This document shows positions 1 to 64,000 of a stretch of DNA of 64,000 bases, piece by piece. The notes below the pieces were generated by a model. The model was not told where the DNA came from, made no database searches, and saw nothing but the letters and a program-made list of their open reading frames with translations. Location of the stretch: the IMG/VR virus record IMGVR_UViG_2724678985_000012; one strand, 5' to 3'. The stretch is from a virus (lineage: Duplodnaviria; Heunggongvirae; Uroviricota; Caudoviricetes). The position numbers were made by a program, and so were the translations under genes. Numbering within the stretch: position 1 is the first letter of the stretch; the number at the start of each line of letters is the position of its first letter.

Positions 1-4
1 CGAG

Positions 5-30
5 TTCTCTTAAACCAAGGTTTAGGATTG
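5..30. other. cix/hix-type crossover site for the DNA invertase
   Basis: TTCTCTTAAACCAAGGTTTAGGATTG; imperfect 12-2-12 dyad with conserved inner AAACC-AA-GGTTT, overlapping the cin stop. Confidence 0.5.
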
Positions 31-582
31 AAATGATGACGCCGGAAACTTCTTATAAAGAGTGGAAACAGCCACATCATAGATGATTGCAACCTGCTTA
101 CGGGGGATGCCCTTCTCCAGCAATCGCCGCATTTGCTGCCATGTTTCTTCCTGGTATTTAGGCCGACGCCCACCTATTCGACCTTCTGCGCGAGCTGCAT
201 CAAGTCCAGCGCGTGTACGTTCAACAATAAGTTCACGTTCCATTTCTGCCAGCGCCCCCATTACGTGAAAGAAAAAGCGCCCCATTGGTGTACTGGTATC
301 GATGGAGTCAGTGAGACTCCGGAAGTTAATGCCTCTGTCACGCAGCTCTTCCACCAGCACAACTAGGTGACGCATGCTGCGCCCAAGACGATCTAACTTC
401 CATACGACCAGGGTGTCGCCTCTGGAAAGCATACGGAGAACCTTTTTTAACCCTGGGCGTTCAGCCTTTTTGCCGCTCGCCTTATCCTCAAAAATTAGCT
501 CACATCCTGCGCTTTCAAGGGCGTTTCGTTGTAAAGCGGTGTTTTGGTCATTAGTTGATACGCGAATGTATCCAATAAGCAT
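22..582 (-). CDS. cin: Cin/Hin/Gin-family serine DNA invertase
   Basis: 186 aa; N-terminal GYIRVSTNDQ catalytic Ser motif; C-terminal HTH; near-identical over its length to recalled Hin/Cin sequences. Confidence 0.9.
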   Translation of the reverse strand: MLIGYIRVSTNDQNTALQRNALESAGCELIFEDKASGKKAERPGLKKVLRMLSRGDTLVVWKLDRLGRSMRHLVVLVEELRDRGINFRSLTDSIDTSTPMGRFFFHVMGALAEMERELIVERTRAGLDAARAEGRIGGRRPKYQEETWQQMRRLLEKGIPRKQVAIIYDVAVSTLYKKFPASSFQS

Positions 583-687
583 ATGTCCCCCCTTGTATGT
601 TAAGGGGGGAGATTTTAGAAGATGTCCTGTAAGGAAATAACAAACTGACTAAGTTAGTGGCGCATTAGATGTTATTTCTGGAGGGGT

Positions 688-1014
688 ATGTTTGCAGATT
701 ATGAAAATCTGGCTGTAGTAGTCATAACATCCCTACTAAGTGGAACCGGCGTATTCCTTCTCGGAGTTAGAGACGGGCGCATTTCTGCGTCCCTGCTCAA
801 TCTTGCGAGTGAATTGTTTACTGCGGTAACAGCCGGGCTTGCGGGGTATGGGGTGGCGGTTAGCCAAGAATGGCCTGAAGGTATCATTTTCTGCGTTGTT
901 CTGATTGCCAGTAACAACGGTAGTGAAATTTTACAGGGCTTGAAGTCCAGAGCTAGTAACGTCTTGAATCTCTTAAGCGTAATAGCGAATGGGGGAAAAG
1001 GTGGAGAGAAATAA
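688..1014 (+). CDS. small membrane protein, possible holin (LydA-like by position)
   Basis: 108 aa, hydrophobic segments, ATG with GGAGGGG SD; first gene of operon next to cin. Confidence 0.35.
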   Translation: MFADYENLAVVVITSLLSGTGVFLLGVRDGRISASLLNLASELFTAVTAGLAGYGVAVSQEWPEGIIFCVVLIASNNGSEILQGLKSRASNVLNLLSVIANGGKGGEK

Positions 1015-1460
1015 TGGGTAACTTTGGAAATTATTTCATTTTTATCATGGCATTTGTTGCCATCATTGACCGTTTCATTTTTCGTCGCAAGAGTGTTGAG
1101 ATTTTGAGTATTGGTGACGCTGTAGTGAAAGAATCCGCTATAGCATTTCCTGTTTCGCTACGTGTTAAGCGAAGCTGGGTCAGCAATGCTCAAATCGAAT
1201 ATTGGTTGCAAGACCTGAAAAATCCATCTGTGGTTATTTCAGGGAAAACGCGACCAGTTGACGCCTCAAAACGCGGTGAGAGAGAAGAGTATTTGCTCAT
1301 CGATACGAAATATCTTGAGCCAACGAAGTGGGATCTGAAAGTCACATTGACTAACGGTAACTGCCGACTGAATCCGCTTTATCGCATTTTCCCTATCAAT
1401 GACTGCATAGAGCGCCAGTTTACGATCGAAAAGCGTGAAGGAGACTGGGATGTCAAATAA
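1014..1460 (+). CDS. hypothetical protein (LydB-like antiholin by position)
   Basis: 148 aa, start overlaps upstream stop (TAATG), N-terminal hydrophobic segment. Confidence 0.3.
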   Translation: MGNFGNYFIFIMAFVAIIDRFIFRRKSVEILSIGDAVVKESAIAFPVSLRVKRSWVSNAQIEYWLQDLKNPSVVISGKTRPVDASKRGEREEYLLIDTKYLEPTKWDLKVTLTNGNCRLNPLYRIFPINDCIERQFTIEKREGDWDVK

Positions 1461-2070
1461 GAATAATTATGTTCTTCTTAATTATGATGAGTTAAACGAA
1501 AAGGGGCTGGCAAAACTCGTCAAAGAAATCAGCAAAGGTGGTTACAAGATAGCGAGGGTGATCCCTGCAAGTAATGGCAGGAAGAAAGATGGGATCATGA
1601 CGCGCACGTTTACTCTTATTGGTATTGATGAACAGACAATGGAAGTTCAGGTTAACGATACCGGTGATATATCTGGGATCAAACTGAATGGTAAAACAGT
1701 ACCGTTCAAGCCAGTAAAAACAATGTCGGCTTTGGGGCAATCTCTTGCGGCTTTATTTAATCGCGGAGCAACTTCTTTCCAGAAGTCATTAGCTCGAAAA
1801 CTTGCTCGTGCAGCAAAAAATATTGATGATGGAAATAAGAAGCGGCAGGGAGTTAAATCTAACGCTCAGAAATTAGCTGAAGCGAAAGAATCACGTGATG
1901 CACTCCGTGAAGATATCGCTAATGCTAACGACAAACTGTCTAAACTCCAGAGCAAGTCAGACAAAGTAATGCAAGATACGGGTAACGTTAAAGCTGCCTT
2001 GTCTCAGGAAGTAGCTAAGACACGTGCTCTTAAAGAAGAAATCGCGCGCCTGGAGGATGAGCATGATTAA
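1450..2070 (+). CDS. hypothetical coiled-coil protein (Dar operon, Hdf-like position)
   Basis: ATG at 1450 with AGGAG SD; C-terminal coiled coil; overlaps neighbours. Confidence 0.35.
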   Translation: MSNKNNYVLLNYDELNEKGLAKLVKEISKGGYKIARVIPASNGRKKDGIMTRTFTLIGIDEQTMEVQVNDTGDISGIKLNGKTVPFKPVKTMSALGQSLAALFNRGATSFQKSLARKLARAAKNIDDGNKKRQGVKSNAQKLAEAKESRDALREDIANANDKLSKLQSKSDKVMQDTGNVKAALSQEVAKTRALKEEIARLEDEHD

Positions 2071-4000
2071 CAATCCTTTACGAATTAATATTCAGTCTAC
2101 TTTTGCTGATACGATCCCCGGCTATATGCCAAGTCGCTGGTCTTCAGAAGAATTAAGCGAAGATGACCTGATTTTTGAGGCGGCGACCTTAGAAGATATT
2201 GAGCTTGCCTATATGGGCAATGAAATTCTGGTTGTGTCTGACGAAGCTATGTTTGAGTCCATAACTACAACCAGAATTCGGTTAGCTCAAACAATGCGAG
2301 CTTTCGTCCGTGCGCTGAATCGTGGCCTGAATGGTACGAATATTATGGCAGGGACTGATGAAGCTGGGACCGATGAAAATGGACGTAATTGTATTGGTGG
2401 TGCGATTATCGGTCGTGTACGTCGGGTAGCTAATATCCCTGTTTTGACCGCGCAGATACCGCTTACTGACGGGCAGAGTACAAGCATAATTTTCCACTCT
2501 CCAACAGCTGACGGGGCAAAAATAAAGAGTAACGACGAGCTTGTTGCATTTCAGTTTTTACTTAATAAGCGTAACGTAACTCACGTTGTCGCCCCGATTG
2601 GTGGGAGAGATGTTTCTTTAAGCCAGGTATGCCAGGCGCTATCTAATTTGATTGAGCGTAACAGCGAAAAATTTAAGAAAGCAAAAGAGCGCCAGGACAA
2701 AATGAAGGCAGATATTGAGAGTTATCTCAATGAAGCAGATAAACTGGCAGAAGAACGGTCAATAATGATTGATCAGGTGGAAGTTGCGCAACGTGGGCTG
2801 ACTGAAAAGCGTGCTGCTCTTACGGAGATGCAAAAAAAACTTGATGCCCAGAAAGCTATCAATGAGGAGTTACAAGCAAAACGCGATAAATTGTTGTCTT
2901 CTAAAGGAGAAAAAACGAAAGAACGAGCGTTTAGTGACCAGCTGCGACATGTAAAACATAATCTTGCCATTGACGGAAAAACAGTGCTGGATAATGGCGC
3001 TGAAGTTAATTATGTCACGTCCGGCAGTGACAATTTCGTTACGATAGTAGCACCTGAAGGTAAATTCAGTATTGATGCCAGTGCTGTCAAAGGAGGCAGT
3101 TTGGCAGATGCTGCAACCAAATTACTTAAAGCCTACCGAGAGCATAACGCAGAAAAATATAAAGTTGATTTGTTACCAGGCCAGCTGGAAGACTCCGAAC
3201 CACCACAGACGGACCCCGAAACAAACCCAGTATCACAACCAGAGAGCCAAGATGTAGGTAAATACCACTATGCACTTCAATCTCGCCCGGCTGGTGTTGG
3301 TGCTGTTCCGGATGGAAATAAAGCCGTGCTTGATCGTCCTGACCAGGCTGATCAGTATTACGAATATGCTCGTCACGGTATCATTACGTATGACCGTAAA
3401 CTGACAGATGAAGAAGTCAGCCAGTACGAGTTGCTTTATCTTCCTGATGAAGATGAGCTGAAAGATTTTGCAGGCCAATTGGTTGCGTCCAGCATGTCGA
3501 AACATATTGATGGCTATGTGGACCTGTTTGGCAGTGACCTGAAAACATTCAAGGCGCAAGTGAAAATTCTTTTCCGCAAAGCGTTTCCAAACGTGGCGTA
3601 TCCACTTAGTGATGGGGAGAACCTTTTCATTATGGACGTGTATAACGCCCTTCAAAATCATTCAAGCGAAGTAAAAACAGAGCATGTGGTTGAGCCAGAA
3701 TCACAACCACAACCACAACCACAACCAGCACCAGAACAGGAGTCGGAGCCAGAAGAAGCGGGTGAATCAGCAAGTGAAGCTGATCAGGAAGCAGATAAAG
3801 CGCTGGAGTACCTGAAATCCGTGCCGGAGCAGTTTACATCCCGCGATCTGACGGTCATCAGTGCTGAACTTGATCATGTGCAGGAAGCAGCAAACGCTCT
3901 AATCAGTGCAGGTCGATACGACGAGAACGAAGCCACTGTGGGTGCAGCAGTTGACTACCTGATCAATATTCTGGCTGAAATTCAGCAGGGAGGTGTTTAA
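2057..4000 (+). CDS. large coiled-coil protein, candidate DarA-like internal head / antirestriction protein
   Basis: about 647 aa, central coiled coil, acidic QP-repeat linker; size and synteny with P1 darA operon. Confidence 0.35.
   Translation: MSMINNPLRINIQSTFADTIPGYMPSRWSSEELSEDDLIFEAATLEDIELAYMGNEILVVSDEAMFESITTTRIRLAQTMRAFVRALNRGLNGTNIMAGTDEAGTDENGRNCIGGAIIGRVRRVANIPVLTAQIPLTDGQSTSIIFHSPTADGAKIKSNDELVAFQFLLNKRNVTHVVAPIGGRDVSLSQVCQALSNLIERNSEKFKKAKERQDKMKADIESYLNEADKLAEERSIMIDQVEVAQRGLTEKRAALTEMQKKLDAQKAINEELQAKRDKLLSSKGEKTKERAFSDQLRHVKHNLAIDGKTVLDNGAEVNYVTSGSDNFVTIVAPEGKFSIDASAVKGGSLADAATKLLKAYREHNAEKYKVDLLPGQLEDSEPPQTDPETNPVSQPESQDVGKYHYALQSRPAGVGAVPDGNKAVLDRPDQADQYYEYARHGIITYDRKLTDEEVSQYELLYLPDEDELKDFAGQLVASSMSKHIDGYVDLFGSDLKTFKAQVKILFRKAFPNVAYPLSDGENLFIMDVYNALQNHSSEVKTEHVVEPESQPQPQPQPAPEQESEPEEAGESASEADQEADKALEYLKSVPEQFTSRDLTVISAELDHVQEAANALISAGRYDENEATVGAAVDYLINILAEIQQGGV
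3703..3728 (+). repeat. in-frame hexanucleotide microsatellite (ACAACC)x4 encoding a QP repeat
   Basis: cacaaccacaaccacaaccacaacca inside the 2057-4000 ORF. Confidence 0.8.
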
Positions 4001-4368
4001 TGACCATCTCTGTTTTAGACCGCCTGAAATTAGGTAAAGAGCTATCAGATCTAATGCAGGCGCAGAAAACTGCGCCAGTATTGCAACGCGTCACCATTGG
4101 TAAGCAGATTGTTGATGTGATGCTGAAATTGGGCCTGGGGACTGCCGCGCAACCGGCAGCGGAACCGCAACAACAGGCTGATCCTGTTGTAGATGAAGTC
4201 CCTAAGATAGTGACTGACTTCCTGGGCGGTGTGTTCACAAAGTCCACACAAATGGAATTTATTGATGCGCTGCGTGGGATCTCAAACTATGTTGGCGAGT
4301 TCCTTACGTTGGAGCAGGCTAAAGAGCAGACCATAAGCTGGGTGAAAGCTAACGGTTATGCCGGGTAA
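4000..4368 (+). CDS. hypothetical protein
   Basis: 122 aa ORF, ATG overlapping upstream stop; hairpin downstream. Confidence 0.4.
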   Translation: MTISVLDRLKLGKELSDLMQAQKTAPVLQRVTIGKQIVDVMLKLGLGTAAQPAAEPQQQADPVVDEVPKIVTDFLGGVFTKSTQMEFIDALRGISNYVGEFLTLEQAKEQTISWVKANGYAG

Positions 4369-4450
4369 TCAAAAGGGGCTGAAATGCCCCTTTCACTTAT
4401 CTGTTCTCACATAAATCACACACTTTTTACACTCACAGCTTTCTCTATAG

Positions 4451-5848
4451 TTGGAGTGTATTTTGAACAAATCAGTTACTTCTGCGCTTTCCGAGGCCGC
4501 AGATATTAACAGCGTCATTGCTCTGGTTTCTTCATTAGAGAGGAAAGAAACACGCCTGGGGCGAAGTAGCTACGTAGTCACCAGCAAAGGTGCAGAGGTA
4601 AAGACGGCTTTTAAGGTCGTTGACGCCAGCAGTCTGATCATTTCGAACAACCTTGACGGTGCGATTAACCCGGCCTTCCCGGAAGAACTCCAACCACGAG
4701 ATCGTACCCGGCTATCCAGCAAACTCCAGGTTAACCGTATTGCCTCCAATTTACGCCCGGCACAATTAACGGATTCCGGTATGAGCAGCCACGGAGCGCC
4801 TATAGTTGGTCCGGACAACGTTGTTGAATCCGGCAACGGAAGGAGTATGGGTATCTGGCGTGCCTATGAGCAAGGACAGGCGGATGAGTATCGCCAGTAC
4901 CTGATCGACCATGCGAAAGAGTTTGGTCTGAATCCTGACGAAATTTCGCAAATGTCTATGCCCGTACTGGTGCGAGAAAGACTCACAGATGTAGACCGCG
5001 CTCAATTTGCCCGCGATTCAAACATTAGTGATCTGCAAGAGATGGCAGCAAGTGAAAAAGCGTATGCGGATGCGCAATTTCTCACTGAGAGCGTCATGGC
5101 GCTATTTAATCCTTCAGATGATGGAAATCTGCTGGCGCGGTCCAATGATGCGTTTATTCGTGCGTTTTTGCGCGAAATTGGCGATACAGCGATGGCAGGC
5201 TTGCTTACTGCCGATGGGCGTCCCACGAAACAGCTTATCGATCGCATCCAGAATGCAATTTTTGCCAAAGCGTACAAGGATGAAAGGCTTGTTCGGCTGG
5301 TGTCGGAAGAGCCAGATCCGGAAATGCGTAATATCCTGACCGCATTAAATACGGCAGCCAGCGATTTTGCGCAAATGCAGTCGCTGTCTGGCGACGCTCA
5401 CCATGACGCAGTAACAGGCTTAGTGGACGGTATAGAGCAGGTTAATGGCCTGGATACACAGGCGATAGCAGCACTCCAGGAAGCAATTAATCTTGTTCGT
5501 GAAGCCAAAGACAACGGTCAGGCCGTTGAAGAAGTGATCGCCCAAAGGGGGTTATTCGGCGACAGTACACCGGAAGCTGAGGCATTGGCGCTATTCATCG
5601 TAGCAAATAATCGCAGTGCGAAGCGTATGGGGGCAGCATTCAAAAAAATGGCGCAAAAAATCAACGACGAGCTGACTCATAAACAACAGGCATTGGGCGA
5701 TATGTTCGGCGGTGGCGATGTTGATCTGCGTCGTATTTTGTCTGCTGTATCTGATGAAATTGAGGGTGAATTTGGCGAAGGGAAAGGTCTGAACTTTGCT
5801 ATGTTTGAAAATTCTACAGATCTAAATAATTGCCGTACGGAAAACTAA
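4451..5848 (+). CDS. ParB/Srx-like nuclease-domain protein
   Basis: 465 aa; N-terminal motifs PAFPEELQPRDR and VVESGNGRSMGI resemble ParB N-domain boxes; alternative TTG start. Confidence 0.45.
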   Translation: MECILNKSVTSALSEAADINSVIALVSSLERKETRLGRSSYVVTSKGAEVKTAFKVVDASSLIISNNLDGAINPAFPEELQPRDRTRLSSKLQVNRIASNLRPAQLTDSGMSSHGAPIVGPDNVVESGNGRSMGIWRAYEQGQADEYRQYLIDHAKEFGLNPDEISQMSMPVLVRERLTDVDRAQFARDSNISDLQEMAASEKAYADAQFLTESVMALFNPSDDGNLLARSNDAFIRAFLREIGDTAMAGLLTADGRPTKQLIDRIQNAIFAKAYKDERLVRLVSEEPDPEMRNILTALNTAASDFAQMQSLSGDAHHDAVTGLVDGIEQVNGLDTQAIAALQEAINLVREAKDNGQAVEEVIAQRGLFGDSTPEAEALALFIVANNRSAKRMGAAFKKMAQKINDELTHKQQALGDMFGGGDVDLRRILSAVSDEIEGEFGEGKGLNFAMFENSTDLNNCRTEN

Positions 5849-5912
5849 ACCAACCGCTGAAATCACATACTGATTATGCTGCCGCAAAACTGGAAACAAT
5901 TTGCGGTGATTC

Positions 5913-7595
5913 ATGGCAACGAAAGACAAAAACAAAGGCTTTCTGTCAGCATTGAAGAAAGCCTTCAACGGTGGTGATGTTACGCCCGCCGATCCGGTCG
6001 TTTTTACGAGCGGGCATAGTGTCGTTGCTCGTTCCGGCCTGTCTGCTTTACGCCCAGGTATACTGGGGAGCAACAGCGATGGCATGACGAGTGCAGCAGA
6101 TTCAATTTCTTTATCCTCTGAACTGCCCGGCGAGCGCCTGCAAAAGTACAACATCCTGGAAACGATGGCTAAAAGCCCGACTATCTCGACGGCTTTAAAT
6201 ATTCACATTGCACATGCGCTTGCGCCTTCAAAAAAAACCGGACAAGCATTCATCCTTTCGCCAAAGGATGGTTCCGATGCTGAGGCAGTAAGTAGATGTG
6301 AAGAGTTAACTGCTGATTTGGGGGCGATGATTAATGACGGACTTCCTTCATGGGCCATGATTATGGCGATCTTTGGGGTGTCTTATGTCCGCCCTTATGC
6401 TGAACAGGGCAGGGGGATAACAGGCATTGAGTCCAGTTATTACACTCTGCCACACTTCGTCCAGGAGTTTTATCGTGGTAGCCAGCTGGTAGGTTTCAGT
6501 GGTGATTACATCCTGGATACGCATAGTTTGCGCAGAGTAATAACCGAACCGTGGAATCTGGTTTCCATGAAAAATCCCTATTGGACGCCGCAGCATAAAG
6601 TTATTCCGGTCAGCTACGGCACAAAAGGGTACTCACTGTTAAGTGAGCAGGCTGATAAGCCGTTAATGGAGACGCAGAATTACGGAACTTCATTCCTTGA
6701 ATACAGCTATGAACCTTACCTGAATTTATGTGCTGCGCTCGCCGCGCTGAAATCAACGCGAAATAATGCAGCCAAAATTGACCGCCTGATTGCTCTTACG
6801 ACGAACACACTGGACCCGGTTAATGCGGCGAACTATACGCGTGGCGTCAGCCAGGCATTGAAGCGACATAGTGACCTGGTGGCGCAAAGGTCGATTAATG
6901 CCAACGCTATTCCGACGGTGCTTAACCACCTGATACCTGTTATGGGAGACGGGAAGAACGGTATCACTATTGATACGCAATCCATACCCGCAGATATCAG
7001 TGGTATCGAAGACGTTATGTTTCACCTCCGGCAGCTTGCTGCAAGCCTAGGCATTGACGCAACAATGCTTGGCTGGGCTGATCAGATGAGTGGTGGACTT
7101 GGGGAAGGCGGTTGGCAGCAAACAGCTATCCAGGCCGCATTACGTGCGAACTGGATCAGACAGGCCGCGCAGCGAACTATTTATCGGCTTCATGATATTC
7201 ACCTCGCTTATAAATACGGGAAGGTTTACACCGAAAAAAACCGTCCTTATGACGTGCAATTCAACTCAATGAACACTGCTATCCAGGAAGAGGAAAACCG
7301 GGAACTGGATGCACGCGCCAACTTTGTTGCTGTCATCTCCCAAATTATGGACCAGATCCAGAACAACCCGAAACTGGCTGGTAGTGACGCGTTTATGCGT
7401 TATCTGTTCACCGAGCAGTTGCACATCGACGATGACACTCTCAACACCATGATCAAAGAGTTTAAGGCGAATGAATCAGAGCAAAACAACGAGCATGGTA
7501 TGTACGAATCCGCGCCGTTGTCGTCCGGTGACGATCCGGAAAACTGGACGCCAGAACAGTTAATAAACTTTGCAAAATTTGTGATGAGCAATTAA
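5913..7595 (+). CDS. putative portal protein
   Basis: 560 aa, acidic C-terminus, followed by protease/scaffold-like gene; P1 prt-pro-like synteny; not motif-verified. Confidence 0.4.
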   Translation: MATKDKNKGFLSALKKAFNGGDVTPADPVVFTSGHSVVARSGLSALRPGILGSNSDGMTSAADSISLSSELPGERLQKYNILETMAKSPTISTALNIHIAHALAPSKKTGQAFILSPKDGSDAEAVSRCEELTADLGAMINDGLPSWAMIMAIFGVSYVRPYAEQGRGITGIESSYYTLPHFVQEFYRGSQLVGFSGDYILDTHSLRRVITEPWNLVSMKNPYWTPQHKVIPVSYGTKGYSLLSEQADKPLMETQNYGTSFLEYSYEPYLNLCAALAALKSTRNNAAKIDRLIALTTNTLDPVNAANYTRGVSQALKRHSDLVAQRSINANAIPTVLNHLIPVMGDGKNGITIDTQSIPADISGIEDVMFHLRQLAASLGIDATMLGWADQMSGGLGEGGWQQTAIQAALRANWIRQAAQRTIYRLHDIHLAYKYGKVYTEKNRPYDVQFNSMNTAIQEEENRELDARANFVAVISQIMDQIQNNPKLAGSDAFMRYLFTEQLHIDDDTLNTMIKEFKANESEQNNEHGMYESAPLSSGDDPENWTPEQLINFAKFVMSN

Positions 7596-7608
7596 CCGGA
7601 GGGAAATA

Positions 7609-8607
7609 ATGCAATCACTGAATACTGTTACGGATCGCTTCTCCCTGGTAGAGAAAATCCGCAAACACACACCGCAGAACAACCGAAATTATGTCATTCA
7701 GTCGGTACGAGACACATTCAACTCGCCAGAAACAAAAGAGCGTATCGCGCTGGGTGAGATGTATGGTTATTACGGTCATGGTCGCCGGGCGATGCACTAT
7801 AACAAAACGAAAAGCCTGAACTTGCCGGAAGTCTCTGTTGTGATGGTAGATGGGAAGCCTGTTGTATTGGAGAACGTGCCGTCAAACAGGACTATCGACA
7901 TTTCGATTGACGACAACGGCATTGTTACGCATACGCAGGAAATACTGGATACAGACACCGGGCGTATTGTTCAGGGCATGATTAATTCTGGTGCTGGTGG
8001 TTGGTCGTGGGCTACATCTGGTCCAGATTCATCGGTATCCCTGGTAAAGTCTTTCCACGGCTTTGATTACGTAACTGTGCCTAACTATATCAGCCTCGAC
8101 AAGAAAAGCCTGATGCTTGAATCAGCAGAAGAGCGCGATGCGGCTATTCATGCAGCACTTATCGAACAAGGTTTTACCGATAACGCTGCTACGGATCTGG
8201 TTCACCACTTTTCAGCAATGAAAAATCAGCAAGCCATGCTCGAATCTGCACATCGTGAAGCCCTGGAATCAGAATTGATGCTCCTTGAAGTGGAAAACAT
8301 ACAGCTTCGAGATAAGCTGCGCGCTCAAACAGCGATGATGGAAAGCCAGGGGGAAAATGCAAAGCAATGCCGCCGGATTTTGCGTGACGCTATCCAGGAA
8401 ATGCCTGTTTTTATCAGCGCAGAACAGCGCCGGGCGCTCTGCCGTATGCAGTCTGAAGATGATGCCCGCATAGTGGCTGCGATGCTTGAATCTCTTGGGG
8501 CAAATGCTACTTATGGCTTACCGGTATCAGGCAAGAAAGAACCAGAGTTATCACCGAAGGAGAACAAAAACACCACCCCGTTACTCTTCGTTTCTAGAAG
8601 GGGGTAA
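7609..8607 (+). CDS. putative head maturation protease / scaffold (Pro-like)
   Basis: 332 aa, C-terminal coiled coil, immediately downstream of portal candidate. Confidence 0.3.
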   Translation: MQSLNTVTDRFSLVEKIRKHTPQNNRNYVIQSVRDTFNSPETKERIALGEMYGYYGHGRRAMHYNKTKSLNLPEVSVVMVDGKPVVLENVPSNRTIDISIDDNGIVTHTQEILDTDTGRIVQGMINSGAGGWSWATSGPDSSVSLVKSFHGFDYVTVPNYISLDKKSLMLESAEERDAAIHAALIEQGFTDNAATDLVHHFSAMKNQQAMLESAHREALESELMLLEVENIQLRDKLRAQTAMMESQGENAKQCRRILRDAIQEMPVFISAEQRRALCRMQSEDDARIVAAMLESLGANATYGLPVSGKKEPELSPKENKNTTPLLFVSRRG

Positions 8608-8618
8608 CCGCCTTGTTA

Positions 8619-8637
8619 AGTTAAATTTCTAACATAG
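8619..8637 (+). promoter_or_regulatory. C1-operator-like motif site 1
   Basis: AAATTTCTAACATAG; member of 13-site family; followed by dyad AGTGTATTTATATACACT. Confidence 0.5.
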
Positions 8638-8720
8638 TGTATTTATATACACTGTTGATCCTGGTGGATGGGATCGAGTAGGATCGCGGTCACTGCTCCG
8701 GTAGCGACTGCCAAAAAAGC

Positions 8721-8746
8721 AAAAGCCGCTGAGAAGCGGCTTTTTG
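8721..8746 (+). terminator. rho-independent terminator
   Basis: agccgc-tgagaa-gcggc stem-loop followed by TTTTT. Confidence 0.6.
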
Positions 8747-8807
8747 GGTGTATAAATCCACTGCCATAGATTTATACGGTAGATAGATTTTTTCACGGAA
8801 CTATCTG

Positions 8808-9770
8808 GTGAGTATTTTAAATTCAGTTTCAGTAACTTTCAACACTTCTGAGTATAAAAACAACACTGAATACCACAAAAAAATCAAAGGTCATCAGTTG
8901 AGTTTTTTTGCTCGTCATAGCGGTCTTCTTTCCCCTTCACATAGCGCCATTATTGCCGAGTTCGCCAACCTGGCAGGGTCTACCGATGAATACATGATCC
9001 GTCGCTCATATGCTGATATGTCCGAGATTACAGGACGCAGCATTTCTACTGTGCGCCGGGCATTTGCTGAAGCGACGAAGTGCGGAATGCTTGTTAAGCA
9101 ACATCAGGTAGCGAATAACAATGCCCAGGTGTGTAACGTATATCGGTTTACGACACAATTTCTCCACTTCATTCATGTAGCAATGGAGATAGGGGGTAAG
9201 CAGGGCATCAAATTTGCCAACGCCACAAAGCTGGTTAAGCAGTTGATTTCAAAGGTTCGTTATTTTTTTGAAACTGGGAACCCCCTGTTCAAATTGAACA
9301 AGTCCCCCCATGTTCAAAATGAACAGCCAATAGAAAATAAGAGTCACTCTATAGCCAAAAGAAGAGAAAGATCATGCGCGGTTCAGCCAAAGGCTTCACC
9401 AGCAGATAGTACTCAAGCGGATAATGGGGGACTGGATAAAAAAACAGTAATCAGGGAAGAACATACCAACCACTGCCTGGCGGCGGCAAAAGCGAGAGCT
9501 GCAAAGCGTCGTTCAGACGAGGGGCACGCAAAACGGCAGGCTCTGTATCGTACCGCTGAAAAGCTGGCAAAAAAATTTGCATGGATACGTAGTGCCGCTA
9601 CCGCAGTGAATAAGCCTAAACAATCCAGTGCCCTGGATTTCTCAATGGATTATTCTGGCTCCCAGGGGTGTGTAACCATTGGTGAAGCCTTTGACCTGAT
9701 GAAACAGCGTGGCTATCGGTCTGAATTTGACCGGGAGGATTGGTCAATCCCTGCGGGATTTAGGGGATGA
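8808..9770 (+). CDS. hypothetical protein with winged-helix-like segment
   Basis: 320 aa; GTG start uncertain; segment ITGRSISTVRRAFAEA HTH-like; basic C-terminal half. Confidence 0.3.
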   Translation: MSILNSVSVTFNTSEYKNNTEYHKKIKGHQLSFFARHSGLLSPSHSAIIAEFANLAGSTDEYMIRRSYADMSEITGRSISTVRRAFAEATKCGMLVKQHQVANNNAQVCNVYRFTTQFLHFIHVAMEIGGKQGIKFANATKLVKQLISKVRYFFETGNPLFKLNKSPHVQNEQPIENKSHSIAKRRERSCAVQPKASPADSTQADNGGLDKKTVIREEHTNHCLAAAKARAAKRRSDEGHAKRQALYRTAEKLAKKFAWIRSAATAVNKPKQSSALDFSMDYSGSQGCVTIGEAFDLMKQRGYRSEFDREDWSIPAGFRG

Positions 9771-9821
9771 CCTGTGTGTCTACAAAGCATCCCAATGATC
9801 GGAAAATGCTCGCTCGATGAT

Positions 9822-9838
9822 TTGTGTTAGAAAATTAA
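9822..9838 (-). promoter_or_regulatory. C1-operator-like motif site 2 (with inverted partial partner at 9845-9856)
   Basis: TGTGTTAGAAAATTAATTT then GTTTCTAAAT. Confidence 0.45.
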
Positions 9839-10019
9839 TTTGCTGTTTCTAAATCGGAATGTATGATCTGCATCATCGACTGAAGTCATCCATTGCTGAA
9901 ATTTTTAGTTGATCTTCCATGTTTTCAGGCTTATATTCATGCCGTCGTAGCAAATTCTGCGACCAGGTTTGACAGCCTGAATGTTAGTGCGGACAACCGC
10001 AGATTTCCGATATTGCGGT

Positions 10020-10183
10020 ATTTTTGTGTCCGTAAACCGCGTTACGCCCGAATTATGGTGGGGCGTGATGGGGAGGCTTCGGCCTGCTGGTTTCACTAAC
10101 GCCAGTCTGTCAACCCTGTCACGTCCTGCCACCTGTTTGACAGCGGGTAGCAGGTTGTTAAACCTGTTAGTGAGGCCGTAACT
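10020..10183 (+). ncRNA. c4-like antisense RNA / icd leader region of immI module 1 (boundaries approximate)
   Basis: structured leader directly upstream of icd-like ORF; internal complementary segments GGTTTCACTAACGCC / CCTGTTAGTGAGGCC. Confidence 0.3.
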
Positions 10184-10408
10184 ATGGTTAATGCCAATCC
10201 TTGCTCACGTCCTGAATTCATCTGGCGTTTCCACTCCCTGCAAAAACACTGCGATCACTTCGCAATTGCCGCAACCGAAAAAGAAGCCCGTTCTCTGATC
10301 CCTGATCAGCATGGTGTTCTTACTGGTCGTTTCTCTACTTCCCCACAACCAAACACTAATCCCTGGTATCGCAATATTACCAATCCCGGCATTGCGGAGG
10401 CACACTGA
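10184..10408 (+). CDS. icd: Icd-like small protein (immI module 1)
   Basis: 74 aa ORF whose stop overlaps ant start; c4-icd-ant arrangement; paralog at 49482. Confidence 0.5.
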   Translation: MVNANPCSRPEFIWRFHSLQKHCDHFAIAATEKEARSLIPDQHGVLTGRFSTSPQPNTNPWYRNITNPGIAEAH

Positions 10409-11115
10409 TGGATATCTGCATTCTTGAAAAGCCATCAATGACCAGCATTGAGATCGCGGAGCTGGTGGGAAAACGTCATGACAATGTGAAGCGTACCATT
10501 GAAACATTAGCCGAATCCGGCGTTATTGTTCGTCCTCAAATTGAGGATGAACCAAAAATAGATGTAATGGGGCGTTCTCGATTAATTCAGGTGTTCCGAT
10601 TTAGCGACGAGCAAGGCAAACGAGACAGTATCATTGTCGTTGCGCAGCTCTCTCCGGAATTCACCGCCCGGCTGGTGGACCGCTGGCGCGAACTGGAAGA
10701 ACAAGTACGCCAGCCGTTGACCGAAATAGAGATGATCGCCGCAATGGCTGCAAATGCAGTTCAGCAGCAAAAGCGGCTTCATGCTGTTGAGTCAAAGGTT
10801 AGCCAGGTCGCTGAAACCGTCGAGCAAATCAAGAAGGGCAATATGCCAGATGGTTACATTGGCTACCGCCAGCTGGCGGCGAAATGCGGCCTGACTGAAG
10901 CCAAATGTCGCAACCTTGTCAACGCTTACCGGATTCCCACCGATACACATGAGTTTTTAACTCCAGAGGGGGTATTGTCGCGTCGTTCCATCGTGGCCTT
11001 ATCTCCCTTCATGAATGCTTTTAACCGGATGATGTCGGAGGCTGAACACCGAGGAAAACGCTGGTATCACCCCAAAATGGGGCAATTCCAGGTGATCGGT
11101 TGGGGAGGTGAGTGA
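10408..11115 (+). CDS. ant: antirepressor Ant (Rha-type N-domain), copy 1
   Basis: 235 aa; conserved N- and C-terminal blocks shared with paralog at 49697. Confidence 0.7.
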   Translation: MDICILEKPSMTSIEIAELVGKRHDNVKRTIETLAESGVIVRPQIEDEPKIDVMGRSRLIQVFRFSDEQGKRDSIIVVAQLSPEFTARLVDRWRELEEQVRQPLTEIEMIAAMAANAVQQQKRLHAVESKVSQVAETVEQIKKGNMPDGYIGYRQLAAKCGLTEAKCRNLVNAYRIPTDTHEFLTPEGVLSRRSIVALSPFMNAFNRMMSEAEHRGKRWYHPKMGQFQVIGWGGE

Positions 11116-11312
11116 TGGACATCATGCAGGCGGTAAAAAAAATCAGGGAAGGACAGGCTGAAGTGTGCCGCCGTAAAGCATGGAGTGTTGGTGTATGGGC
11201 CTGGCCTGATAATTACTCTACTACCGGATGGTTTTGTATTAATGGACTCCAGATCCGGGAAGTTGATTTATCGACGGCTGATATAGTCGGTAATGATTGG
11301 ATCGTGACTTGA
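11112..11312 (+). CDS. small protein with DUF2829-like signature, homologous to C-terminus of Ant copy 2
   Basis: 66 aa; VCRRKAW...NDWIVT aligns with ant2 C-terminal ATVCRRSSW...TDWIVS; ATGA overlap with ant. Confidence 0.45.
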   Translation: MMDIMQAVKKIREGQAEVCRRKAWSVGVWAWPDNYSTTGWFCINGLQIREVDLSTADIVGNDWIVT

Positions 11313-11320
11313 AGCGTGAT

Positions 11321-11346
11321 GCCCCGGCCTGGCCGGGGCTTTTTTC
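11321..11346 (+). terminator. rho-independent terminator after immI module 1
   Basis: gccccggcc-t-ggccggggc hairpin followed by TTTTTT. Confidence 0.7.
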
Positions 11347-11830
11347 ATGCCTCATTAGTTGAGGTTGCTGCGTCTCCGACTGGTAACAGAGCGGTATTGT
11401 GTGGTTCGCCAGCAGGCCAGCGATAGCCAGACACTCTTGATGTTGGGAATGCGCGAATATTAACCGCATCCCCCTGGTTCCCACCCAAGACAAGCAGATC
11501 GCCATTGGCGCGGCGTCCGACAACGAAGCCTACGTGCCCACCGCCTACGCGGGTAAATACAACGATACATCCGTATGCCGGTGTATCTAATTTCTCGCCC
11601 CAATCCAGATAGGATTTTGCCGACTCAAATCTTGTTGAGCGGATGCCTACACGTTCCAGCATTGCACCGACAAATGCTGCGCACCACGGCGTTTCATCGT
11701 CTTTAATTCCGCCGCGCTTGATGTCGCGCCAGAACTGAACGATTTCAGGGTTGTGTTTAGCGCCTTTTATTTCAGTCAGGCCAATGTGCTTACGGGCTTC
11801 AATTAGCCAGCGAGGTTCAATGTTTGCCAT
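11345..11830 (-). CDS. TIGR02594-family (NlpC/P60-like) putative cell-wall hydrolase
   Basis: 161 aa; PWCAAF Cys and GGHVGFVVG His motifs characteristic of this phage-associated family. Confidence 0.5.
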   Translation of the reverse strand: MANIEPRWLIEARKHIGLTEIKGAKHNPEIVQFWRDIKRGGIKDDETPWCAAFVGAMLERVGIRSTRFESAKSYLDWGEKLDTPAYGCIVVFTRVGGGHVGFVVGRRANGDLLVLGGNQGDAVNIRAFPTSRVSGYRWPAGEPHNTALLPVGDAATSTNEA

Positions 11831-11981
11831 ATTTTTCTCCCGGTAATGGGTTAATAAGTAGGCAAACTATGGGGAGTATGTGATTTTGACGGTAGTATCG
11901 TCCCCCTGAAAATAACATTCTCCATACCCTCTCAACCGTACCGCATAGCGGAATTTTTTACGGTTTAGAGGGGGAAATCCT

Positions 11982-14900
11982 TTGGACAAACTACTTCATT
12001 CAATCAGTGAAGCCTCCAGCTTAGGCGAACTGATTGAAATTGTTAGTCGGTTGCATAAATTACGTGCTGTTGCGACCTTTGGCGTCAGGAAAGCCGATGG
12101 CGTCAGTATTCAGAAAACACGCCGGGCAGCAAACAATGCCGCAGTAAATCTTCTTAATTCCCTTCCGCCCGGCTTCGATGGGGCGAAATTAACTGACGAA
12201 CAACGTCAGATTCTTGCCGGGTATACCGGTGAAGGCGGCCTGACAGATGGTGAGGGCAGCCAATACGAATACTACACGCCACAGTTTATGGCTGAAGGTA
12301 TATGGGATCTGTTTGCTGACTACGGTATTGATGGCGGGCACGTACTGGAACCATCAGCGGGCACAGGTATTTTCCAGGAGACAAAACGGCAGGGCATGAT
12401 AATGACCAGCGCCGAACTGTCTCCGATTTCCGGTCGAATAAACCAGCTTTTGCACCCGGAAGACGATGTGAATATCGGGGCGTTTGAGGCGCTGGCGGCG
12501 AAAGACGCAATGTATGATCACGCTGTAGGTAACGTACCGTTTGGTGAAGGGCGTTCCGGTGTCGCCGGGCTTGATCCGGCATATGCAAACGAGAAGAACG
12601 TTGGCAATTACTTTGTGCTGCGCACGATCGACAAGGTTAAGCCTGGTGGGCTTATCGTATTGGTGGTGCCGAATGGCATGACCGATGGTGCGAAATATAA
12701 AAAATTGCGCGATAAAGTCAGCCGTAAAGCGGAATTTTTGGGCGCACATCGTATGCCTTCTGGTACGTTCAGCGAATCCGGTACAGATACCGTGGTGGAC
12801 GTATGGGTATTGCGTAAACACCCGGAAACCTTCCTGGAGATGATCCCCGACACGGATGATTCAACACTCAAATCGGCAAACGTCCTTTGGGATACCTTCC
12901 TCAAAGGAAAATGGTTTACAACCGAAGGGAAGCGATTTGTTTACGGCGACATGGAACGTACCAGCTTCCGCAATACCCTGGTGGTGAAAAAAGACGGTCG
13001 TGTATCCAATGAGTCGATGAAAACCGCGCTATCTCGTCGCTTTGATAGTCGCATCAATTGGGATTTGCTCGGCGTAACTACTCAGGCATGGCAGGGCGCG
13101 AAAGTGGGCGATAAACGCCTTGTAGGCGGTATCTGGCATGAGTTTGATGGTCTGAAATGGGTTAAGGACACGACAACCAAATCCTCCGCGCTTGATGTAA
13201 GTCGATATGGTGTTTCGACGTTTGGCGATCTGCAGATCGCGTTCCAGTCAACAAACGGGATTCTGGCTTTGTCATGGGACCAGATATCGGCGATCGCGTC
13301 CGACTATCCATCGGTTGTCAGTGATGAAGTGGCAGCAATGATTCGCTTTGCTGGCAAGCAGCGAGAAAAAGACAGGGAGCGCGTTATGCGCGGTGCGCTG
13401 ATAGGTCAGTTGATCAACAAGGCACTTGATTTGCGTAACCTGGGTGTGAACGTTGATGACAAACTGGCAGATGCATCCCGCCTGGCGGCAGCAGAAGTTG
13501 CGAAGTATGGACCACCGCACGCCATTAAGCTGAATGGGCTTGCTGAAGCTGGCGCTAAAAACTGGATGACGTTCACTGGCAATGTGAAACAGGATGGTTC
13601 CACTTCTGACCTTCTGGCAGGGCGACTTGATGTAACGGATGGTGCTGCCGGTATTGACTTTACACGTCCTGAACAAGTGATAGCACATCTTTTCAGTGAT
13701 GTAGCCCTTAATCCTATAACGCTGGGAGACTTTCGTGAGGCGTTTGCTGGTGAACTGCCAGAGGACGACGACGCGGCCCTTGAATACCTGGCGAAATTTG
13801 ATGATATCGCTATTGATGGGTATGGCTGCCTGCTGCCGATGGACCGCGCCACCAGCGGCGATATTGCAACCAAAACAGCATTGCTGATGGGCTGGCGTGA
13901 TGCGTCAACAGGTGAGCAGAAAGCGAACTTTGAGCGTCAGTTGGCGAAAATCGAAGAGAAACGTATTTTCACGCCACTAAATAAAGTCACCGTTAATCTG
14001 AATGCCCGCTGGCTGGATCGCCGCTTGATAAAAGAGTTCCTGGCAGAGCAGGGCTATGACGAGTTTAAGTACACTGAACCTGATCTGAAGGTCGTCGATG
14101 GCATTCTGGTATCTCCGGACGATTACGAAGGTAAGGACGGGGTATTTACCGGCTATCAGCTACGAACCGTAAACGGCAAAAACGGGAATGAGTTCAAGAA
14201 GGCCAACAATAAAGACGGCTTCCTGAACCAGTTAGAAAACTACCTGAACGGTGTTAAACCGCGTGGGCAGAACGCTAACGAGTACCTGGATAAAATTGCT
14301 CAACTGGAAGTTAGTTTTAACGACTGGTTACGCACTCACCCGCAGGCTGATCAGATAGCCCGCGAGTATAACGACGCATTCAATGGTTTCATTCCGTTCA
14401 CGCATTCTGACGCACCGCTTGGCCTGGAAGGGCTTAGTGGAAAGCGCATTCCTCTTACTTATCAGAATGAAGAAGTTCGGCGCTTGTCAGAAGATGGGCG
14501 CGGCATCATGGGATTTGGTACCGGGCTGGGTAAAACCACGACCGCGCTTGCGCTTGAGGCGTATAACTTCGAAACAGGTCGCACTAAACGCACGTGTATT
14601 GTTGTTCCGAAGGCGGTTTATCAGAACTGGTATCACGAGGCACAGAGTTTCTACAGTGCTGATGCCTTCGCCAATATGATGTTTATCGGTTTGGATGAAG
14701 TTCGTGATGACAGCGGAAATATTCTGACCGCGCCGGTGCTTGATGAAAATGGCGAACCACGCCTCGACAGTAACGGGCAGCCTCTTACCAGAAATGTTGT
14801 GAAAGAGTCCGCCAGCGCCGTTATCGTTCAGCGCATGAACATGATCCCGTCGTCAAATTGGCGAACGGTCATCATGACAAAAGAACAATTCGCGTCTATC

Positions 14901-17900
14901 CCGCTACGAGAAAAAACCATCGAGGAGAACTCACAGCAAGCTGTCTTTAATGCTGTGGAAATGGGGCGTCTTGACCTGGCGTCCGGTAAACACCGTGATG
15001 CGCAGAAGAAGAACAAGATTAAGGATCAGGCCGCGAATACCGGTACAACGAAGAAGCAGAATATCCCGTACTTTGAGGATATGAACTTCGATAGCGTGAT
15101 TGCCGACGAGGGGCATAACTACCGCAACTCCTTTAATGCCGGGCGTGAAGCGGGACAACTGGCATATTTGCCTAACCCGGCAGTATCCAAGATGGCCCGC
15201 GACATGGCTGTAAAAGCTGCGTACATGATGAAACGCAACAACGGGCGTGGTGTAGTCATGCTGACGGCAACTCCGCTGGTGAACAGTCCGATTGATGCCT
15301 TCAACATGCTGTCTACTGTCATTCCGCAGGAAGAGTGGATGCGCATGGGCATCATTACGCCTGATGATTTCGTTCGTGTGTTTGGCAAAACAGCCACAGT
15401 TCAGGTCCAGAAAATTTCCGGGGAAGTGGAAGAGAAGCAGGGGCTGGTGGGCTTCCAGAACCTTGACGGCCTGCGTGGTATTTTCCATCGTTGGACCACT
15501 CTGAAGACTGCTGCAGATGTCGGAGCAACGGTTAAAATTCCCGACATCATTGAGAACACCTTGCAGATCCCGATGACAGGGGAGCAGGAGACTGCTTATG
15601 AAGAGCTTCGTAAGCGTGCTCAGGAGTTAAGTCGCAATGATGAGCTGACAGTCGATGAAAACGGGCATATCACTAACGACAAACCGGATGATTTCATCTT
15701 CTCCATCATCCGTGACATGGACAAGGTTGCTATAGACCCGGATCTGTATGCCAGTGCGATTACATTCCAGTTCCCCGTTGAGCTTGCAGACCAGGTAAAA
15801 GCTATTGCTGATGCCTTGCCAAAAGTAGCTGGCGGTAAAGTGGCAGATGATGTTGATGAGGCCGAGGAAGACGGCGCTGGCGGGCTGGTCAGTACGCGTA
15901 CCAGCAAGGTAGTGAAGACCGCTTTTAGTGAACATCCGACGCATGTTGAAATACGTGCCAGCATTGAACTGGAAGCTGAAATACTTAAGGCCATTGCGGC
16001 TGCCGGTATTGATATGCAGCAGGTATCGCACCCCATCCCGCCGAAGTATGCCGCGCTGATCGAAAATCTTCGTGAAGGTCTGAAGAACGGTAAGCAGATC
16101 GTCTTTATTGATGAAAAAGCCCAGCACCAGAAGCTGCGCCGTATTATCGCCAGTGCACTGCAAATGCCGGAGCAGGAGATTGGCATTATCAATGCGACGA
16201 CAGTTAGCCAGGCTGGCGGCATCAAGCTGAAGAAGGTGAATAAGCCGACCGAACCTACTCCAAACAAAAACGGTGAATACAAAGAAGGGGCATGGGAAAC
16301 CTACTACAGCAAACTTGCCCAATATGAGGATTATCTCTCAGCCAAAAATGATGCTGGCCTTGAGGGCATGGAAGGTATTGCCGCCGACTATAACGAAGGT
16401 CGCACGCGCATCATAATCTGTAACAAGAAGGCTGAAGTAGGTATTAACCTGCACATCGGGACAACCGATATCCACCACCTGACACTACCCTGGACACCAG
16501 CCAGTATCGACCAACGAAATGGGCGCGGTGCGCGCGTAGGTTCACCGCAAGAGAAGGTCAATGTTCACTACTATTGTGGCAAAGGCACATTCGACGACTT
16601 CCGTCTGGATACGCTGAAACGTAAGAAAGACTGGATCAAGATGGTGATGACCTCCGACATGTCAGAGATCGCCAATGGTGATGCGGATGATGCTGATGAA
16701 CGCGCCATTATGCTGGCGGCAAACCCGGAAGAACGCCGCGCAATCATGGCTCGCCAGGCGCAAGAGCGTGAAGAACGTCTGAAACTGAAAGCACAGCGCG
16801 AGGCCAACAATGCTCTCGATATCTACCTGAAAGCGGCAAACGCCGCCGGAAAAGATATCGGCATGATGGAGACAGAACTGAAAAGCGCGATGGAACAGAT
16901 AGAGTATTACCAGCGCAATCTTGACGACCTGATAAAAGCGGGTACGAACAGGAATGGGCAAAAATACGCGCTTGAGCAGTTGAGTAGCTACAGAAAACGT
17001 GCGCGGGTGCTGAAGTTTGCGATCACCAGGGCAAAAGACGCGGATACCATAATGAAACGCTCTCGTGGTGATGTGGAGCGCGCTATTAAGTCTGGTGTGC
17101 TGGATATCAGTATCGATGTTATTCAGAACCCACAGGAATATATGCGCACTGACAAGAATATCCTGTTGCATAAAGGTAGTTATTACCGTGCAGTCATTGA
17201 TGATCGCGAAACAACAGCGATTGTCCGGGTGGAAAAAATTGACGGTGAAAAAGCACAATACATCTGCCGTATCGCCTGGCTGGATAGAGCAAGTCGTTAC
17301 GCTCGATCACCGGGGTCAATCGTTACATTGCCGTTTGACTCTGTGATTGAAGCGGTAACTTTTGAAGAGGGGGTAGCTGAATCGCGCGCAACGGCTGCGC
17401 GTGGTGTTCAGTGCCACCAGCTATCAACGTCACTTACTCGCGATCAGTTCTATGATGCTATTCGTAACGGAGTAATGAAGGTCACTACAGGCCAGCCTGG
17501 TAGAGCATGGGGCGGTGAACCAGGTATTAAATACTGGGCCTATCGCACCGATGATGGTCAGATCGCGCTGTCATCGACCTATGATGGCATGATAGGACAG
17601 AAAATCGGGCGTACATCGGATATTGCACCAGAGCAGTGGATTTACCCTGATATCAACAATGAGGCGCTGAAGCGTGAAGTGGCAAAAATACAAGCCAGTG
17701 ATAATCCGCTGAATATCGTGGACGGAGAGGGATTCCTCCAGGCATTGTATGGGTATGATTACATCCAGGGAATGCAGGCATGGGGCGCACAAGCAACGAT
17801 GGATGATGTTGCCCAGGAGTTCGAAAACTGGATGGCTGGGCGTGGTCTGTCAGGTCGCTCGCTTAATAAAGTCACTTCTGAAGATATTCTTAGCTTGTTC

Positions 17901-18818
17901 CGCAAACCGTCCGGAGAAGGTCTGGAATCATTCTGGAGGACCGTGCTGGCATACCGTTTATTCCAGGGCAGGATGAAAGCCTTTAGCAATATCGATGATA
18001 TTGAACGGATGTTTAATCAGGTCAAGATAGCGAAAATTAAGACGAAGATCGAAAAAACACGTTCTGCGCTGGTGGCCTGGCGCGATGCATTGTTTGAGCA
18101 ATATAAATCACTCAGTGATGCAGATGGATGGGCGGCATTGGAACAGCTGGCGAATAATGGGGTAGATGGAGCGAAACTCGCCATTGTTCAGGCTGATAAC
18201 CCCCTGGAATCACCGGCAGCACAGTGGATTAAGGTGGGGGCTGTCATCAATGCATTTGATGAAAAATACATTAGTAAGGACGATTTTGCTGATGCTGTTT
18301 CTGTTAATCGCCTGGTAGAAATGGCTACCCGCCGCGCCCGTGAGTTGAAAGACGGCGACTATGTGAATGAGTTGCCGGATACGCTCAAATCGGCAACGTG
18401 GCAGGACTATGTATCGCTGAAAAACGGCGGGGCCACTGAATCAGAGATCGCGGAAAGGCTTGAGCAGGCTGAAAGCAAAAGAGAAGAGCAGGCGGCAGTG
18501 GCTGAAGCCAGAGCTGATGAAGCGGCGAATGATGACTATATCATTGTGGTTAATGATAAGCCGATTCGCGCTAAGGCGCGTGTTCGCGGGCGCTGGTGGA
18601 GCGTCAGCGAGGACGTTGGCGCGGTTTATCTCATTGCCGACCAACCAGGTTCCTCGACAATACGGAACGCCAAAGACGCGATTAAGAAGATTGGCGGGCG
18701 TTTCTGGAATTTTGAAGCAAACCCGGTTGCTGATGTGAACTTTGACCGTCCTGCATGGATGGTATCTACGCGTTACTCGGTAGATGAACTGCGTAAAATA
18801 ATCGCCGATGCGGCCTAA
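11982..18818 (+). CDS. darB: DarB-like giant N6-adenine methyltransferase + DExH helicase fusion (antirestriction)
   Basis: 2278 aa; TTG start with AGAGGGGGA SD; MTase motifs EPSAGTGIF and NVPFGE; helicase motifs GFGTGLGKTT and ADEGHNYRN. Confidence 0.8.
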   Translation: MDKLLHSISEASSLGELIEIVSRLHKLRAVATFGVRKADGVSIQKTRRAANNAAVNLLNSLPPGFDGAKLTDEQRQILAGYTGEGGLTDGEGSQYEYYTPQFMAEGIWDLFADYGIDGGHVLEPSAGTGIFQETKRQGMIMTSAELSPISGRINQLLHPEDDVNIGAFEALAAKDAMYDHAVGNVPFGEGRSGVAGLDPAYANEKNVGNYFVLRTIDKVKPGGLIVLVVPNGMTDGAKYKKLRDKVSRKAEFLGAHRMPSGTFSESGTDTVVDVWVLRKHPETFLEMIPDTDDSTLKSANVLWDTFLKGKWFTTEGKRFVYGDMERTSFRNTLVVKKDGRVSNESMKTALSRRFDSRINWDLLGVTTQAWQGAKVGDKRLVGGIWHEFDGLKWVKDTTTKSSALDVSRYGVSTFGDLQIAFQSTNGILALSWDQISAIASDYPSVVSDEVAAMIRFAGKQREKDRERVMRGALIGQLINKALDLRNLGVNVDDKLADASRLAAAEVAKYGPPHAIKLNGLAEAGAKNWMTFTGNVKQDGSTSDLLAGRLDVTDGAAGIDFTRPEQVIAHLFSDVALNPITLGDFREAFAGELPEDDDAALEYLAKFDDIAIDGYGCLLPMDRATSGDIATKTALLMGWRDASTGEQKANFERQLAKIEEKRIFTPLNKVTVNLNARWLDRRLIKEFLAEQGYDEFKYTEPDLKVVDGILVSPDDYEGKDGVFTGYQLRTVNGKNGNEFKKANNKDGFLNQLENYLNGVKPRGQNANEYLDKIAQLEVSFNDWLRTHPQADQIAREYNDAFNGFIPFTHSDAPLGLEGLSGKRIPLTYQNEEVRRLSEDGRGIMGFGTGLGKTTTALALEAYNFETGRTKRTCIVVPKAVYQNWYHEAQSFYSADAFANMMFIGLDEVRDDSGNILTAPVLDENGEPRLDSNGQPLTRNVVKESASAVIVQRMNMIPSSNWRTVIMTKEQFASIPLREKTIEENSQQAVFNAVEMGRLDLASGKHRDAQKKNKIKDQAANTGTTKKQNIPYFEDMNFDSVIADEGHNYRNSFNAGREAGQLAYLPNPAVSKMARDMAVKAAYMMKRNNGRGVVMLTATPLVNSPIDAFNMLSTVIPQEEWMRMGIITPDDFVRVFGKTATVQVQKISGEVEEKQGLVGFQNLDGLRGIFHRWTTLKTAADVGATVKIPDIIENTLQIPMTGEQETAYEELRKRAQELSRNDELTVDENGHITNDKPDDFIFSIIRDMDKVAIDPDLYASAITFQFPVELADQVKAIADALPKVAGGKVADDVDEAEEDGAGGLVSTRTSKVVKTAFSEHPTHVEIRASIELEAEILKAIAAAGIDMQQVSHPIPPKYAALIENLREGLKNGKQIVFIDEKAQHQKLRRIIASALQMPEQEIGIINATTVSQAGGIKLKKVNKPTEPTPNKNGEYKEGAWETYYSKLAQYEDYLSAKNDAGLEGMEGIAADYNEGRTRIIICNKKAEVGINLHIGTTDIHHLTLPWTPASIDQRNGRGARVGSPQEKVNVHYYCGKGTFDDFRLDTLKRKKDWIKMVMTSDMSEIANGDADDADERAIMLAANPEERRAIMARQAQEREERLKLKAQREANNALDIYLKAANAAGKDIGMMETELKSAMEQIEYYQRNLDDLIKAGTNRNGQKYALEQLSSYRKRARVLKFAITRAKDADTIMKRSRGDVERAIKSGVLDISIDVIQNPQEYMRTDKNILLHKGSYYRAVIDDRETTAIVRVEKIDGEKAQYICRIAWLDRASRYARSPGSIVTLPFDSVIEAVTFEEGVAESRATAARGVQCHQLSTSLTRDQFYDAIRNGVMKVTTGQPGRAWGGEPGIKYWAYRTDDGQIALSSTYDGMIGQKIGRTSDIAPEQWIYPDINNEALKREVAKIQASDNPLNIVDGEGFLQALYGYDYIQGMQAWGAQATMDDVAQEFENWMAGRGLSGRSLNKVTSEDILSLFRKPSGEGLESFWRTVLAYRLFQGRMKAFSNIDDIERMFNQVKIAKIKTKIEKTRSALVAWRDALFEQYKSLSDADGWAALEQLANNGVDGAKLAIVQADNPLESPAAQWIKVGAVINAFDEKYISKDDFADAVSVNRLVEMATRRARELKDGDYVNELPDTLKSATWQDYVSLKNGGATESEIAERLEQAESKREEQAAVAEARADEAANDDYIIVVNDKPIRAKARVRGRWWSVSEDVGAVYLIADQPGSSTIRNAKDAIKKIGGRFWNFEANPVADVNFDRPAWMVSTRYSVDELRKIIADAA

Positions 18819-18854
18819 CAGATAAGGAGCGGCCCCAACCGGGGCCGAATTTGA

Positions 18855-19289
18855 ATGACGACATTAATTGACACTGTAAAACCGACGGAATCCTACCTTG
18901 AGGACATTTTGCCGCAGGCGCTCAATGGCAGGAGTGAAGAAGAATACCTGACAGTTTATCTTGATGGCATGGTAGAAAGACTGAAGAAAAATCCACAGCT
19001 TTATCACCTTTATGGGCCGTGGTGGCCTGCGCTTAAAACGTTATTGCTGGAGCGCGGCGACATATCATTTGGACAAGTTGTAGATAGTGATGTGGCAGAG
19101 ATCTACAAAATGAGTCGCCCGGCGCTTACGGTTTTGGCTGGGCATCTGTATTCGAGCGATCGCCTGGGAAATGACGCGGTATACAATCCCGTTCATGCTC
19201 TGGAAGTCGCACCTTATGCTGATGATACAGAGCCATACGTGTACATAAGTTACGACGAGTCTATAGAGAAATATCGAATCATGGGGTAG
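18855..19289 (+). CDS. hypothetical protein
   Basis: 144 aa ORF immediately downstream of darB-like. Confidence 0.4.
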   Translation: MTTLIDTVKPTESYLEDILPQALNGRSEEEYLTVYLDGMVERLKKNPQLYHLYGPWWPALKTLLLERGDISFGQVVDSDVAEIYKMSRPALTVLAGHLYSSDRLGNDAVYNPVHALEVAPYADDTEPYVYISYDESIEKYRIMG

Positions 19290-19291
19290 CC

Positions 19292-19552
19292 ATGCGAAAG
19301 AATCGTAGGTTTACGGTCGAAGACCTAAAGGAATATTCCATATCGAAGGGGTATATCCTTGAGTTCCACCGATACAAGAAGGTTTTTACGCTGCGAAAAG
19401 CAGAAAACCCTGCGAACTGGAGCTGGATATACTTTCCTCACACCGATGATAAGTTGGTAGAACTTGTTGATGATTTAACCTATGAAGGTTGGTTGATCGC
19501 AATCGACAAGACAATCAAAGAATTATCCGAACAGGATAAAATAACCCTTTAA
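19292..19552 (+). CDS. hypothetical protein
   Basis: 86 aa ORF, tightly coupled to upstream gene. Confidence 0.4.
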   Translation: MRKNRRFTVEDLKEYSISKGYILEFHRYKKVFTLRKAENPANWSWIYFPHTDDKLVELVDDLTYEGWLIAIDKTIKELSEQDKITL

Positions 19553-19723
19553 AAATAACAGGTTGGGTAAATGCCATGCGATTTACCCTCCTTGTTGATT
19601 AAGGTCACTCTTTACTCTAAAAGCAAATCCGACCTGTTGCATATAGACCATCCTTGAGTAGTATCTCTCTTGTTTTACAAATCTAACGTTGTTGTTATTA
19701 TTTCGCATATTTACTATCAATGG

Positions 19724-19740
19724 GTGTGTTAGAAAATAGC
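19724..19740 (-). promoter_or_regulatory. C1-operator-like motif site 3
   Basis: GTGTTAGAAAATAGC in AT-rich intergenic region. Confidence 0.4.
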
Positions 19741-19885
19741 GCGAAAGAGAAGGCGTCGCAGTGAATATTCTGAAACATCCCCACATGCCGCAGCTCTTAG
19801 AGAACTGGAGAAAAACCCAGATCTAATCAAAAGGAACCATGAGCATTACGAGCAGGTTCGCGTCCTGGACTGGTTGTATCGCAAT

Positions 19886-20182
19886 ATGCGTTATGTGTAT
19901 GAGCATACTCACGCCACTCCAAACGGTGGCCTGCGAGGCATAAGGACGGCAATAAAAATGGTGGCAGAGGGCCAAAAGAAGGGATATCCCGATCTTTCTA
20001 TAGACCTTGCTTGTGGGGGATACCACGGAATGCGCATTGAGATGAAACATGGGAGAAATCGCCTGACTCCCGAACAACTCGTCTGGATGACCCGCCTCAC
20101 TGAAGCCGGTTACTACTGCTTTGAGGCGCGCAGTGCCGCTGAAGCCATAAAAGCTATCACGGAGTATGTTTGTCTTGATTAA
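19886..20182 (+). CDS. VRR-NUC domain nuclease (PD-(D/E)xK)
   Basis: GYPDLSID...GMRIEMKHG...LTPEQ pattern typical of VRR-NUC; ATG at 19886. Confidence 0.55.
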   Translation: MRYVYEHTHATPNGGLRGIRTAIKMVAEGQKKGYPDLSIDLACGGYHGMRIEMKHGRNRLTPEQLVWMTRLTEAGYYCFEARSAAEAIKAITEYVCLD

Positions 20183-20196
20183 ACGGAGAAATCGTT

Positions 20197-20397
20197 TTGC
20201 GTTTACTTAACGTGGCAGAACTTATCCCTGCAGGAACTAATGCTATCGCTCGTCGTCGCTCATGGCAGCAGGCTCTATGTATTGAGATCTCGAAACGTAT
20301 CAATGGAAGTTTTGAAGCTCGCAATATTGTTACTGGCGATAAGGTTCACATAACCCCGGAAAGTGCAAGCGCTGATGATTGGGAGTTTGTACATTGA
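20197..20397 (+). CDS. hypothetical protein
   Basis: 66 aa ORF. Confidence 0.3.
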   Translation: MRLLNVAELIPAGTNAIARRRSWQQALCIEISKRINGSFEARNIVTGDKVHITPESASADDWEFVH

Positions 20398-20693
20398 GCA
20401 AAAAATATTATGTGAGTCTGGCGTTCGCTGACGATGCGGGGAGGACGCGGAGTATCACGTTGAGCACACCGGTTAAGGCTGTGACAGCGCCGTTAATCCG
20501 TGAAGCTCTCAGAGAGCTGGAATTGGGTGAAAACTCGGCACTGTTGTCGGTTAGTTGGTTAGGGAAAATGTCAGAGAAACAATACGTGGATGGAGTTACC
20601 CCAATAACAGTAATGAGGCTACTTTCATTGCTGCAATGGGCCATCGTACCTGTATTTATCGCGTATCTTATTTATCAGGCTGCAACACAGTAA
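20379..20693 (+). CDS. hypothetical protein with C-terminal transmembrane helix
   Basis: 104 aa; C-terminal hydrophobic LLSLLQWAIVPVFIAYLIY; start uncertain. Confidence 0.35.
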   Translation: MGVCTLSKKYYVSLAFADDAGRTRSITLSTPVKAVTAPLIREALRELELGENSALLSVSWLGKMSEKQYVDGVTPITVMRLLSLLQWAIVPVFIAYLIYQAATQ

Positions 20694-20700
20694 TTGCATA

Positions 20701-20728
20701 AAAACCCGCCAATTAGCGGGTTTTTTGT
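20701..20728 (+). terminator. rho-independent terminator
   Basis: aaaacccgcc-aatta-gcgggtttttt. Confidence 0.8.
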
Positions 20729-20765
20729 TTATTGCATCTTCCGGTACCGCCATCAAACTAATAAA

Positions 20766-20782
20766 ATATGTTAGAAAACTAA
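20766..20782 (-). promoter_or_regulatory. C1-operator-like motif site 4
   Basis: ATATGTTAGAAAACTAATTTAAC upstream of 20807 gene. Confidence 0.5.
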
Positions 20783-20806
20783 TTTAACAAAGTGACGGGA
20801 ACAGCA

Positions 20807-22015
20807 ATGAGTCAACACACTGATACTTCTAATCTGGAAATTATCTCGACAGCAATTGAAACGCTGCGCACACAAATCGCTCTTATACAGAAACGGAATC
20901 CGGGTGATGACCTGTCAAAGCGACTGCACGAGAGTGTCATTGCCACTACAGATAACCTGGTGGCGGAAATCAACAAGCTGCTTGATGATGGGGCAGTTGA
21001 TTACAATAAGCTGGTGGATCAGTTTGAGGAATACCAACAAGCCGTTAATGATGGCTTGATCCGTTTTTCACAAGTCACAGGCGTATCAGCGACAGTTGAA
21101 AGCCTGGGTGATGCAGTTAATCAATTTGCCGCGAATATGCGTAATGAGATCGGCAATCTGGAAGCGCGTCTTGAACAGGCAAATACACTGCGTAAATCTG
21201 CCGAAGCCGATTTGAACCGTTACAAAAAAGACTATCCGCCCAGCCTGACAAAGCGGCTGGATGTTGCGGAGAAGGATAACCGCGCGCTGAAAAGAGAGCG
21301 CCGGGAACTAAAAGAGCGTTTAACCAAGCTCAATCAGCAATGCATTGATTATCAAGGCGAAGGCGTCACACTGCGTAAAAAGTTGGCTACAGCGCAGAGC
21401 ATTATCGAAACATTAAAGCGAGAGTGCTCACAGCTTGGTCACGATCTGAACCGTGCTTGTGGCATGGGACAAAGACCAGAGACATTTCCACTCATGTATG
21501 ATGGAAGGGATGCCATTGCCTACATCCATGAGTATCCGCACGGCCTGGTTGCGGAAACAGGGCAGCGTGGCGAAGCACTGTTGACGGCTAATTACCATCA
21601 ACAAATCAGAACCAATCGCCTGTTAACGATGGATGTGATCCCATCGGTATGGGGAACGCCGCTTTACTATCGCCTGCCGGGCTTCGAAAAGGACTGGAAT
21701 ACCGACATAGACGAATGTCTCGCAGATAAAATTATGGCGTACCTGGAGACGGATTTTCCGCGCTTATATCGCCGGATTATGGACTCTAAGGATGCGCCAA
21801 TCGATGAATTAAAAATGCGTCCGGAGACGCTGGAGGCAATCAAGCAGACGGAGTTTGATACTGTATTCAGTGTGGCCTGCATTCCAAGCTGTTTCCATGA
21901 AAGCATCCCGTTCATGCAAGGAGATCGTCGTCAGGAAATCATTGACGCTTGCCGGGTATGGGCGAACGAATGGGATAAGAAGAATGGGGGTGTAGAAGAT
22001 CTTTATGGGAAATAA
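20807..22015 (+). CDS. hypothetical coiled-coil protein
   Basis: about 402 aa; N-terminal coiled coil, C-terminal globular domain; start chosen at ATG 20807. Confidence 0.4.
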   Translation: MSQHTDTSNLEIISTAIETLRTQIALIQKRNPGDDLSKRLHESVIATTDNLVAEINKLLDDGAVDYNKLVDQFEEYQQAVNDGLIRFSQVTGVSATVESLGDAVNQFAANMRNEIGNLEARLEQANTLRKSAEADLNRYKKDYPPSLTKRLDVAEKDNRALKRERRELKERLTKLNQQCIDYQGEGVTLRKKLATAQSIIETLKRECSQLGHDLNRACGMGQRPETFPLMYDGRDAIAYIHEYPHGLVAETGQRGEALLTANYHQQIRTNRLLTMDVIPSVWGTPLYYRLPGFEKDWNTDIDECLADKIMAYLETDFPRLYRRIMDSKDAPIDELKMRPETLEAIKQTEFDTVFSVACIPSCFHESIPFMQGDRRQEIIDACRVWANEWDKKNGGVEDLYGK

Positions 22016-22032
22016 TGTGTTAGAAATCTAAA
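22016..22032 (-). promoter_or_regulatory. C1-operator-like motif site 5
   Basis: GTGTTAGAAATCTAAAATC. Confidence 0.45.
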
Positions 22033-23249
22033 ATCACAATTCGAATGTATTGATTGTGGAGATAACTTAACATAGAATTTTCCTTGCTGGTGGGCAGTAC
22101 CCACGTTTCGCTTGCTGGGCTTGATAGTCACTTATTGGTTATTGTTCGCCCACCAGCATTTAACAAATTAAAGTGTTAGAAAAGTATGGTAATGCAAGAG
22201 CACGCTTTGGCACCGTGCAGGCCAAAGTTCAGCAGGTTTAGTGCGGAAAGTGGTTTCAGAGAGAGCACTTTGCGGAGTAAACGACAATACATGTTGAGCC
22301 ACGGAAGGTCTTTTTAAGGTGTTCATTGATGATGGTCCGGCAGAGAGTAACGGTACATGCTGCATCTAATCATCAATGCACATCTTCAACATTAAGGAGG
22401 CATAGGGATTTTTGTGGCGGTTACCTTTTGCCCTGAGTCTCCTTAATGTTGCGGTAATGCACCTATGCGGATGTGGCCTTGCATTGTGTCTTGAAAGAAT
22501 GGGGTAAGGCCGGGGATATCCCCAGGGGGAGGCACCCCCGCTGCAACGAACAGCCACAGACGGCAGTCGAGTGATGGAAACGTGTAAAGACTTTAAACCT
22601 CGTTACGGCTGGCGTGGCAAACGCGACAACCGAGACAGAGCGGTGACGGGCGGAGAGAGTGCCGCATCAAGAAAGAAGCCGACTTGTGATCCCTTTCTGC
22701 GGGCATTTGAAAGTGAATCCAGCTCAGGCAGTCGGCTTCTTTCTTGTGTGAGATGTAGCGTATTTGCCCATCTTCGGGTGGGCTTTTTTAGGGTTTTCGT
22801 CATGGTTAGCGACTTTGCGGCGGTTTAGAAACCGACCATTAAAGTAAATGCAAACGATGATCTGATGATGGTAGCGGCCTAAGAAGCCAGACGCCACGGG
22901 GTATGAGTCGTCCCCCGTCAAAAAATCGACCGCAGAGTGTCCCCGTCTGTGTATTAGGGAACGGGGAGGCATAACAGGCAAGGGCGCTGGTGTGATTAAC
23001 CAGATGAATGAGAAGGGTCAGGTCTTTCTGGTCAGCGCCCTTACCTGTTACGTCCCTCCCGCGTAACAGCCATTGATTAATGGCTTTCTGGGATAACATC
23101 CTACTACGGGTATATCCCGTCATGCTGAAGGCGCTAATCACGCTGGAAGCCAGGGTTGTGCATCCCCTGTTACCGAATTGCAGCCAGGGCGCGGTGCGCC
23201 GAAAAGCATACGGAGGTGGAAGCCCTCGCCGGAGACGTACCCGGCAAGT
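22033..23249 (+). other. about 1.2-kb GC-rich non-coding leader of the tRNA array with many stable hairpins; candidate structured ncRNA
   Basis: no convincing ORF (only short low-complexity frames); multiple perfect 10-14 bp stems and terminator-like gcccatcttcgggtgggctttttt near 22763. Confidence 0.4.
22171..22187 (-). promoter_or_regulatory. C1-operator-like motif site 6
   Basis: AAGTGTTAGAAAAGTATGG. Confidence 0.45.
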
Positions 23250-23326
23250 GATGGTGTAGCTCAGTAGGATAGAGCAGCAGCCTTCTAAGCTGTCGGTCGG
23301 TGGTTCGAATCCACCCACCATCGCCA
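23250..23326 (+). tRNA. tRNA-Arg (anticodon UCU)
   Basis: 77 nt cloverleaf: acceptor GATGGTG/CACCATC, anticodon loop CTTCTAA, T-loop TTCGAAT, encoded CCA. Confidence 0.85.
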
Positions 23327-23331
23327 ATTTA

Positions 23332-23418
23332 GGGGAGTTAGTCCGTAGGGGTAGCGGGGTAGACTGTAAATCTACTGTCATTGCGACTCGGGTGGTTCGA
23401 CTCCATCACTCCCCACCA
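23332..23418 (+). tRNA. tRNA-Tyr (anticodon GUA), long variable arm
   Basis: 87 nt; anticodon stem-loop GTAGA-CTGTAAA-TCTAC as in E. coli tRNA-Tyr; acceptor GGGGAGT/ACTCCCC; CCA. Confidence 0.75.
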
Positions 23419-23422
23419 AATT

Positions 23423-23498
23423 GCCGGTTTAGCTCAGTTGGTAGAGCGCCTGCCTTGTAAGCAGGATGTCAGCGGTTCGAGTCCGTTAACCGGCACCA
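23423..23498 (+). tRNA. tRNA-Thr (anticodon UGU)
   Basis: 76 nt; acceptor GCCGGTT/AACCGGC; anticodon loop CTTGTAA; CCA. Confidence 0.85.
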
Positions 23499-23704
23499 AC
23501 ACAACAGGTAAGGGCATTCTCCCTTATGGGGCTTGGCTTAAATGCATCGAGTGCTCTTACCGTTGTGATGAAGTGCAGCTCTTTGAAGCAACCAGAAGAT
23601 AAGCATCTGGCTTCACAACATAAACCGCAGGAACGACCAATAAACGGTAGTCCGTATGGAGAACACCCCGTTGAGGAAGAGGCCTGGCCGGAACCGTAAC
23701 CGGC

Positions 23705-23803
23705 ACCACAACGTTGAGAACACTGGCGTAACGGGGTCATATCCCAATCTATGAATAAATGTTGCGTTGCAGCGTGACAACCAGTGTTCTCAACATTGTG
23801 GTG
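23705..23803. repeat. long inverted repeat (20-bp arms) of the tRNA-island leader/trailer repeat family
   Basis: CACCACAACGTTGAGAACACTGG ... CCAGTGTTCTCAACATTGTGGTG; related copies at 23498-23518, 23562-23592, 23881-23902, 24080-24111. Confidence 0.7.
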
Positions 23804-23900
23804 AATGCACAGGCTGATGTGCCGCAACTACAGTAGTGCGCGCTTTGCGGGGCTTGCTACAACCCTGTGTCGGAGTTCAGCACCGACCATCACAATCACT

Positions 23901-23987
23901 GGAGAGTAGGGAGCATGGTGCTCAAGCGGTCTTGAAAACCGTCCCATTGCGCAAGCGATGATGGTTCGATTCCATTACTCTCCGCCA
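23901..23987 (+). tRNA. tRNA-Ser (anticodon UGA), class II with long variable arm
   Basis: 87 nt; acceptor GGAGAGT/ACTCTCC; anticodon stem-loop GCGGT-CTTGAAA-ACCGT; CCA. Confidence 0.7.
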
Positions 23988-24250
23988 GTGCAACGTTAAG
24001 AGTATTTGGCTAATTAAGCGAATGCCGGAAGCAGAACCGGATCACCAAATGCGTACAGGCGTCATCGCCGCCCAGCCAGCCAAGTGCTCTTACCATTGCG
24101 GTGAATGCGGCTAAGCGCACGCGGAACAGTTAAAACAATCCTCCTTAGTGGTTAAGTCAAACATCCCGGCGTTAATTGTTAACTGGTTAACGTCACCTGG
24201 AGGCACCAGGCACCGCAGCTTTTTTATTCGGTAAATAATGGAGTGAGAGG

Positions 24251-25294
24251 ATGCAGAACAATCCGAACAAATGTCGAACGCTATGGGTGCGGTTATATAT
24301 TTATGTCGTCCTCTGTTTGATTGTGTCACTGGTTCTGTATGTTTGGCTTTTGCCAAATATGATCTCATCTGACAGCACAATACTTGTATTGTTGGGAGTC
24401 CTTCTCGCGCTCATTTACCCGGCTTTTGCAGTAGTCTTTTTTCGTGAAAAAACCAGGAAATTGATTAATGAAAAAACGTTGATTAGTGCAGCGATTATTT
24501 TTGGTTCTTTATGTCTGACCGGATGCGATCGGGTAGAGCCAGGTAACGTAGGGATCAAAGTAAATAAGCTGGGGGATGATAAAGGTATCGGTGAAGTAGT
24601 TGGCGTTGGTCGCTACTGGACAGGCTTGAATACTGAAGTTTATATCTTCCCGACCTTTAAGCAAATGAAGACATACGATGAGCCGTTCAGCTTCCAGATG
24701 AGCGACGGAACAACCATTGGTTACCACATCGGCGTAGCCTACAAGGTTGATCCAGCAAAAGTCACAACGGTATTTCAGACCTATCGCAAAGGTGTAGATG
24801 ATATTACTGATACCGATCTACGCCAGAAGGTTGCAGATGCTCTGAACCGGTTAGCCAGCAAAATGACCACCGACAAATTTATCGACGGTGGCAAATCTGA
24901 ATTGCTTGATGCAGCCCTTAAAGACATTCAGGAAGAAATGACGCCCATCGGTATTCAGGTAATGAGCCTCTCATATGTGGGCAAGCCGGAGTACCCGCCA
25001 ACCGTTATCGACAGCATTAATGCCAAAGTCACGGCGAACCAGAAAACTCTGCAACGCGAGCAGGAAGTCAAGCAACGCGAAGCAGAAGCCAACATGCTGC
25101 GCGCAGAAGCTGCTGGACAGGCCGATGCCATTCGCACAAAAGCCCAGGCTGAAGCTGATGCCATTCGTTTACGCGGTGAGGCTCTGCGCCAGAACCCCGG
25201 CGTTATGGAGTTGGAAGCGATCAACAAATGGAACGGAACGCTACCGCAGTATATGACCAGTAATACCGCTGTTCCGTTTGTTCCGGTGAAATAA
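24251..25294 (+). CDS. SPFH (band-7/prohibitin)-domain membrane protein
   Basis: N-terminal TM/lipobox-like LTGC; SPFH-like core then Ala/Glu-rich coiled coil; true start likely downstream (24358 or later). Confidence 0.55.
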   Translation: MQNNPNKCRTLWVRLYIYVVLCLIVSLVLYVWLLPNMISSDSTILVLLGVLLALIYPAFAVVFFREKTRKLINEKTLISAAIIFGSLCLTGCDRVEPGNVGIKVNKLGDDKGIGEVVGVGRYWTGLNTEVYIFPTFKQMKTYDEPFSFQMSDGTTIGYHIGVAYKVDPAKVTTVFQTYRKGVDDITDTDLRQKVADALNRLASKMTTDKFIDGGKSELLDAALKDIQEEMTPIGIQVMSLSYVGKPEYPPTVIDSINAKVTANQKTLQREQEVKQREAEANMLRAEAAGQADAIRTKAQAEADAIRLRGEALRQNPGVMELEAINKWNGTLPQYMTSNTAVPFVPVK

Positions 25295-25448
25295 CCAAAT
25301 AGATAACATGATGGAATTTTGGACGTTTGCCGACAAGAACCCTTGGTGGACATTTTTATTTCTGCTGGTGGTTGCATATGGGGTCGAGCAAGCAGCAAAA
25401 GCCTTACGCGGTCCTGGCAAAAAGCGTAAGCGGAATTAACAGTAATCT

Positions 25449-25524
25449 GGCCCTTTAGCTCAGTGGTTAGAGCTGGCGACTCATAATCGCACGGTCACCG
25501 GTTCAAGTCCGGTAGGGGCCACCA
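25449..25524 (+). tRNA. tRNA-Ile2 (anticodon CAU, ileX-like; Met not excluded)
   Basis: 76 nt; near-identical architecture to E. coli ileX; anticodon loop CTCATAA; CCA. Confidence 0.75.
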
Positions 25525-25978
25525 TATTTGGTTGTAACACGGCGTCTGGCACATGCGTCGTTAGCGGTCTGGTGACGTTAAAGGGGTATCTTTGACTCTT
25601 GCTCAGGCAAACGGACCAGGTAGCCGGAATGTGCAAGCCCCGATAACAGTGGCGGACCGAGGACTCACCATCCTGGCGATTCGGTGTGACAGCCGGAAGA
25701 GCACGGCGCACAACAGGAAAAGGCGTTTAATTAGCGTGAGCGCCGTTTCCGTTGTGGTAATTGCGGCTATGCGCTCGTGACGAAGCCATTTTTATTCACT
25801 ACGTTCTGATAAGTGACGTCGCCAGGAGTGGCTAACCTGGCAGGTGGAGGCACCACCGCCACAACTCCTTTCAATTCATCATATAGCCGCTCAGGCTGTA
25901 CCCCTTAATTAATACGAATTTACGACATCACTACCGGCACTTCCGGGGGATAGTCGCGCGTGTAAAAAAGGAGACGTT

Positions 25979-26554
25979 ATGTTAATGGCGAACGATAACG
26001 CATATGCAGAAGAAGATCTCATTTTGAGTGACTTCATAGGGAAGCGGGAACGCTGGACCCAAAAGCGAGAGGAACTTTACGCCTCATTAGTTCGCAAAGG
26101 CGTCAATATCGAAACCGCACAGAGCGGCGATATGACAGTGGTAAGCGTTGGATTGCACGGTGTAAGCGTGTCAGCAATCAATCATGAGCCATACGTTGCG
26201 TTATCCGAGTCAATGGTAAGGTTAGTTAAGTTCCTGAAGTACACAGAAGCGAATAATGTAATCATTGGCAAAAAGAATATCCCTTTTTCCTCGGCTTTTT
26301 ACTGGATGATGAAAGGGCTTGATGCCCGGCGGACATCATGGCCTAAAGGGAGCTATATATCGATGTTCCGTGGCAGCATTGGCAGCAAAGAAAAGCTCTT
26401 CGAATTCTTGCCGGAAGAGGCATTCGATATTGTGGAAGGGTGCGATGTGATGGTGATGCCTCGCCTGGTAATGATGAATGGGGATTTACAGGCGCAGACA
26501 GACTGGTTTGCAACTGGTGTGGATATTATCGCGACTGACTGGGAGGCTTTCTGA
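25979..26554 (+). CDS. two-domain protein with C-terminal DUF2829-like domain
   Basis: 191 aa; C-terminal MKGLDARRTSWPKGSYI ... DIIATDWEAF matches DUF2829 signature. Confidence 0.45.
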   Translation: MLMANDNAYAEEDLILSDFIGKRERWTQKREELYASLVRKGVNIETAQSGDMTVVSVGLHGVSVSAINHEPYVALSESMVRLVKFLKYTEANNVIIGKKNIPFSSAFYWMMKGLDARRTSWPKGSYISMFRGSIGSKEKLFEFLPEEAFDIVEGCDVMVMPRLVMMNGDLQAQTDWFATGVDIIATDWEAF

Positions 26555-26946
26555 TGTACGGGACTACCAAATTAAGCACTCAACAGGCCACCAATATGGA
26601 GTGGTCTATCGCTAACTGTAAGATCGTGTCATGCAATGCCACGCGTACTGATGTGGGCCATAAAAGCACTATAACAGGCTATCTAGTAATGACCACCAGG
26701 GGGATGAGGGTTAGATTTCGCTGGAAAGCAGAGCAAGTAACGCCATTCAGAGAGCCATCAATGCCGCTGCAGGTTGAGCAGGATTATCTATGTTTACCAG
26801 AAATAGATGGAGGAATGCTGGTGGAGTCTGATGGTAGTAAGGCTGATTTTGAAGCCAATTTGAAGCTGGCACAGGCCGTAATCAATAGTTATCGCGGAAA
26901 GTGGATCGCAAAAGTGAAACATGTTGTTCGTTTGTCTCGCTGGTAG
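26554..26946 (+). CDS. hypothetical protein
   Basis: 130 aa; ATG overlaps upstream stop. Confidence 0.35.
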   Translation: MYGTTKLSTQQATNMEWSIANCKIVSCNATRTDVGHKSTITGYLVMTTRGMRVRFRWKAEQVTPFREPSMPLQVEQDYLCLPEIDGGMLVESDGSKADFEANLKLAQAVINSYRGKWIAKVKHVVRLSRW

Positions 26947-26961
26947 CGTTAGGTATTTAAT

Positions 26962-26980
26962 ATTAATTTTCTAATATAAT
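26962..26980 (+). promoter_or_regulatory. C1-operator-like motif site 7 (variant TTTTCTAATATAAT)
   Basis: upstream of Lpa-like gene, as P1 lpa is C1-controlled. Confidence 0.4.
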
Positions 26981-27054
26981 CATCTTTTTACCAGTCTATA
27001 CAGTTTTAACATTCTCATTATCATCCCCTCGGTCATTTCCTGCCCGGGGGATTA

Positions 27055-27447
27055 ATGGAACAAATCAGCAGCGCAGAAATTGCGGATATCATGATCAGGG
27101 CTGACTGCTATCTGACAGTCACTGAAATTACCACTCTCGCCAAAGAAAAATACCCTCATCTCCATGTTTCACGAGTAAGTGTAACTAACATCATTCGTCA
27201 TTTTGTTCGTTCAAGCAGGGCAATCTGTGAGCTGGATGATCGTGTGTATCCACGAAAATACTGGCTACATGGTCTGAACGGATATCAGTTCAAGGTGCGC
27301 GGGCGCACGCCTGAATACGGTAGCTTACTGGTTAAAAACTGTAGCAGGAAATCAGTCGAACAGGCGCGAAAAGAGCAACGAGAGCTGGTGGACATGGCGA
27401 ATAAGCTGTGGAATGCCGCCGTTAAAAAGCGTGGTGTTGCTTTATGA
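27055..27447 (+). CDS. putative late-promoter activator (Lpa-like) by synteny
   Basis: 130 aa, immediately upstream of pacA-like gene; operator-like motif in its promoter region. Confidence 0.3.
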   Translation: MEQISSAEIADIMIRADCYLTVTEITTLAKEKYPHLHVSRVSVTNIIRHFVRSSRAICELDDRVYPRKYWLHGLNGYQFKVRGRTPEYGSLLVKNCSRKSVEQARKEQRELVDMANKLWNAAVKKRGVAL

Positions 27448-28808
27448 GTCTGGTTAATTGGGAGGAGCACCGCGCCCGCTTTATAGCGTTGCGTGAAGAA
27501 AAAGGGATCACTGTAAAGGAATACTGTGAGGAGCATGGCCTTAGCTTCAATACAGCCAGAAAGCATCTCAATATGAAAAAAAATGAGGTGCGGTCGCAGG
27601 TAAAGACAACAAAAAAAAGCACCAAATCACCTGAAAAAAAACGGGCGGGAAGAGCAACAAAAAAGCTGGAAGAGGGTGCAGAAAAAACAAAATTTACAGA
27701 AATTGACAATTCGCAGGGCGCAGGTTCTTTCCGAAGTATGCCGAGAAAGAAAACTTCGGATCATGAAAATAATGCAAATAATAACAATGAGATAAAAGAA
27801 TCTGTCAGGAGATCATTGCGCGAAAAAATGGCGAAAATGATCCCCGAAGAAGATAAAAGCGCCCCAAAAATTGAGGGATCTTCAGCAATGATCCCTGGCG
27901 GTGCTGTGCAACGTGCCACATTGCCCACTACGAATGTGGCTCGCGACATGATGAAGAACGGCGCAGAAGAACACCTGCGGTTAGCAATTCAAATGGCGCA
28001 AGAGCGCGCACTTCAGTATCAAAGCATTGTTGATCAGGAGGCCGAACGTCTACAGGCGGAAATAGACGCCTTGGGCGATAAAGAGCCAGAAGGAATGCAC
28101 CCTGGGCAGCGCCTTCTCGGTCTAATCAGTGACGCGGCCTACTACATGAATGATTTTATCAGTAGGTTGGCAGCTATATATCAGTCCGAACAAAAGCTGC
28201 GACAGGGGGATGAAAAGCTTCGTCAGAGCGCTCGCCAGCAAGCATTCAAAGAGGCTGAGGCCAGAGAAAAACTCGAATTAGCACGCCTACAGGCCGAACA
28301 GCGTGGCAAAGAGATTGAATATCGCATTGGCGCTGACGCACGCGCTGCCAGAGTTATCGCCGCCGCTATACGTATGCGTGAGCGCGAGGAACTGGATGAT
28401 ATCGGTGTTGCTGAATACATCGAGCGCCAGGGGGTCAGCGTCCCGGCTATCCTCGCGGCGCGCGCGGCGAAAGCTATCACTCTTCTCGAACCACCTGTTT
28501 CTGACGTCAATGATGTTGATGATGAACAGCTGGACAAAGAGGCAAGGGAGTTTGCAACGCTTCAGGCTAACCATCCGCAATGGCTGGCAGAGCGCCGGGC
28601 GGATGTGGCAACCATTGTTGAAGAATTGGGGTGCGGAGATTACGACCGCAATGGCGAGCGTAAAGCTGGAGAATTCGAGGCCAACGACGAAGAGCTGGAT
28701 ATTGACCCTTCGGCAACGGCTGAAATTTACGGTGATTATGATGCATCTGATGCAGGGTATGACGCCGGAGATGATGATATCGCGATAGAACCGCCGGAGG
28801 ATGATTAA
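27444..28808 (+). CDS. pacA: terminase small subunit PacA-like
   Basis: 454 aa; N-terminal HTH; acidic C-terminus; translationally coupled to large subunit; GATC cluster inside. Confidence 0.6.
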   Translation: MSLVNWEEHRARFIALREEKGITVKEYCEEHGLSFNTARKHLNMKKNEVRSQVKTTKKSTKSPEKKRAGRATKKLEEGAEKTKFTEIDNSQGAGSFRSMPRKKTSDHENNANNNNEIKESVRRSLREKMAKMIPEEDKSAPKIEGSSAMIPGGAVQRATLPTTNVARDMMKNGAEEHLRLAIQMAQERALQYQSIVDQEAERLQAEIDALGDKEPEGMHPGQRLLGLISDAAYYMNDFISRLAAIYQSEQKLRQGDEKLRQSARQQAFKEAEAREKLELARLQAEQRGKEIEYRIGADARAARVIAAAIRMREREELDDIGVAEYIERQGVSVPAILAARAAKAITLLEPPVSDVNDVDDEQLDKEAREFATLQANHPQWLAERRADVATIVEELGCGDYDRNGERKAGEFEANDEELDIDPSATAEIYGDYDASDAGYDAGDDDIAIEPPEDD

Positions 28809-30316
28809 TGGCTGGCGGGCGCAAGATTAAATGCGTCACCAGCGATCCACGCTGGCGCGATATGGTAATCAAATACCGCTACAACTTTACCCAGGCTGTT
28901 GTCGATATTTTTGGGATGTTCCCCTCCCACCAGCAGCAGCAGATCATTCAGTCAGTGCAGGAAACGGGGAGTAGGACGACCGTCACGTCCGGACACGGAA
29001 CGGGGAAGTCGTCCCTTACCGCGATGTTGCTGTTGATTTTTATGATCCTGTTCCCCGATGCCCGTGTCATCATTGTTGCTAACAAGATAGGCCAGGTAAA
29101 AACAGGCGTATTCAAATACGTTAAACAGTATTGGGCGAATGCAGTTAAGCGTCATGGGTGGTTGCAGACCTATTTTGTCCTCTCTGACACCATGTTTTAT
29201 GAGCGCTCCCGTAAGGGGATTTGGGAAGTTCTCTGCAAAGGTTATCGACTCGGCAACGAAGAAGCGCTGGCGGGGGAACACGCGGCACATTTGCTTCTAA
29301 TTCTGGACGAAGCATCTGGTATATCTGATAAGGCGATCGGCGTAATGACCGGTGCTCTTACTGAAGAAGATAACCGGATGTTGATGCTATCCCAGCCAAC
29401 AAGGCCAAGTGGTTATTTCTACGATTCGCACCATTCTCAAGCAAAAACCCCAGACAACCCGAAAGGGATCTGGACAGCAATTGTTCTTAACTCGGAAGAA
29501 TCACCGTTCGTCACACCACAATTCATCAAGCAGAAGCTTCTGGAATATGGCGGGCGCGATTCTATTGAGTACATGGTCAAGGTGCTTGGTCAGTTCCCAC
29601 GAGAAATTAACGGCTATTTGCTTGGTCGTGATGAATGCGATCGCGCTGCTCGCCGCAAGGTGTTGTTGGAGAAAAACTGGGGATGGGTGGCAACGGCTGA
29701 CGTTGGTAATGGGCGAGATAAGTCGGTCCTCAACATCTGCAAAGTATCTGGTCACAGGGATAAGCGGCGCGTTGTTAACTTTAAGGTAATGGAGATGCCT
29801 GGCACTATGGACCCATTGGCCTTTGCTGACTTCATATATAACGAATGTACGCCGGAAAAATACCCGAATATAACAATCGCGGTTGATGCTGATGGTTTTG
29901 GTTCTGATACGTGTGCGCAGTTGGTGCGTCGTGGTGCGAACCCGGTACGTATTCGGTGGGGAAAACCCATGTTTGCGAACAAAGACAGGGAGCGATTTGT
30001 TAATCAGCGTGCCTACGCAAATATTATGGCGCGAGATGCCATAAAGTCAGGGCGTATGCGGATAGACAGTGACCCTAAAACGGCAGAGCAAGCGTCAAAA
30101 ATCCCCTTTTTACTGAATGAAGAAGGGAAAATGGCGATGATGCGCAAAGAGCACATGCGGCAAAAGCTAAACATCAAATCGCCTGACCGATGGGATACCT
30201 ACTGCTTCACTATGCTGGTGGACTATGTGCCTGCTAATGAAGATATTGGTGCCGAAATGGCAACTTTCCGAGATCAGGTTCTGGCGGATATCGAAATGCC
30301 GGATCTGGATATATAA
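28808..30316 (+). CDS. pacB: terminase large subunit PacB-like
   Basis: 502 aa; Walker A SGHGTGKSS and Walker B LLLILDEASG. Confidence 0.75.
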   Translation: MAGGRKIKCVTSDPRWRDMVIKYRYNFTQAVVDIFGMFPSHQQQQIIQSVQETGSRTTVTSGHGTGKSSLTAMLLLIFMILFPDARVIIVANKIGQVKTGVFKYVKQYWANAVKRHGWLQTYFVLSDTMFYERSRKGIWEVLCKGYRLGNEEALAGEHAAHLLLILDEASGISDKAIGVMTGALTEEDNRMLMLSQPTRPSGYFYDSHHSQAKTPDNPKGIWTAIVLNSEESPFVTPQFIKQKLLEYGGRDSIEYMVKVLGQFPREINGYLLGRDECDRAARRKVLLEKNWGWVATADVGNGRDKSVLNICKVSGHRDKRRVVNFKVMEMPGTMDPLAFADFIYNECTPEKYPNITIAVDADGFGSDTCAQLVRRGANPVRIRWGKPMFANKDRERFVNQRAYANIMARDAIKSGRMRIDSDPKTAEQASKIPFLLNEEGKMAMMRKEHMRQKLNIKSPDRWDTYCFTMLVDYVPANEDIGAEMATFRDQVLADIEMPDLDI

Positions 30317-30317
30317 A

Positions 30318-30336
30318 GCCCCGCGATGCGGGGCCG
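30318..30336. terminator. bidirectional hairpin between convergent pacB and 30344-31381
   Basis: agccccgc-gat-gcggggc; T-rich run on minus side. Confidence 0.5.
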
Positions 30337-30343
30337 GTTGTGA

Positions 30344-31381
30344 TTACCAGAGCTTCGCGGCGTACTGCGTTTGGGGGAATGTGTATCCGTAACGTTCTTC
30401 GATTGCTTTGCCGTATTTTTTACGAGCTTCATTCAGTTTAATGCCGGTCAGGTCGTCTCCAGAGGCCATCATTACGTCTAACAATTCCAGATCCATTTTA
30501 TCCAGCCTTGCCATTGCTTCACGTGATGTACGTATCTTACGTTCAATGATATGGCGAATAGCCGGATCGGCATCCTCCAGCATCTTAGCGGATTTCTGCT
30601 TAAGGCTTTCATTGCGAATATCGATGTTCCTTAAGATGTACGACTTCGCAACGTAGCTTGGCTGGTGTTTTTCCAGGTCACGAACACGATATAAGTTAAA
30701 ATCGCCGAGAAGGCTGCAAGGTACCGATTCGACGCCAGAATAAATTGTAATGCTCCGGCGTTCACCAACATTATTGACAACGGGGATCGTTGTCTTCGGT
30801 AGTCTTGCGAAAACCAATGCGCCATGTGCGCCAACTCTAAAGCGAGAAAGGGCATTGCTGCCTTCGATGTTTGTTGTCAGCACAACATCTGTATATGCCT
30901 CTTTACGCGCCCGGTAGATCTCGCCTTCAGGCTCAGCTTCAAAGAAGCGCTGTTCTTCTTCAAGAGCACCTACGATTTGAGAAAAAACCCTATTTTTCAG
31001 GCTTTTCTTTATGATTTTGTCGTATTTTTTTAGCAATTGTTCACGTGTAAATGTACGTGTTGTTGTAGCGCTTTGCACAACGACATGCGTGCTTTGATTG
31101 GTGTCCTCAATGATGAATGGGATCGGAGAATATACAGACTCAACAATGTTCGACGCTTTGCCGTCGGCATCGCGGCACATGTCAACGAAGGCTTTCCATT
31201 CAGCAAGACATTTTTCAGCTTCTTCTAATATGTTTTGGTCATGCGTTAATGCAACATGGCGGAATTCCTCGCCAGCATAACTGGTATCATGGAAAACAGA
31301 GTTTGCGACCACCAGCTCTTTCCACCGTTCAGCGGTTTGCAGGAACCGTTTGTACTCTTTCTCGATCGACTTCTTACTCAT
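30344..31381 (-). CDS. hypothetical protein in the pac-to-rox interval (candidate immunity repressor by position only)
   Basis: 345 aa; operator-like motif overlaps its promoter/start region. Confidence 0.3.
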   Translation of the reverse strand: MSKKSIEKEYKRFLQTAERWKELVVANSVFHDTSYAGEEFRHVALTHDQNILEEAEKCLAEWKAFVDMCRDADGKASNIVESVYSPIPFIIEDTNQSTHVVVQSATTTRTFTREQLLKKYDKIIKKSLKNRVFSQIVGALEEEQRFFEAEPEGEIYRARKEAYTDVVLTTNIEGSNALSRFRVGAHGALVFARLPKTTIPVVNNVGERRSITIYSGVESVPCSLLGDFNLYRVRDLEKHQPSYVAKSYILRNIDIRNESLKQKSAKMLEDADPAIRHIIERKIRTSREAMARLDKMDLELLDVMMASGDDLTGIKLNEARKKYGKAIEERYGYTFPQTQYAAKLW

Positions 31382-31394
31382 TATTCCTACTCGA

Positions 31395-31413
31395 TTTAGT
31401 TTTCTAACATAAA
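31395..31413 (+). promoter_or_regulatory. C1-operator-like motif site 8
   Basis: GATTTAGTTTTCTAACATAAAAT immediately upstream of 30344-31381 start. Confidence 0.5.
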
Positions 31414-31591
31414 ATTACTATGACAAATTTATGTCGAATAACAGAGTGAGTAAAGGATCGAACTGTGATTTTTTGTCATCAATTTTAGAAAACCAACCGT
31501 AGAAACCACACTTCGCAAATTAAAGACCATGAAGGCAACGTGTTACTGGTCATCATCAATCTATGATGGATTTAAAAAAATCGGCATTTTA

Positions 31592-31623
31592 TAACTTTAA
31601 ATAATTGGCATTATTTAAAGTTA
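31592..31623. other. rox recombination site (target of Dre)
   Basis: TAACTTTAAATAATTGGCATTATTTAAAGTTA, exact reverse complement of the recalled 32-bp rox site; about 150 bp upstream of dre. Confidence 0.85.
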
Positions 31624-31775
31624 AGCTATAATCATGGGTGGATGATCAGTGTTGACATCACTGAAAATACGTGCCTCGAATCAAAGGTTTGAATCTTGAA
31701 AATTAACTTATAGCTACCCTGTCATTTTTATATTTTTCGCGTAGCGTCATCTGTATATAGAGGTTAAATAGTTTC

Positions 31776-32804
31776 ATGAGTGAATTAATTATCTCTGGCA
31801 GCTCCAGTGGTTTTCTGCGCAACATTGGCAAAGAGTACCAGGAGGCCGCAGAAAACTTTATGCGGTTCATGAATGACCAGGGGGCTTACGCGCCTAATAC
31901 TTTGCGCGATCTCCGGTTAGTGTTTCACTCCTGGGCGAGATGGTGTCACGCTCGCCAGCTCGCCTGGTTCCCGATCTCTCCAGAGATGGCCCGCGAGTAT
32001 TTTCTTCAGCTGCATGATGCTGATCTGGCTTCGACCACCATTGATAAGCACTACGCCATGCTGAACATGCTGCTTTCGCATTGTGGCCTTCCGCCACTTT
32101 CGGATGATAAAAGTGTTTCTCTGGCTATGCGGCGCATCCGGCGTGAAGCGGCAACGGAAAAAGGCGAACGAACAGGCCAGGCTATACCGCTGCGGTGGGA
32201 CGATCTGAAACTGCTCGACGTCCTGTTGTCCAGGTCAGAACGGCTGGTGGACCTGCGCAACCGGGCTTTTCTCTTTGTTGCATACAATACGCTGATGCGC
32301 ATGTCTGAAATCTCGCGTATTCGTGTAGGAGATCTGGACCAAACAGGTGACACTGTCACGCTACATATTTCACACACGAAGACAATAACGACCGCCGCCG
32401 GGCTTGATAAGGTGCTTTCCCGTCGCACTACTGCTGTGCTGAATGACTGGCTGGATGTTTCCGGGCTTCGTGAACATCCTGACGCGGTGCTGTTCCCGCC
32501 GATACACCGTAGCAATAAGGCCAGGATTACGACAACGCCCCTTACTGCACCTGCAATGGAGAAAATATTTAGTGACGCCTGGGTGTTGCTGAATAAAAGA
32601 GATGCCACTCCAAACAAGGGGAGATACCGGACGTGGACCGGGCATAGTGCTCGTGTCGGGGCTGCTATCGATATGGCAGAAAAGCAGGTGTCTATGGTGG
32701 AGATCATGCAGGAAGGAACCTGGAAGAAACCGGAAACACTTATGCGGTATCTGCGCCGTGGCGGCGTGTCTGTGGGGGCTAATAGCCGCCTGATGGATTC
32801 ATAA
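31776..32804 (+). CDS. dre: Dre tyrosine recombinase (Cre homolog of D6-type phages)
   Basis: 342 aa; aligns along full length with Cre (LNML, SLAMRRIR, RIRVGD, GHSARVGAA, IMQ-G-W motifs); adjacent rox site. Confidence 0.9.
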   Translation: MSELIISGSSSGFLRNIGKEYQEAAENFMRFMNDQGAYAPNTLRDLRLVFHSWARWCHARQLAWFPISPEMAREYFLQLHDADLASTTIDKHYAMLNMLLSHCGLPPLSDDKSVSLAMRRIRREAATEKGERTGQAIPLRWDDLKLLDVLLSRSERLVDLRNRAFLFVAYNTLMRMSEISRIRVGDLDQTGDTVTLHISHTKTITTAAGLDKVLSRRTTAVLNDWLDVSGLREHPDAVLFPPIHRSNKARITTTPLTAPAMEKIFSDAWVLLNKRDATPNKGRYRTWTGHSARVGAAIDMAEKQVSMVEIMQEGTWKKPETLMRYLRRGGVSVGANSRLMDS

Positions 32805-32822
32805 ATTAAATTTCTAACACAT
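32805..32822 (+). promoter_or_regulatory. C1-operator-like motif site 9
   Basis: AATTAAATTTCTAACACATC right after dre stop. Confidence 0.45.
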
Positions 32823-32877
32823 CTTTTTAGATTGTTATCTTTGCTGTAAAGTACCCTCGCCTATTTCGGAGGGTGCT

Positions 32878-33222
32878 TTGCAGAGTCAAATCACGGAATC
32901 AAGACGCTTTAAGGTGGATGGTTACACCGTAACCTTCGCCGCTGGTGTTAAGAACAGTCATGCTGTCGTTGTGTTCGGCATCATGACCGGGCTTGAGGCC
33001 GTCCCTGTGTTTACCCTCGAAAAAAACTGGCGAAATCTGGAGGAAGCAGAAAGCTACGTCCGGAAAGTAACCATCATTGCCGCCGAAAAACTCCTGGCCC
33101 ACTATCAGGAAAATTATCGCACTATGGTCGAGAAGATTAATCTCGCTTTCACTCGCCCCACTACCGGCTTTATTGCACCGGATACTAATGCAGGTCGCTA
33201 TCCTGCAAGGGGGCGTCGGTGA
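32878..33222 (+). CDS. hypothetical protein
   Basis: 114 aa ORF, non-ATG start likely. Confidence 0.3.
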   Translation: MQSQITESRRFKVDGYTVTFAAGVKNSHAVVVFGIMTGLEAVPVFTLEKNWRNLEEAESYVRKVTIIAAEKLLAHYQENYRTMVEKINLAFTRPTTGFIAPDTNAGRYPARGRR

Positions 33223-33695
33223 AAACTTATTACACATCTCTGAATTGTTACCCGTCTTCCTATCCAGAATTATCCGGGAAGCTGTTAGCTCTATTAGCTA
33301 AAGCACCTACGGAATGGTTTAAGCCAGTCGTTATCAATCCACACTTCCTGGATTACGGATCTGTTCGCACTCGTAACGAACTCAAAAACCTACTGGCGCA
33401 TGGATTCATTCGACACCGTGCCGGGAAAGGCTATCAGTTAGCGATTGCGCCAGAAGAGGCCGTGCGGCTATTCGCATATCGTGACAGCCAGACAAAAGCT
33501 CGGGTAATAGCTCAAATACTTCATAACGGCAGCACCTATGCCCGCCAGTTTGGCGGCGACACGTCGCAGTTCTTGCGGGCGGTGCGATCGCTGGAGGAGC
33601 AAGGAGTTATTGAAAGTTCCTGTCTTCCTGTTCCTACCGTTCCACATATCAAACGTCGGGTTTACACCTTCACGCAGAGAGCTAAAAAACAATGA
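33219..33695 (+). CDS. hypothetical protein with possible winged-helix segment
   Basis: 158 aa; GTG start; overlaps neighbours by 4 nt. Confidence 0.35.
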   Translation: MKTYYTSLNCYPSSYPELSGKLLALLAKAPTEWFKPVVINPHFLDYGSVRTRNELKNLLAHGFIRHRAGKGYQLAIAPEEAVRLFAYRDSQTKARVIAQILHNGSTYARQFGGDTSQFLRAVRSLEEQGVIESSCLPVPTVPHIKRRVYTFTQRAKKQ

Positions 33696-34186
33696 TTTAC
33701 GTAAAAGTGAAACGCCTACATCCGGCAGCAAAACTTCCAGCTTATGCCACCTCCGGATCGGCGGCGATGGATTTTGAGGCTGTTGAAATAAAACCATGCG
33801 TCGATAGCAATGGTGCAATTTCCTCAAGCTGGTGGGTGTATACCGGACTGGCTATGGAGATCCCGCCCGGCTGGTGTCTGAAACTCTATCCGCGATCCGG
33901 ATTGGGCTGCAAAAAACATACTCGCCTGGCTAACTGCGTAGGAATTATCGACTCCGATTATCGCGGCGAAATCATGGCAAAACTGATTACTGATCCCGGC
34001 GGGGAAGGCGTTTGTCTCAAGCCTGGAATGGCTGTCATGCAAGGAATTTTTGAACGAGTTGAACAAGTCTCACTAGTCGAGGTTGAGGAACTCAACGAAA
34101 CGGAACGTGGTGCTGGTGGCTTTGGTAGCACATCGGAAGGCCACTTTGAAATTAAGCGTTCACCGCTTCAGTACGAAAAGTTATAA
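33692..34186 (+). CDS. dut: dUTP diphosphatase (dUTPase)
   Basis: motifs SGSAAMDF, PRSG, GIIDSDYRGE, RGAGGFGSTS. Confidence 0.85.
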   Translation: MIYVKVKRLHPAAKLPAYATSGSAAMDFEAVEIKPCVDSNGAISSSWWVYTGLAMEIPPGWCLKLYPRSGLGCKKHTRLANCVGIIDSDYRGEIMAKLITDPGGEGVCLKPGMAVMQGIFERVEQVSLVEVEELNETERGAGGFGSTSEGHFEIKRSPLQYEKL

Positions 34187-34200
34187 GCAGAGAAAAGACT

Positions 34201-34878
34201 ATGAATAACATGGCAACGAAAGAGCTTTTTAAGTTCCTTCCCAAATACAAAGCTCACAAAAACGTTAGTGCATCGAAAATCAAAAATGTTGTTATTTTCG
34301 GAGTAACTGATGCCCCACTTTGGGGCTGCATCGAACTCGTTGAACCAAAAGGGGCAACAGTTTGTGTTGACGCAATGTTTTTACAAAAACACCGACCAAA
34401 AACTGGCGGGTATCTGATCGTTTATGAAAACGGTTATCTGTTCTATGCCCCGGAGAAACCATTTGAGGAACGCTATGGCCTGGTTAACGACGCCTCCAAA
34501 AATGGAACCACGGTCATCATTACGGATGACAACGGCGTGATGATTAATCTTACCGGGAGCGTAACTATTTCTGCTGGTGGCATCACCACCCAGCAAGAAG
34601 AAATCGACCTTGAAGCAGCCGACTTTTCTGACGCGCTGATGTGGCTGAAGGATGGCAAGAAAGTTGCTCGACGCGGGTGGAACGGCGAAAACCAATTCTG
34701 CTGGCTGGTTCCTGAAGGACAGTACCCGGCACGAATGGAAGCCATTAAGGGATATTTCCCCGGCGACCTCGTTCCGTATGGTGCTTATTTCGCCTTAAAA
34801 AATGCACAAGGTGTAGTTGTTCCGTGGGTTCCTTCTGTAGGCGACTTACTGGCATGTGACTGGTTTGTAGTGGAGTGA
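34201..34878 (+). CDS. two-domain protein with canonical C-terminal DUF2829 (Tad2-like) domain
   Basis: 225 aa; C-terminal ALMWLKDGKKVARRGWNG ... VVPWVPSVGDLLACDWFVVE. Confidence 0.55.
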   Translation: MNNMATKELFKFLPKYKAHKNVSASKIKNVVIFGVTDAPLWGCIELVEPKGATVCVDAMFLQKHRPKTGGYLIVYENGYLFYAPEKPFEERYGLVNDASKNGTTVIITDDNGVMINLTGSVTISAGGITTQQEEIDLEAADFSDALMWLKDGKKVARRGWNGENQFCWLVPEGQYPARMEAIKGYFPGDLVPYGAYFALKNAQGVVVPWVPSVGDLLACDWFVVE

Positions 34879-34884
34879 TTTGAC

Positions 34885-35661
34885 ATGGAAAGCACCAAAA
34901 CAATTCAATACCGCTTGCGTAATGGCCTGCTGGTGGCTGTTAACGCCGACATGTCACTGCCGTTTGACACGATTGAACGCACTATCATGACGTATCTCGG
35001 CTTTAATGAAGAGCTGAATGAAGAGCATGGCGTAGCTATATGGAGTGATGCAGACAGCGGCGTTCGTCGTTACATCACCGCCAGGGGCAAAGACTACTCT
35101 CTGGAAGAACTGTTTACCCTTGCGCAGTCTTTCGAATGTGTAGCATTAGACCTGTTTAATGATCCTGCTATAGCGCAACGACTTATACGCGAGCTTGGGC
35201 TATCCGTTACACCAATTATCTTTAAAAATGGCAGCCTGACTGGCACATGGCGCGTAGAACGCATCTCAAACTACCTTCCATATAACCGACAGTTAAATGG
35301 AGTAATCTCCGGCGTTAATCAGCCCGTAGCGTGTGAAAATGTAAACCTGGTTGTCGCTGTTTTGGCAACCGCATGTCGTGTTATCGGTTTGGCTAAACAG
35401 GCATTTATTCATTTCCCAAATGGTGCAGAAGGTAGCGCAGAGATTATCGCGTGTGATTTCGAATTTACCTGGATGCTACGCGAATATCTGGACCAAACAG
35501 TATTCCGTGCCGAAGAACTGGATATGTATATCACGTCAACGATTCCAGACGATGTGCGAGCTGAAGCAATCGCTATAGCCAGGGCGAAATGCCGTGCGGC
35601 GATTGCAGAACGGGCCAAAGAAGAACAGTCCAATGATACAGCGGCAGAAGAGGTGAAATAA
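34885..35661 (+). CDS. hypothetical protein
   Basis: 258 aa ORF followed by strong terminator. Confidence 0.4.
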   Translation: MESTKTIQYRLRNGLLVAVNADMSLPFDTIERTIMTYLGFNEELNEEHGVAIWSDADSGVRRYITARGKDYSLEELFTLAQSFECVALDLFNDPAIAQRLIRELGLSVTPIIFKNGSLTGTWRVERISNYLPYNRQLNGVISGVNQPVACENVNLVVAVLATACRVIGLAKQAFIHFPNGAEGSAEIIACDFEFTWMLREYLDQTVFRAEELDMYITSTIPDDVRAEAIAIARAKCRAAIAERAKEEQSNDTAAEEVK

Positions 35662-35663
35662 CA

Positions 35664-35695
35664 AAAAGCCCGCTTGGTATGGCGGGCTTCTTTTC
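35664..35695. terminator. rho-independent terminator (between convergent units)
   Basis: agcccgc-ttggtatg-gcgggct followed by TCTTTTC. Confidence 0.7.
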
Positions 35696-35912
35696 AAATA
35701 CTGGAAGCACTTTGCCTGCTACCAAGCATTCTCTGTTTAAGCACAACCATTTCCTGACGGCATAACACAGCAATAGCGGTCCTGGCGCCAATTTGCTTAC
35801 CAATCAGGTATTGCTTTACCTCGCGGCGACTCACGCCATCAAGAAGCATCTTTAACGCTTCACGGGACAATTTGTTGTATCTACGTGCCATTAATCTACT
35901 CCGCGGAACCAT
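35694..35912 (-). CDS. small hypothetical ORF downstream of doc (HTH-like), questionable
   Basis: 72 aa; overlaps doc 3' end; post-doc position. Confidence 0.2.
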
Positions 35913-36276
35913 ACAATCTACGTAACGTGTCGGCGACAGAAGATACAGATATCTCTCCGGTCGCAGCCCCTACGGTAAGGTCTGCCAGTTCAGGTGAATC
36001 AAATACCTGCACCCCGTTACGGCGTAGAAATAGCAGCGCACTGTTTAGCGCGGTACGCTTATTGGCATCATTGAATATATGCCCTCTCGCCGTAGCCACC
36101 AGGTAGGTGGCGGAGACTTCGAAAAGGTCGGTGATCTCTTCGTAGGCAACTCTGGCCTGAACTCTCCCGATAATGGCCTCTGCCCTACCCGGATCTGACA
36201 TGCCCGGCAGTCCGCCGTAGCGGCTTATATTCGCATCATGAAGCGCAATAAGTTCTTCCGGTGATATATGCCTCAT
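35896..36276 (-). CDS. doc: Doc toxin (Fic-family kinase) of Phd-Doc addiction module
   Basis: 126 aa; matches recalled P1 Doc sequence ([22 protein letters not shown]...); TAATG overlap with phd. Confidence 0.9.
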
Positions 36277-36497
36277 TATCGGTTAACCAGTTCCTTGTTG
36301 GTGGAATCCAGAGTGTCAAACAGAGATGCAAATTCGGCATCCAGCGCCGCTTTTTTGTAGGCTTCGAAAGTAGCCTTGCTGACAATTACTGCTGGCTCAC
36401 GGCCTCTGCGGGTGATTTCAACCTCTTCCCCGGCTTCAACATTGTTGAGCACTTCAGAAAAGTTGCCGCGCGCGGTACGGAAGTTAATGGATTGCAT
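36276..36497 (-). CDS. phd: Phd antitoxin
   Basis: 73 aa from [12 protein letters not shown]...; immediately upstream of doc. Confidence 0.9.
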
Positions 36498-36503
36498 AAA
36501 CAC

Positions 36504-36560
36504 CTCGTGTACTCATTATGTGTACACAATTATAAACCTCACAGGCATAAAGCACCAGCA
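36504..36560 (-). promoter_or_regulatory. phd-doc promoter/operator region
   Basis: GTGTAC-containing palindromes (cgtgtactcattatgtgtacac) upstream of phd. Confidence 0.6.
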
Positions 36561-36569
36561 CTTTGCAGC

Positions 36570-36946
36570 TTAAATAACCGGACAATCATCAAACTCCCCA
36601 CTTCGGGCATCATTGATGACATGAGTGATCACACCAAAAACAGCATTACTTCCCGTGCATCCATCGTCATCTACTGGTAACGCCTCTTTCTTCCCGGTGC
36701 TTAAATCCTCCAGGTGCTGGCGCGGATACTTCCTGTATCTCTTTATGCGATATTCACCCTCCATAGCGCACACAAGCAGCGAACCATCAACTGGAGTAAG
36801 CGAAGAATCAACCACCAGCATATTCCCTCACGGTGATGGCTATCAGCTGCCCGCATGAAGTAGGTTGCTGATGGATGCCTGATTAGTTGCTGATCAAGAG
36901 AAATTCGGCTTTCAACATAATCCGCCGCAGGAGAAGGGAAGCCCAT
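36570..36946 (-). pseudogene. humD: humD (UmuD-prime homolog) with apparent frameshift
   Basis: N-terminal MGFPSPAADYVE...YFMRAADSHHREGI in one frame, C-terminal LVVDSS...FGVITHV in another; 2 nt where 3n expected. Confidence 0.6.
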
Positions 36947-37215
36947 AGCGTTTTCACCTCAATAATACTGTTCATTTATACAGTATACATTAAATGGACA
37001 CCTTTGGTGCAAACGCGTTACGTACATCAACCACCGCTGATGATTTTGTGCTCTTTGCTACTATTCATCACCAACGGATCAGCGTAACCTCGTTGCCAAT
37101 CAGTTAATAAGGAATTGGCTATGCCTAATCGCATTCCTCTCGATCCTGTATTGCCCAAAAATTTTGACTGCACTCCTAACGAGAAACATTTTAAAATAAA
37201 GCTCGCCGGTCATCA

Positions 37216-37500
37216 TTAACTCCTACATTCAGGGCAAGAGTTCCCTTCCGCAAAATAGGGGAAACTGCTATCAAGCTCATCACACCATCTGCGATGGTCG
37301 TAGCACCAAAACGCCTCCCACGGTACACGGAAATACTTCATCCACCAGGACACTCGATCAGGTATATCTGCTGGTGGCAGCTCTTCTGGCAATAATTTGC
37401 CTGATAATTCCCTTTCCGCCCGCGCCAGCATTCCTTTTAGACTCGCATTTTCTTTTTCAAGAATCTCTACGCGAGCCTGTAACTCAGCTTTCGTTGGCAT
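37216..37500 (-). CDS. hypothetical protein
   Basis: about 94 aa from MPTKAELQARVEILEKEN; coiled coil then Cys-rich tail. Confidence 0.3.
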   Translation of the reverse strand: MPTKAELQARVEILEKENASLKGMLARAERELSGKLLPEELPPADIPDRVSWWMKYFRVPWEAFWCYDHRRWCDELDSSFPYFAEGNSCPECRS

Positions 37501-38251
37501 GGCCCGCCTCATGTTTATCAGCCACCAGCGGCAATAAAGCCTTAGCCATTTCATGAACCAACATGGCATCAATGACGCCTAGCGTATGGCCCGGCTTAAT
37601 CTTTAATGCGGCCTCAAGATAGCCTCTTTCCAGAGTGGTTTTTACGCTTTTCCTAGGCGCTTGTTGGGAACCATCCGGAAGAACCGGATGGTTCCCAGCC
37701 TCATAAGCTACCCGCAACCAGTGCATGAATGTTTCCGCAGACACACAACCGCAGTCCACATCGATTTCCCCGCGTTGCTGCTCCAGCCATTGCTCAAAAT
37801 CTAACTTGTAAGCCTTACTTTCAGACTTGACTTTCTGAGACGCTATGCGAGCTGCTTCATACTGTTCACGAGTGACAACCGATGTAAACGCACTGCGATC
37901 AAGGTCACTGATATCGCAAATAATGCCATCAATGGAATAATTCTTTGATGATTGGTAATTTTTATGGCGCGTACCAAAAAGAACCGTAGCGCGACTACTA
38001 CCTGGCATCGTAATGGATAGATGGCAAAAATCTTTTCCATCAGGCCATCCATGCCCCTTAGATAATTCCTTCACTAACAAGTCAATCAGTGTCATAGCTT
38101 TACCATCCTTGCAAGGCGCTAAAGCTATTTTGGCAAGTTCCAATACTTCATCTGCTGTGTATCCAGCACCGTGACCATACATTTCGATACGGGAAATAAT
38201 ATCTGAAATACGCTCTTTAGTGATTCTTGTCATAGTTTTATTTCCTTGCAT
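37484..38251 (-). CDS. hypothetical protein
   Basis: 255 aa ORF. Confidence 0.4.
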   Translation of the reverse strand: MQGNKTMTRITKERISDIISRIEMYGHGAGYTADEVLELAKIALAPCKDGKAMTLIDLLVKELSKGHGWPDGKDFCHLSITMPGSSRATVLFGTRHKNYQSSKNYSIDGIICDISDLDRSAFTSVVTREQYEAARIASQKVKSESKAYKLDFEQWLEQQRGEIDVDCGCVSAETFMHWLRVAYEAGNHPVLPDGSQQAPRKSVKTTLERGYLEAALKIKPGHTLGVIDAMLVHEMAKALLPLVADKHEAGHANES

Positions 38252-38439
38252 GGTTCGCCTTTACGGCAAACAGCTACACGGTCATTTCTTACATTAACCA
38301 CAGTCACCGTTCCGTCATCGCATTGAATAACGATGAAAGGGTGTTCATTCTCTTTTGTGCAATGTTGCTGTTCCCCTGCTGTAACAGTGAGGGGAATTAA
38401 TAAAATAATAATTACTGCGAATTTACTAAATGTTGCCAT
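38230..38439 (-). CDS. small secreted Cys-containing protein
   Basis: 69 aa; N-terminal signal-peptide-like segment. Confidence 0.35.
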   Translation of the reverse strand: MATFSKFAVIIILLIPLTVTAGEQQHCTKENEHPFIVIQCDDGTVTVVNVRNDRVAVCRKGEPCKEIKL

Positions 38440-38463
38440 AGCAATCTTTCTTTCTGTTTTTCA

Positions 38464-38757
38464 TTATGGTTGAATCCAGTTATCTTCAATAGCAATGCTT
38501 AATCTTTGTAACCATTCTGCTAATTTCAGCATTGCTTCTCTTTCGCTTAAACCACACGGAAAATCATCAAGCGATATTGTTGGCTTGAAGTTTCCTAAAT
38601 TATCCATTTCGACGGTCAGATTTTGCTCCAGCACGGTATTTCTTACGCGGCTATTGTGCCGAAGCAAATATACTGAACGTGATTTATTGGTTTTGTGGTC
38701 GAAAGTATATTCGGTAAGTATCATCTGGCTTCCGCCATGATTATTACCGCGCCACAT
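38464..38757 (-). CDS. hypothetical protein
   Basis: 97 aa ORF. Confidence 0.35.
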   Translation of the reverse strand: MWRGNNHGGSQMILTEYTFDHKTNKSRSVYLLRHNSRVRNTVLEQNLTVEMDNLGNFKPTISLDDFPCGLSEREAMLKLAEWLQRLSIAIEDNWIQP

Positions 38758-38780
38758 AATTACTCCGTGTTAATTGAAAT

Positions 38781-39062
38781 TTAGCTATTAATCTTCACTT
38801 TTATCGCGAACACCTTTACCGGTTTATCACCGAAGTGCGGATGTGTGATTGTTTTTATTTCATATCCGTTATACGGGACGTCAATTCTGCGACTGAAGTC
38901 TTCGCGCTTCGGATATCCCTTTGTGATAATCAGGCGGTCATACTTACGGTTAACGAGGCGCTTATTCCAGTAGTCATTACACAGGCGATACTCTTCCGTT
39001 TTCTCCCCTCGAATCATGGCATCGAAGTATTCACCTTTAACGGCAAGTTGCAGGTTAGCCAT
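38781..39062 (-). CDS. ASCH-domain protein
   Basis: about 93 aa from MANLQLAVKGEYFDAMIRGEKTEEYRL; ASCH-like signature. Confidence 0.45.
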   Translation of the reverse strand: MANLQLAVKGEYFDAMIRGEKTEEYRLCNDYWNKRLVNRKYDRLIITKGYPKREDFSRRIDVPYNGYEIKTITHPHFGDKPVKVFAIKVKINS

Positions 39063-39322
39063 TACCTCACCTCCAGTCTCCATACCGCCTGACCAATCCG
39101 GCTGGCATGGGTATCTTTGGATACTGTTCCGTCTTTAGCCAGCTCCATAAGAATTTTGCGCAAATCTGCCGAACGCCATTCTTCATCAGGAAATTCCTTC
39201 TCCATTGCCAACCGCAGATTCCAGGTTGCCATCCTGAATGGATATTCCCCGCCGAGAGCTTTATCTTGCAGGGCAGCCCGGGAACGCATCACCTGCAAAA
39301 CCTTCTCTTTTACATCCATCAT
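39062..39322 (-). CDS. hypothetical protein
   Basis: 86 aa ORF. Confidence 0.35.
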   Translation of the reverse strand: MMDVKEKVLQVMRSRAALQDKALGGEYPFRMATWNLRLAMEKEFPDEEWRSADLRKILMELAKDGTVSKDTHASRIGQAVWRLEVR

Positions 39323-39894
39323 TTCGCCTCCTGCGGCGGTTCCGGTAGCGGCATCCAGTGAGTTGCTTGCTCAATACCATTACCCGGCTTAATCGTTGCA
39401 TCTCCGCGCCGAAAGGTGCTTCCGGTATAGCGTGCGGAGCATATTAGCGGTTCAACCAGAGAGCTATCGAAATTCACCGAAATAAGCACGTTCTGGTTCT
39501 TTTCAGGCATCCGCTCACTACAGCTTATCCAACCATCCGGAGTTACCGGCACTGGCTGGGCGGTGTAAAGTGGAACAACTCGCCCTCCCCATTGCTTAAC
39601 ACTACTCTCAGCGAACACTAAATGCTCAGTCCGATAATACCCAGGGGCATCAATATCTTTTCTTTCGCTATCCCACATGTAAACCACCGGTTCTGCTTCC
39701 AGTGATGCCAGTGCAATTCGTGCCAGCTCACGCACAACTTCAGGGGGCGCGTAACGGTCATTCAGGTCATCCCACAGGCGTAGCATGTTATCGCTACCAG
39801 GGTGAACATCCTCGTTAGTTCCGGCAAGCGCACTAATAACCTCATCGGCTGCTTCAATAATTTTCTGTGCCTGTTCTCTGGTAATAGTGGTCAT
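39319..39894 (-). CDS. DUF551-domain protein
   Basis: 191 aa; C-terminal ...HWMPLPEPP motif. Confidence 0.45.
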   Translation of the reverse strand: MTTITREQAQKIIEAADEVISALAGTNEDVHPGSDNMLRLWDDLNDRYAPPEVVRELARIALASLEAEPVVYMWDSERKDIDAPGYYRTEHLVFAESSVKQWGGRVVPLYTAQPVPVTPDGWISCSERMPEKNQNVLISVNFDSSLVEPLICSARYTGSTFRRGDATIKPGNGIEQATHWMPLPEPPQEAK

Positions 39895-40172
39895 TTGTTA
39901 ATCCTTAAAACTTTATGCCCTGGCGCAAAAGCACGTGTTTTGTCTTTGCTTATTCGCCAGCCATCCTTACGTGCCTCTTTTGCACAGCCAGCCCATGACG
40001 TACCGATATATTCACCGAAGTCTGGTACTGGATATACACCTTCCGTACACTGGCGGCAGTCACAATAGAGATGCATGGTGTAACTTGCGGCAATAGCCAT
40101 ATCACTCTCCTTTAGTACGCAAGTGGTTTTTCCAGCGGTTTTGCGCCGCGCTGGGCTTTTTGCAAAAACCAC
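39891..40172 (-). CDS. small Cys-rich protein
   Basis: 93-aa ORF; likely starts at internal MAIAASYTMHLYCDCRQC. Confidence 0.3.
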   Translation of the reverse strand: MVFAKSPARRKTAGKTTCVLKESDMAIAASYTMHLYCDCRQCTEGVYPVPDFGEYIGTSWAGCAKEARKDGWRISKDKTRAFAPGHKVLRINK

Positions 40173-40276
40173 AATCCATCATCCCGTAATATTTCATCAA
40201 CCCCATCCGTCGGTTGCTGAGTCTCACCCACTGCCAGACGCTAGGGGCGTTTCTACGAACTAACAGAATCTTTGCT

Positions 40277-40843
40277 TTACGGTTTTTCATCGTTTTGCTC
40301 TCCTGCGTCTCCTTTGATGCAAATGCCAGCGACGCGTGGCACATTAACTTCCACGATGCGCACAGTTGGTTTGTACATCTCAATCGCTGTCAGCCAGTCA
40401 GCGCCGGTCATATGCTTTTCTGCATCGCCATTAGTCCATTGAACCGGCACACCAATAGCTTTCATCGCAATTTCTATTTCCCCGGCGATGGCGCTTTTTC
40501 CGCAACCAGTAAAACCAGAAACAACGACAAGAACTTCGCCTTTGGCTGGTTTTATTTCCCGTGCTTCCAGTTCTGCAATGCGCTTCTCTGCGGCTTCCAG
40601 CTCAACACGCAGCTTCCCTACCGTTAGCGCAATTTCCTCGTTCTCCTGGTCGCGGCGTTTGATGTATTGCTGGTTTCTTTCCCGTTCATCCAACAATGCC
40701 AGCGCGATATCTGGCGAAAAGTGCTTCATAAAATCGTTAAGCGCATTAATTCGCTGATCGAAAGGCATTACAGGTGCTTCACCAGCAATTTTTGTTTTTT
40801 CAGCGATTTCACGAAGTTTTTGATAGTCAATTTTGTTTGTCAT
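40277..40843 (-). CDS. Ead/Ea22-like protein with P-loop-like C-terminal segment
   Basis: 188 aa; N-terminal MTNKIDYQKLREIAEK, coiled coil, VVVSGFTGCGKS. Confidence 0.35.
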   Translation of the reverse strand: MTNKIDYQKLREIAEKTKIAGEAPVMPFDQRINALNDFMKHFSPDIALALLDERERNQQYIKRRDQENEEIALTVGKLRVELEAAEKRIAELEAREIKPAKGEVLVVVSGFTGCGKSAIAGEIEIAMKAIGVPVQWTNGDAEKHMTGADWLTAIEMYKPTVRIVEVNVPRVAGICIKGDAGEQNDEKP

Positions 40844-41718
40844 ACCACTACCTCTTCGAATTTCAACTCCAATTGGTCACCCCAGATTTCACATGATTCG
40901 GAACACGAACCAGTATCAAACCGCTTGGCCTGCACCATCGCCTGATACAAATTTCTGTAGTCGCTGTCGGCATACATTCTGGCAATCCCGTCAAGCGTCA
41001 GGTGACCACGGTACATAACGTCTTTACCTGTTCTGCGATGACCATCCCTGACGTGTTTGCCTGTAACCAGTTCATTAAAAACCCGCATCAGACCAGGTTC
41101 GTCTTTACATGCAAGCCCCAGCTTTTGCGTTGACTTTTTGATGCAAAAAACACAGTTCCCGAGGTGCTCCGGGATTTGCAAATCAAAAGGTTGTTTTCGC
41201 CACCACCGAATAACATCCGACTTATCAAAATCTGACAGTTCTGCAAGATACCGGACGCCCGGTTTCGGTTTCAGCCTACGGTGTTCGTCCGCACGAATAC
41301 CCAGCCATGTGATGTAATTCCCTCGCCCAAAATGGTCATCGCAATATTTCGTGAAAGGGGTGAGTTTTAGCCTGTCAGTACAGAACGCGCCGCCGATGTA
41401 AGGCGTACCGTACTTTTTAACCATGTCCATAAACGGTTTAAGCACCGGCATTCGCGTCTGAATATCCTTTGGTTCCCATTCCGTATAACCATTTGGCTGC
41501 CCAAGTTCTGGATTTATATCGACCTGCAACACCGTTAGCGGTACGTTCCAGAACTTCACAACCTCACGAATAAAGCGATACGTCAGAGGATGTTCACAGC
41601 CGGTATCCATAAAAATGAAATGGACGCTAGCGCCAGCTTTTCGCTGTGCTTCCATCAGATGAACGAGATAAGCCGATGTTCGTCCACCTGAAAAGCTGAC
41701 AACTTGATGCATACTCAC
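40840..41718 (-). CDS. PAPS-reductase-family PP-loop ATP pyrophosphatase
   Basis: 292 aa; N-terminal VVSFSGGRTSAYLVHLM PP-loop motif. Confidence 0.65.
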   Translation of the reverse strand: MSMHQVVSFSGGRTSAYLVHLMEAQRKAGASVHFIFMDTGCEHPLTYRFIREVVKFWNVPLTVLQVDINPELGQPNGYTEWEPKDIQTRMPVLKPFMDMVKKYGTPYIGGAFCTDRLKLTPFTKYCDDHFGRGNYITWLGIRADEHRRLKPKPGVRYLAELSDFDKSDVIRWWRKQPFDLQIPEHLGNCVFCIKKSTQKLGLACKDEPGLMRVFNELVTGKHVRDGHRRTGKDVMYRGHLTLDGIARMYADSDYRNLYQAMVQAKRFDTGSCSESCEIWGDQLELKFEEVVV

Positions 41719-41721
41719 GGT

Positions 41722-42387
41722 TTATTCCTGAACGCGCTTAAACTCGATTACCCATACCCACGGGTTAGATAGCCAGTTATCCTGCCCGTAAATACTGCGC
41801 CAGATATCACCAAAACCAACGCGATAAACAGCTTCCGGCGGCGTAATTTTGTACATCGCCGGAGATGCGCCTTCTGCTTTAGCATCTGCCTCGCTCATAT
41901 CACGCAGCCGTTCCACACGCACGTCGGTAATTTCCAGCAAAATACGCGAAGCCCAGCGCGGCATGTGAATTGATGGACGCCACCCGCCATCAAACTTTTC
42001 ATTCACAGTGTGAGGTTTCCAGTCGACATCATCGGGTATCGACCACAAACCGTAATCACCAGGCTTTTGCTCACAACTGGCCCGATAAATCCTTGCTGCG
42101 TTCTTCTCATCGCCACGACAAAGGTTGTCGTTCCAGTCCACACTGCAACCATCCTCATTGCCTAATATCGCCCACGCCTCACGGACCCATATGCGATCAC
42201 CAACGTTACCGAACGGGCATAAACCATGTTCAGGTGCATCCATAACGTGGGTATAGACACCATTGCGTTTCTTTGTCGGTTTACGGATAACTAGGCAGTT
42301 ATCGGCCCTGACATTTTTTACAGGTCGGCGAGTCTGCGTCTTCCTTCCTTCGAGGATGGCCCTGACCATCTCATCGTTAAAAATCAT
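41722..42387 (-). CDS. phage protein with ASCH-like N-terminus
   Basis: from MIFNDEMVRAILEGRKTQTRR; family common in lambdoid prophages. Confidence 0.4.
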   Translation of the reverse strand: MIFNDEMVRAILEGRKTQTRRPVKNVRADNCLVIRKPTKKRNGVYTHVMDAPEHGLCPFGNVGDRIWVREAWAILGNEDGCSVDWNDNLCRGDEKNAARIYRASCEQKPGDYGLWSIPDDVDWKPHTVNEKFDGGWRPSIHMPRWASRILLEITDVRVERLRDMSEADAKAEGASPAMYKITPPEAVYRVGFGDIWRSIYGQDNWLSNPWVWVIEFKRVQE

Positions 42388-42418
42388 CCCGCGTTCTTTC
42401 ATTTTTTGATCCACCTCA

Positions 42419-43414
42419 TCAGTTATTGAACGTGATCACTCCGCGCTCGATGGCGAAGTCAAAAAGCTGGTTAGCGGCTACGTAAAGGCGTATGCCATGT
42501 GCTTTTTCCCATGCCCGAACATCGTTTTCTGCGCTTCTGGCGCAGTCATCGCAAAGAGGAACAGCCCAGCGGTCGTGTTCGTTTAACGAGCGGGCGCGGT
42601 ACATGAACGGGTGGTTAACTTTGCCACCGCATCCGATGCACGGACGAGAAACCACAAACCGGAGATAAGCCGGGCTTTTACCGAGGACCGCTTTTGGTCG
42701 GCGCATATAAAGCAGGCCGGAATCCTCATCTACAGACAGGTTGACGATCTGCTCTGCGGTTATGTCCACCAGCTCGCGGGTACTGTGCTCCCAGGTGATA
42801 TCTGATTCTTTCAGCGTACCGGTAGGGATTTCAGTTTTTGGCTGACAAAATGCAATGCGACCAGCTTCATCAGGCAGTTCGTCTTTAAGATTCCGGCGAA
42901 TGGCCCAAAAGGTGAGTTCAACCATGCTCAGATCGCGATCCGGCGGAAGTTTTAACTCGCTGGCAGCCCAGTTCATAATCCAGTTGGCGCGATTCCGTGA
43001 CAGTTGGTCTTCCAGCTTGCCGTATCCCTTCATCATGTATTCCGCATCATGCTTCCAGCACAGGCGAACGGCAGAACCGTTATAGAAATGGGTGGTTAGC
43101 TGGTGGCTGCAATCGCGCTTATCATGCGCCTGGCAATCGTGAATGTTGGTGCTAACCCAGTGAACGAGAGAATCCTCACCACCTAACGCGTTAAATACAC
43201 GCTCACTTTGAAAAAAGGGTGCCAGTGACTGGTTGGCAACCAGTGAATAATTCAGGTCAACGACACCATCAGGGGTGTTTTCAGCCTGTTCACGCGGCAA
43301 TGGGGATATAAGAAAACGGCGTCCTGCGCCGATGTAATTGCTGGTGGGCTTATCTACAGGAAAGACAGCCACACCAGTTTCATTTACGACATATGGGGTG
43401 ATTATTGCACTCAT
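42419..43414 (-). CDS. DUF968-like protein with C-terminal Cys/His nuclease-like motif
   Basis: 331 aa; C-terminal CIGCGG...HPFMYR...CDDC. Confidence 0.45.
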   Translation of the reverse strand: MSAIITPYVVNETGVAVFPVDKPTSNYIGAGRRFLISPLPREQAENTPDGVVDLNYSLVANQSLAPFFQSERVFNALGGEDSLVHWVSTNIHDCQAHDKRDCSHQLTTHFYNGSAVRLCWKHDAEYMMKGYGKLEDQLSRNRANWIMNWAASELKLPPDRDLSMVELTFWAIRRNLKDELPDEAGRIAFCQPKTEIPTGTLKESDITWEHSTRELVDITAEQIVNLSVDEDSGLLYMRRPKAVLGKSPAYLRFVVSRPCIGCGGKVNHPFMYRARSLNEHDRWAVPLCDDCARSAENDVRAWEKAHGIRLYVAANQLFDFAIERGVITFNN

Positions 43415-43454
43415 AATGCATACCGACTCTGTTTTGTTCCGATCGGTAAAATAA

Positions 43455-43471
43455 TATGTTAGAAAACTAAA
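43455..43471 (-). promoter_or_regulatory. C1-operator-like motif site 10 (inverted pair with 43478-43487)
   Basis: ATGTTAGAAAACTAAAATCAATGTTCTAACG. Confidence 0.5.
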
Positions 43472-43512
43472 ATCAATGTTCTAACGTGATTTTGAGTGCG
43501 TAAATGATTTGA

Positions 43513-44205
43513 TCAGACTTTAAGCTGCCCTCCCTTCACCTGCATTAGCGTCAGATTTCCGCAAAAAACCGCGCCCGTGTCTATGTAGTGCTGATTCCAG
43601 TATGCTTTTGGTCTTCGTACCGGTGTGTGCCCAAAGATAAAGCGATCTGCGCCTGTGATTTCTCCACCAATGCCATCTATCGAATCACCGACGCGACTGC
43701 GCGACCAGACAACATCAAAAAGCGACACATCCTTACCGAACTGGTACTCTCCACCTGGATAGTCGGCATGGGCTATAACGATAGTTTCATGCCCGGCGTT
43801 CAACTCAATGATATATGGCAGACGCTTTACCAGCTCCACCAGCGCCTTGGCTAATATTTCCTGATCAGTGTCCAGCATGAAGAACCATTGTCCGCCATTC
43901 ATTAGCCAGTTATTCACGTTGCCATCAGGACTTAACGCATCAAGCATCAACCGCTCATGGTTCCCCATTACTGCCCTGAACCAGGGCATCTGCAATAGTT
44001 CCAGACATTCGACATTTTCAGTACCGCGATCGATAAGGTCGCCAACCGATATCAGTAAATCCTGCGCCGGGTCAAAATCCACACGATGGAGTTCGGACAT
44101 CAGTCTGGTGTAGCAACCATGCAGATCACCAACAACCCATATGTTTCTATAGCCAGAACCATCAATACGGCTATATAAATTCACTTCATGCAGAGCCTGG
44201 GTCAT
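43513..44205 (-). CDS. Ser/Thr protein phosphatase, PPP family (lambda PPase-like)
   Basis: 230 aa; GDLHG, GDLIDRG, GNHE motifs. Confidence 0.85.
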
Positions 44206-44513
44206 GCGGCAACCTTCTCACGCAGCCAGATACAAACCGGACCATCTTCAGTGTCATGAATAGAGCCAACAAACCAGCCTTCACCCTCTGGTCGCTCCGG
44301 TTCCCAGGCGGCAATATCGGGACCAGCTGCGTCCAGATCAAAATCATCTTCATCCATACTGCGAATAGTCCACTGAAGATTATTTTCCTTCATCCAGGCG
44401 TCAAATTCCTCAGTGGAAATATATTCACGACCTGCGCAAAACTTCTCATACTCCGGATGTGTCCAGCAGCCATATTCATCACGTTCTACCGGCATTTCTT
44501 TAATGATGCTCAC
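44202..44513 (-). CDS. hypothetical protein
   Basis: 103 aa ORF, 4-nt overlap with neighbours. Confidence 0.4.
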
Positions 44514-44734
44514 TCTTCATCCTCCAAGTCGGCAACGGCCTCCATCACATCAGAACCGCGAATAACCTCAAAAGCACGGCAGGCCATTTCAAACACCTGT
44601 TGTTCTTGCGGATGCGGTGACTCCCAATACTTAAAACCAGGTCGATGCTCGTAACCCATCATGGAATAAAAATCGCCAGCAAGTTCAATCGCGGCATCAA
44701 CAAGTTCGCGATTTGTCATCGTCTGTTCTGTCAT
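44510..44734 (-). CDS. hypothetical protein
   Basis: 74 aa ORF. Confidence 0.35.
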   Translation of the reverse strand: MTEQTMTNRELVDAAIELAGDFYSMMGYEHRPGFKYWESPHPQEQQVFEMACRAFEVIRGSDVMEAVADLEDEE

Positions 44735-45006
44735 TTGGTTTTCTCCTGTCTGAACATCACTATCATCAGGTCGCCTTTTGTCGCTATTCTGGCTGTTGTG
44801 CCTGGTTCAATGCGGCTAAGCTCAAATGCGTCATAGAACGCTTCTAATGCCTTCTGGCGTAGTTCCTGTTTGCGCCGTTTTTTCCACTCTTTTAGGAAAA
44901 TGGAACCCAGCCATCGCCAGGTACGGGACATGATGTAAAGCCAACCGAAAAGTGCCAGACCGGTATTTAGGGCCGTATCGATTGTTATCGTGGTGTCGAT
45001 ATTCAC
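44731..45006 (-). CDS. small membrane protein
   Basis: 91 aa; N-terminal TM helix, basic stretch. Confidence 0.35.
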   Translation of the reverse strand: MNIDTTITIDTALNTGLALFGWLYIMSRTWRWLGSIFLKEWKKRRKQELRQKALEAFYDAFELSRIEPGTTARIATKGDLMIVMFRQEKTK

Positions 45007-45251
45007 TGTGGTGGCTCCTGCTTTTCTGCCTTCAATACCATGCGAGAACCATCATCCAGCTCCCAATTAATTTCACCGCCTTCAGCCATGACTAGATGCC
45101 AAACGAGTTGTGCGGCCTCGTTGGTTACATCACGACCGCGATCATTGCCGACACGACGTTTTGTTCCATCCCCTAAGTCACGCATTTTTGCCAACACGAT
45201 GGTTTTTGATAGCGGTGAAAAACCAAGCTGTAGTCGTGCGGAATTACTCAC
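45003..45251 (-). CDS. hypothetical protein
   Basis: 82 aa ORF. Confidence 0.35.
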   Translation of the reverse strand: MSNSARLQLGFSPLSKTIVLAKMRDLGDGTKRRVGNDRGRDVTNEAAQLVWHLVMAEGGEINWELDDGSRMVLKAEKQEPPQ

Positions 45252-46012
45252 TGTTTGCCTCCTTTTCCAAGCTGGGCGGCGATATCTTCGAGAACGCCAT
45301 CAGAGAATGAGCGGTCAAAATCGCCTTCCGGCGCATTAGCCATAAACTCAGTAGAGGTAAGAATCATCCGGGCAATATCCGCGGCGTTCTTCGCAGTATC
45401 ATCAATAAAACCAGCTTCCCAGGCAGCCAGCATTCTGTTCGCCACAAAGTAAGCGCCCTCCTTGCGTGCTTCAGTCTTCACTTCAGCCAGGAAAGCATCG
45501 GTGGCTGGTGTTTGCGGCATCCCTCCATCTGTTGCGCAGATATACGCATCAGATATTTCATCCTGCTCGCCATCAAACACGTAGCAACTCTGTGCGATGA
45601 ATTTATTCAGCCCCGCATTCTCCGCCGCCAGCGCCGCGCGATTACCCTCCAGCTCTGCAATGCGCTGTTTTGCGGTATCAAGTTCAATCGATAATTTTTC
45701 CAACTGCTCTTTATGCTTCTTGTATTCCTGATATGCGTGCCAGGACTGACCTTTGCGCACACTATCAGTAATATCAGTAATCTGTTCTGGTGTTAGCGTA
45801 GTCAGTGGCTGTGCTGGGAAAATCAGCACTTTCCCGGAATCCCAATCAAAACCAGCGTGAATTGACTGAACCTCAACTGAGGGTGTTGAACCAATGCTGC
45901 CAGGCGAATGAACAACGATCGTTACATCCATATCGCGACGATGGCTGTGGTTGTTGGACAAAATACGATTCACCAACTCAGAAAATTTGGAGAATTTCAT
46001 GCGGAGCCTCAA
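45248..46012 (-). CDS. Ead/Ea22-like protein (paralog A)
   Basis: coiled coil AALAAENAGL then TPATDAFLAEV... domain shared with 46416-46904. Confidence 0.45.
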   Translation of the reverse strand: MRLRMKFSKFSELVNRILSNNHSHRRDMDVTIVVHSPGSIGSTPSVEVQSIHAGFDWDSGKVLIFPAQPLTTLTPEQITDITDSVRKGQSWHAYQEYKKHKEQLEKLSIELDTAKQRIAELEGNRAALAAENAGLNKFIAQSCYVFDGEQDEISDAYICATDGGMPQTPATDAFLAEVKTEARKEGAYFVANRMLAAWEAGFIDDTAKNAADIARMILTSTEFMANAPEGDFDRSFSDGVLEDIAAQLGKGGKQ

Positions 46013-46410
46013 TATGCAAAATAGACCGTTGCCACGCCGTTATAGTGATCAAACGATACGGCGTTTACTTCATAGCTGGCAGGGAGCTTCGAGCCGAGAA
46101 CATATCCGGGCCACGTTTTCCATGGAATTTCTCTACTCTCACTATCCCCATATACCGTACATCCAAGTGAACCTACAGCCTCGTCAGAACGTTTGCCGCA
46201 TGTTATGAAACCTATATTTTTCTTGCCGGTCTTAATGGCGATTGGGTGAACACTGGCTGATGCATTGGCAGCACGCTGTGACTGTTGGTTTGCGATATTC
46301 GCAGAGTTCGCAGCAGCTACAGCAGCCGTGGTCGCGGCGGTAGATGCCACAATAACTGCTGAAGCCTGCGCCTGTTGGGTAATGGTCAGCAATGCCGCCA
46401 CAAAAATCAT
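46009..46410 (-). CDS. small secreted protein
   Basis: signal-peptide-like MIFVAALLTITQQAQASA; start uncertain. Confidence 0.3.
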   Translation of the reverse strand: MIFVAALLTITQQAQASAVIVASTAATTAAVAAANSANIANQQSQRAANASASVHPIAIKTGKKNIGFITCGKRSDEAVGSLGCTVYGDSESREIPWKTWPGYVLGSKLPASYEVNAVSFDHYNGVATVYFAY

Positions 46411-46415
46411 CCTCT

Positions 46416-46904
46416 TCACTTGCCAGCTCCTTTGCGAATCTGTTCCGCCCATTCTTCAAGGGATTTCTCCGCATATTCACCAGACAGGCCATCAATCGGA
46501 TGCGCTTCATTAGCCAACTCTTCTTTCGCTGACAAAATCATGCGTGTAACGTCGAAAACTTCACGCAAAGACTTATTGATAAATCCGTGATTGAACGCAG
46601 CAGCAAGACGGCTTGCGGTATAGTTAATCCCCTCGTTGCGAGCCGCCGCACGAATTTCAGCCAGAAAAGCATCGGTGGCTGGAGTTTCGCTGTGGTGCAG
46701 GGCATCGTTGATAATCATTGCAGCAACTCCGGCCTGCCCTGCATCCGTGACCGACACATGCTCAAGAGTTACAGCCATTGCATGTTTCAGCCCAGCATTC
46801 TCCGCCGCTAGCGCAGCACACGCTTTCTCAAGTCGGGAAATTTCCGTTACATACTCAGCGTTACGCTCTGCCAGTTGTGCGGGCGTTAAACCTTCAGACT
46901 TCAT
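46416..46904 (-). CDS. Ead/Ea22-like protein (paralog B)
   Basis: 162 aa; AALAAENAGLKHA and TPATDAFLAEIRAAARNEG. Confidence 0.45.
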   Translation of the reverse strand: MKSEGLTPAQLAERNAEYVTEISRLEKACAALAAENAGLKHAMAVTLEHVSVTDAGQAGVAAMIINDALHHSETPATDAFLAEIRAAARNEGINYTASRLAAAFNHGFINKSLREVFDVTRMILSAKEELANEAHPIDGLSGEYAEKSLEEWAEQIRKGAGK

Positions 46905-47211
46905 ACACTCTCCTTTCGAAATAAACGTACTGATTAATCATGCCCAGGGGCATTTCGAGTTTTTCCGCGATCTCACGGCGGGGAACACCACACTGATGAA
47001 GCTGCCGTGCCAGTTCTATATCGCTCTGCCGGTATTTGGCTGACGGATGAAAGTCTCCTTTCAGAATCATGCTGATCCCCAACTCCCGCGCTTTAGTCCT
47101 GACGGCATCACCGGTACGACCGATCAGCTTCCCAATACTCTCGACCGTCATAGTTCCGGCGCACTGGCGGAGTATCATGATTTCTGCCCTTCCCCATCCC
47201 CGCCAGCTCAC
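46894..47211 (-). CDS. putative HTH DNA-binding protein
   Basis: 105 aa; two HTH-like segments (ESIGKLIGRTGDAVR, RREIAEKL). Confidence 0.35.
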   Translation of the reverse strand: MSWRGWGRAEIMILRQCAGTMTVESIGKLIGRTGDAVRTKARELGISMILKGDFHPSAKYRQSDIELARQLHQCGVPRREIAEKLEMPLGMINQYVYFERRVYEV

Positions 47212-47819
47212 GCAGAACTCCTTCTAACCAAAAGAACGCCATCTTCAGAAACAACGTTGCAGGACTTCAGGTAATTCATTGCCTCTTTCGGTAATGGATT
47301 CTTTGGATCGGCGTTTGCCAGGGATTTCGATAACCTCATGATAAATTTGATCATTACCTTCTGGCGGAGCTTGTGCTCATGAGATAAAGAAAGGTAATAG
47401 GAAATGGTATGGGCTAAACGCTCACGAAGCTGTTCTGTGCCGTGATATACAGCAGCGATATCACGCAGTGCATTGACCAGTTCCCGGTAAATATGTGGAG
47501 CAACCTGGCATTCAATGTTGGTTGGTGACTCATAAATTACAGTCAGCCCCAGCTTTTCAGCCAGCGCGTGCTCTGCACGAGCACCAACCGATTCTTCCCA
47601 TCGATTGAGCAAATAGATCGCATCAGCAGAACGCACCATTGCCAGGCAAATATCCATGTATTCACTCTGGCAAAGGCCACCAGGTAACACCGCTGGATTC
47701 AGAACGATATGCCCTTCAGCCATCAGCTCGATCGCTTTCGCATTAAACGCCGCACGGTTGTAATCTGGATAACCAGTCATCGGCCCCGCGATGTAAATTT
47801 TCAAAACACGTTTCACCAT
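47208..47819 (-). CDS. DUF4406-like (nucleoside 2-deoxyribosyltransferase-like) protein
   Basis: from MVKRVLKIYIAGPMTGYPDYN...; C-terminal extension. Confidence 0.4.
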   Translation of the reverse strand: MVKRVLKIYIAGPMTGYPDYNRAAFNAKAIELMAEGHIVLNPAVLPGGLCQSEYMDICLAMVRSADAIYLLNRWEESVGARAEHALAEKLGLTVIYESPTNIECQVAPHIYRELVNALRDIAAVYHGTEQLRERLAHTISYYLSLSHEHKLRQKVMIKFIMRLSKSLANADPKNPLPKEAMNYLKSCNVVSEDGVLLVRRSSA

Positions 47820-48010
47820 CAAAATTTCCCCAAAATCGTGACGCAAAACATAAGCACTGCGAAAAGCTCAATACCAAGTTCAAGTAGCGCCAACGCCCCG
47901 AAAAACAACACATAGAACAGGCCAATCTCATTCACAGATGGCTGGTGGATCGCACTTAAAGCTATAAGCATCATGTCCTCCAAACAGTTATCAGGAATGA
48001 TATTAATGTT

Positions 48011-48027
48011 TTGTATTAGAAAATCAA
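48011..48027 (-). promoter_or_regulatory. C1-operator-like motif site 11 (variant)
   Basis: TGTATTAGAAAATCAATTT upstream of ref-like gene. Confidence 0.4.
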
Positions 48028-48091
48028 TTTTGAATATCTAACCATTTTGATCAATCATAGAAAAATCGCTGAAAAGTAAGAGGCTGCCATC

Positions 48092-48670
48092 ATGCAGAAA
48101 CAGAGCTATTGGGAGAAACAGAGACAAAAAGCCATGCAAAAATTGGCTGACCCGGCCTGGCGAGAGGAACAAAGGGCAAAGCGCCTTCAACAAGCTCAAC
48201 GCCAGCAGCAGCGAGCGAGAGAAAAAGCCGCATCGCCTGAATATCGGCAAAAAAAAATTGAAAAAGCAAAGCAATATGACCAGCGGAGAAAAGAGAAAGC
48301 TGTATCCGCTCCGTCCAAAAAAACACGCACGTCACGCGGCCTGAAGGGCAGATCACTCACAGCCGATGAACGCCGGATACAGACCGCTATCGGTACTCTC
48401 CCCTGCATTGCCTGCCATATTCACGGGAAACATAGCCCAGTGGTATCCCTGCACCATATCTTCGGGAGAACGGCAGAGAACGCACATAAATATGTCCTCC
48501 CTTTGTGTAAATGGCACCACCAGTACGCAGCGCCAGCCGAGGTCCGAGAACAATATCCCTGGCTGGTCCCTGTTCATGCTGATGGAAAAATAGGCGGAAA
48601 AGCAGATTTCATACGGCACAATGCCGATGAAATGGCGTTGTATCAGATGGCGATTGAATTGATAAATTAG
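48092..48670 (+). CDS. ref: Ref-like HNH endonuclease (recombination enhancement function)
   Basis: 192 aa; basic Q/R/K-rich N-terminus then CIACHIHG...SLHHIFGR...PLCKWHH. Confidence 0.6.
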   Translation: MQKQSYWEKQRQKAMQKLADPAWREEQRAKRLQQAQRQQQRAREKAASPEYRQKKIEKAKQYDQRRKEKAVSAPSKKTRTSRGLKGRSLTADERRIQTAIGTLPCIACHIHGKHSPVVSLHHIFGRTAENAHKYVLPLCKWHHQYAAPAEVREQYPWLVPVHADGKIGGKADFIRHNADEMALYQMAIELIN

Positions 48671-48682
48671 TTTTCTAACATT
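48665..48682 (+). promoter_or_regulatory. C1-operator-like motif site 12
   Basis: TAAATTAGTTTTCTAACATTTTAAG just after ref stop. Confidence 0.5.
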
Positions 48683-49299
48683 TTAAGTTGAATTGTGAAT
48701 TTCCCCGATGTACATTCACTACCGATTGGTACACCGGTCAACTTTTTGAGACAAACTGTTTAGTTTTTCGTATTATTGCCGCCGCCATACCTATGGCGGT
48801 GCAATATAGGTGGCTGAAAAGCCCCCGTTGACTCACGGTGTTCCAGCCTTTATTGCGCCGCCACCAGACCGTGGAACAGTCGATGGCGGCTCCGAAAGCA
48901 AGGAGTCACTACACTATGAACAACTACAGTCTTTTCCCATCACTCGTCGTCCACCACTCACGCGATAATCTGCATTCTTTACTCGCGCCGGGGGTGTCAA
49001 AATGACTGTTCGCTACCTCAACTTTCAAATCAAGAACATTACTGGCGGTTGCTATGACTGGTTTGTCACTCTCGGAAAAGAAGTGATTACTGGTAAACTG
49101 GATGAAGTGAAAGCTAAAGCAATGGCCTACGCCTGCAAGCAAACCAGGAAGAAATCCGCCAAAGCATAAAATACTGACTGTTGCGCCCTGGCATTATCGT
49201 GGGGTATATTTCTACGGCACCTTAGAAAAACGGGTGCCGGGATTGGAACCCCGGATAATGTCAAAGGCGACACAGACGCCGAAAGCGTCTTTTTTTGTG

Positions 49300-49481
49300 T
49301 CACGCCATCGCACAGCCATACGTAGCGTTTAGCTCAGAGATCAATGGTAGTGCTGGCTGGGCTGCCGAAAGGCAGGCCGGTTCCCTTTGACGCCGGTAGT
49401 TCCAACCCAGTCAGTGCTACCGCCATTGAGATTGGAACCTCACGCGGTAGCTCCTTAACTTAGTCAAAGGAGGCTGCCAAT
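49300..49481 (+). ncRNA. c4-like antisense RNA / icd leader region of immI module 2 (boundaries approximate)
   Basis: follows terminator gacgc-cgaaa-gcgtcTTTTTTT; tRNA-like GTTTAGCTCAG; GGTAGTGCTGGCTGGG pairs with CCCAGTCAGTGCTACC 45 nt downstream. Confidence 0.35.
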
Positions 49482-49697
49482 ATGGCTACTATCCCTACCC
49501 CAACTCATTCTGAATTTATCTGGCGTTTCTATTCCTGCCAAAAACACCTGTATATCTGCGTCATGGCTGCTACCGAAGCAGAGGCGCGCTCATACCTTCC
49601 CGAAGAACCCTGCATTTTTGCTGCTCGCTTCACTCTTGATGCGATGGAGATCCTCAATTACTGGAATCTGCCGATGAACTGCGTGGAGGTGCACTGA
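49482..49697 (+). CDS. icd: Icd-like small protein (immI module 2)
   Basis: 71 aa; paralog of 10184-10408 (shared EFIWRF...QKH...AATE.EARS); stop overlaps ant. Confidence 0.5.
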   Translation: MATIPTPTHSEFIWRFYSCQKHLYICVMAATEAEARSYLPEEPCIFAARFTLDAMEILNYWNLPMNCVEVH

Positions 49698-50638
49698 TGA
49701 ATCTGTCCATCTCTCAAAAAGCGACAATGACCAGTATTGAGATCGCGGAACTGGTGGGAAGTCGTCACTCTGATGTTAAACGCAGCATCGAAAGACTTGT
49801 TGCTAAAGGAGTTATCCAACATACGCCATTGGCTACAGTTGAGAATAATCAATCACTTAGCCCTAATAAATACACAAAAGCCTATTTCTTCGAAGGCGAA
49901 CAAGGCAAGCGCGATAGTATTGTCGTCGTCGCGCAGCTCTCTCCCGAATTCACCGCCCGGCTGGTGGACCGCTGGCGCGAATTGGAGAATGCCCGGGTAC
50001 AGTTAAAATCAAAAGCCGAAATTCTGGCTGAAATGGCGCAAATGCATCTTGAACATGAACGCCGGATCAACGCCGTAAATGCCCAGGTAGCCGAGGTATC
50101 GGCACAAGTGTCCAGGGTCGCTGAAACCGTTGAGCAAATCAAGAAAGGCAATATGCCGGAAGGCTACATTGGCTACCGCCAGCTGGCGGCAAAATGCGGC
50201 CTGACCGAAGCCAAATGTCGCAACCTGGTCAACGCTTACCGGATTCCCACCGATACGCATGAGTTTTTAACTCCCGATGGTTTGCTTGCGCGACGCTCCA
50301 TTGTGGCCCTGGCCCCCTTCCGGAAAGCCTTTAAGCAGGTGATGTCGGAGGCAGAACCACGCAATAAACGCTGGTATCATCCAAAGATGGGGATGTTTCA
50401 GGCAATCAACCATCCTGTGCCTGAAAGCCCAAAGGATAATCTGTCACTACATACCGCCAGAGAGAAGATCAGGACTGGATACGCAACAGTGTGTCGTCGT
50501 TCTTCCTGGCCTGAAGGTATATGGGTGTGGCCCGAAGGTGGATCACGAAAGCACTGGCGCACTATCCGGGATGGGAAAATCCATGCTATTGATTTAGCTC
50601 CAGAGGATGTTGTTGCTACGGACTGGATTGTTAGTTAA
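49697..50638 (+). CDS. ant: antirepressor Ant, copy 2, with fused C-terminal DUF2829-like domain
   Basis: 313 aa; conserved blocks with copy 1; C-terminal ...TDWIVS homologous to separate ORF 11112-11312. Confidence 0.7.
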   Translation: MNLSISQKATMTSIEIAELVGSRHSDVKRSIERLVAKGVIQHTPLATVENNQSLSPNKYTKAYFFEGEQGKRDSIVVVAQLSPEFTARLVDRWRELENARVQLKSKAEILAEMAQMHLEHERRINAVNAQVAEVSAQVSRVAETVEQIKKGNMPEGYIGYRQLAAKCGLTEAKCRNLVNAYRIPTDTHEFLTPDGLLARRSIVALAPFRKAFKQVMSEAEPRNKRWYHPKMGMFQAINHPVPESPKDNLSLHTAREKIRTGYATVCRRSSWPEGIWVWPEGGSRKHWRTIRDGKIHAIDLAPEDVVATDWIVS

Positions 50639-50765
50639 TAGCTTTTGCCCCGGTCAGGCCGGGGCATGATACCAATAAATTGCATAACATAGTGTAGATT
50701 AGTAAAATAGCATACTCACACAGCTTTATAATTATTTGTTTTTTTACGTTAAAGGATGAATAACT

Positions 50766-51116
50766 TTGGCTACTAAAATTAACTTAGAAAATCCTCGGAC
50801 AGGCGAGTCCATCTCAGGCTTTTATGGATTCTCCTGGACTACGTTCTTTTTTGGTGCCTTCCCGGCTTTGTTCAGGAAAGACTTTATAACTTTCATCGGG
50901 GTGTTCGTTGTGATGCTAATCCTGGCATTCCTCACTGCAGGAATTGGTCCTTGGGTAGCTTCACTTGTCTGGGCATTTATATACAATAAATATTTCACCG
51001 TAAATAAGATAAAACAAGGATTTGTATTTGCTGGCTCTCACACAGAAAATGAGTTAGCCGCCAGCAAACTTGGATTGGTCTTAAACCAAAACAACTGCAA
51101 AACTATTACCGAGTAA
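50766..51116 (+). CDS. small membrane protein (DUF2628-like)
   Basis: 116 aa; TTG start; two TM helices; AT-rich. Confidence 0.4.
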   Translation: MATKINLENPRTGESISGFYGFSWTTFFFGAFPALFRKDFITFIGVFVVMLILAFLTAGIGPWVASLVWAFIYNKYFTVNKIKQGFVFAGSHTENELAASKLGLVLNQNNCKTITE

Positions 51117-51157
51117 AATTCAAAAAGCAGGCTTAGTCGTTAAGCCTGCTTTATCAA

Positions 51158-52000
51158 TTACGAATCTTGCTGGCAATTCAGAAACATAAATGCCCGCTTG
51201 TCCGTCAAATCAGTGACATAATATTCTCTCGTTCCTGTAGGTTTTATTCTACGGGCATATACAAACTTATGTACCGGTTGTTTATCTCCATAACTCACTT
51301 CTGTCCTAAACTCATCAACCACGCTACCATCTTTTTCAGTTTCCTTTCTCACTAGCTGATTTTCTAATACAGGCTTTGATTCGTCCATGCCACTAAAAGC
51401 ATCCTGACCTGTGCTGTTGCCTCGGTTTCCGCGTGGTAAATCCCATGAAAAATAAGTGCCATAGTCAGTAATCACACGATCCCATGTTCCGGAATCCCCC
51501 ATATAGTTAGAACGCTCCCCCTTGTAAGTTACAGCCACCTTACAGGCATACGTTTCACCATTATTTTTTTTATCATGTCCAGCCATGCTCGCTGTAGTTG
51601 CAGGAGTTGCAGGGGAATTATGAATAGATGCGCTTACATCATCTTGCGTTAATTCCTCAACTGGAGCAAATTCATATATGGGTGTGCCGAGGCTATTTAA
51701 ATATAACTTATATCTAACCCTAAGCGCACTTCCATCAGAGAATTCATACGTTCCCAGACATTGGAGCTTATTTTTTTCTCTTATCTCATTGATCTGATTA
51801 TAAGCATCAATTACAGAGATTGCTTCCTGATCGTCCTTCAGCAGTTCATTATAATCATCGATTAACATCTGTCTGGTTTTAGGGGCATTGCAGTCAATTT
51901 TGCTAAAATCATAAGCAAAGGCAAATGTGGGAACAGAGAGAGCAACAACAGTAGCAAGTATTGTTGAGGAACTTCTTTTTCCATTTTTTATAAAAAACAT
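51158..52000 (-). CDS. secreted protein of unknown function (AT-rich moron)
   Basis: ATG at 52000; signal peptide MFFIKNGKRSSSTILATVVALSVPTFAFA. Confidence 0.45.
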   Translation of the reverse strand: MFFIKNGKRSSSTILATVVALSVPTFAFAYDFSKIDCNAPKTRQMLIDDYNELLKDDQEAISVIDAYNQINEIREKNKLQCLGTYEFSDGSALRVRYKLYLNSLGTPIYEFAPVEELTQDDVSASIHNSPATPATTASMAGHDKKNNGETYACKVAVTYKGERSNYMGDSGTWDRVITDYGTYFSWDLPRGNRGNSTGQDAFSGMDESKPVLENQLVRKETEKDGSVVDEFRTEVSYGDKQPVHKFVYARRIKPTGTREYYVTDLTDKRAFMFLNCQQDS

Positions 52001-52289
52001 TTCATTAACTCCATACTTTACCATCTTAGCCGCGAGCGCGGTCCCTAAAACCCTTAACTTCACTGCACAGACCTTCATGCAATCAAAATGACTTTTATGT
52101 TATAAAAATAATCAGCCAAATCAACATGATTTAGGCCAAATTTCGGTCAAAAAATAAAATCCACAAAAAGTGGTTGACACTATTTTGGAAATCACAAACT
52201 GCACATAATCCATCGCGCTAACGGCTCCCGTTGAAGGTTCTTTTGACGATTAACTTTCAGCCGAAGCGCGGTAGGGAGTCATAACGCCA

Positions 52290-52321
52290 AAGCAGGCCGC
52301 CATGTGCGGCCTTTTTTTGTA
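52290..52321 (+). terminator. rho-independent terminator inside intergenic region (possible sRNA 3' end)
   Basis: aggccgc-catgt-gcggcc followed by TTTTTTT; TTGACA element about 115 nt upstream. Confidence 0.6.
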
Positions 52322-52345
52322 TCCGTCATCCGTGGAGGAAGGACA

Positions 52346-52999
52346 ATGGAAAAGATCGCAATATTCAGCCTGACCACCAGCAAGCCTCAAATGCTCACTG
52401 CAATACTGAAAGACGGTGCTCTCATTATTAACGAAGTAAAACCCCTTCCTGCGTCAGCATTGGAGCAAAAGCAAAAAATTCCTCCAGCTATAGCAGCCCT
52501 GCGGAAAAGCAAATTTAAGGTTCTAGTAGACGAAATTACGCCAACGATCTCCGCTGGCACCGGAGCAAGCCAGGTGACTCTCAAGACCCGTCATGCCGAT
52601 GGTAGAGCAGCAATCATCGTTGGGATGGAAAGATACAGAGAGTTAAAACTCCAGAAACTATTATCCCTGCCGCAAAATAACAAAGGTGCTTTCGAAATCC
52701 CCGACTCTATCGTTGATACCGAATACAACGGTAACGGAGAAGAAGTCTACAGGGTGAACTGGCAGGATATCAGGCCGGAGCATATTCTGATGATCCTGTG
52801 TTGCTACGCGACCGTATACCACAACGTTGCCAGTGCGGATTACGTAGAGCAGATGACCGGTACAGTCGAGAAAGAGCAAAAAACAGGCATACTCGCTTCG
52901 TTCCTTTCCATTATTGGGCATGAAAAAGTTAAAGCAGGCACCTCCCAGCCAAAGTCACTGGCTGGGAAAGAAGTTGATGAAGATACCGTGATACTTTGA
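52346..52999 (+). CDS. hypothetical protein
   Basis: 217 aa from MEKIAIFSL; GGAGGA SD. Confidence 0.4.
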   Translation: MEKIAIFSLTTSKPQMLTAILKDGALIINEVKPLPASALEQKQKIPPAIAALRKSKFKVLVDEITPTISAGTGASQVTLKTRHADGRAAIIVGMERYRELKLQKLLSLPQNNKGAFEIPDSIVDTEYNGNGEEVYRVNWQDIRPEHILMILCCYATVYHNVASADYVEQMTGTVEKEQKTGILASFLSIIGHEKVKAGTSQPKSLAGKEVDEDTVIL

Positions 53000-53327
53000 T
53001 CACATTAGTAGCTTTGTTAACTCCCTCAATACCAGGTAGAAGAGTAACAAAAATATTGACGCCAGTATTTGAGTGGACAATGAAGCGTTCATAAACAGAT
53101 CAATTAGCATTAATAATTCGAAGATAACATCCATGTCATTCACTCCGCTTAATTTTTAATCTAATGCCAGCAAATGAAGCTGGCCCCCGCATAAAGATTA
53201 ATGAAAGTCACTTGTCACCAGTGAGGGGATTTATGAACCACATCCCCCTGAACTGGTGGCCTGTCTGTTTCTCGCATTTCACACCCTGCATACAGTTTCC
53301 ACCAGGTTATGACTGAGAGGCTTTGTT

Positions 53328-53657
53328 ATGGGCTATAGCAGACTCGACGATAGGTATATTGAAGACGATATTTTTCGTGCGCTGTTTCACCAGGAAATGA
53401 TTAAGCGGGTATCGGAGTATCACTCTGATAATTTCCAGTACACGATAAAGATTGATGAAGTATATCGTTCAGACCTTGCAGCCTACAGGGCGTATGGCAA
53501 TGCAGATTTGCGCTGGGTATTCCGGGTGCTGGTGGGCCATGAGTCAGAAATGGAAGAAATGCCCGCCGGGACCACGTTAACTCTTCCTGATGTGGCATGG
53601 CTGAGGAACAAGATCCGTGATTACGCGAGCGCGGAACCGGAGATAGAAAATGCCTGA
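53328..53657 (+). CDS. hypothetical protein
   Basis: 109 aa ORF. Confidence 0.4.
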   Translation: MGYSRLDDRYIEDDIFRALFHQEMIKRVSEYHSDNFQYTIKIDEVYRSDLAAYRAYGNADLRWVFRVLVGHESEMEEMPAGTTLTLPDVAWLRNKIRDYASAEPEIENA

Positions 53658-54840
53658 TTTCCTGAAAAACCAGGACGGGCGCTATATCACTGACGGTCTG
53701 TCCTCTAAGGACTTCACGCGTTTATTCGACCTTATCAGGAAAGAACAAACCCGTAAGCGCCGACAAGCTCACCGGACGCTGACGCCAGGCAGACTTAGGA
53801 ACAAATCCGCCGAAGATATTCTCAAGTTAGGGAAGAAAAAAGGCGGCACGTTCTTTACGCGAGACGATCTGAAAGGCTTCGAAAAGCTACGGAGTAAAAC
53901 GCGCGAAAAATATGACAGCAAGACGGCTGGCATCACATACGCCCAGCTGGTGGCATCCAGCCAGGCTATCGATATTAAGCGTGCAAATAACGCCGTGGAT
54001 GACGGATCTGGTATCAAAAGAGCTACACCCGTATCTCTTCGCCACAATGTGATTAATATCCGCGTAGAAGCATCGGATATATCCGTCCACCAGCACCATA
54101 TCGTCCGGATACGCTTTGAAGAATGGGATCAGATGGTTGATGATATCGCAGAAGACGATAAATCAGCTCTCAAAATCACTAAATCACTGTGCGCCGGGCG
54201 AGTGTCTTTCGATTGTGACTGTGGTCGTCATCAATACTGGTATCGTTACATCGCCACTGCGGGTAACTTTGCCCTGGCACCGCCAAAAGAATACGCCTAT
54301 CCAAAAGTTCGCAACCCGAAGCTGCAAGGCGTCGCCTGTAAACACGTGATCCACTCAATGACGCGGTTACAGTCCGCCAGTTGGCAAATGAGTATTGCTC
54401 GTGCGCTACAAAAGGCTGCAACGCAAATTGCATTTGGTGACGATCGCCGCCGTACAACCAAACACTTCTCAAAAGAAGACGAGAAGGAGTTTAATCGCAA
54501 TCGTAGCAGTAAAACGAACGTTGACGCTGCCAAGCGAGAATGGAGGCTCTATCAGAAGCGCCAGGCCGCTTTAAGCACAAAACTGGCAAAGGACAACGGC
54601 AAGATTGACAAGCTACGTGACCAACTGACCAAGGCCAGAAAGTTGTCAGACGCACAGAAAAAACGGGCGGCAGCAAAAGAAGCGGCGTTGCAACGTGAGA
54701 AACAGAAAAACAAGGAGCTTCAGCAACGCCTGGCCGATCAGTTCGCACTGAAGAAGCAGGCGTTCATTGATGCGCTTGTCATGGCTGGAACACCACCAGC
54801 ACAAGCTGAAAAAATGTTCATGGAGTACATAAAAAATTAA
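53650..54840 (+). CDS. SWIM-zinc-finger-like protein with basic coiled-coil C-terminus
   Basis: 396 aa; FDCDCGRH...CKHVIH resembles SWIM CxC...CxH. Confidence 0.4.
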   Translation: MPDFLKNQDGRYITDGLSSKDFTRLFDLIRKEQTRKRRQAHRTLTPGRLRNKSAEDILKLGKKKGGTFFTRDDLKGFEKLRSKTREKYDSKTAGITYAQLVASSQAIDIKRANNAVDDGSGIKRATPVSLRHNVINIRVEASDISVHQHHIVRIRFEEWDQMVDDIAEDDKSALKITKSLCAGRVSFDCDCGRHQYWYRYIATAGNFALAPPKEYAYPKVRNPKLQGVACKHVIHSMTRLQSASWQMSIARALQKAATQIAFGDDRRRTTKHFSKEDEKEFNRNRSSKTNVDAAKREWRLYQKRQAALSTKLAKDNGKIDKLRDQLTKARKLSDAQKKRAAAKEAALQREKQKNKELQQRLADQFALKKQAFIDALVMAGTPPAQAEKMFMEYIKN

Positions 54841-54842
54841 CA

Positions 54843-54870
54843 AAGGTGGGTTTATCCCACCTTTTTATTA
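54843..54870. terminator. bidirectional rho-independent terminator
   Basis: ggtggg-tttat-cccacc flanked by A-run and T-run. Confidence 0.7.
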
Positions 54871-55586
54871 GCATCGCATTTAATTTTTTCAAGTGAATCA
54901 GAAAGCTTTGAGAGAAGCTCCTCAAGTGTTTCCCTGTCATTTGTATCACCCGAACGAAAAGATGAGTTTTTCACGGCGGTAAAAAATTCATAAAAATCAT
55001 CCACCGAATTTAAGCTCTCACCTTTCTCTCTATATAATTTAATAATATGAATGATATCGCTATCCACACATTCAATCTGTTTCCTAATTTCTTTAAGCCG
55101 TTTTTCTAATGATTCAAGTTCTTCTTCTTCTTGTTCAATATACTTTTTAACGTCTCTCTGCTTCTTAATGGCTTTCTTAATATCACTGTTAATTGTCCTT
55201 ATTTGTTCTTTTTTATTTGCAATTTCATCTATTTTTCTTAATTTAGCATATAATGTGCTTGTCACCAAAGAAATTAACAGGGTTAACAGTGGCGCTAATA
55301 TTGACGCCACAACACCATAAATAAAAGGCAAAACAAAATGAGCTACGAACGATGGTAAAAAAAGATTCCCCAATAATGGGATCTTTTCCCCGACAAACAC
55401 TATAGATAATGTATACATAACATCATCTTTTGACTTCAGTAATATAAATATGTCTCGCCAATTAGAAATTAAAAACGAAATAAAAATGTAGGCAAAAACC
55501 TTATTAAACAACTTATCTTTTACAGCATCTTCTAACAGATTTTGGGTAGAGGAGTTTTCCTTTTCTATTGATGAATCAGCGCTCAT
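54852..55586 (-). CDS. AT-rich membrane protein: N-terminal TM helices + C-terminal coiled coil (candidate abortive-infection / exclusion effector)
   Basis: 244 aa; about 33% GC; own promoter region; terminator hairpin upstream. Confidence 0.45.
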   Translation of the reverse strand: MSADSSIEKENSSTQNLLEDAVKDKLFNKVFAYIFISFLISNWRDIFILLKSKDDVMYTLSIVFVGEKIPLLGNLFLPSFVAHFVLPFIYGVVASILAPLLTLLISLVTSTLYAKLRKIDEIANKKEQIRTINSDIKKAIKKQRDVKKYIEQEEEELESLEKRLKEIRKQIECVDSDIIHIIKLYREKGESLNSVDDFYEFFTAVKNSSFRSGDTNDRETLEELLSKLSDSLEKIKCDANKKVG

Positions 55587-55646
55587 ATAATTACCAAATA
55601 TTTAAACATTGATTTTATGTAAAAGCGGTCATCCAGACCGCAAAAC

Positions 55647-56006
55647 TTAAACACCAACCAGACTTTCCAGTGGAATACCAAACTGGGCATGTAAACGACG
55701 AATCATAGGTAACGTCAAATTTCGTGTCCCATTAAGCACTTCGTAAACACGGTTTGACTTACCAATTGCCGGTTCCAGATCCTTCACGGTCAGTCCTTGC
55801 TGTTCCATACGGAATTTAATGGCCTCAATAGGTGATGGTGGCTCAATTGGGTAATGTTTTTTCTCGTACTCCTCAATGAGAAGACACATAACCTCAAAGA
55901 AATCGCCTTCCGGTGTGTTCATTTCCGGTTCGTTATCGAACATCGGTTCGACCGCACGCAGTGCGGCCTCATAATCTTGTTCTGTACGGATAGGTTTAAT
56001 GTTCAT
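55647..56006 (-). CDS. HigA-type (ygjM-like) HTH antitoxin-like protein, orphan
   Basis: 119 aa; C-terminal IGKSNRVYEVLNGTRNLTLPMIRRLHAQFGI HTH; flanked by terminators. Confidence 0.55.
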   Translation of the reverse strand: MNIKPIRTEQDYEAALRAVEPMFDNEPEMNTPEGDFFEVMCLLIEEYEKKHYPIEPPSPIEAIKFRMEQQGLTVKDLEPAIGKSNRVYEVLNGTRNLTLPMIRRLHAQFGIPLESLVGV

Positions 56007-56062
56007 TAATTACAAAGGAAAGCCCACTTGCTAAGTGGGCTTTTTGTATGTGTTTTACTATA

Positions 56063-56401
56063 TCAGGCTGCTTTTTTATTCAGGTTCCGCTGAGAAATAA
56101 ATTTTTCAGCAGTATTGATACGACTTAACTCTTCCTGAACGCGCATATCATTTTCGACTTCCCACAGTTCTACTGCGGTCTGAAGATTAATCCAAAAATC
56201 TACAGAAGTATCGAATGCTTTTGCCAGGCGATATGCCATATCCATCGTTAGCTTACGATTATTATTAACAAGAGCACTTACGGTGTTACGATGAACATGA
56301 AGTATTTCTGCTAACTCGTTGATCTTCAGCTCTAACGGCTCCAGGTATTCGTACAGCAGGATATCACCTACGGTCGTCGGTTTTCTGGTTGCCTGTTTCA
56401 T
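56063..56401 (-). CDS. higA: HigA antitoxin (N-terminal HTH family)
   Basis: 112 aa; VGDILLYEYLEPLELKINELAEILHVHRNTVSALVN...FWINLQ. Confidence 0.75.
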   Translation of the reverse strand: MKQATRKPTTVGDILLYEYLEPLELKINELAEILHVHRNTVSALVNNNRKLTMDMAYRLAKAFDTSVDFWINLQTAVELWEVENDMRVQEELSRINTAEKFISQRNLNKKAA

Positions 56402-56471
56402 TTTTTGCCCTTACTAGCGTGCGTATTAAGTGGACTCTGGTCAGAACCCGGTCCGTAACCGGGTATCTGTT

Positions 56472-56774
56472 TTAGTATTTGTGAGGGTCGAGATACAAGT
56501 CCTCGGCCTTTCCGTTAACCCACTTAAAAATTAACCTATATTGCTTATTCACCCTTACTGATGAATAGCCATTTAGCTTCCCTGACAGTTCCTCATACCG
56601 ATTACCTGGTGGTGATCTTAAATCCTTACAGGTAGTTGCGGCATTGATAATGTCCAACTTCCGTGACAATGTCATATGAATATCAGGAGGTATCTTTCTA
56701 TGTGGTGTTGAAAATTCAAAAAAATCATCAAGCCACGCATCCCTGAAATCCTTTATGTTAATTTTTTTGGTCAT
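56472..56774 (-). CDS. higB: HigB toxin (RelE/ParE superfamily)
   Basis: 100 aa; DLRSPPGNRYEELSG...VRVNKQYRLIFKW motif; upstream of higA. Confidence 0.75.
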   Translation of the reverse strand: MTKKINIKDFRDAWLDDFFEFSTPHRKIPPDIHMTLSRKLDIINAATTCKDLRSPPGNRYEELSGKLNGYSSVRVNKQYRLIFKWVNGKAEDLYLDPHKY

Positions 56775-56936
56775 TAGTCATTTGATCCTCCGTGATGATT
56801 ACCGAATGCCATAACTATAGCGCACCGTTGCACTGTGCGCAAGTGCATTTTATGAATTCCCCCTCCTTCATCCAAAATCACAATCTCCCGAAAATCTTCC
56901 TTTCGATACCTGACAGATCGACCTTTGAGGATGCTT

Positions 56937-57728
56937 ATGGGCCGTTTTGACGAATGGTTTGCTGACGATGCAAACCTGGCAAGTAAGGAGTCAGAACATG
57001 ACAGCACGCAGAGAGAAACGCCAGCGCCGATTGAAGCGAATGCAGGAGGCGCGCCGGAACATGGCAATACCGGTTCGGATTCATTCAGCATTCTGGAAGA
57101 GCAACCCGCCGCCAAAGCTGATAGCCATGATAATTTTGCTGATAGCAACGGTGGCCTTACTCCGGATGCTGGCGAATCAGATATAGCCATACTTCCATCT
57201 TCCCTGGCTGGCAGAGAACCGACTCCACAGTTAAAAGCACGCTATAACGGGCATAAAGCCTTTAACGACCAAATCCGCGCAGACTGGATGCTGATTATTG
57301 AATCCAGCCCAGACGCGTTTCAGGCTCTCTTATATCGACCAGATGTTGGCACATATGGGGTAGTCAGCGACGAAACAGGAGAAGAGTCATTCACTGAACT
57401 GGATAACAACCAACGCGAACTGACTTACCAGGAACCTGAAATCGTTTATGTGCTGGATAACCCTGACGGGCGTGACTCTTTCCATGCGATTGACGCAGAC
57501 GGTGAGCAGGATGGCTTAACCGATGATGTTCTGATTCTGCGTATTGCAGCAAATAACGTCCCCGTCGGCTCAATTCTTGAATGGAATGAAGAGATGGTAA
57601 ACGGCGTAGCCCGCCGCTGGTGGTACGTGCACCGTATTTTTAGCTACGGCACACAGCATGTTGGTTCGCTTTACTACTGCATACCTGCCAGAAATTTTGA
57701 TACGACTCAAAACGGAGTGATCGAATGA
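56937..57728 (+). CDS. hypothetical protein (acidic; first gene of tail/baseplate-proximal operon)
   Basis: ATG 56937 with GAGGA SD. Confidence 0.4.
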   Translation: MGRFDEWFADDANLASKESEHDSTQRETPAPIEANAGGAPEHGNTGSDSFSILEEQPAAKADSHDNFADSNGGLTPDAGESDIAILPSSLAGREPTPQLKARYNGHKAFNDQIRADWMLIIESSPDAFQALLYRPDVGTYGVVSDETGEESFTELDNNQRELTYQEPEIVYVLDNPDGRDSFHAIDADGEQDGLTDDVLILRIAANNVPVGSILEWNEEMVNGVARRWWYVHRIFSYGTQHVGSLYYCIPARNFDTTQNGVIE

Positions 57729-58492
57729 CTTCAAATAAAACCCTCCTGGCACGAACAGGTGAATGGCAAACCTCACGCACAGGAAAATTCCAGACCACGG
57801 GCTTTGAAAACGTGGATAACGCGTTTGCTACGCTAATCAGCAATATCTTTTCTGATATCTTACTGGTGGCCCCCGCGCCGGAAGAAAAACGCTTTGCGTC
57901 ATTCCTGAATCGTCCACCAGCAGAGCGTGTCTATGTGGCCCGTTTCGACAATGCGATCGAGTTTCTTAAAGCAGTTCGTCGCGCAAATGCCGGGCAAGGG
58001 AGAAAACCTGAAAACCAGAACATTAACCGGGATGCTCTCCCCCTGGTCAATATCTCACGCACTATGGATATCAATTATATCAACGATGATCAGCAGATTG
58101 ACCGCAAAAAAGTAGCCAGTTTTTGCGAACCGGATACCGGAATGCCTTTAGCAGAACTGGAATACACCCAGGCCATTCTGACGTATGACGTTACGTTAAT
58201 GGCAACTGATAAAGCGACCATGAGTCTGATGTGTAATTCGCTGGGCGCACGGCTTCGCCTGATGACAGGTACACAATTTGAAGCAACCACTCACCTTGTT
58301 CGTGTCCCGGTCCCGCTGATTTGCTCGATACAGGATGCCAAAGAAGTCGGCTTTACGGATGTTTCAGCACCAATTGGAGAAGAGCGTATTTATGCCACAC
58401 AAGCGCCGATAAGTGTGATTGCAGACGTGATCACAGCATGGGAGTTGGACGCAAAACGTATTATTACCGAAACCTCGATATCTATGGGGTGA
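57725..58492 (+). CDS. hypothetical protein
   Basis: 255 aa; ATGA overlap. Confidence 0.4.
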   Translation: MTSNKTLLARTGEWQTSRTGKFQTTGFENVDNAFATLISNIFSDILLVAPAPEEKRFASFLNRPPAERVYVARFDNAIEFLKAVRRANAGQGRKPENQNINRDALPLVNISRTMDINYINDDQQIDRKKVASFCEPDTGMPLAELEYTQAILTYDVTLMATDKATMSLMCNSLGARLRLMTGTQFEATTHLVRVPVPLICSIQDAKEVGFTDVSAPIGEERIYATQAPISVIADVITAWELDAKRIITETSISMG

Positions 58493-58495
58493 TAA

Positions 58496-59476
58496 GTGGC
58501 CCAGGAGTTACAACAATATTTTCTACAGTCAGTGCTCATTAACGATAACAAAGTGCCACGAGACTGGATTTTTACCGCAGTATATGTAGAAAAAACCAGC
58601 CTCAAAGCCCCTTTGCTAAAACTGGAAATTCATGACGCTACCGGCACCGTAATTGATGACTGGAAAGCCAAATACGGTGCATCGCTGGTGGCTGAAATGG
58701 GCGATCCAAACGGTAATGCAGGCACTTTTAAAACAGATTTCTTTGTTACGTCTGCAATGCTGGCTGGTGATGTTGTTACCGTTATTGCTGTCAGTGAAGA
58801 CGTGCGCAGGTTTAAGATCCCCTCCCCGCGCACAAATTTACATACCAACAAAACACCAGACGCTATATTCAAGGCATATTCCGGCAAACTTAAAATTACC
58901 AGCAGCGTGCTAAAACGCGCAGTTACATATCATCTGAATGCTGGTGACAAACCGTCAAAAATGCTTTCGGAGATAGCGCGAGACAAAGGTGCATTGTGTT
59001 GGGTATGTCGGGGGGAATTTAACTTTTACACCCTGGCTGATCTGATGAAGCAAACGCCATCATTTACCTACGAGGGGAATAACCCTAAAGCAGAATACAC
59101 TTTGTCAAAAATGCGCCTACTCCAACAGGAACATGCGACAACAGCAAAGAATCAATATCGTTTTGTTGGGTATTCCATGACCGATGGCTACGTCGAATAT
59201 GGCGATAGCTCACTCCCAGTGCGTTATATATCCGACTCTGATATGGAAACTCTTCGCAATATGCAGCTGTCTCTCGTCCCCAAAATGGATATAGAAGTCG
59301 CAGGCAATCCTGATATAAAACCGGGGATGGTAATAGAGATTATCGTATACCGCTATGACCAGGAAAACCGCATTGATGAATCAATGCCCCGTAAGCTGAT
59401 AGTAAAAAATGTTGCGCACTTTGAGGACCGCGTAGGCTACACAACACGAATGATATTGGGAGTGCCTAACAAATGA
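58496..59476 (+). CDS. putative baseplate hub-like protein (by position upstream of spike)
   Basis: 326 aa; GTG start; overlaps spike gene start. Confidence 0.3.
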   Translation: MAQELQQYFLQSVLINDNKVPRDWIFTAVYVEKTSLKAPLLKLEIHDATGTVIDDWKAKYGASLVAEMGDPNGNAGTFKTDFFVTSAMLAGDVVTVIAVSEDVRRFKIPSPRTNLHTNKTPDAIFKAYSGKLKITSSVLKRAVTYHLNAGDKPSKMLSEIARDKGALCWVCRGEFNFYTLADLMKQTPSFTYEGNNPKAEYTLSKMRLLQQEHATTAKNQYRFVGYSMTDGYVEYGDSSLPVRYISDSDMETLRNMQLSLVPKMDIEVAGNPDIKPGMVIEIIVYRYDQENRIDESMPRKLIVKNVAHFEDRVGYTTRMILGVPNK

Positions 59477-60126
59477 AGCGTAGAGCGCAAATTGTTGGAA
59501 CTGTGCACCCGGCAGGGCTTATGCGTGCTCAAGTCCGTGTTTTACCTGACTGGAATGGCGTTCCTGATGACGATCTACCCTGGGCGGAATACCTGTTACC
59601 CATCGGAAACGCTTTTGTACCCACAGTCAAAGGTGACCTGGTCTGGGTAGAGTTTCCTTATTTAGATGTTAACGGTCGAATAGACACCAGACGCCCAATG
59701 ATAGTTGGTGCCGCTCAGGATGCACCGGGAGGAATTCCAAACGTTGCACCAGAAGCATCTGGCAAAGGCAACGGCTGGACGCCGCCGGAAGTAGATGGAG
59801 CACCTCCCCGCCCCCAAATCTCAGCAACGAAAGACTTCGTTATTCACCGCAACAATATTCTTGAAGTACGAACTGCTGGTGGCGGCTATGAAATTGCCAA
59901 TACGGCAGCAGGCTCAAGGATTGGCATGAATGAGTCCGGGCAGATATATATCATTGGTCCGGCTGATGTAATCGTGAATGCAGGAGGGAGTGTTAACGTC
60001 AAATCAGCCAACAACATCAATGTTAAAGGGGAAAATATTGCTGTCACCGCTAACGGAGACATAGCTTTCAAGGCAGGAGGAACCTTTCAGGCCACTGCTA
60101 GCAACTTCGATTTCAAGAAAGGATAG
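59473..60126 (+). CDS. baseplate spike protein (gpV / Mu gp45-like)
   Basis: 217 aa; N-terminal OB-fold pattern RAQVRVLPDW...GDLVWVEF; C-terminal beta-helix-like repeats. Confidence 0.5.
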   Translation: MKRRAQIVGTVHPAGLMRAQVRVLPDWNGVPDDDLPWAEYLLPIGNAFVPTVKGDLVWVEFPYLDVNGRIDTRRPMIVGAAQDAPGGIPNVAPEASGKGNGWTPPEVDGAPPRPQISATKDFVIHRNNILEVRTAGGGYEIANTAAGSRIGMNESGQIYIIGPADVIVNAGGSVNVKSANNINVKGENIAVTANGDIAFKAGGTFQATASNFDFKKG

Positions 60127-60157
60127 AAAATGCACCCATTTGTGTTAGATAATTAAT

Positions 60158-60175
60158 ATGTATTTTCTAACACAA
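60158..60175 (+). promoter_or_regulatory. C1-operator-like motif site 13, embedded in 14-bp inverted repeat
   Basis: CCATTTGTGTTAGA...TCTAACACAAATGG around TATTTTCTAACAC, upstream of rdgC-like gene. Confidence 0.5.
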
Positions 60176-60185
60176 ATGGTGAGAC

Positions 60186-61091
60186 ATGAGATCAGTCGCT
60201 TTCAAAAATATCTTCATCTATCGTCTTTCACGCGAAGTTAGCTGGGATACTGCAGAAGTAAATGCAGCCCTTAGCAAGTTTGTGTTTACCCCATGCGGTT
60301 CTCAGGATATGGCTAAAGCTGGTTGGACCCCCGTTCTTGGCGACAACCTCACCCATGAATACCAAGGTTTTCTTCTGATACAGCATAAACGAGAGGAAAA
60401 AATCCTACCCTCTCAAGTGCTCAAAGAAGAGTTACAGAAAAAAATCCTGACACTTGAAGAAGAGCAAGACAGAAAGCTGAAGAAGACTGAAAAAGATTCG
60501 CTGAAGGATGAAGTGCTTCACTCTCTGCTTCCTCGTGCTTTCACGAGAAAATCAGTCGCTAAAATCCTGATAGACCGAAGCAATCATCTGGTTTTTGTCG
60601 AGGCCAGCAGTGCTAAAAAAGCAGAGGATCAGCTGGCTTTGTTACGGAAATCGCTTGGCAGCTTGCCCGTTGTCCCCTTCTCTCCGAAAGACCCATTAGA
60701 ACTGACCATCACTGGCTGGATTAAAAATGGCTTCCCGAACGGTTTCCGTGCCGGTGAGGAAGCGACCTTAAAAGCATTGCTTGATGATGGCGGCGCGGTC
60801 CGCTGCAAAAAAGTGGACCTGCTATCCGACGAGATCATGAGTCATATAGAAGCTGGTAAGGTTGCAACCACAGTTGCGGTTAACTGGCAAGACCGTGCAT
60901 TTTTCAGACTGAATGACGATATGAGTATCAAGGCTTTGTCGTTCAGCGACGAATTGTACGACCAGAACGACGATATTGATCGAGAGGATGTTGCGCAACG
61001 ATTTGACGCTGACTTTATCCTGTTTACTGCTGAATTATCCGCGATGTTCACTTCGCTGGTGGAGGCCGTTGGTGGTGAAGCAGAACGTTAA
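60186..61091 (+). CDS. rdgC: RdgC-like recombination-associated protein
   Basis: 301 aa; long collinear similarity to E. coli RdgC ([49 protein letters not shown]). Confidence 0.8.
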
Positions 61092-61104
61092 CAATAGACC
61101 TCTG

Positions 61105-61755
61105 ATGGTGAGTCTTTGTGATTTCACGGGGAAAATGGTCGCCCCCTGGCTGGAGCATGGTATAGATGCTGTTATCGTCGATCCACAACACGCAGAGACC
61201 AGAGATGAGCTGATGCAATCAGGCGCAGTTCTGACACGTATCAGTGCGATTATCGATAGTGATGAAGTTTATGCTTTTCTCCGAAATAATTTACAACGTA
61301 TTGTGTTTTTAGCTGGTTTTCCGCCGTGCACGGACCTTGCTGTTTCCGGTGCGCGCTGGTTTGCGCATAAGGCTGACAAAGATCCGTTTTTCCAGTTCAA
61401 AGCGATGCAGGTCGTCTGGCAGTGTTACGATATTGCAAAGATGATTGGTTGCCCGTACATGATTGAAAACCCGGTCAGCCAAATATCGACATTCTGGCGT
61501 AAACCTGATCACATCTTCCATCCTTACCACTTCACTGCATATTGCAAGGAAGACAATTACACCAAAAAAACATGCCTCTGGAGCGGGCAAGGCTTTGTCA
61601 TGCCTGATGCCCTAATGGACGAATCATTAGGCAAGCCAGATAACAGAATCCATACCGCGCCACCTGGACCTGAAAGGGCTAATTTTCGAAGTGCTACTCC
61701 GCATGGATTCGCAAAGGCAGTTTTCGAAGCGAATAAGGGGGTGCTCTATGAGTAA
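61105..61755 (+). CDS. small C5-cytosine-methyltransferase-like protein
   Basis: about 216 aa; motif I-like LCDFTG, PC motif GFPPCTDL, ENV-like MIENPVS; no obvious target-recognition domain. Confidence 0.35.
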   Translation: MVSLCDFTGKMVAPWLEHGIDAVIVDPQHAETRDELMQSGAVLTRISAIIDSDEVYAFLRNNLQRIVFLAGFPPCTDLAVSGARWFAHKADKDPFFQFKAMQVVWQCYDIAKMIGCPYMIENPVSQISTFWRKPDHIFHPYHFTAYCKEDNYTKKTCLWSGQGFVMPDALMDESLGKPDNRIHTAPPGPERANFRSATPHGFAKAVFEANKGVLYE

Positions 61756-62653
61756 ATCTATAGCAAGCATAGCCATAAAAAAACAGGATACGATGGCTGA
61801 AATTAGCTATATGCGCACCATTCGGACTCCGGATGAATATGAGCGCCCGATCTTCAAATGGGTAGGCGGTAAATTCTCAGAGTTGCCTACAGTGCTTGAG
61901 CATCTACCACACGGCAAGCGGTTAATAGAACCATTCGTTGGTGGCGGTTCCGTATTTACAAATGCAGGATTTCACCACAACCTGCTTAATGATATTAACG
62001 GTGACCTGATTAACTTCTATCAGACATTGCAGCGAGAAGGACATTCGCTCGTCACGCTGTCATATAGTTTTTTCCAAAATTACAACAACGCTGACGCTTA
62101 CCTCGAAGTGCGTGAGGCATTTAACAGAGGAAAGTATGACCAGCTACATCATGCTGCCGCCTTTTTGTACCTTAATCGGCACTGTTTTAATGGCGTAACG
62201 CGGTACAACCAAAATGGCGAGTTCAACGTGGGGTATGGCAAATACAAAGCGCCCTACTTCCCACATGCAGAGATGGAGGCATTTTTGGCTGATGACGTAC
62301 TCAAAAACACGTCCTTTGTATCAGGTGACTTTGCTGGCGTCATCGAGGCGGCTGGTGAAGGCGATGTGATTTTTTGCGATCCGCCGTATGAACCGCTGCC
62401 GGATACAGAAGGGTTTACCAGTTATTCAGGAAATAGCTTCCGTTTCGACGAACAGAAACGGCTGGTATCTCTATTGGTGGAAGCCCACCAGCGCGGCGCT
62501 AAGGTAGTGATAACAAATAGTGGTGCGCCAAACATCCGTGAACTATATGAAGGAAACGGGTTTAAAGTACATCATATGGCAGCCAGACGGTCGGTTTCCT
62601 GCAAGGCGTCAACACGTGTAGTTGCTAACGATATAATTGCGATAATGAAGTAA
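61748..62653 (+). CDS. Dam-family N6-adenine DNA methyltransferase
   Basis: IFKWVGGK, EPFVGGGSVF and DPPY motifs; collinear with E. coli Dam; ATG 61748 with AAGGGGG SD. Confidence 0.85.
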   Translation: MSKSIASIAIKKQDTMAEISYMRTIRTPDEYERPIFKWVGGKFSELPTVLEHLPHGKRLIEPFVGGGSVFTNAGFHHNLLNDINGDLINFYQTLQREGHSLVTLSYSFFQNYNNADAYLEVREAFNRGKYDQLHHAAAFLYLNRHCFNGVTRYNQNGEFNVGYGKYKAPYFPHAEMEAFLADDVLKNTSFVSGDFAGVIEAAGEGDVIFCDPPYEPLPDTEGFTSYSGNSFRFDEQKRLVSLLVEAHQRGAKVVITNSGAPNIRELYEGNGFKVHHMAARRSVSCKASTRVVANDIIAIMK

Positions 62654-62684
62654 AAAACGCCGCAGTAGCGGCGTTTACTTTTTT
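62654..62684. terminator. bidirectional rho-independent terminator between dam-like gene and glnS
   Basis: aaacgccgc-agta-gcggcgttt with T-runs on both strands. Confidence 0.8.
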
Positions 62685-62701
62685 ATGTGGCGAAATACCT
62701 A

Positions 62702-64000
62702 TTAACCTAACTTCGCCCAGGTATCACGCAGCCCAACGGTGCGGTTAAATACCGGTTTTTCCGCCGTGGAATGGCGGCTGTCGAGGCAGAAATAACCTTC
62801 ACGCTCAAACTGGAATGCTTTACCCGCTACCGCTTCTTTCAGCGACGGTTCAGCAAAGCCCTGTTTGATCACCAGCGATTCCGGGTTAATCACCGACAGG
62901 AAATCATCCGCAGCACCTGGGTTCGGTACACTGAACAGACGGTCGTACAGGCGAATTTCAACCGGCAGCGCATGGGCCGCGCTTACCCAGTGGATAACGC
63001 CTTTCACTTTACGACCATCTGCCGGATCTTTGCTTAAAGTATCGGCATCGTAGGTACAGAAGATGGTGGTGATATTGCCTTCGGCATCTTTCTCCACGCG
63101 TTCAGCCTTAATGACGTAAGCATTACGCAGACGCACTTCTTTACCCAGCACCAGACGTTTGTACTGCTTGTTAGCTTCTTCGCGGAAATCGGCGCGGTCG
63201 ATCCAAATCTCACCGCTAAACGGCACCTGACGGCTACCCATTTCCGGTTTGTTTGGATGGTTCGGCATGGTGACCATTTCGCCTTCGCCCTGGTAGTTTT
63301 CGATAACCAGTTTCACCGGATCGATAACCGCCATTGCGCGCGGGGCATTTTCGTTGAGATCTTCACGGATGCAGGATTCCAGCGACGCCATCTCAATGGT
63401 GTTGTCCTGCTTGGTCACGCCGATGCGTTTGCAGAACTCACGAATAGAAGCAGCAGTGTAACCACGACGACGCAGACCGGAAATGGTCGGCATACGCGGG
63501 TCATCCCAGCCTTCAACGTGCTTGTCGGTTACCAGCTGGTTCAGCTTACGCTTGGACATCACGGTGTATTCCAGATTCAGGCGCGAGAATTCGTACTGGC
63601 GCGGATGAACAGGAATGGTGATGTTGTCCAGTACCCAGTCATACAGACGACGGTTGTCCTGGAACTCAAGCGTACACAGAGAGTGCGTAATACCTTCCAG
63701 CGCATCGCTGATGCAGTGGGTGAAGTCGTACATCGGGTAGATGCACCACTTGTTGCCAGTCTGGTGGTGTTCAGCAAACTTAATACGGTACAGCACCGGG
63801 TCGCGCATCACGATAAACGGCGAAGCCATGTCGATTTTCGCACGCAGGCAGGCTTTACCTTCTTCAAAACCACCGGCACGCATTTTTTCGAACAGCGCCA
63901 GGTTCTCTTCAACGCTGCGGTCGCGGTACGGGCTGTTTTTACCCGGCTGCGTCAGGGTGCCGCGGTATTCGCGGATCTGTTCCGGCGTCAGTTCGTCAAC
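62702..64000 (-). CDS. glnS: glutaminyl-tRNA synthetase, 3' part (gene continues beyond window end)
   Basis: translation matches E. coli GlnRS from residue about 120 to C-terminus; E. coli-like GC and codon usage; ends ...TWAKLG. Confidence 0.9.

Follow-up and report, generated by a model that had tools for sequence, protein, structure and literature searches.

The accessory block at 37216-47983 of the window (the whole 64,000-nt stretch of DNA analysed here) is probably a mosaic of independent cassettes and not a pathway. The PP-loop, ASCH and DUF4406 genes that the initial annotation had proposed as a functional combination do not travel together, and a joint pathway is therefore not supported. 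By sequence comparison, the replicon is a D6-like, P1-family phage-plasmid and not a lambdoid phage. The region is of an ordinary kind that has been sequenced before, with one testable counter-defence candidate: a NinC-family PP-loop protein, the only one in the block for which a part in DNA modification or counter-defence is genuinely supported.

Layout, replicon and mosaicism

The ORF listing gave 22 consecutive minus-strand ORFs across 37216-47846, to which a 54-aa membrane ORF at 47819-47983 adds a twenty-third, in good agreement with the roughly 20 tightly packed minus-strand genes described initially. Most adjoining genes overlap by 4 bp or are separated by a few bp; real gaps occur only at 43415-43512 (about 100 nt) and at 40173/40101-40276 (about 100-175 nt). 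Across 36-48 kb the GC skew is negative throughout (-0.08 to -0.16), and upstream it is positive.

D6 was the best phage match, with 93.5% identity over 48% of the block, and the flanks match D6 as well (phd, doc and humD on one side; ref, icd and ant on the other), so that phd/doc-humD and ref border the block. In plasmids of about 92 kb the match extends to as much as 95% of the block, with 97.7% identity. The earlier label of a lambdoid-style block is thus apt for the cargo, with its homologues of lambda NinC, lambda NinI/P1 Ppp and Ea22/Ead, but not for the replicon itself, which is P1/D6-like. Stx phages carry cassettes of the NinC, NinI and Ea22 types in their early-left operon, as do lambda-like phages in their nin region.

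Three segments of the window are missing from D6 (37633-39890, 40836-42416 and 45009-46646), with junctions at or near gene boundaries, and a close relative carries other cassettes in the same slots. Parts of the block occur in 966 plasmids, at least 80% of it in only 8. The block is probably a hypervariable accessory ('moron') operon, put together from about 23 small cassettes through recombination at gene borders; these cassettes move independently among lambdoid prophages (their 'ea' early-left and 'nin' regions), P1-like plasmids and other temperate phages, and its genes would work singly.

Control region and expression

Transcription of the block would run leftward from a divergent control region common to the block and ref (47984-48091). 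A pattern-based reading of the sequence places a candidate leftward sigma-70 promoter here (TTGATT, 16 nt, TAATAT), with a putative D6-type C1 operator (48010-48025) inside the spacer. The operator-like motif, AATTTTCTAAYACAAA, has 6 sites in the window versus 0.14 expected: one lies in the ref/block control region, and further sites lie upstream of a C4 RNA locus, of a terminase-type gene pair (27444-30316), and of a 345-aa gene adjoining a cre-like recombinase gene. A generic promoter scan returned no site in the control region at its threshold, and the P1 C1 operator consensus had no match anywhere in the window. The putative C1-type operator suggests that the block is expressed early and under repressor control.

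This control region also bears on the strongest alternative, in which the block acts chiefly as an island for lysogenic conversion or defence: expressed from the resident plasmid, it would shield the host from other phages through superinfection exclusion or abortive infection instead of serving the element's own infection. The block does adjoin the phd/doc addiction module, three of its small proteins (54, 69 and 147 aa) have hydrophobic or signal-like segments, and phage-plasmids are described as variable in their accessory gene repertoires (PMC7969092). However, a repressor-operator-like site in the control region and the presence of the same cassettes in early lytic operons of lambdoid phages argue against such a role, and PADLOC called no defence system when applied to the ten larger proteins, NinC alone showing a partial SspD/DndC-type similarity. 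A defence island is consequently regarded as unlikely.

Gene content of the block

Profile searches against Pfam, PHROGs and NCBIfam recovered nearly all of the domain calls made initially. The first operon gene (47819-47983) encodes the 54-aa small hydrophobic membrane protein, a homologue of D6 orf88 (D6 annotation; phrog_8890, 3e-35). The DUF4406 gene (47208-47819, 203 aa) was confirmed both in its domain (PF14359, 3e-33; phrog_355 'nucleoside 2-deoxyribosyltransferase', 2e-43) and in its start at 47819, the position implied before, with homologues that are likewise 203 aa long. Its product has a nucleoside 2-deoxyribosyltransferase-like N-terminal domain, a separate modular domain in the C-terminal ~100 aa, and the invariant residues S77-x-G79-A80-x-x-E83. 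Next to it lies a gene for a putative DNA-binding protein or regulator (46894-47211, 105 aa; phrog_323 'transcriptional regulator, D5-like', 7e-28), and the gene at the equivalent position of a related plasmid carries the RefSeq name 'DNA-binding protein'.

Three Ead/Ea22-like proteins had been described as paralogs, and all three do match phrog_368. The 254-aa (45248-46012; phrog_368, 2e-66; phrog_14548, 1.5e-66) and 162-aa (46416-46904; phrog_614, 7e-57; phrog_368, 2e-40) proteins are true paralogues with 39% identity (E 4e-23), and the D6 homologue of the latter is annotated ead/Ea22-like. The 188-aa protein (40277-40843; PF13935 Ead_Ea22, 1e-19), in contrast, shares with the 254-aa protein only a stretch of 36 residues, interpreted as coiled coil. 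It combines an N-terminal coiled coil with a C-terminal cargo domain containing a Walker-A-like GFTGCGKS and a weak APS-kinase P-loop match (E 0.0018), and this P-loop cargo was found in just 4 of 23 related downstream neighbours.

Between and beyond these genes lie a 147-aa protein with a hydrophobic N-terminal stretch and possible signal sequence (46009-46452; phrog_8805, 4e-85) and two small genes within 44202-44734, of 74 aa (44510-44734; phrog_4132, 3e-42) and 103 aa (44202-44513; phrog_1372, 1e-53). A DUF7446 protein (45003-45251, 82 aa; PF24233, 6e-18) and a DUF4752 protein (44731-45006, 91 aa; PF15944, 8e-42) are also present and had been missing from the initial list. The PPP-family Ser/Thr protein phosphatase of the P1 Ppp/lambda NinI type (43513-44205, 230 aa) was recovered with PF00149 Metallophos (4e-16), the NinI-like phrog_246 (1e-108) and the PrpA/B-type NF008516 (4e-83), and is 87% identical to its homologue in P1-like loci, Ppp being annotated in P1 records. 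The DUF968 call also stood: this P1 PdcB-like HNH-type protein (42419-43414, 331 aa; PF06147, 6e-45; phrog_96 'HNH endonuclease', 2e-104) has a D6 homologue annotated as 'similar to P1 gene pdcB'. Further downstream are a small gene at 39891-40172 (phrog_926, 2e-36), whose alignment from residue 25 points to a later true start and a 69-aa product, the DUF551 protein as called before (39319-39894, 191 aa; PF04448, 2e-22), and an 86-aa protein (39062-39322; phrog_2814, 9e-53). Four distal genes (37216-38757; phrog_1258, phrog_20764, phrog_60/924/21459 and phrog_3797) complete the operon: they encode 97 aa (38464-38757), 69 aa with a hydrophobic N-terminus and possible signal sequence by hydropathy (38230-38439), a 255-aa chimeric protein (37484-38251), and a protein of 94/118 aa (37216-37572).

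Of the two ASCH-like proteins reported initially, the larger one (41722-42414, 230 aa) has, in its predicted structure, a genuine ASCH fold that resembles YqfB, with a conserved YqfB-like GRKTQTRR motif and a ~75-residue insertion of low confidence at residues 80-155. The assignment of the smaller one (38781-39083, probably 93 aa with Met8 as true start; phrog_625, 6e-49) draws on weak Pfam ASCH matches (13 of 24 homologues, best E 0.002) and on the NCBI name of its homologues, 'ASCH domain-containing'.

Co-occurrence of the PP-loop, ASCH and DUF4406 genes

A presence/absence matrix was compiled for 80 NinC-containing viral loci plus D6. DUF4406 and the small ASCH gene were each found near NinC in only 5 of the 80 loci, and D6 carries DUF4406 without NinC and without either ASCH gene. 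The gene directly upstream of NinC was the 230-aa ASCH in 12 of the 80 loci, all of them P1/D6-like; in 53 it encoded an HD-domain protein from a family that PHROGs lists as deoxyribonucleoside 5'-monophosphate phosphatase, and in the remainder it was some other gene.

These counts argue against the idea that the PP-loop, ASCH and DUF4406 proteins cooperate in a single pathway that supplies phage DNA or host RNA with a non-canonical base or nucleotide. All three domain types do relate to nucleic acid or nucleotides, 3-7 bp separate NinC from the 230-aa ASCH gene upstream of it, here as in 12 of 13 P1/D6-like loci, and it is the phosphatase-named HD-domain protein that Stx-type phages hold in this slot. 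Yet one P1/D6-like locus has NinC without the 230-aa ASCH gene, and in other prophages this ASCH family is often seen without NinC. Furthermore, NinC keeps 97-99% identity while the adjacent ASCH protein spans 56-99%, a difference that points to recombination at the junction and not to co-evolution. A single pathway is thus very unlikely, and the initial remark that no complete known pathway is present holds.

The NinC-family PP-loop protein

Under the reading as independent cassettes, the best candidate for a function is the 'PAPS reductase' of the block (40840-41718, 292 aa), which by sequence is a NinC-family PP-loop protein. It contains an SGGxxS PP-loop, matches PF01507 PAPS_reduct above the cut-off (E 4.5e-9) and phrog_424 (6e-92), and is 79.6% identical to a lambda-type NinC located between NinB and NinD. 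The PP-loop is conserved together with Cys113, Cys189, Cys192, Cys272 and Cys276. Among PADLOC models, SspD (1.4e-13) ranked over BrxP and DndC; the SspD/DndC homology does not reach past the N-terminal half of the protein, and the score for the curated DndC model is far under its cut-off.

The Pfam match, and the classification of phrog_424 by PHROGs as 'moron, auxiliary metabolic gene', would also fit a true CysH-type PAPS/APS reductase that raises sulfur assimilation during infection. However, the score against the CysH equivalog model of NCBIfam was 21.9 bits for a cut-off of 154, and the C-terminal cysteine pattern conserved in the NinC protein appears to differ from that of CysH. In the high-confidence predicted structure, only about 160 of the 292 residues superpose, corresponding to the PP-loop core, and they match APS/PAPS reductases, TilS and [4Fe-4S] tRNA thiolases about equally well; the structure search cannot tell sulfur transfer apart from the other chemistries of PP-loop enzymes. 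The family is, moreover, joined to DNA methyltransferases: 7 of 8 representatives of at least 450 aa are such fusions, with at least three methyltransferase types and DNA adenine methyltransferases recurring. With a fusion protein of the same family also implicated in Dnd escape (bioRxiv 10.1101/2021.05.05.442762), a CysH-type role appears highly improbable.

That fusion has the PAPS + Dam-type architecture, and moving its gene with a neighbouring gene allowed a sensitive phage to grow on a Dnd+ host; the work is also cited in PMC13551039. The block's protein is 55% identical over 280 residues, cysteine motifs included, to the PAPS domain of Vibrio phage 75E35.1 p0018, a 479-aa PAPS + Dam protein. 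It is because of the methyltransferase fusions, the SspD-model ranking, the poor CysH score and this homologue that NinC is linked to DNA modification or counter-defence, and the modification or counter-defence context proposed initially survives for NinC by itself and not for the gene combination. The Vibrio system differs in that its PAPS domain is joined to a methyltransferase and two genes were transferred together, whereas the NinC of the block has no methyltransferase; profile searches also revealed no cysteine desulfurase, DndD/E or SspB/C partners among the block's proteins. By analogy, an anti-Dnd factor in E. coli/Salmonella is a tentative assignment, conceivable but somewhat doubtful. 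The protein most likely adenylates a substrate using ATP, and its five conserved cysteines would suit an Fe-S or persulfide site for a sulfur-type transfer on or around DNA. Such an activity would let an incoming or induced element evade phosphorothioate-dependent restriction (Dnd/Ssp-type), whether it modifies the DNA of the element itself or subverts the system of the host.

Remaining cassettes

The inherited P1 'pmg' names (putative morphogenetic function) of genes between ppp and humD, and the UniRef name 'morphogenetic protein' given to relatives of the 230-aa ASCH protein, suggest morphogenetic or late functions. Such functions are scarcely credible, given that P1 pmgP-pmgV and ppp are non-essential for plaque formation (PMC10695390), that the ASCH fold is unlike a virion-protein fold, and that no structural-protein family was matched in profile searches of the block proteins. 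The ASCH, DUF4406 N-ribosyltransferase-like, lambda-NinI/P1-Ppp phosphatase, PdcB-like HNH and Ead/Ea22 proteins most likely act, each on its own, in host takeover or counter-defence. These proteins would be dispensable for laboratory growth, and in P1 ppp, pmgQ-V and pdcB were scored non-essential (PMC10695390).

Gene content of the accessory operon

The block, an accessory operon at 37216-47983 on the minus strand of the window, was described in the initial annotation as about 20 tightly packed minus-strand genes, and this held up. The ORF listing gave 22 uninterrupted minus-strand ORFs (37216-47846), headed by a hydrophobic 54-aa ORF (47819-47983). Neighbouring genes mostly overlap by 4 bp or are spaced by a few bases, and only two gaps are of ~100 nt or more. 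GC skew is negative across all of 36-48 kb (and positive upstream), which is the pattern that one leftward transcription unit would give. Every ORF matched a PHROG family (E ~1e-28 to 1e-109), which indicates that these are real genes, and Rfam detected no RNA families inside the block.

Pfam recovered the PAPS_reduct, DUF551, DUF968, DUF4406 and phosphatase (Metallophos) domains that had been called from the sequence, as well as Ead_Ea22 in the 188-aa protein, and it added DUF4752 and DUF7446, which were absent from the first list. By PF00149 (Metallophos) and phrog_246 the phosphatase belongs to the lambda NinI / P1 Ppp / PrpA-B type; it scored 278.7 bits against NF008516, under the equivalog cut-off of 326, and is 87% identical to its counterpart in P1-like loci. 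The DUF4406 gene (47208-47819, minus strand) was assigned a start at 47819 on the evidence of its homologues, whose length of 203 aa is the one that this start gives, and the protein matched PF14359 (114 bits, cut-off 22) and phrog_355 (E 2e-43). PF05014, the enzyme family proper, had no match in the block protein and is carried by one homologue, while the sole match of the DUF4406 family profile in the PDB was 1t1j at E 1.2. A literature search on the function of DUF4406 found nothing.

The three Ead/Ea22-like proteins were thought to be paralogues, which turned out to be true of two. The 254-aa (45248-46012) and 162-aa (46416-46904) proteins are 39% identical and had no Pfam match, with matches to phrog_368 and phrog_614 instead. 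The 188-aa protein (40277-40843) was the only one to pass the PF13935 cut-off (71.6 bits against 27) and has just a 36-residue stretch, interpreted as a coiled coil, in common with that pair. Ead/Ea22-like proteins are modular, with a common N-terminal coiled coil, a swappable C-terminal 'cargo' and a conserved C-terminal tail (…AAGIRIKGE), as in the minus-strand gene at 40277-40843 and downstream of the PP-loop protein gene ninC in loci L002-L075. The cargo domain of the 188-aa protein has a Walker-A-like GFTGCGKS. This motif and a weak APS-kinase match raised the idea of an APS-kinase/PAPS-reductase pair with NinC, which was rejected, as the cargo is present in only 4 of 23 related downstream neighbours and D6, the P1-family reference prophage, has the gene without NinC.

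Hydrophobic or signal-like segments occur in three small minus-strand proteins of 69 aa (38230-38439), 147 aa (46009-46452) and 54 aa (47819-47983), which may be envelope-directed factors, e.g. for superinfection exclusion. A PADLOC search of the ten larger block proteins for known defence systems returned no complete component set and only isolated weak or partial matches, and the earlier statement that no complete known pathway is present in the block stands.

A lambda-type gene set on a D6-like phage-plasmid

The best phage match was Escherichia phage D6, a P1-family plasmid prophage that has 48% of the block in common at 93.5% identity. D6 is annotated with matching flanks, which consist of phd, doc and humD to one side and of ref, icd and ant to the other. 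In the window, Pfam matches to Fic/Doc, PhdYeFM, RecA_dep_nuc and Rha and an Rfam match to C4 antisense RNA confirmed these flanks. Position, strand and flanks of the block are those of orf88-orf105 in D6, which lie between humD/hot and ref, and of the corresponding region in ~92-kb E. coli/Salmonella plasmids of the D6-like kind; among these plasmids, coverage of the block reaches 95%, at 97.7% identity, in CP057047.1. By synteny and DNA similarity to D6 and to these plasmids, the block is the accessory region of a D6-like (P1-family) phage-plasmid. The label 'lambdoid' therefore suits its cargo and not its replicon, that of a phage-plasmid with phd/doc/humD and ref/icd/ant flanks.

Near the block, humD (UmuD'-like, S24 peptidase; 36570-36946, minus strand) is split over two reading frames in the window and intact in D6 and a related plasmid. 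The split reflects a sequencing error or else a frameshift that has made humD a pseudogene. The neighbouring D6 gene hot is mostly missing from the window.

Comparison with D6 by BLAST gave an alternation of common and window-only segments, the latter at 37633-39890, 40836-42416 and 45009-46646, with junctions at or near gene boundaries. DUF4406, a 105-aa regulator, one Ead/Ea22 gene, DUF4752, two small genes, Ppp, a PdcB-like gene and one further Ead/Ea22 gene are common to both at 83-98% protein identity. D6 is without NinC, both ASCH genes, DUF551, DUF7446 and the 147-aa protein, and carries in their place a pmgU-like gene, DUF4014 and a gene annotated as carboxylate-amine ligase. Some part of the block was found in 966 plasmids and at least 80% of it in only 8; among the phage and plasmid records matched, none had the complete block. 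In a related plasmid with a 99.4% identical NinC-ASCH segment, other genes occupy the positions downstream of NinC and between DUF7446 and DUF4406.

The same cassettes are found in Stx phages, in the early-left operon downstream of kil-gam-bet-exo, and in lambda-like phages, in the nin region. NinC is 92-95% identical to the Stx-phage copy, and Ead/Ea22 and DUF551 genes are common to the block and Stx phages at ~93% DNA identity. In contrast to lambda, the cassettes of the block reside on a P1-family plasmid prophage in a single leftward operon adjoining ref, in which genes of two separate lambda operons are intermingled. P1 ppp, pmgP-V and pdcB, the counterparts of block genes, are non-essential for plaque formation (PMC10695390), which fits accessory functions and speaks against the inherited 'morphogenetic' names. 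As a whole the block, a set of lambda-type accessory genes carried by a D6-like phage-plasmid, is ordinary. It adds a further combination of cassettes to those of a known recombination hotspot in a phage-plasmid family that is common in E. coli/Salmonella. Public plasmid records already contain near-identical versions of the region, which is of a well-known kind.

NinC, ASCH and DUF4406 genes do not travel together

Two ASCH-like proteins were proposed initially, and the evidence for them differs. The 230-aa protein (41722-42414, minus strand) scored 18.3 bits against Pfam ASCH PF04266, below the cut-off of 21.2, and its predicted model has the ASCH (PUA-like) fold. Confidence in the model is moderate overall and higher in the core, and residues 80-155 form a disordered insertion. 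Its motif GRKTQTRR, of which Lys25, Thr28 and Arg29 are invariant, resembles the active-site motif of YqfB, and the protein may therefore have an enzymatic role. Compared with E. coli YqfB (N4-acetylcytidine amidohydrolase), the 230-aa protein has a ~75-residue insertion that holds three of its four cysteines. For the ~93-aa protein (38781-39083, minus strand), the ASCH assignment comes from weak Pfam matches (E 0.053 for the protein itself; 13 of 24 homologues matched weakly, best E 0.002) and from the naming of its homologues by NCBI. Its family profile had no significant match to the PDB or to the 230-aa family. Single-sequence PDB searches with NinC, the two ASCH-like proteins and the DUF4406 protein gave marginal or chance matches only.

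The combination of a PP-loop, an ASCH and a deoxyribosyltransferase-like protein had been taken as a possible functional unit. Co-occurrence was evaluated in 80 viral loci encoding NinC at at least 92% identity, each scored for all 22 block proteins, with D6 for comparison, and the result speaks against such a unit. Near NinC, DUF4406 and the small ASCH gene were each seen in just 5 of the 80 loci, while D6 has DUF4406 without NinC or either ASCH gene. The 230-aa ASCH gene lies directly upstream of NinC in 12 of 13 P1/D6-like loci and is missing from one; across these loci its identity is 56-99% and that of NinC 97-99%. In 53 loci of the Stx-phage type this upstream position is taken by a gene for an HD-domain protein, whose PHROG family is named deoxyribonucleoside 5'-monophosphate phosphatase and whose Pfam YfbR-like match is weak and below cut-off, and in 13 loci by a gene for another small protein. 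Away from any PP-loop gene, homologues of the 230-aa protein are also frequent in other prophages. On this distribution, an obligate two-gene module of NinC and the 230-aa ASCH protein was rejected. Given the rarity of DUF4406 and the small ASCH gene near NinC, the content of D6, the replacement of ASCH upstream of NinC and its occurrence without NinC, the three-way combination is a local accident of the cassette hotspot and not a conserved module.

Evidence linking NinC to DNA rather than to sulfur assimilation

NinC (292 aa; 40840-41718, minus strand) matched PAPS_reduct PF01507 with 37 bits against a gathering cut-off of 22.5. Its AlphaFold model is confident (pLDDT 91) and has a predicted PP-loop ATP-pyrophosphatase fold. 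Over residues 3-287 it is 79.6% identical to gp51 of the lambda-like phage O276, an annotated lambda NinC encoded between NinB and NinD, and judged by sequence the PP-loop protein is a NinC orthologue. In an alignment of 46 relatives the motif VSFSGGRTS (SGGxxS PP-loop) is conserved, Cys113, Lys118, Arg142, Asp144, Glu145, Cys189 and Cys276 are invariant, and Cys192 and Cys272 are nearly so. Homologues were found by tblastn in 561 phage records, and a search of 1.84 billion representatives gave 815 relatives at E <1e-10. Among the eight family representatives of at least 450 aa, seven are fusions to a DNA methyltransferase at either end, the partner being phage Dam PF05869 (n=5), a D12-class enzyme PF02086 (n=1) or an NPPF-motif enzyme (n=1). 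No function of lambda ninC was reported in the literature found.

A role in sulfur assimilation, with NinC acting as a CysH-type PAPS reductase, is disfavoured. NinC reached only 21.9 bits against the CysH equivalog NF002537, which requires 154, and in a separate library, PADLOC, the SspD model led (E 1.4e-13), followed by BrxP (1.7e-4) and DndC (4e-4). The family is repeatedly fused to DNA methyltransferases, and NinC is 55% identical over 280 residues to the N-terminal PAPS domain of p0018, a 479-aa fusion of Vibrio phage 75E35.1 that has the architecture implicated in anti-Dnd activity. Together, the low CysH and SspD-led scores, the fusions and the likeness to p0018 tie NinC to DNA and not to sulfur assimilation.

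The resemblance to phosphorothioation enzymes is itself partial. SspD aligned at model positions 2-121 of 277 and not over its full length, the curated DndC model TIGR03183 scored 18.1 bits against a cut-off of 290.4, and the likeness to DndC, SspD and BrxP is confined to the PP-loop N-terminal half of ~145 residues, although the conserved cysteines of NinC would fit an Fe-S site. DndC, SspD and BrxP, all the characterised DNA-acting members of the wider family, depend for installing phosphorothioate on joint action with a DNA-binding partner, an ATPase and a cysteine desulfurase (PMC12707154, PMC12839542), and none of these partners (cysteine desulfurase, DndD/SspC ATPase, DndE/SspB) is among the block's 23 genes.

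Another parallel is p0018, a PAPS-domain and Dam fusion of Vibrio crassostreae podoviruses, which has the cysteine motifs GNCVFCIKK and GSCSESCE in common with NinC; NinC differs in being without the methyltransferase domain, and the block holds no homologue of the Vibrio partner gene p0019 (DUF6475). Piel et al. described the 479-aa PAPS + Dam p0018 of a sister phage (bioRxiv 10.1101/2021.05.05.442762; Nat Microbiol 2022), and moving p0018 and p0019 into a sensitive phage led to growth on Dnd-carrying Vibrio (bioRxiv 10.1101/2021.05.05.442762), an anti-Dnd activity seen with two-gene transfer in Vibrio and not with NinC of the block. This result is cited in a 2026 NAR paper, which also observes that PAPS reductases of phages are clustered in variable regions rich in anti-defence genes (PMC13551039). 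NinC has a real and testable link to DNA modification and to escape from phosphorothioate-dependent restriction, and the proposed modification or counter-defence context survives for NinC by its SspD score, fusions and likeness to p0018, but not for the three-way combination.

A broader reading, which I regard as rather unlikely, is that members of the NinC family, lambda ninC included, would act on DNA as stand-alone PP-loop/Fe-S enzymes and would write, or mimic, a phosphorothioate-type (or other sulfur- or nitrogen-containing) mark on phage DNA, providing broad escape from Dnd/Ssp/BREX-4-type restriction, with the adjacent YqfB-like ASCH protein of P1/D6-like elements as a nucleic-acid-recognition or editing partner. 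If true, this would amount to a widespread, unrecognised phage DNA-modification system, widespread because DNA matching part of the NinC-ASCH segment is present in ~14% of complete E. coli genomes. 

Taken together, NinC, the methyltransferase fusions and the Vibrio anti-Dnd protein yield a directly testable counter-defence hypothesis, with relevance to the means by which temperate phages and phage-plasmids get past phosphorothioate-based barriers. The worth of the block is that of a pointer to a stand-alone NinC, a YqfB-like ASCH protein and DUF4406 in an apparently repressor-controlled accessory operon, and the function of NinC is the question to which the region points. D6, a relative of the plasmid prophage carrying the block, has been propagated on E. 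coli C600.

Control region and further features of the element

In a generic promoter and terminator scan, promoter-like sites were scarcer than in shuffled sequence, and no convincing signal emerged at the start or end of the operon, the block control region included. This 108-bp region between the block and ref (47984-48091) contains the motif GATTTTCTAATACAAA, and the 16-bp pattern AATTTTCTAAYACAAA has six sites in the window against 0.14 expected by chance. The sites (9821-9836, 26965-26980, 31398-31413, 48010-48025, 60139-60154 and 60161-60176) all seem to fall between genes, ahead of genes of a regulatory or early type. Outside the block control region, one C4 RNA locus and the terminase-type gene pair at 27444-30316 each have a site upstream, a 345-aa gene beside a cre-like recombinase gene has one at a distance of 17 nt upstream, and an inverted pair precedes an rdgC-like gene. 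This RdgC-family gene (60186-61091, plus strand; PF04381, E 5e-102) follows directly downstream of the pair.

Several of the sites presumably correspond to C1 operator positions in P1 (c1, immI, lpa, ref). TCTAAT is common to the P1 C1 operator and the window motif, whereas the P1 consensus ATTGCTCTAATAAATTT, with up to 3 mismatches, had no match in the window. The pattern is probably the operator of the element's own C1-like repressor and differs from the P1 consensus. The best candidate for a leftward promoter in the block control region is TTGATT-16-TAATAT; its spacer is taken up by the motif, and GGAGG lies between this candidate and the first ATG. I infer from this arrangement that the block would be repressor-controlled and expressed early.

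Rfam detected two separate C4 antisense RNA genes (10051-10136 and 49340-49427), with a1b1 targets at 9931-9983 and isrK at 49217-49295, and a Rha-type antirepressor-like gene lies downstream of each C4 RNA (10408-11115 and 49697-50638). The element seems to carry two immI-like immunity modules ~39 kb apart. It also has a plus-strand cluster of five tRNAs (23250-25524; Arg-TCT, Tyr-GTA, Thr-TGT, Ser-TGA, Met-CAT) and a single 2278-aa ORF (11982-18818, plus strand), which is presumably similar in size to P1 DarB, an antirestriction methyltransferase-helicase.

Follow-up and report, generated by a model that had tools for sequence, protein, structure and literature searches.

Gene content and setting of the block

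Three co-oriented, overlapping genes occupy positions 60186-62653 on the + strand of the window, by which we mean the whole 64,000-nucleotide stretch of DNA analyzed here. They are rdgC, a small gene whose product resembles cytosine-5 methyltransferases (C5-MTases) and is called the small MTase below, and dam (Table 1). The small MTase gene overlaps rdgC by 17 nt and dam by 8 nt; the three genes therefore probably form one transcription and translation unit.

Table 1. Positions in the window of the three genes, their motifs and flanking signals, and the pacA region
Feature	Position	Strand	Details
pacA ORF	27444..28808		terminase phrog_1711
GATC cluster inside pacA	27759..27893		5 GATC sites in about 135 bp; probable P1-type pac site
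Weak promoter-like site	60124..60153		TAGAAA-18-GATAAT
Two inverted copies of an asymmetric 19-bp motif (ATTTGTGTTAGAAAATTAA type)	60138..60177	+ and -	60138-60156 (+), 60159-60177 (-)
rdgC / hrdC homolog	60186..61091	+	301 aa; PF04381, phrog_724, NF001462
Minimal C5-MTase-like protein (small MTase)	61075..61755	+	226 aa (GTG start); phrog_757
Motif IV, GFPPCT	61315..61332	+	presumed nucleophile Cys85 (Cys75 from ATG; codon 61327-61329)
Motif VI, IENPV	61462..61476	+	Glu131 (226-aa numbering)
Variable segment	61582..61686	+	35 aa, between YTKKTCLW and RSATPxGFAxAV
Dam-family (D12 class) N6-adenine DNA MTase	61748..62653	+	301 aa; PF02086, TIGR00571
SAM-binding FVGGGS within EPFVGGGS of Dam	61928..61951	+	from residue 61
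Catalytic motif DPPY of Dam	62378..62389	+	residues 211-214
G+C-rich hairpin	62655..62676		9-bp stem, 6 GC pairs, T runs on both strands; terminator scan

The window shares 98% DNA identity with E. coli plasmids of ~90-95 kb, with at least 80% query cover in 73 records, and the three-gene block is 91.3% identical to that of phage D6, where the gene order is the same. By these alignments, the window represents a phage-plasmid of P1 type, a plasmid prophage of E. coli that resembles D6. Downstream of dam and convergent to it lies glnS, which is D6 orf62 and directly adjoins the block in the plasmids as well. On those grounds, and with its reading frame open up to the end of the window, we rejected the possibilities that this glnS is a host gene at the prophage end or a pseudogene. 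The earlier note on this DNA had set the block at the phage end; since the element is circular and the neighboring glnS is part of it, that placement does not hold.

The rdgC and dam assignments made in that note stand. The rdgC product matches the Pfam RdgC family PF04381 over nearly its full length (residues 6-298 of 301; E 4.8e-102, 341.7 bits against a cut-off of 25), exceeds the curated cut-off of the NCBIfam RdgC equivalog NF001462 (387 bits against 330), and matches phrog_724 with an E-value of 1.3e-126. It corresponds to D6 orf65 and is 54% identical in amino acids to P1 HrdC. By its profile matches it is an RdgC homolog, a member of a family of recombination-associated dsDNA-binding proteins, and its presumed functions, going by family membership, are dsDNA binding and the attenuation of RecA-dependent reactions that involve phage or plasmid DNA. 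Dam likewise lies above the cut-offs of PF02086 (E 2e-56, 192 bits against 22) and TIGR00571 (E 4.4e-74, 249.5 bits against 114.85) and carries the expected DPPY. It is 99.3% identical in amino acids to D6 orf63.

The target of Dam is most likely GATC, given its 67% amino acid identity to the C-terminal half of P1 Dmt, the half annotated as a GATC Dam. The enzyme would thus methylate GATC and make the phage independent of host Dam. Site counts in the window gave no further clue to specificity, as neither GATC (228 sites against 311 expected) nor CCWGG (188 against about 205) was an outlier among other palindromes. The GATC sites are clustered at one place: the group inside pacA is the only one in which at least five sites fall within 200 bp or less. 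The surrounding ORF matches terminase phrog_1711 (E 5e-184) and is named pacA in the D6 immC record. In P1, GATC methylation at pac is required for pac cleavage (PMC12707154). By analogy with P1, the pacA cluster is a likely functional target of Dam.

The intergenic region upstream of rdgC is 100% identical to that of D6. Its two inverted copies of the 19-bp motif overlap the weak promoter-like site, with 8 nt between the end of the second copy and the rdgC ATG. The 19-mer occurs six times in the window, where 0.04 occurrences would be expected. Further sites are at 9820, 31396, 32806, and 48009, and three copies lie close to where c1, a ref-like gene, and ant begin. The motif agrees at 11 of 17 positions with Odmt and Oban, operators of P1. 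The analogy suggests that the inverted pair is a candidate divalent operator for a D6-type C1 repressor. A reading of this inverted repeat as a terminator was rejected because it is AT-rich and lacks a T tract, its loop being 16 nt long, and because each arm recurs as the asymmetric 19-mer near those other gene starts. The hairpin between dam and glnS, by contrast, is likely to be a terminator that works in both directions and closes the operon. The unit would run from a promoter lying under the C1-operator-like pair to this terminator ahead of the phage-borne glnS and, by analogy with the C1-controlled uhr-hrdC-dmt operon of P1, is probably kept off by repression while the element is a plasmid prophage and comes on in lytic growth.

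Sequence and predicted fold of the small methyltransferase

The length of roughly 216 aa given for the middle protein in the earlier note corresponds to a start at ATG 61105. The ORF ending at 61755 is as described there, but GTG 61075 is the better start, because a GGAGG Shine-Dalgarno sequence lies 8 nt upstream of it, because the gene is annotated in this way in D6 and called in this way in close homologs, and because it regains residues that homologs have before the first strand. Of the HMM searches proposed in that note, those for RdgC and D12 gave the matches described above, whereas the small protein had no match to PF00145 and instead matched phrog_757, labeled "DNA methyltransferase" (E 6.3e-79 over positions 34-257 of the long ORF). 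No other Pfam family matched at E ≤ 0.1, and the same was true of its Warwickvirus homolog; neither an NCBIfam match nor a significant PDB match by phmmer or profile search was obtained. On these searches the small MTase belongs to a family that is separate from PF00145 and has no Pfam or NCBIfam model.

The note's portrayal of the middle protein as C5-MTase-like was nevertheless borne out by its motifs, and the protein has almost no target-recognition domain (TRD). A motif I-like segment (SLCDFTG) is followed by motifs IV and VI, and the variable segment, flanked by a motif VIII-like strand and a motif IX/X-like segment, sits where canonical C5-MTases have their TRD. We counted residues in 95 diverse homologs, down to about 33% identity. 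The Cys of the PC motif and the Glu and Pro of motif VI were present in all 95, and the Asn of motif VI in 90; the K, T, and W of YTKKTCLW were each invariant; and the Asp after strand 2, the SAM-ribose Asp (D36, or D26 from ATG), was found in 94. The motif I loop, S-L-x-D-x-T/S-G, keeps its G in 80 of the 95, and the motif III position varies across the family (Asp in 14, Arg in 29). Motif VIII QxRxR was not found in these homologs, Y-T-K-K-T-C-L-W standing in its place, nor was a separate TRD between motifs VIII and IX, the variable segment having a median length of 35 aa and a range of 31-77. Insertions in three relatives (P0007, P0009, and P0121) are located in this segment. In one homolog (P0212), an intein lies exactly between FPP and the catalytic C.

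The family is large, with at least 6933 homologs in 2530 clusters at 50% identity, mostly of ~202-250 aa, and 1589 phage records hold a member. The triad of rdgC, small MTase, and dam recurs in an 85-kb contig, where the small MTase is only 63% identical to that described here, and P0121 is a natural fusion of the small MTase with Dam. Most members stand alone with no adjacent dam, as in Warwickvirus, in lambdoid prophages (within the nin region), and in a Pseudomonas prophage.

The predicted fold of the small MTase is a C5-MTase fold, nearest to DNMT3 and to other, including bacterial, C5-MTases; confidence is low at the catalytic loop of the model (residues 76-86, pLDDT <50). The PDB profile search returned only M.HaeIII and DNMT2, at nonsignificant E-values of 0.16-0.37 with motifs I-IV in register. 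Alignment by hhalign to an M.HhaI-family profile, likewise not significant, placed motifs IV and VI in register with C81 and ENV (E119). Across this profile and that of the P1 Dmt N-terminal half, hhalign E-values were 0.06-0.3, weak though in register, and the M.HhaI profile is not a strong one since its homolog set is narrow (>70% identity). Cys85 thus aligns with the PPC motif of M.HaeIII and DNMT2 and with C81 of M.HhaI.

A link to a characterized activity comes through the Warwickvirus relative, a 236-aa "Dcm-like" protein (FritzSarasin bas04_0049) that is 37% identical to the small MTase over its full length (E 2e-43). Its residues C82, E128, K175, and K176 and its 711-bp gene agree with the residue numbering and gene length of phage K42 Dcm; K42 Dcm was placed in the family through these numbers in a close relative (FritzSarasin and near-identical Warwickvirus proteins). 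Cys85 and Glu131 of the small MTase correspond to C82 and E128 of K42 Dcm. The K42 enzyme was reported to raise 5-methylcytosine (5mC) on msDNA, as measured by LC-MS, and to trigger retron Ec86, while an active-site mutant with four residues changed together gave no rise in 5mC (bioRxiv 10.1101/2023.08.16.553469). The host in that study was dcm+, and CCWGG specificity was assumed (bioRxiv 10.1101/2023.08.16.553469). Our literature search on the specificity of the family found only this study.

Probable activity of the small methyltransferase and readings of the block

We have good confidence that the block is, as explained above, an operon of rdgC, small MTase, and dam carried by a P1-type plasmid prophage of E. 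coli akin to D6. Within it, the small MTase is most probably a functional orphan enzyme, a SAM-dependent DNA cytosine-5 MTase from a compact family common in phages, one that appears to keep the Rossmann core together with the residues of covalent catalysis, namely the Cys of FPPC, the Glu of ENP, and the conserved Lys-Lys strand. Its role is likely the self-protection of phage DNA against restriction. In P1, hrdC and dmt are dispensable in a Dam+ host, so any selective role of the block is tentative. The suggestion that the protein may be catalytically incomplete finds little to favor it, as its Cys, Glu, and Lys are invariant in the 95 homologs, an intein has inserted at the Cys in one of them, the fold is nearest to DNMT3 and other C5-MTases, and K42 Dcm is reported to make 5mC in vivo. 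The small MTase looks complete rather than broken.

Several other readings were weighed against this one. The small protein could be a dead or non-enzymatic MTase relative, perhaps a DNMT3L-like partner that modulates Dam or RdgC as an accessory or by binding DNA, and this would suit the lack of Pfam and NCBIfam matches, the tiny TRD equivalent, a degenerate motif I (DFTG instead of FxGxG), a motif VIII without RxR, and the tight coupling to Dam, which extends to fusions. We consider it very unlikely nonetheless: the catalytic Cys, Glu, and Lys and, in all but one homolog, the SAM-ribose Asp persist in sequences as distant as about 33% identity, the catalytic Cys is the point to which an intein homes, most of the family stands alone with no adjacent dam, and the K42 homolog raised 5mC where its active-site mutant did not. 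Somewhat less improbable, but still distinctly unlikely, is an active enzyme of the C5 fold with another chemistry or substrate, for example RNA (as for DNMT2), single-stranded or structured DNA, or a carboxymethyl group from Cx-SAM. The product detected by LC-MS in the K42 study was 5-methylcytosine and not another adduct, MTases of duplex DNA give the best overall structural matches, and the contexts of the family, next to dam and in phage early or nin regions, are typical of orphan DNA MTases.

The block might also have arisen by fission of an ancestral bifunctional Dmt into its C5 and Dam halves. Its position directly after hrdC/rdgC, its order of C5-like gene before dam, and the 67% identity of Dam to the C-terminal half of Dmt all fit such an event. 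The N-terminal half of P1 Dmt, however, is a canonical PF00145 domain (E 1.6e-35, first ~480 aa). The small protein has no PF00145 match, and its comparison with that half gave nothing significant by BLASTP (E ~1) or hhalign (E 0.24-0.3). The P1-type Dmt profile phrog_116 is matched by Dam alone, at profile positions 510-777. The small protein comes instead from a large family of free-standing ~220-aa proteins, and the P0121 fusion of small MTase and Dam is a separate event. We therefore rejected the fission reading, which is extremely improbable. The earlier view that the two activities of Dmt appear here as separate genes is right for Dam and not for the small protein, which looks like a replacement by another MTase family rather than a part split from Dmt.

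Taking the small MTase as an active DNA cytosine-5 MTase, a bolder proposal is that the ~220-aa family forms a distinct minimal class that reads DNA in a new way. We regard this as a tentative and rather unlikely idea. If it were true, specificity might be very short or relaxed, giving broad anti-restriction cover; a dimer of the enzyme might recognize DNA, as in the case of DNMT3; or the enzyme might act together with the adjacent Dam, for instance by modifying the C of GATC-containing sites. The last possibility is raised by the recurrent pairing of the two, as adjacent genes here and at one other locus (L006), in the P0121 fusion, and in the analogous P1 Dmt.

For the locus itself little is new, the three-gene block being already annotated in D6 and its P1 counterpart long described. 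The family lacks a Pfam or NCBIfam model, and its members in E. coli phage-plasmids are for that reason labeled "hypothetical protein" in RefSeq, so the methylation capacity of phages and plasmids is undercounted. Since one family member is reported to trigger a retron, D6-like plasmids may also interact with immunity of the retron Ec86 type.

Comparison with related systems

Canonical C5-MTases (PF00145, such as M.HhaI and M.HaeIII, and DNMT3A/B) have the same predicted fold and the same order of elements as the small MTase, with the PC of motif IV and the EN(V/P) of motif VI in register. They differ in length, at 327 aa or more against about 220 aa in the small MTase family, and in the interval between motifs VIII and IX, ~105 aa in M.HhaI and ~35 aa here. 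The RxR of their motif VIII is replaced by K-K, and the Pfam model does not recognize the small protein. DNMT3, its best structural match, is itself a C5-MTase with a very small TRD.

The short "Dcm-like" proteins of Drexlerviridae belong to the same family, and their catalytic Cys, Glu, and Lys-Lys align with those of the small MTase. FritzSarasin bas04_0049 is longer by virtue of a 14-aa insertion before the KK strand. The Drexlerviridae genes stand alone in virulent siphoviruses and are unlinked to RdgC or Dam, whereas the small MTase is linked to both.

D6 (MF356679) has the same three genes with the same order, overlaps, and flanks, a baseplate gene lying upstream and glnS downstream; orf65 is annotated as RdgC-family, orf64 as "putative DNA-cytosine methylase," and orf63 as "site-specific DNA-adenine methylase." The small MTase is 91% identical in amino acids to orf64, more diverged than Dam is from its counterpart, and the window as a whole is nearer to the resident E. 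coli plasmids than to D6. In the uhr-hrdC-dmt operon of P1, an RdgC homolog is likewise followed by a cytosine-type and then a Dam-type MTase, and the C1 operator Odmt and promoter Pdmt stand in front of it, much as the operator-like site does here. The window has no uhr and different genomic neighbors, and the two MTases that P1 joins in the single 754-aa Dmt protein are encoded in it by two separate ORFs.

Gene content and genomic setting of the block

Three ORFs in the same orientation occupy positions 60186-62653 on the plus strand of the window, and their matches to PF04381, phrog_757 and PF02086 confirm the earlier note's reading of an RdgC homologue, a C5-MTase-like small protein and a Dam-like MTase. 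The rdgC product also matched phrog_724 in PHROG (E 1.3e-126) and scored above the cut-off of the NCBIfam RdgC equivalog NF001462, while Dam matched TIGR00571 (E 4.4e-74) and contains both FVGGGS and DPPY. The small protein found no match in Pfam, NCBIfam or PDB sequence searches.

The small MTase gene likely starts at GTG 61075 (226 aa) rather than ATG 61105 (216 aa), because the GTG, unlike the ATG, has a Shine-Dalgarno sequence (GGAGG, 8 nt upstream), because it is the start in the annotation of Escherichia phage D6 and in the gene calls of the closest database homologues, and because about 10 residues precede the SLCD strand in homologues. With these starts, rdgC and the small MTase gene overlap by 17 nt and the small MTase gene and dam by 8 nt, which suggests translational coupling of the three genes.

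Features of the block and of related regions in the window
Feature	Position	Strand	Details
rdgC	60186-61091	+	301 aa, full-length RdgC family; PF04381 E 4.8e-102
small MTase gene	61075-61755	+	226 aa from GTG; phrog_757 'DNA methyltransferase' E 6e-79
dam	61748-62653	+	301 aa, D12-class Dam; PF02086 E 2e-56
hairpin	62655-62676		G+C-rich, T runs on both strands; likely closes operon ahead of convergent glnS
glnS	62702-64000 (window end)	-	glutaminyl-tRNA synthetase; open throughout; D6 orf62
c1, rox position, Dre	30344-32804		c1 repressor on minus strand; 99% identical to D6 immC record AY753669
dre	31776-32804		tyrosine recombinase Dre
pacA	27444-28808		terminase small-subunit gene
GATC cluster	27759-27893		5 sites in ~135 bp; only dense one in window; inside pacA
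Ref-like gene	48092-48670	+	RecA-filament endonuclease homologue; phrog_2321 E 1e-82
19-mer, inverted pair ahead of rdgC	60138-60156	+	
19-mer, inverted pair ahead of rdgC	60159-60177	-	
19-mer, other copy	9820-9838	+	
19-mer, other copy	31396-31414	-	
19-mer, other copy	32806-32824	-	
19-mer, other copy	48009-48027	+	

At the DNA level the block shares 91.3% identity with D6, a P1-type plasmid prophage in which the counterparts of rdgC, the small MTase gene and dam are orf65 (RdgC family, 'similar to P1 hrdC'), orf64 ('putative DNA-cytosine methylase') and orf63 ('site-specific DNA-adenine methylase, similar to C-term half of P1 dmt only'). It is also ~98% identical to E. coli plasmids of 90-95 kb, with at least 80% query coverage in 73 records among 5,426 complete genomes; the plasmid RefSeq records label the small MTase gene 'hypothetical protein'. 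Together with the presence of the D6 lpa, pacA, pacB, c1 and dre genes elsewhere in the window, these identities indicate that the element is a circular P1-type phage-plasmid. The downstream glnS, being D6 orf62, is by the same comparison part of the phage-plasmid, as PMC6799933 supports; we therefore rejected glnS as host DNA flanking a prophage end, and the placement of the block at the phage end is not supported. The element's glnS is very similar to chromosomal glnS, and the glnS part of the query was matched at 95-99% in nearly all of the 5,426 E. coli genomes.

Several further features of the element were observed. Dre/rox is an alternative to Cre/lox. The Ref-like gene is a second RecA-related gene beside rdgC. 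Among the tail genes, G+C falls to 0.31-0.34 at ~54750-55750, a region that corresponds by annotation offset to the hypothetical D6 orf73, adjoins a RelE/HigA-type toxin-antitoxin set (D6 orf70-72) and is probably an inserted cargo module. Over the whole window CTAG is strongly under-represented (17 observed versus 73 expected from trinucleotides), as is GGCC (141 versus 240); GATC (228 versus 311) and CCWGG (188 versus ~205) are ordinary.

Catalytic completeness of the small protein

The small protein had been described as lacking room for a target-recognition domain, which is essentially right: just 35 aa stand where canonical enzymes carry this domain (median 35, range 31-77 among 95 family members). 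Its description as possibly incomplete in catalysis fared otherwise. In an alignment of these 95 diverse members (202-250 aa, some only ~33% identical), Cys85 of FPPC, Glu131 and Pro133 of ENP, and Lys164, Thr166 and Trp169 of YTKKTCLW are invariant (226-aa numbering), and 94 members have Asp36, which follows strand 2. In P0212, a homologue of 548 aa, a Hint-LAGLIDADG intein interrupts the protein precisely at the junction of FPP and the catalytic Cys (…GFPP/CFTGDT…VHN/CTNLSVSG…); active centres are typical intein insertion sites. A diverse family profile matched just two PDB sequences, M.HaeIII (E 0.16) and DNMT2 (E 0.37), with the stretch between motif I and the PPC motif in register, and hhalign against an M.HhaI-family profile placed FPPC on GFPC and IENP on MENV (E 0.059). 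For the small protein, unrelated Rossmann folds gave about 9.5.

Every phage K42 mutant that escaped retron Ec86 had a disrupted 711-bp 'Dcm-like' gene, whose expression increased 5-methylcytosine on msDNA by LC-MS, a rise abolished in a C82A/E128A/K175A/K176A mutant; the assay used a dcm+ host with the four residues mutated jointly, and CCWGG specificity was an assumption, not a measurement (bioRxiv 10.1101/2023.08.16.553469). We tied K42 Dcm to the family through residue positions in a Warwickvirus protein, not through the K42 sequence: FritzSarasin bas04_0049 (236 aa) and its near-identical relatives have C, E and KK exactly at the mutant positions. Across its full length this protein is 37% identical to the small protein (E 2e-43), and these residues align with Cys85, Glu131 and Lys164-Lys165. 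The invariance of Cys85, Glu131 and Lys164, the intein at the Cys and the K42 result thus argue that the small protein is not catalytically incomplete.

A word-indexed search gave at least 6933 homologues, with 2530 representatives at 50% identity (1.84 billion proteins searched), and 1589 phage records contain a match. Among the phages that carry the family are Drexlerviridae, Webervirus, Jerseyvirus-like, rV5-like, Campylobacter and Flavobacterium phages, where many annotations read 'Dcm-like' or 'DNA methyltransferase'. Most members are stand-alone orphan genes, for example in the Warwickvirus early region, the nin region of Cronobacter lambdoid prophages and a Pseudomonas prophage.

Candidate C1 operators

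The 59-nt gap upstream of rdgC is identical in D6; within it an asymmetric 19-mer, ATTTGTGTTAGAAAATTAA, occurs as an inverted pair that overlaps a weak promoter-like site. A search of the window allowing up to three mismatches gave six matches versus 0.04 expected. One further copy lies 15 nt upstream of the c1 repressor gene, one 64 nt upstream of the Ref-like gene, one just past dre, and one in the intergenic region between 8808-9770 and ant, ~570 nt upstream of this anti-repressor gene at 10408, with a 74-aa ORF (10184-10408) in between. In P1, c1, ref and ant are C1-controlled operons, and the 19-mer agrees at 11 of 17 positions with the operators annotated in P1 (ATTGCTCTAATAAAT[T/A]T). 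The copies are probably a D6-type C1 operator set. Because they lie near the c1, ref and ant starts and partly match the P1 operators, C1 probably keeps the rdgC/small MTase/dam operon repressed while the element is a plasmid, as it does in P1.

Comparison with P1 and proposed roles

The features of the block are real and the outline of the first reading is correct; already annotated in D6 and understood by analogy with P1, the block is already known. The remaining interest lies not in this locus but in the whole family, a very abundant compact C5-MTase-like clade without a curated model and with a reported link to retron triggering.

P1 pac cleavage requires GATC methylation, and dmt is essential only in Dam- hosts (PMC12707154); in a Dam+ host both hrdC and dmt are non-essential (PMC10695390). 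The GATC cluster inside pacA (GGATCA, AGATCA, TGATCC, GGATCT, TGATCC) resembles the Dam-dependent pac site of P1 and fits a P1-like use of Dam, whose GATC methylation would serve pac cleavage. The presumed role of the RdgC homologue is to restrain RecA-dependent processes on the DNA of the phage or plasmid, and self-protection against restriction is the most likely role for the small MTase.

The P1 counterpart is the operon uhr-hrdC-dmt, which carries the C1 operator Odmt and the promoter Pdmt. The window RdgC is 54% identical to HrdC, and Dam shares 67% identity with the C-terminal half of Dmt. The N-terminal half of Dmt consists of a canonical PF00145 C5-MTase domain, which the small protein does not significantly resemble (BLASTP E ~1; hhalign E 0.24-0.3), so the block is syntenic with P1 but has its cytosine-MTase slot occupied by a different family. 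The view that the two Dmt activities stand here as separate genes is therefore only half right, holding for synteny and Dam and failing for the small protein; we rejected fission of Dmt on the same dissimilarity. The triad also occurs on an 85-kb contig, where the small MTase is just 63% identical. In one 563-aa homologue (P0121; locus L008, 218-1909), the small family (residues 2-252) is naturally fused to a D12 Dam (303-546), mimicking the architecture of P1 Dmt with another cytosine-MTase module.

Follow-up and report, generated by a model that had tools for sequence, protein, structure and literature searches.

Typical phage morons are lysogenic-conversion, exclusion or virulence factors. 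The genome of the P1-related phage D6 was reportedly described by Gilcrease and Casjens in 2018. According to a 2019 study (PMC6799933) and the D6 GenBank record (NC_050154), glnS, the gene for glutaminyl-tRNA synthetase (GlnRS), is cargo of all D6-like genomes. In D6 it is orf62, annotated as glutaminyl-tRNA synthetase, beyond which come orf61 and two further genes, one ParA-like and one for ParM/StbA-type partition; here and in the D6-like plasmids, which are circular and ~90 kb in size, glnS has a dam-like methylase gene on one side and the partition genes on the other. Another enterobacterial plasmid of similar size (~85–90 kb), pBT1 of Salmonella Typhimurium ST313 D23580, also duplicates an essential aminoacyl-tRNA synthetase gene of its host. 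Its cysS shares 79% nucleotide identity with the host gene, and experiments in that strain showed the plasmid copy to be required and the chromosomal one repressed (PMC6333337). In E. coli hosts, D6-like glnS is 96–97% identical to the chromosomal gene.

We examined a 64-kb stretch of DNA (henceforth the window) that very probably represents a portion of a D6-like phage-plasmid, in which positions 62652–64000 are not chromosomal DNA but the 3'-terminal three-quarters of a glnS transcription unit captured from Escherichia. Collinearity extends over the entire window, both with NZ_CP067430.1, a circular plasmid of 92,972 bp, and with phage D6, to which positions 56000–64000 are 96.3% identical across their full length. 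It has the D6-like gene content (morphogenesis, immunity and methylase modules), and two C4 antisense RNA loci were found in the element. All close relatives are circular plasmids with their own partition and replication genes; the window itself is cut at glnS codon 122, before the partition genes, and its plasmid context was taken from near-identical relatives, its exact source record being absent from both the complete E. coli genomes and PLSDB. At the other end, the window start coincides exactly with an edge of the invertible tail-fibre segment, a pattern shared by many draft contigs, and the window therefore probably derives from a draft assembly. The features at the right end of the window are as follows.

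60186..61091, plus strand: rdgC/hrdC-like gene of the phage backbone (D6 annotation)
61748..62653, plus strand: D12-class N6-adenine DNA methyltransferase (dam-like) gene of the phage backbone, convergent with glnS (Pfam PF02086, E=1.7e-56; D6 annotation)
62651..62653, plus strand: TAA stop codon of the dam-like gene (ORF list; chromosome alignment)
62655..62676, minus strand: predicted native intrinsic terminator of glnS (scan on both strands, fold, conservation)
62677..62701, minus strand: 3' UTR of 25 nt, from glnS stop to terminator (alignment with K-12, four other E. coli chromosomes and E. ruysiae)
62702-62704, minus strand: glnS stop codon (ORF list)
62702..64000, minus strand: 3' 1,299 nt of the glnS coding sequence (codons 122–553 plus stop), cut by the window end (ORF list, Pfam)

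The dam-like methylase is homologous to orf63 of D6 and resembles the C-terminal half of Dmt from phage P1. The placement of its stop at 62653 and of the glnS stop codon on the opposite strand, with a 48-nt spacer (62654-62701) between them, had been noted in a sequence-only reading of the window and agrees with both the sequence and the ORF list. The minus-strand ORF is identified as a GlnRS by its domains and motifs and is nearly identical to the crystallised E. coli enzyme. The synthetase domain PF00749 (tRNA-synt_1c) and the anticodon-binding PF03950 and PF20974 scored above cut-offs in the window fragment as well as in a full-length copy (contig L002). The KMSKS motif, here VMSKR, is present in the window ORF, and the HIGH motif (LHIGHAKS) was seen in full-length near-identical copies, in a region that falls outside the window. 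A phmmer comparison gave 1,292 bits over residues 1–553 against E. coli GlnRS crystal-structure chains, e.g. 1o0b and 1gtr. The window glnS is 99.5% identical to that of NZ_CP067430.1, 96.9% to D6 and 96.3% to K-12, and one of its amino-acid variants is KLNQL instead of KLNLL. Comparison with K-12 gave a dN/dS of 0.011 at a dS of 0.18, a low ratio that could in part be owed to selection on chromosomal alleles before gene conversion brought them in. As had been suspected, the last codons differ from the reference, with the window ending in ...RDTWAKLG and K-12 in ...WAKVGE. Among the matches listed from 80 chromosomal GlnS proteins of other species (a sample without E. coli, E. fergusonii, E. 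albertii and E. marmotae), the AKLG ending was found in none. A divergent plasmid glnS allele from E. fergusonii ends in AKVEG.

The spacer does contain the perfect 9-bp-stem hairpin described by the earlier reading (AAACGCCGC-AGTA-GCGGCGTTT; nine pairs, six of them G-C, with a 4-nt loop). It lies between an A-run and a T-run, leaving a T6 tail on the minus strand, that of glnS. The terminator scan scored the hairpin on both strands, and the 81-nt region around it has folding energies of -26.7 and -27.8 kcal/mol on the two strands (z = -5.2 for both), with 0 of 200 shuffles as stable. We found the same stem and T-tract 3' of chromosomal glnS in 14 of the 14 Enterobacteriaceae loci inspected and in five E. 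coli chromosomes, i.e. a G+C-rich stem-loop with a U-tract in a conserved position after orthologous genes, as in Rho-independent terminators. Because of this conservation downstream of chromosomal glnS in the Enterobacteriaceae, we take the hairpin to be the native glnS terminator and part of the host-derived DNA; the view that it lies between phage and host DNA had to be given up. A 3' breakpoint of the host homology inside the last four glnS codons was likewise considered and dropped when the hairpin proved to be the native terminator. The true join between the phage backbone and the captured host DNA is instead the dam stop codon, because similarity to the chromosome ends there. In the alignment, the chromosome at the join reads GCGGCGTTTTTTCTGC and the plasmid reads GCGGCGTTTTTTACTTC, the last two bases of the dam stop codon being complementary to the final bases of the T-tract in the glnS terminator. 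On the plus strand, in the direction of dam, the hairpin runs into ACTTTTTT and is therefore predicted to be able to terminate the convergent dam transcript as well. Relatives that lack glnS have a different dam terminator, AAAAGCCCC..GGGGCTTTT.

In D6 and near-identical plasmids the full unit measures about 1.8 kb and comprises ~100 nt of upstream DNA, the 5' UTR with its RBS, the 553-codon ORF, the 25-nt 3' UTR and the Rho-independent terminator. The upstream DNA contains the native sigma-70 promoter (TTGTCA, spaced by 17 nt from the -10 region), and this promoter region is conserved. The unit is inserted with the dam-like methylase gene, whose stop its terminator abuts, on one side and the orf61/ParA-like/ParM partition module on the other. 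Three relatives (L090, L006 and L007) share this gene order but have no glnS. An imperfect direct repeat of 13 nt flanks the 1.83-kb block and is weakly significant (p about 0.01-0.02); it is absent from the E. fergusonii plasmid. Compared with the chromosomal E. coli locus (b0680, nagE-glnS-chiP), the promoter, 5' UTR, ORF and terminator stem are all homologous, whereas nagE and chiP are not neighbours of the plasmid unit. E. coli chromosomes also carry one to three REP copies (about 70–220 nt) between the glnS stop and the terminator, but such a REP/BIME element is missing from the window and from the plasmid unit. The plasmid gene is about 96–97% identical in nucleotides to the chromosomes sampled (best 97.2%), and the two proteins differ at about five positions plus the tail (AKLG versus AKVGE). 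With respect to glnS of D6 (orf62), pYU39_89 and pYU07-18_89, the gene, its location with the dmt/dam-like gene to one side and the partition module to the other, its orientation, the AKLG ending, the terminator and the junction are all as in the window, and identities of 96–99.5% between the window gene and those of D6 and D6-like plasmids reveal no essential difference. glnS as cargo of D6-like genomes is thus already known, and the dam-glnS architecture is normal for D6-like phage-plasmids. What seems to be new from the sequences compared here is the native conserved terminator, and with it the capture of a whole unit, together with the mosaic alleles and a hybrid draft contig produced by shared homology (both below).

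The arrangement resembles phage morons in having its own promoter and terminator, a position between two backbone modules, a host origin and no counterpart at the same site in related elements, but the enzyme it carries is a core housekeeping one that hardly differs from that of the host. Very probably an entire glnS transcription unit (~1.8 kb) was captured from an Escherichia host and joined at the dam stop codon. In the plasmid-prophage state it would presumably be transcribed from its own promoter, giving the lysogen a second active GlnRS for charging host tRNA-Gln, and the captured terminator would also end dam transcription; no tRNA-Gln gene is encoded by the element. A selective benefit might lie in extra charging capacity, in an essential-gene backup or in making the host dependent on the plasmid.

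In 5,426 complete E. coli genomes, a query spanning the junction (62250-62715) matched 84 plasmid records and not a single chromosome. Plasmid glnS alleles are available from about 100 finished plasmids and over 1,000 draft contigs. In PLSDB, 98 records cover at least 80% of a 2.3-kb query made of glnS and its flanks; 120 of all 123 records matching this query are non-mobilizable, and the close matches listed are plasmids of about 90–95 kb from Escherichia, Salmonella and Shigella. Using the rdgC/hrdC-like gene as an anchor for retrieving related contigs, the exact RdgC protein was located in 2,301 index blocks, none of them belonging to a contig larger than 1 Mb. On this sequence evidence the glnS-bearing unit is exclusively plasmid-located. 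In D6 and every close relative examined, phage-plasmid genes stand on either side of glnS, orf61 and the partition genes coming next in D6, in NZ_CP067430.1 and in nine of the ten contigs shown, without chromosomal genes past the junction in any of these.

The sequence-only reading had offered three explanations for the junction, namely chromosomal integration by an unknown route, an assembly chimera and a phage carrying host DNA, of which the last has turned out to be the correct one. An integrated element would be a D6-like plasmid recombined through glnS homology (Campbell-type), with a crossover in the first 363 nt of the gene and the window continuing into nagE. Plasmid and chromosomal glnS do offer 1.66 kb at 96–97% identity, their recombination is evident from the mosaic alleles, and a 200-kb draft contig of assembly GCA_048900485.1 (L110), the only one of the ten shown running into nagE, fuses D6-like DNA to nagE-glnS. 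Nevertheless, we regard integration as highly improbable: the absence of the junction from the chromosomes of the complete genomes speaks against it, the window allele is of the plasmid-lineage type at all diagnostic sites visible (nt 369 to the stop codon), and contig L109, which differs from the window tail by a single base in 13,815, keeps the plasmid context and continues from glnS into orf61 and the ParA-like and ParM genes. As for L110, its switch falls within the last 53 identical nucleotides, which an assembly artefact fits better. The same contig illustrates how glnS can mislead assemblers, and a false joining of plasmid and chromosome through the shared gene in the contig behind the window might also be suspected from the window start at the tail-fibre boundary, as in so many draft contigs. 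Yet L110 carries the chromosomal glnS allele, as a chimera of this kind would, whereas the window carries the plasmid one, and the dam-terminator-glnS join recurs in the D6 record, in about 75 independently finished plasmids and in the near-identical contig. A chimeric window thus has equally little to recommend it, and the D6-like phage-plasmid with a captured host gene is the reading we retain. On this reading, the sequence past the window end would be expected to run through nt 1–363 of glnS in the plasmid haplotype (about 20 differences from each E. coli chromosome examined), the promoter and some 170 nt with iterated motifs of the GGTACAC/GGAACCA type into the orf61, ParA-like and ParM genes.

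The alleles of this captured gene are mosaics in which a plasmid-specific 5' part is combined with E. coli chromosomal 3' segments, and these indicate gene conversion with the host's chromosomal glnS in E. coli. Different chromosomal haplotypes are pieced together in the 3' two-thirds of the plasmid alleles. In the first 400 nt at the 5' end, which are plasmid-specific, 15–25 sites are unlike every chromosome examined, with only three conservative replacements. In its 3' third (nt 1311-1389) the window has a haplotype of its own, common to NZ_CP067430.1. The PHI test was significant with all 13 alleles (0 of 2,000 permutations), and was not significant for the plasmid alleles alone or for the chromosomal alleles alone. 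The K-12-like 3' third of the D6 allele could have been an artefact of propagation on C600, and this was ruled out by the Salmonella plasmid pYU07-18_89 (Mexico), which has almost the same allele. A Salmonella-type conversion had been suspected in pSa1423-90k from its 90% identity, but its 85 alignment gap positions point to sequencing or assembly errors; CP042632.1 likewise has frame errors. The mosaics represent a small, clean natural case of phage-host gene conversion inside an essential housekeeping gene.

What keeps the gene in these elements may be approached through the same data. If glnS were a maintenance device, lysogens would rely on the plasmid copy while the chromosomal one is down-regulated, as with pBT1 cysS, an experimental precedent in Salmonella Typhimurium D23580; the idea has been proposed for D6-like glnS itself (PMC6799933), and the gene has retained a promoter of its own, with nearly all plasmids having it intact. 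However, strain TUM12355 has an intact chromosomal glnS beside the plasmid copy, only one of the 5,426 complete genomes lacks a glnS match, two toxin-antitoxin systems are already present in the elements, and D6-like relatives do without glnS, so we consider this role unlikely. The existence of glnS-less relatives would equally suit a near-neutral hitch-hiker, which stays intact chiefly because the selected chromosomal copy converts it again and again and not through selection on the plasmid copy, and such a history would also match the chromosomal patchwork of the 3' two-thirds. It is made rather unlikely by the 5' 400 nt, which have not been overwritten and nonetheless remain intact, and by the intact copy on a plasmid carried by Salmonella, whose own gene is only 85% identical, so that conversion is expected to be rare. 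A further suggestion, also rather unlikely, is that the glnS copy acts as a portable 1.7-kb homology in continuing exchange with an essential host gene, which could shuttle alleles between Escherichia lineages, occasionally integrate at glnS or mobilise nag-glnS-chiP (Campbell-type), and make lysogens plasmid-dependent as pBT1 cysS does. Of this suggestion, the gene-conversion part is supported by the alleles compared here, and the shuttling, the integration or mobilisation and the dependence are conjecture.

For the annotation of similar sequences, an aminoacyl-tRNA synthetase gene beside P1/D6-type phage genes is no sign of integration or misassembly. Shared glnS can nevertheless make short-read assemblers fuse plasmid and chromosome contigs, of which L110 is an example, and where a draft assembly of Escherichia or Salmonella has a junction at glnS, the allele type there should be verified. 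The exact plasmid GlnS protein was also present on one contig of 699,698 bp.

The boundary between dam and glnS in the window is formed by the ends of two convergent genes and a hairpin in the spacer between them:

End at 62653, plus strand: dam-like methylase ORF (ORF list)
62655-62676, both strands: hairpin AAACGCCGC-AGTA-GCGGCGTTT, within the 48-nt spacer (terminator scan)
62702-63883, minus strand: glnS ORF, its frame open to the window end (ORF list)

The plus-strand ORF encodes a D12-class N6-adenine methyltransferase (Pfam PF02086, E=1.7e-56) and the minus-strand ORF a GlnRS (PF00749, PF03950, PF20974). The 81-nt region folds with z = -5.2 on either strand, and none of 200 shuffles was equally stable. 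The sequence-only reading had described 62,600-62,720 just as we find it, and its prediction that the last glnS codons were changed was borne out: the window protein ends in ...TWAKLG and that of K-12 in ...TWAKVGE. The AKLG tail was found in none of 80 chromosomal GlnS proteins of other species. Given that the residues past DTW vary widely between species in the chromosomal proteins compared, the altered tail probably does no harm. A second inverted repeat, GGCGAA(13 nt)TTCGCC, surrounds the glnS stop codon (62690-62717); its K-12 counterpart is weaker (GCGAAA...TTTCGC) and it is absent from other E. coli alleles.

Searched against 5,426 complete E. coli genomes, a query spanning the junction (window 62250-62715: dam 3' end, spacer and last glnS codons) matched 84 records, all of them plasmids, and 0 chromosomes; in about 75 of the records the full junction was matched at ≥95% identity. 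In PLSDB, a 2.3-kb query of glnS plus flanks matched 98 records with at least 80% coverage, 120 of 123 matching records were non-mobilizable, and the close matches listed were plasmids of ~90-95 kb from Escherichia, Salmonella and Shigella. The best matches of the window in both collections were also all plasmids of ~90-95 kb. Its exact RdgC protein occurred in 2,301 indexed blocks of public assemblies, none with a contig larger than 1 Mb and only 3 with one larger than 200 kb. Over the last 13.8 kb of the window, a near-identical contig of 88,815 bp (L109) shows one base difference; past glnS it continues into orf61, ParA-like and ParM genes. A phage-chromosome junction had been proposed at 62640-62720, attributed to integration, to a phage carrying host DNA or to an assembly chimera; of these, the phage carrying host DNA is right, and the junction, integration and chimera readings are not supported. 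The exact plasmid-type GlnS protein with the AKLG tail occurs on 1,000 contigs or more, of which the longest (699,698 bp) may represent a cointegrate, scaffold or chimera.

Window 56000-64000 matched phage D6 over its full length at 96.3% identity. The D6 record annotates the gene (orf62) as glutaminyl-tRNA synthetase and carries on its far side orf61, a ParA-like gene, a partition protein and a ParM/StbA-type gene. Among E. coli sequences the best match, the circular plasmid NZ_CP067430.1 (92,972 bp), is collinear with all 64 kb of the window and shows the gene order rdgC, dam, glnS, orf61, AAA ATPase, stability protein, parM. Rfam detected two C4 antisense RNA loci in the window (9931-10136 and 49217-49427), RNAs that are typical of P1-type immunity regions. 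The collinearity with D6 and NZ_CP067430.1, along with the C4 loci, argues that the window is a piece of a D6-like phage-plasmid and that glnS is internal to that element. The paired loci suggest two P1-type immI/ant-like immunity regions within one element; an a1/b1 target element was seen at one of them, and an isrK-like sRNA adjoins the second. Base 1 of the window corresponds to position 50503 of NZ_CP067430.1, where a Cin-like recombinase gene borders on the invertible tail-fibre segment, and in several draft contigs of related elements rdgC lies ~59-61 kb from the start, similar to the window. The window thus probably represents the opening 64 kb of a draft contig broken at the invertible segment.

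For the 3' side of the captured DNA, plasmid copies were aligned with the chromosomes of E. ruysiae, of five E. coli strains and of further Enterobacteriaceae. In the latter (Salmonella, Citrobacter, Enterobacter, Kluyvera, Atlantibacter, Cedecea, Trabulsiella and others), chromosomal glnS is followed after 20-30 nt by the stem AAACGCCGC/GCGGCGTTT and its T-tract, and in E. coli and E. ruysiae the same hairpin comes after 1-3 REP copies. We therefore rejected a phage origin for the hairpin, as the homologous stem stands 3' of chromosomal glnS across the family. Similarity between chromosome and plasmid ends right past the T-tract (chromosome GCGGCGTTTTTT|CTGC, plasmid GCGGCGTTTTTT|ACTTC), inside the complement of the dam TAA stop codon. 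On the 5' side, beyond the window, it starts ~95-100 nt upstream of the ATG in D6, NZ_CP067430.1 and the E. fergusonii plasmid NZ_CP099330.1, and this shared stretch covers the -35 TTGTCA, the -10 region, the 5' UTR and the RBS. Judged from these alignments, what is inserted between dam and orf61 is the whole glnS transcription unit, ~1.8 kb, without REP elements.

Three relatives, NZ_CP028585.2, NZ_CP099353.1 (an E. marmotae plasmid) and NZ_CP085065.1, keep the same gene order without glnS: dam is followed by another terminator (AAAAGCCCC..GGGGCTTTT), short iterated motifs and then orf61. These motifs, of GGTACAC / GGAACCA / GACACCA type, sit between orf61 and glnS or, when glnS is absent, between orf61 and the dam terminator (8100-8230 in L002, the NZ_CP067430.1 locus, and 4430-4545 in L090, a relative without glnS; both beyond the window), and might serve the neighbouring ParA-like system as a centromere-like site. 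An imperfect direct repeat of 13 nt, ATT(G/T)CAATAATGA, flanks the 1.83-kb glnS block (L002 6237-6249 and 8065-8077), its left copy at the dam end (window 62636-62648) and the other just past the glnS promoter. The repeat is weakly significant (~1-2% of shuffles score equally well) and is not found in the E. fergusonii plasmid; microhomology-mediated insertion may have left it, or it may have arisen by chance.

One draft contig, L110 (GCA_048900485.1, contig ABYJHS010000007.1, 200,202 bp; fusion locus 10001-20700), has precisely the arrangement that had been imagined for the window: rdgC, methylase, terminator, glnS, nagE-nagBACD. Nucleotides 1-1647 of its glnS are 100% identical to the TUM12355 chromosomal allele and show 56 differences from plasmid alleles; the plasmid type is confined to the last codons (AKLG*) and the terminator, so the switch falls within the last 53 nt common to both copies. 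By its sequence the contig looks like an assembly chimera at these shared nucleotides: a graph assembler would merge both glnS copies into the better-covered one and then leave the repeat on the wrong branch. A real crossover through Campbell-type integration is possible, but the lengths of the identical runs do not favour it. The window differs from this putative chimera, being plasmid-type at every diagnostic site between nt 369 and the stop codon.

The comparison of alleles covered 1,647 nt in eight plasmid or phage copies and five E. coli chromosomes, leaving out the CP042632.1 plasmid allele for its frame errors. The E. fergusonii copy excepted, the first 400 nt are plasmid-specific, with 0-8 sites differing from the NZ_CP067430.1 reference and 15-25 from every chromosome examined; the 3' two-thirds are a patchwork. 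The clearest mosaics are D6 and the Salmonella plasmid pYU07-18_89. At the 60 sites that separate NZ_CP067430.1 from K-12, D6 is plasmid-type at 30/30 sites in nt 36-820 and K-12-type at 27/30 in nt 1020-1584 (Fisher p = 9e-14). In a PHI-type permutation test on all 13 alleles, 0 of 2,000 permutations were as compatible as the observed order; neither the plasmid nor the chromosomal subset alone gave significance. Our reading is that the phage-plasmid copy and the chromosomal glnS of E. coli hosts have repeatedly undergone gene conversion. A laboratory artefact of growth on C600 was rejected for D6, since a field Salmonella plasmid carries almost its allele. In the D6-like E. fergusonii plasmid (L009 3191-4855) both glnS junctions and the terminator stem are shared, and its glnS, with the tail AKVEG, is ~5% from every other allele over its full length; an E. 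fergusonii-type chromosomal allele may have converted the whole gene.

The captured gene is intact in nearly all copies and fixed in position in the phage-plasmid lineage. Full-length plasmid GlnRS copies retain HIGH and VMSKR and differ from K-12 by ~5 conservative changes plus the tail; the window fragment differs by 46 synonymous and 2 non-synonymous changes (dS 0.18, dN/dS 0.011). The nearest chromosomal alleles in a spread sample of ~5,400 genomes are only 97.0-97.2% identical, so the plasmid lineage owns a separate allele, and a Salmonella-borne copy is of this Escherichia type, with only 85% identity to the glnS of the Salmonella chromosome. The five tRNAs of the window (cluster at 23250-25524: Arg-TCT, Tyr-GTA, Thr-TGT, Ser-TGA and one with a CAT anticodon) include no tRNA-Gln, and the plasmid GlnRS would therefore use that of the host. 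NZ_CP067430.1 is annotated with Ile, Ser, Thr and Asn tRNAs, a set unlike that of the window, and tRNA cargo thus varies among D6-like elements.

The native promoter would drive constitutive glnS expression in the lysogen, doubling GlnRS gene dosage, and lytic replication would raise it far more; the captured terminator would serve both dam and glnS. Large GlnRS overproduction in E. coli, as Swanson et al. are said to have reported in 1988, leads to mischarging of non-cognate tRNAs, so dosage in lytic growth could matter. As to benefit, we considered a modest translational or backup gain. A near-neutral hitch-hiker, its integrity maintained via conversion, appears doubtful, and addiction, by analogy with the plasmid-borne cysS of pBT1 in Salmonella Typhimurium D23580, rather less probable still. 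PMC6799933, whose source for D6 is Gilcrease & Casjens 2018, raises that precedent in suggesting that D6-like glnS may help to maintain the plasmid. This paper and the D6 GenBank record describe glnS as cargo of every D6-like genome, so its presence in these elements is already known; the anatomy of its capture appears to add new detail.

D6-like elements are polymorphic in the methylase region (window 61075-61823 against L002 3966-6254 and 10890-13178 in L103, a related D6-like locus), and window 61092-61823 gave no alignment to NZ_CP067430.1. The window and D6 carry two ORFs, one of 226 aa with no Pfam match and a 301-aa D12 methylase; NZ_CP067430.1 and L103 have a single fused 762-aa protein with C5-methylase (PF00145) and D12 (PF02086) domains.
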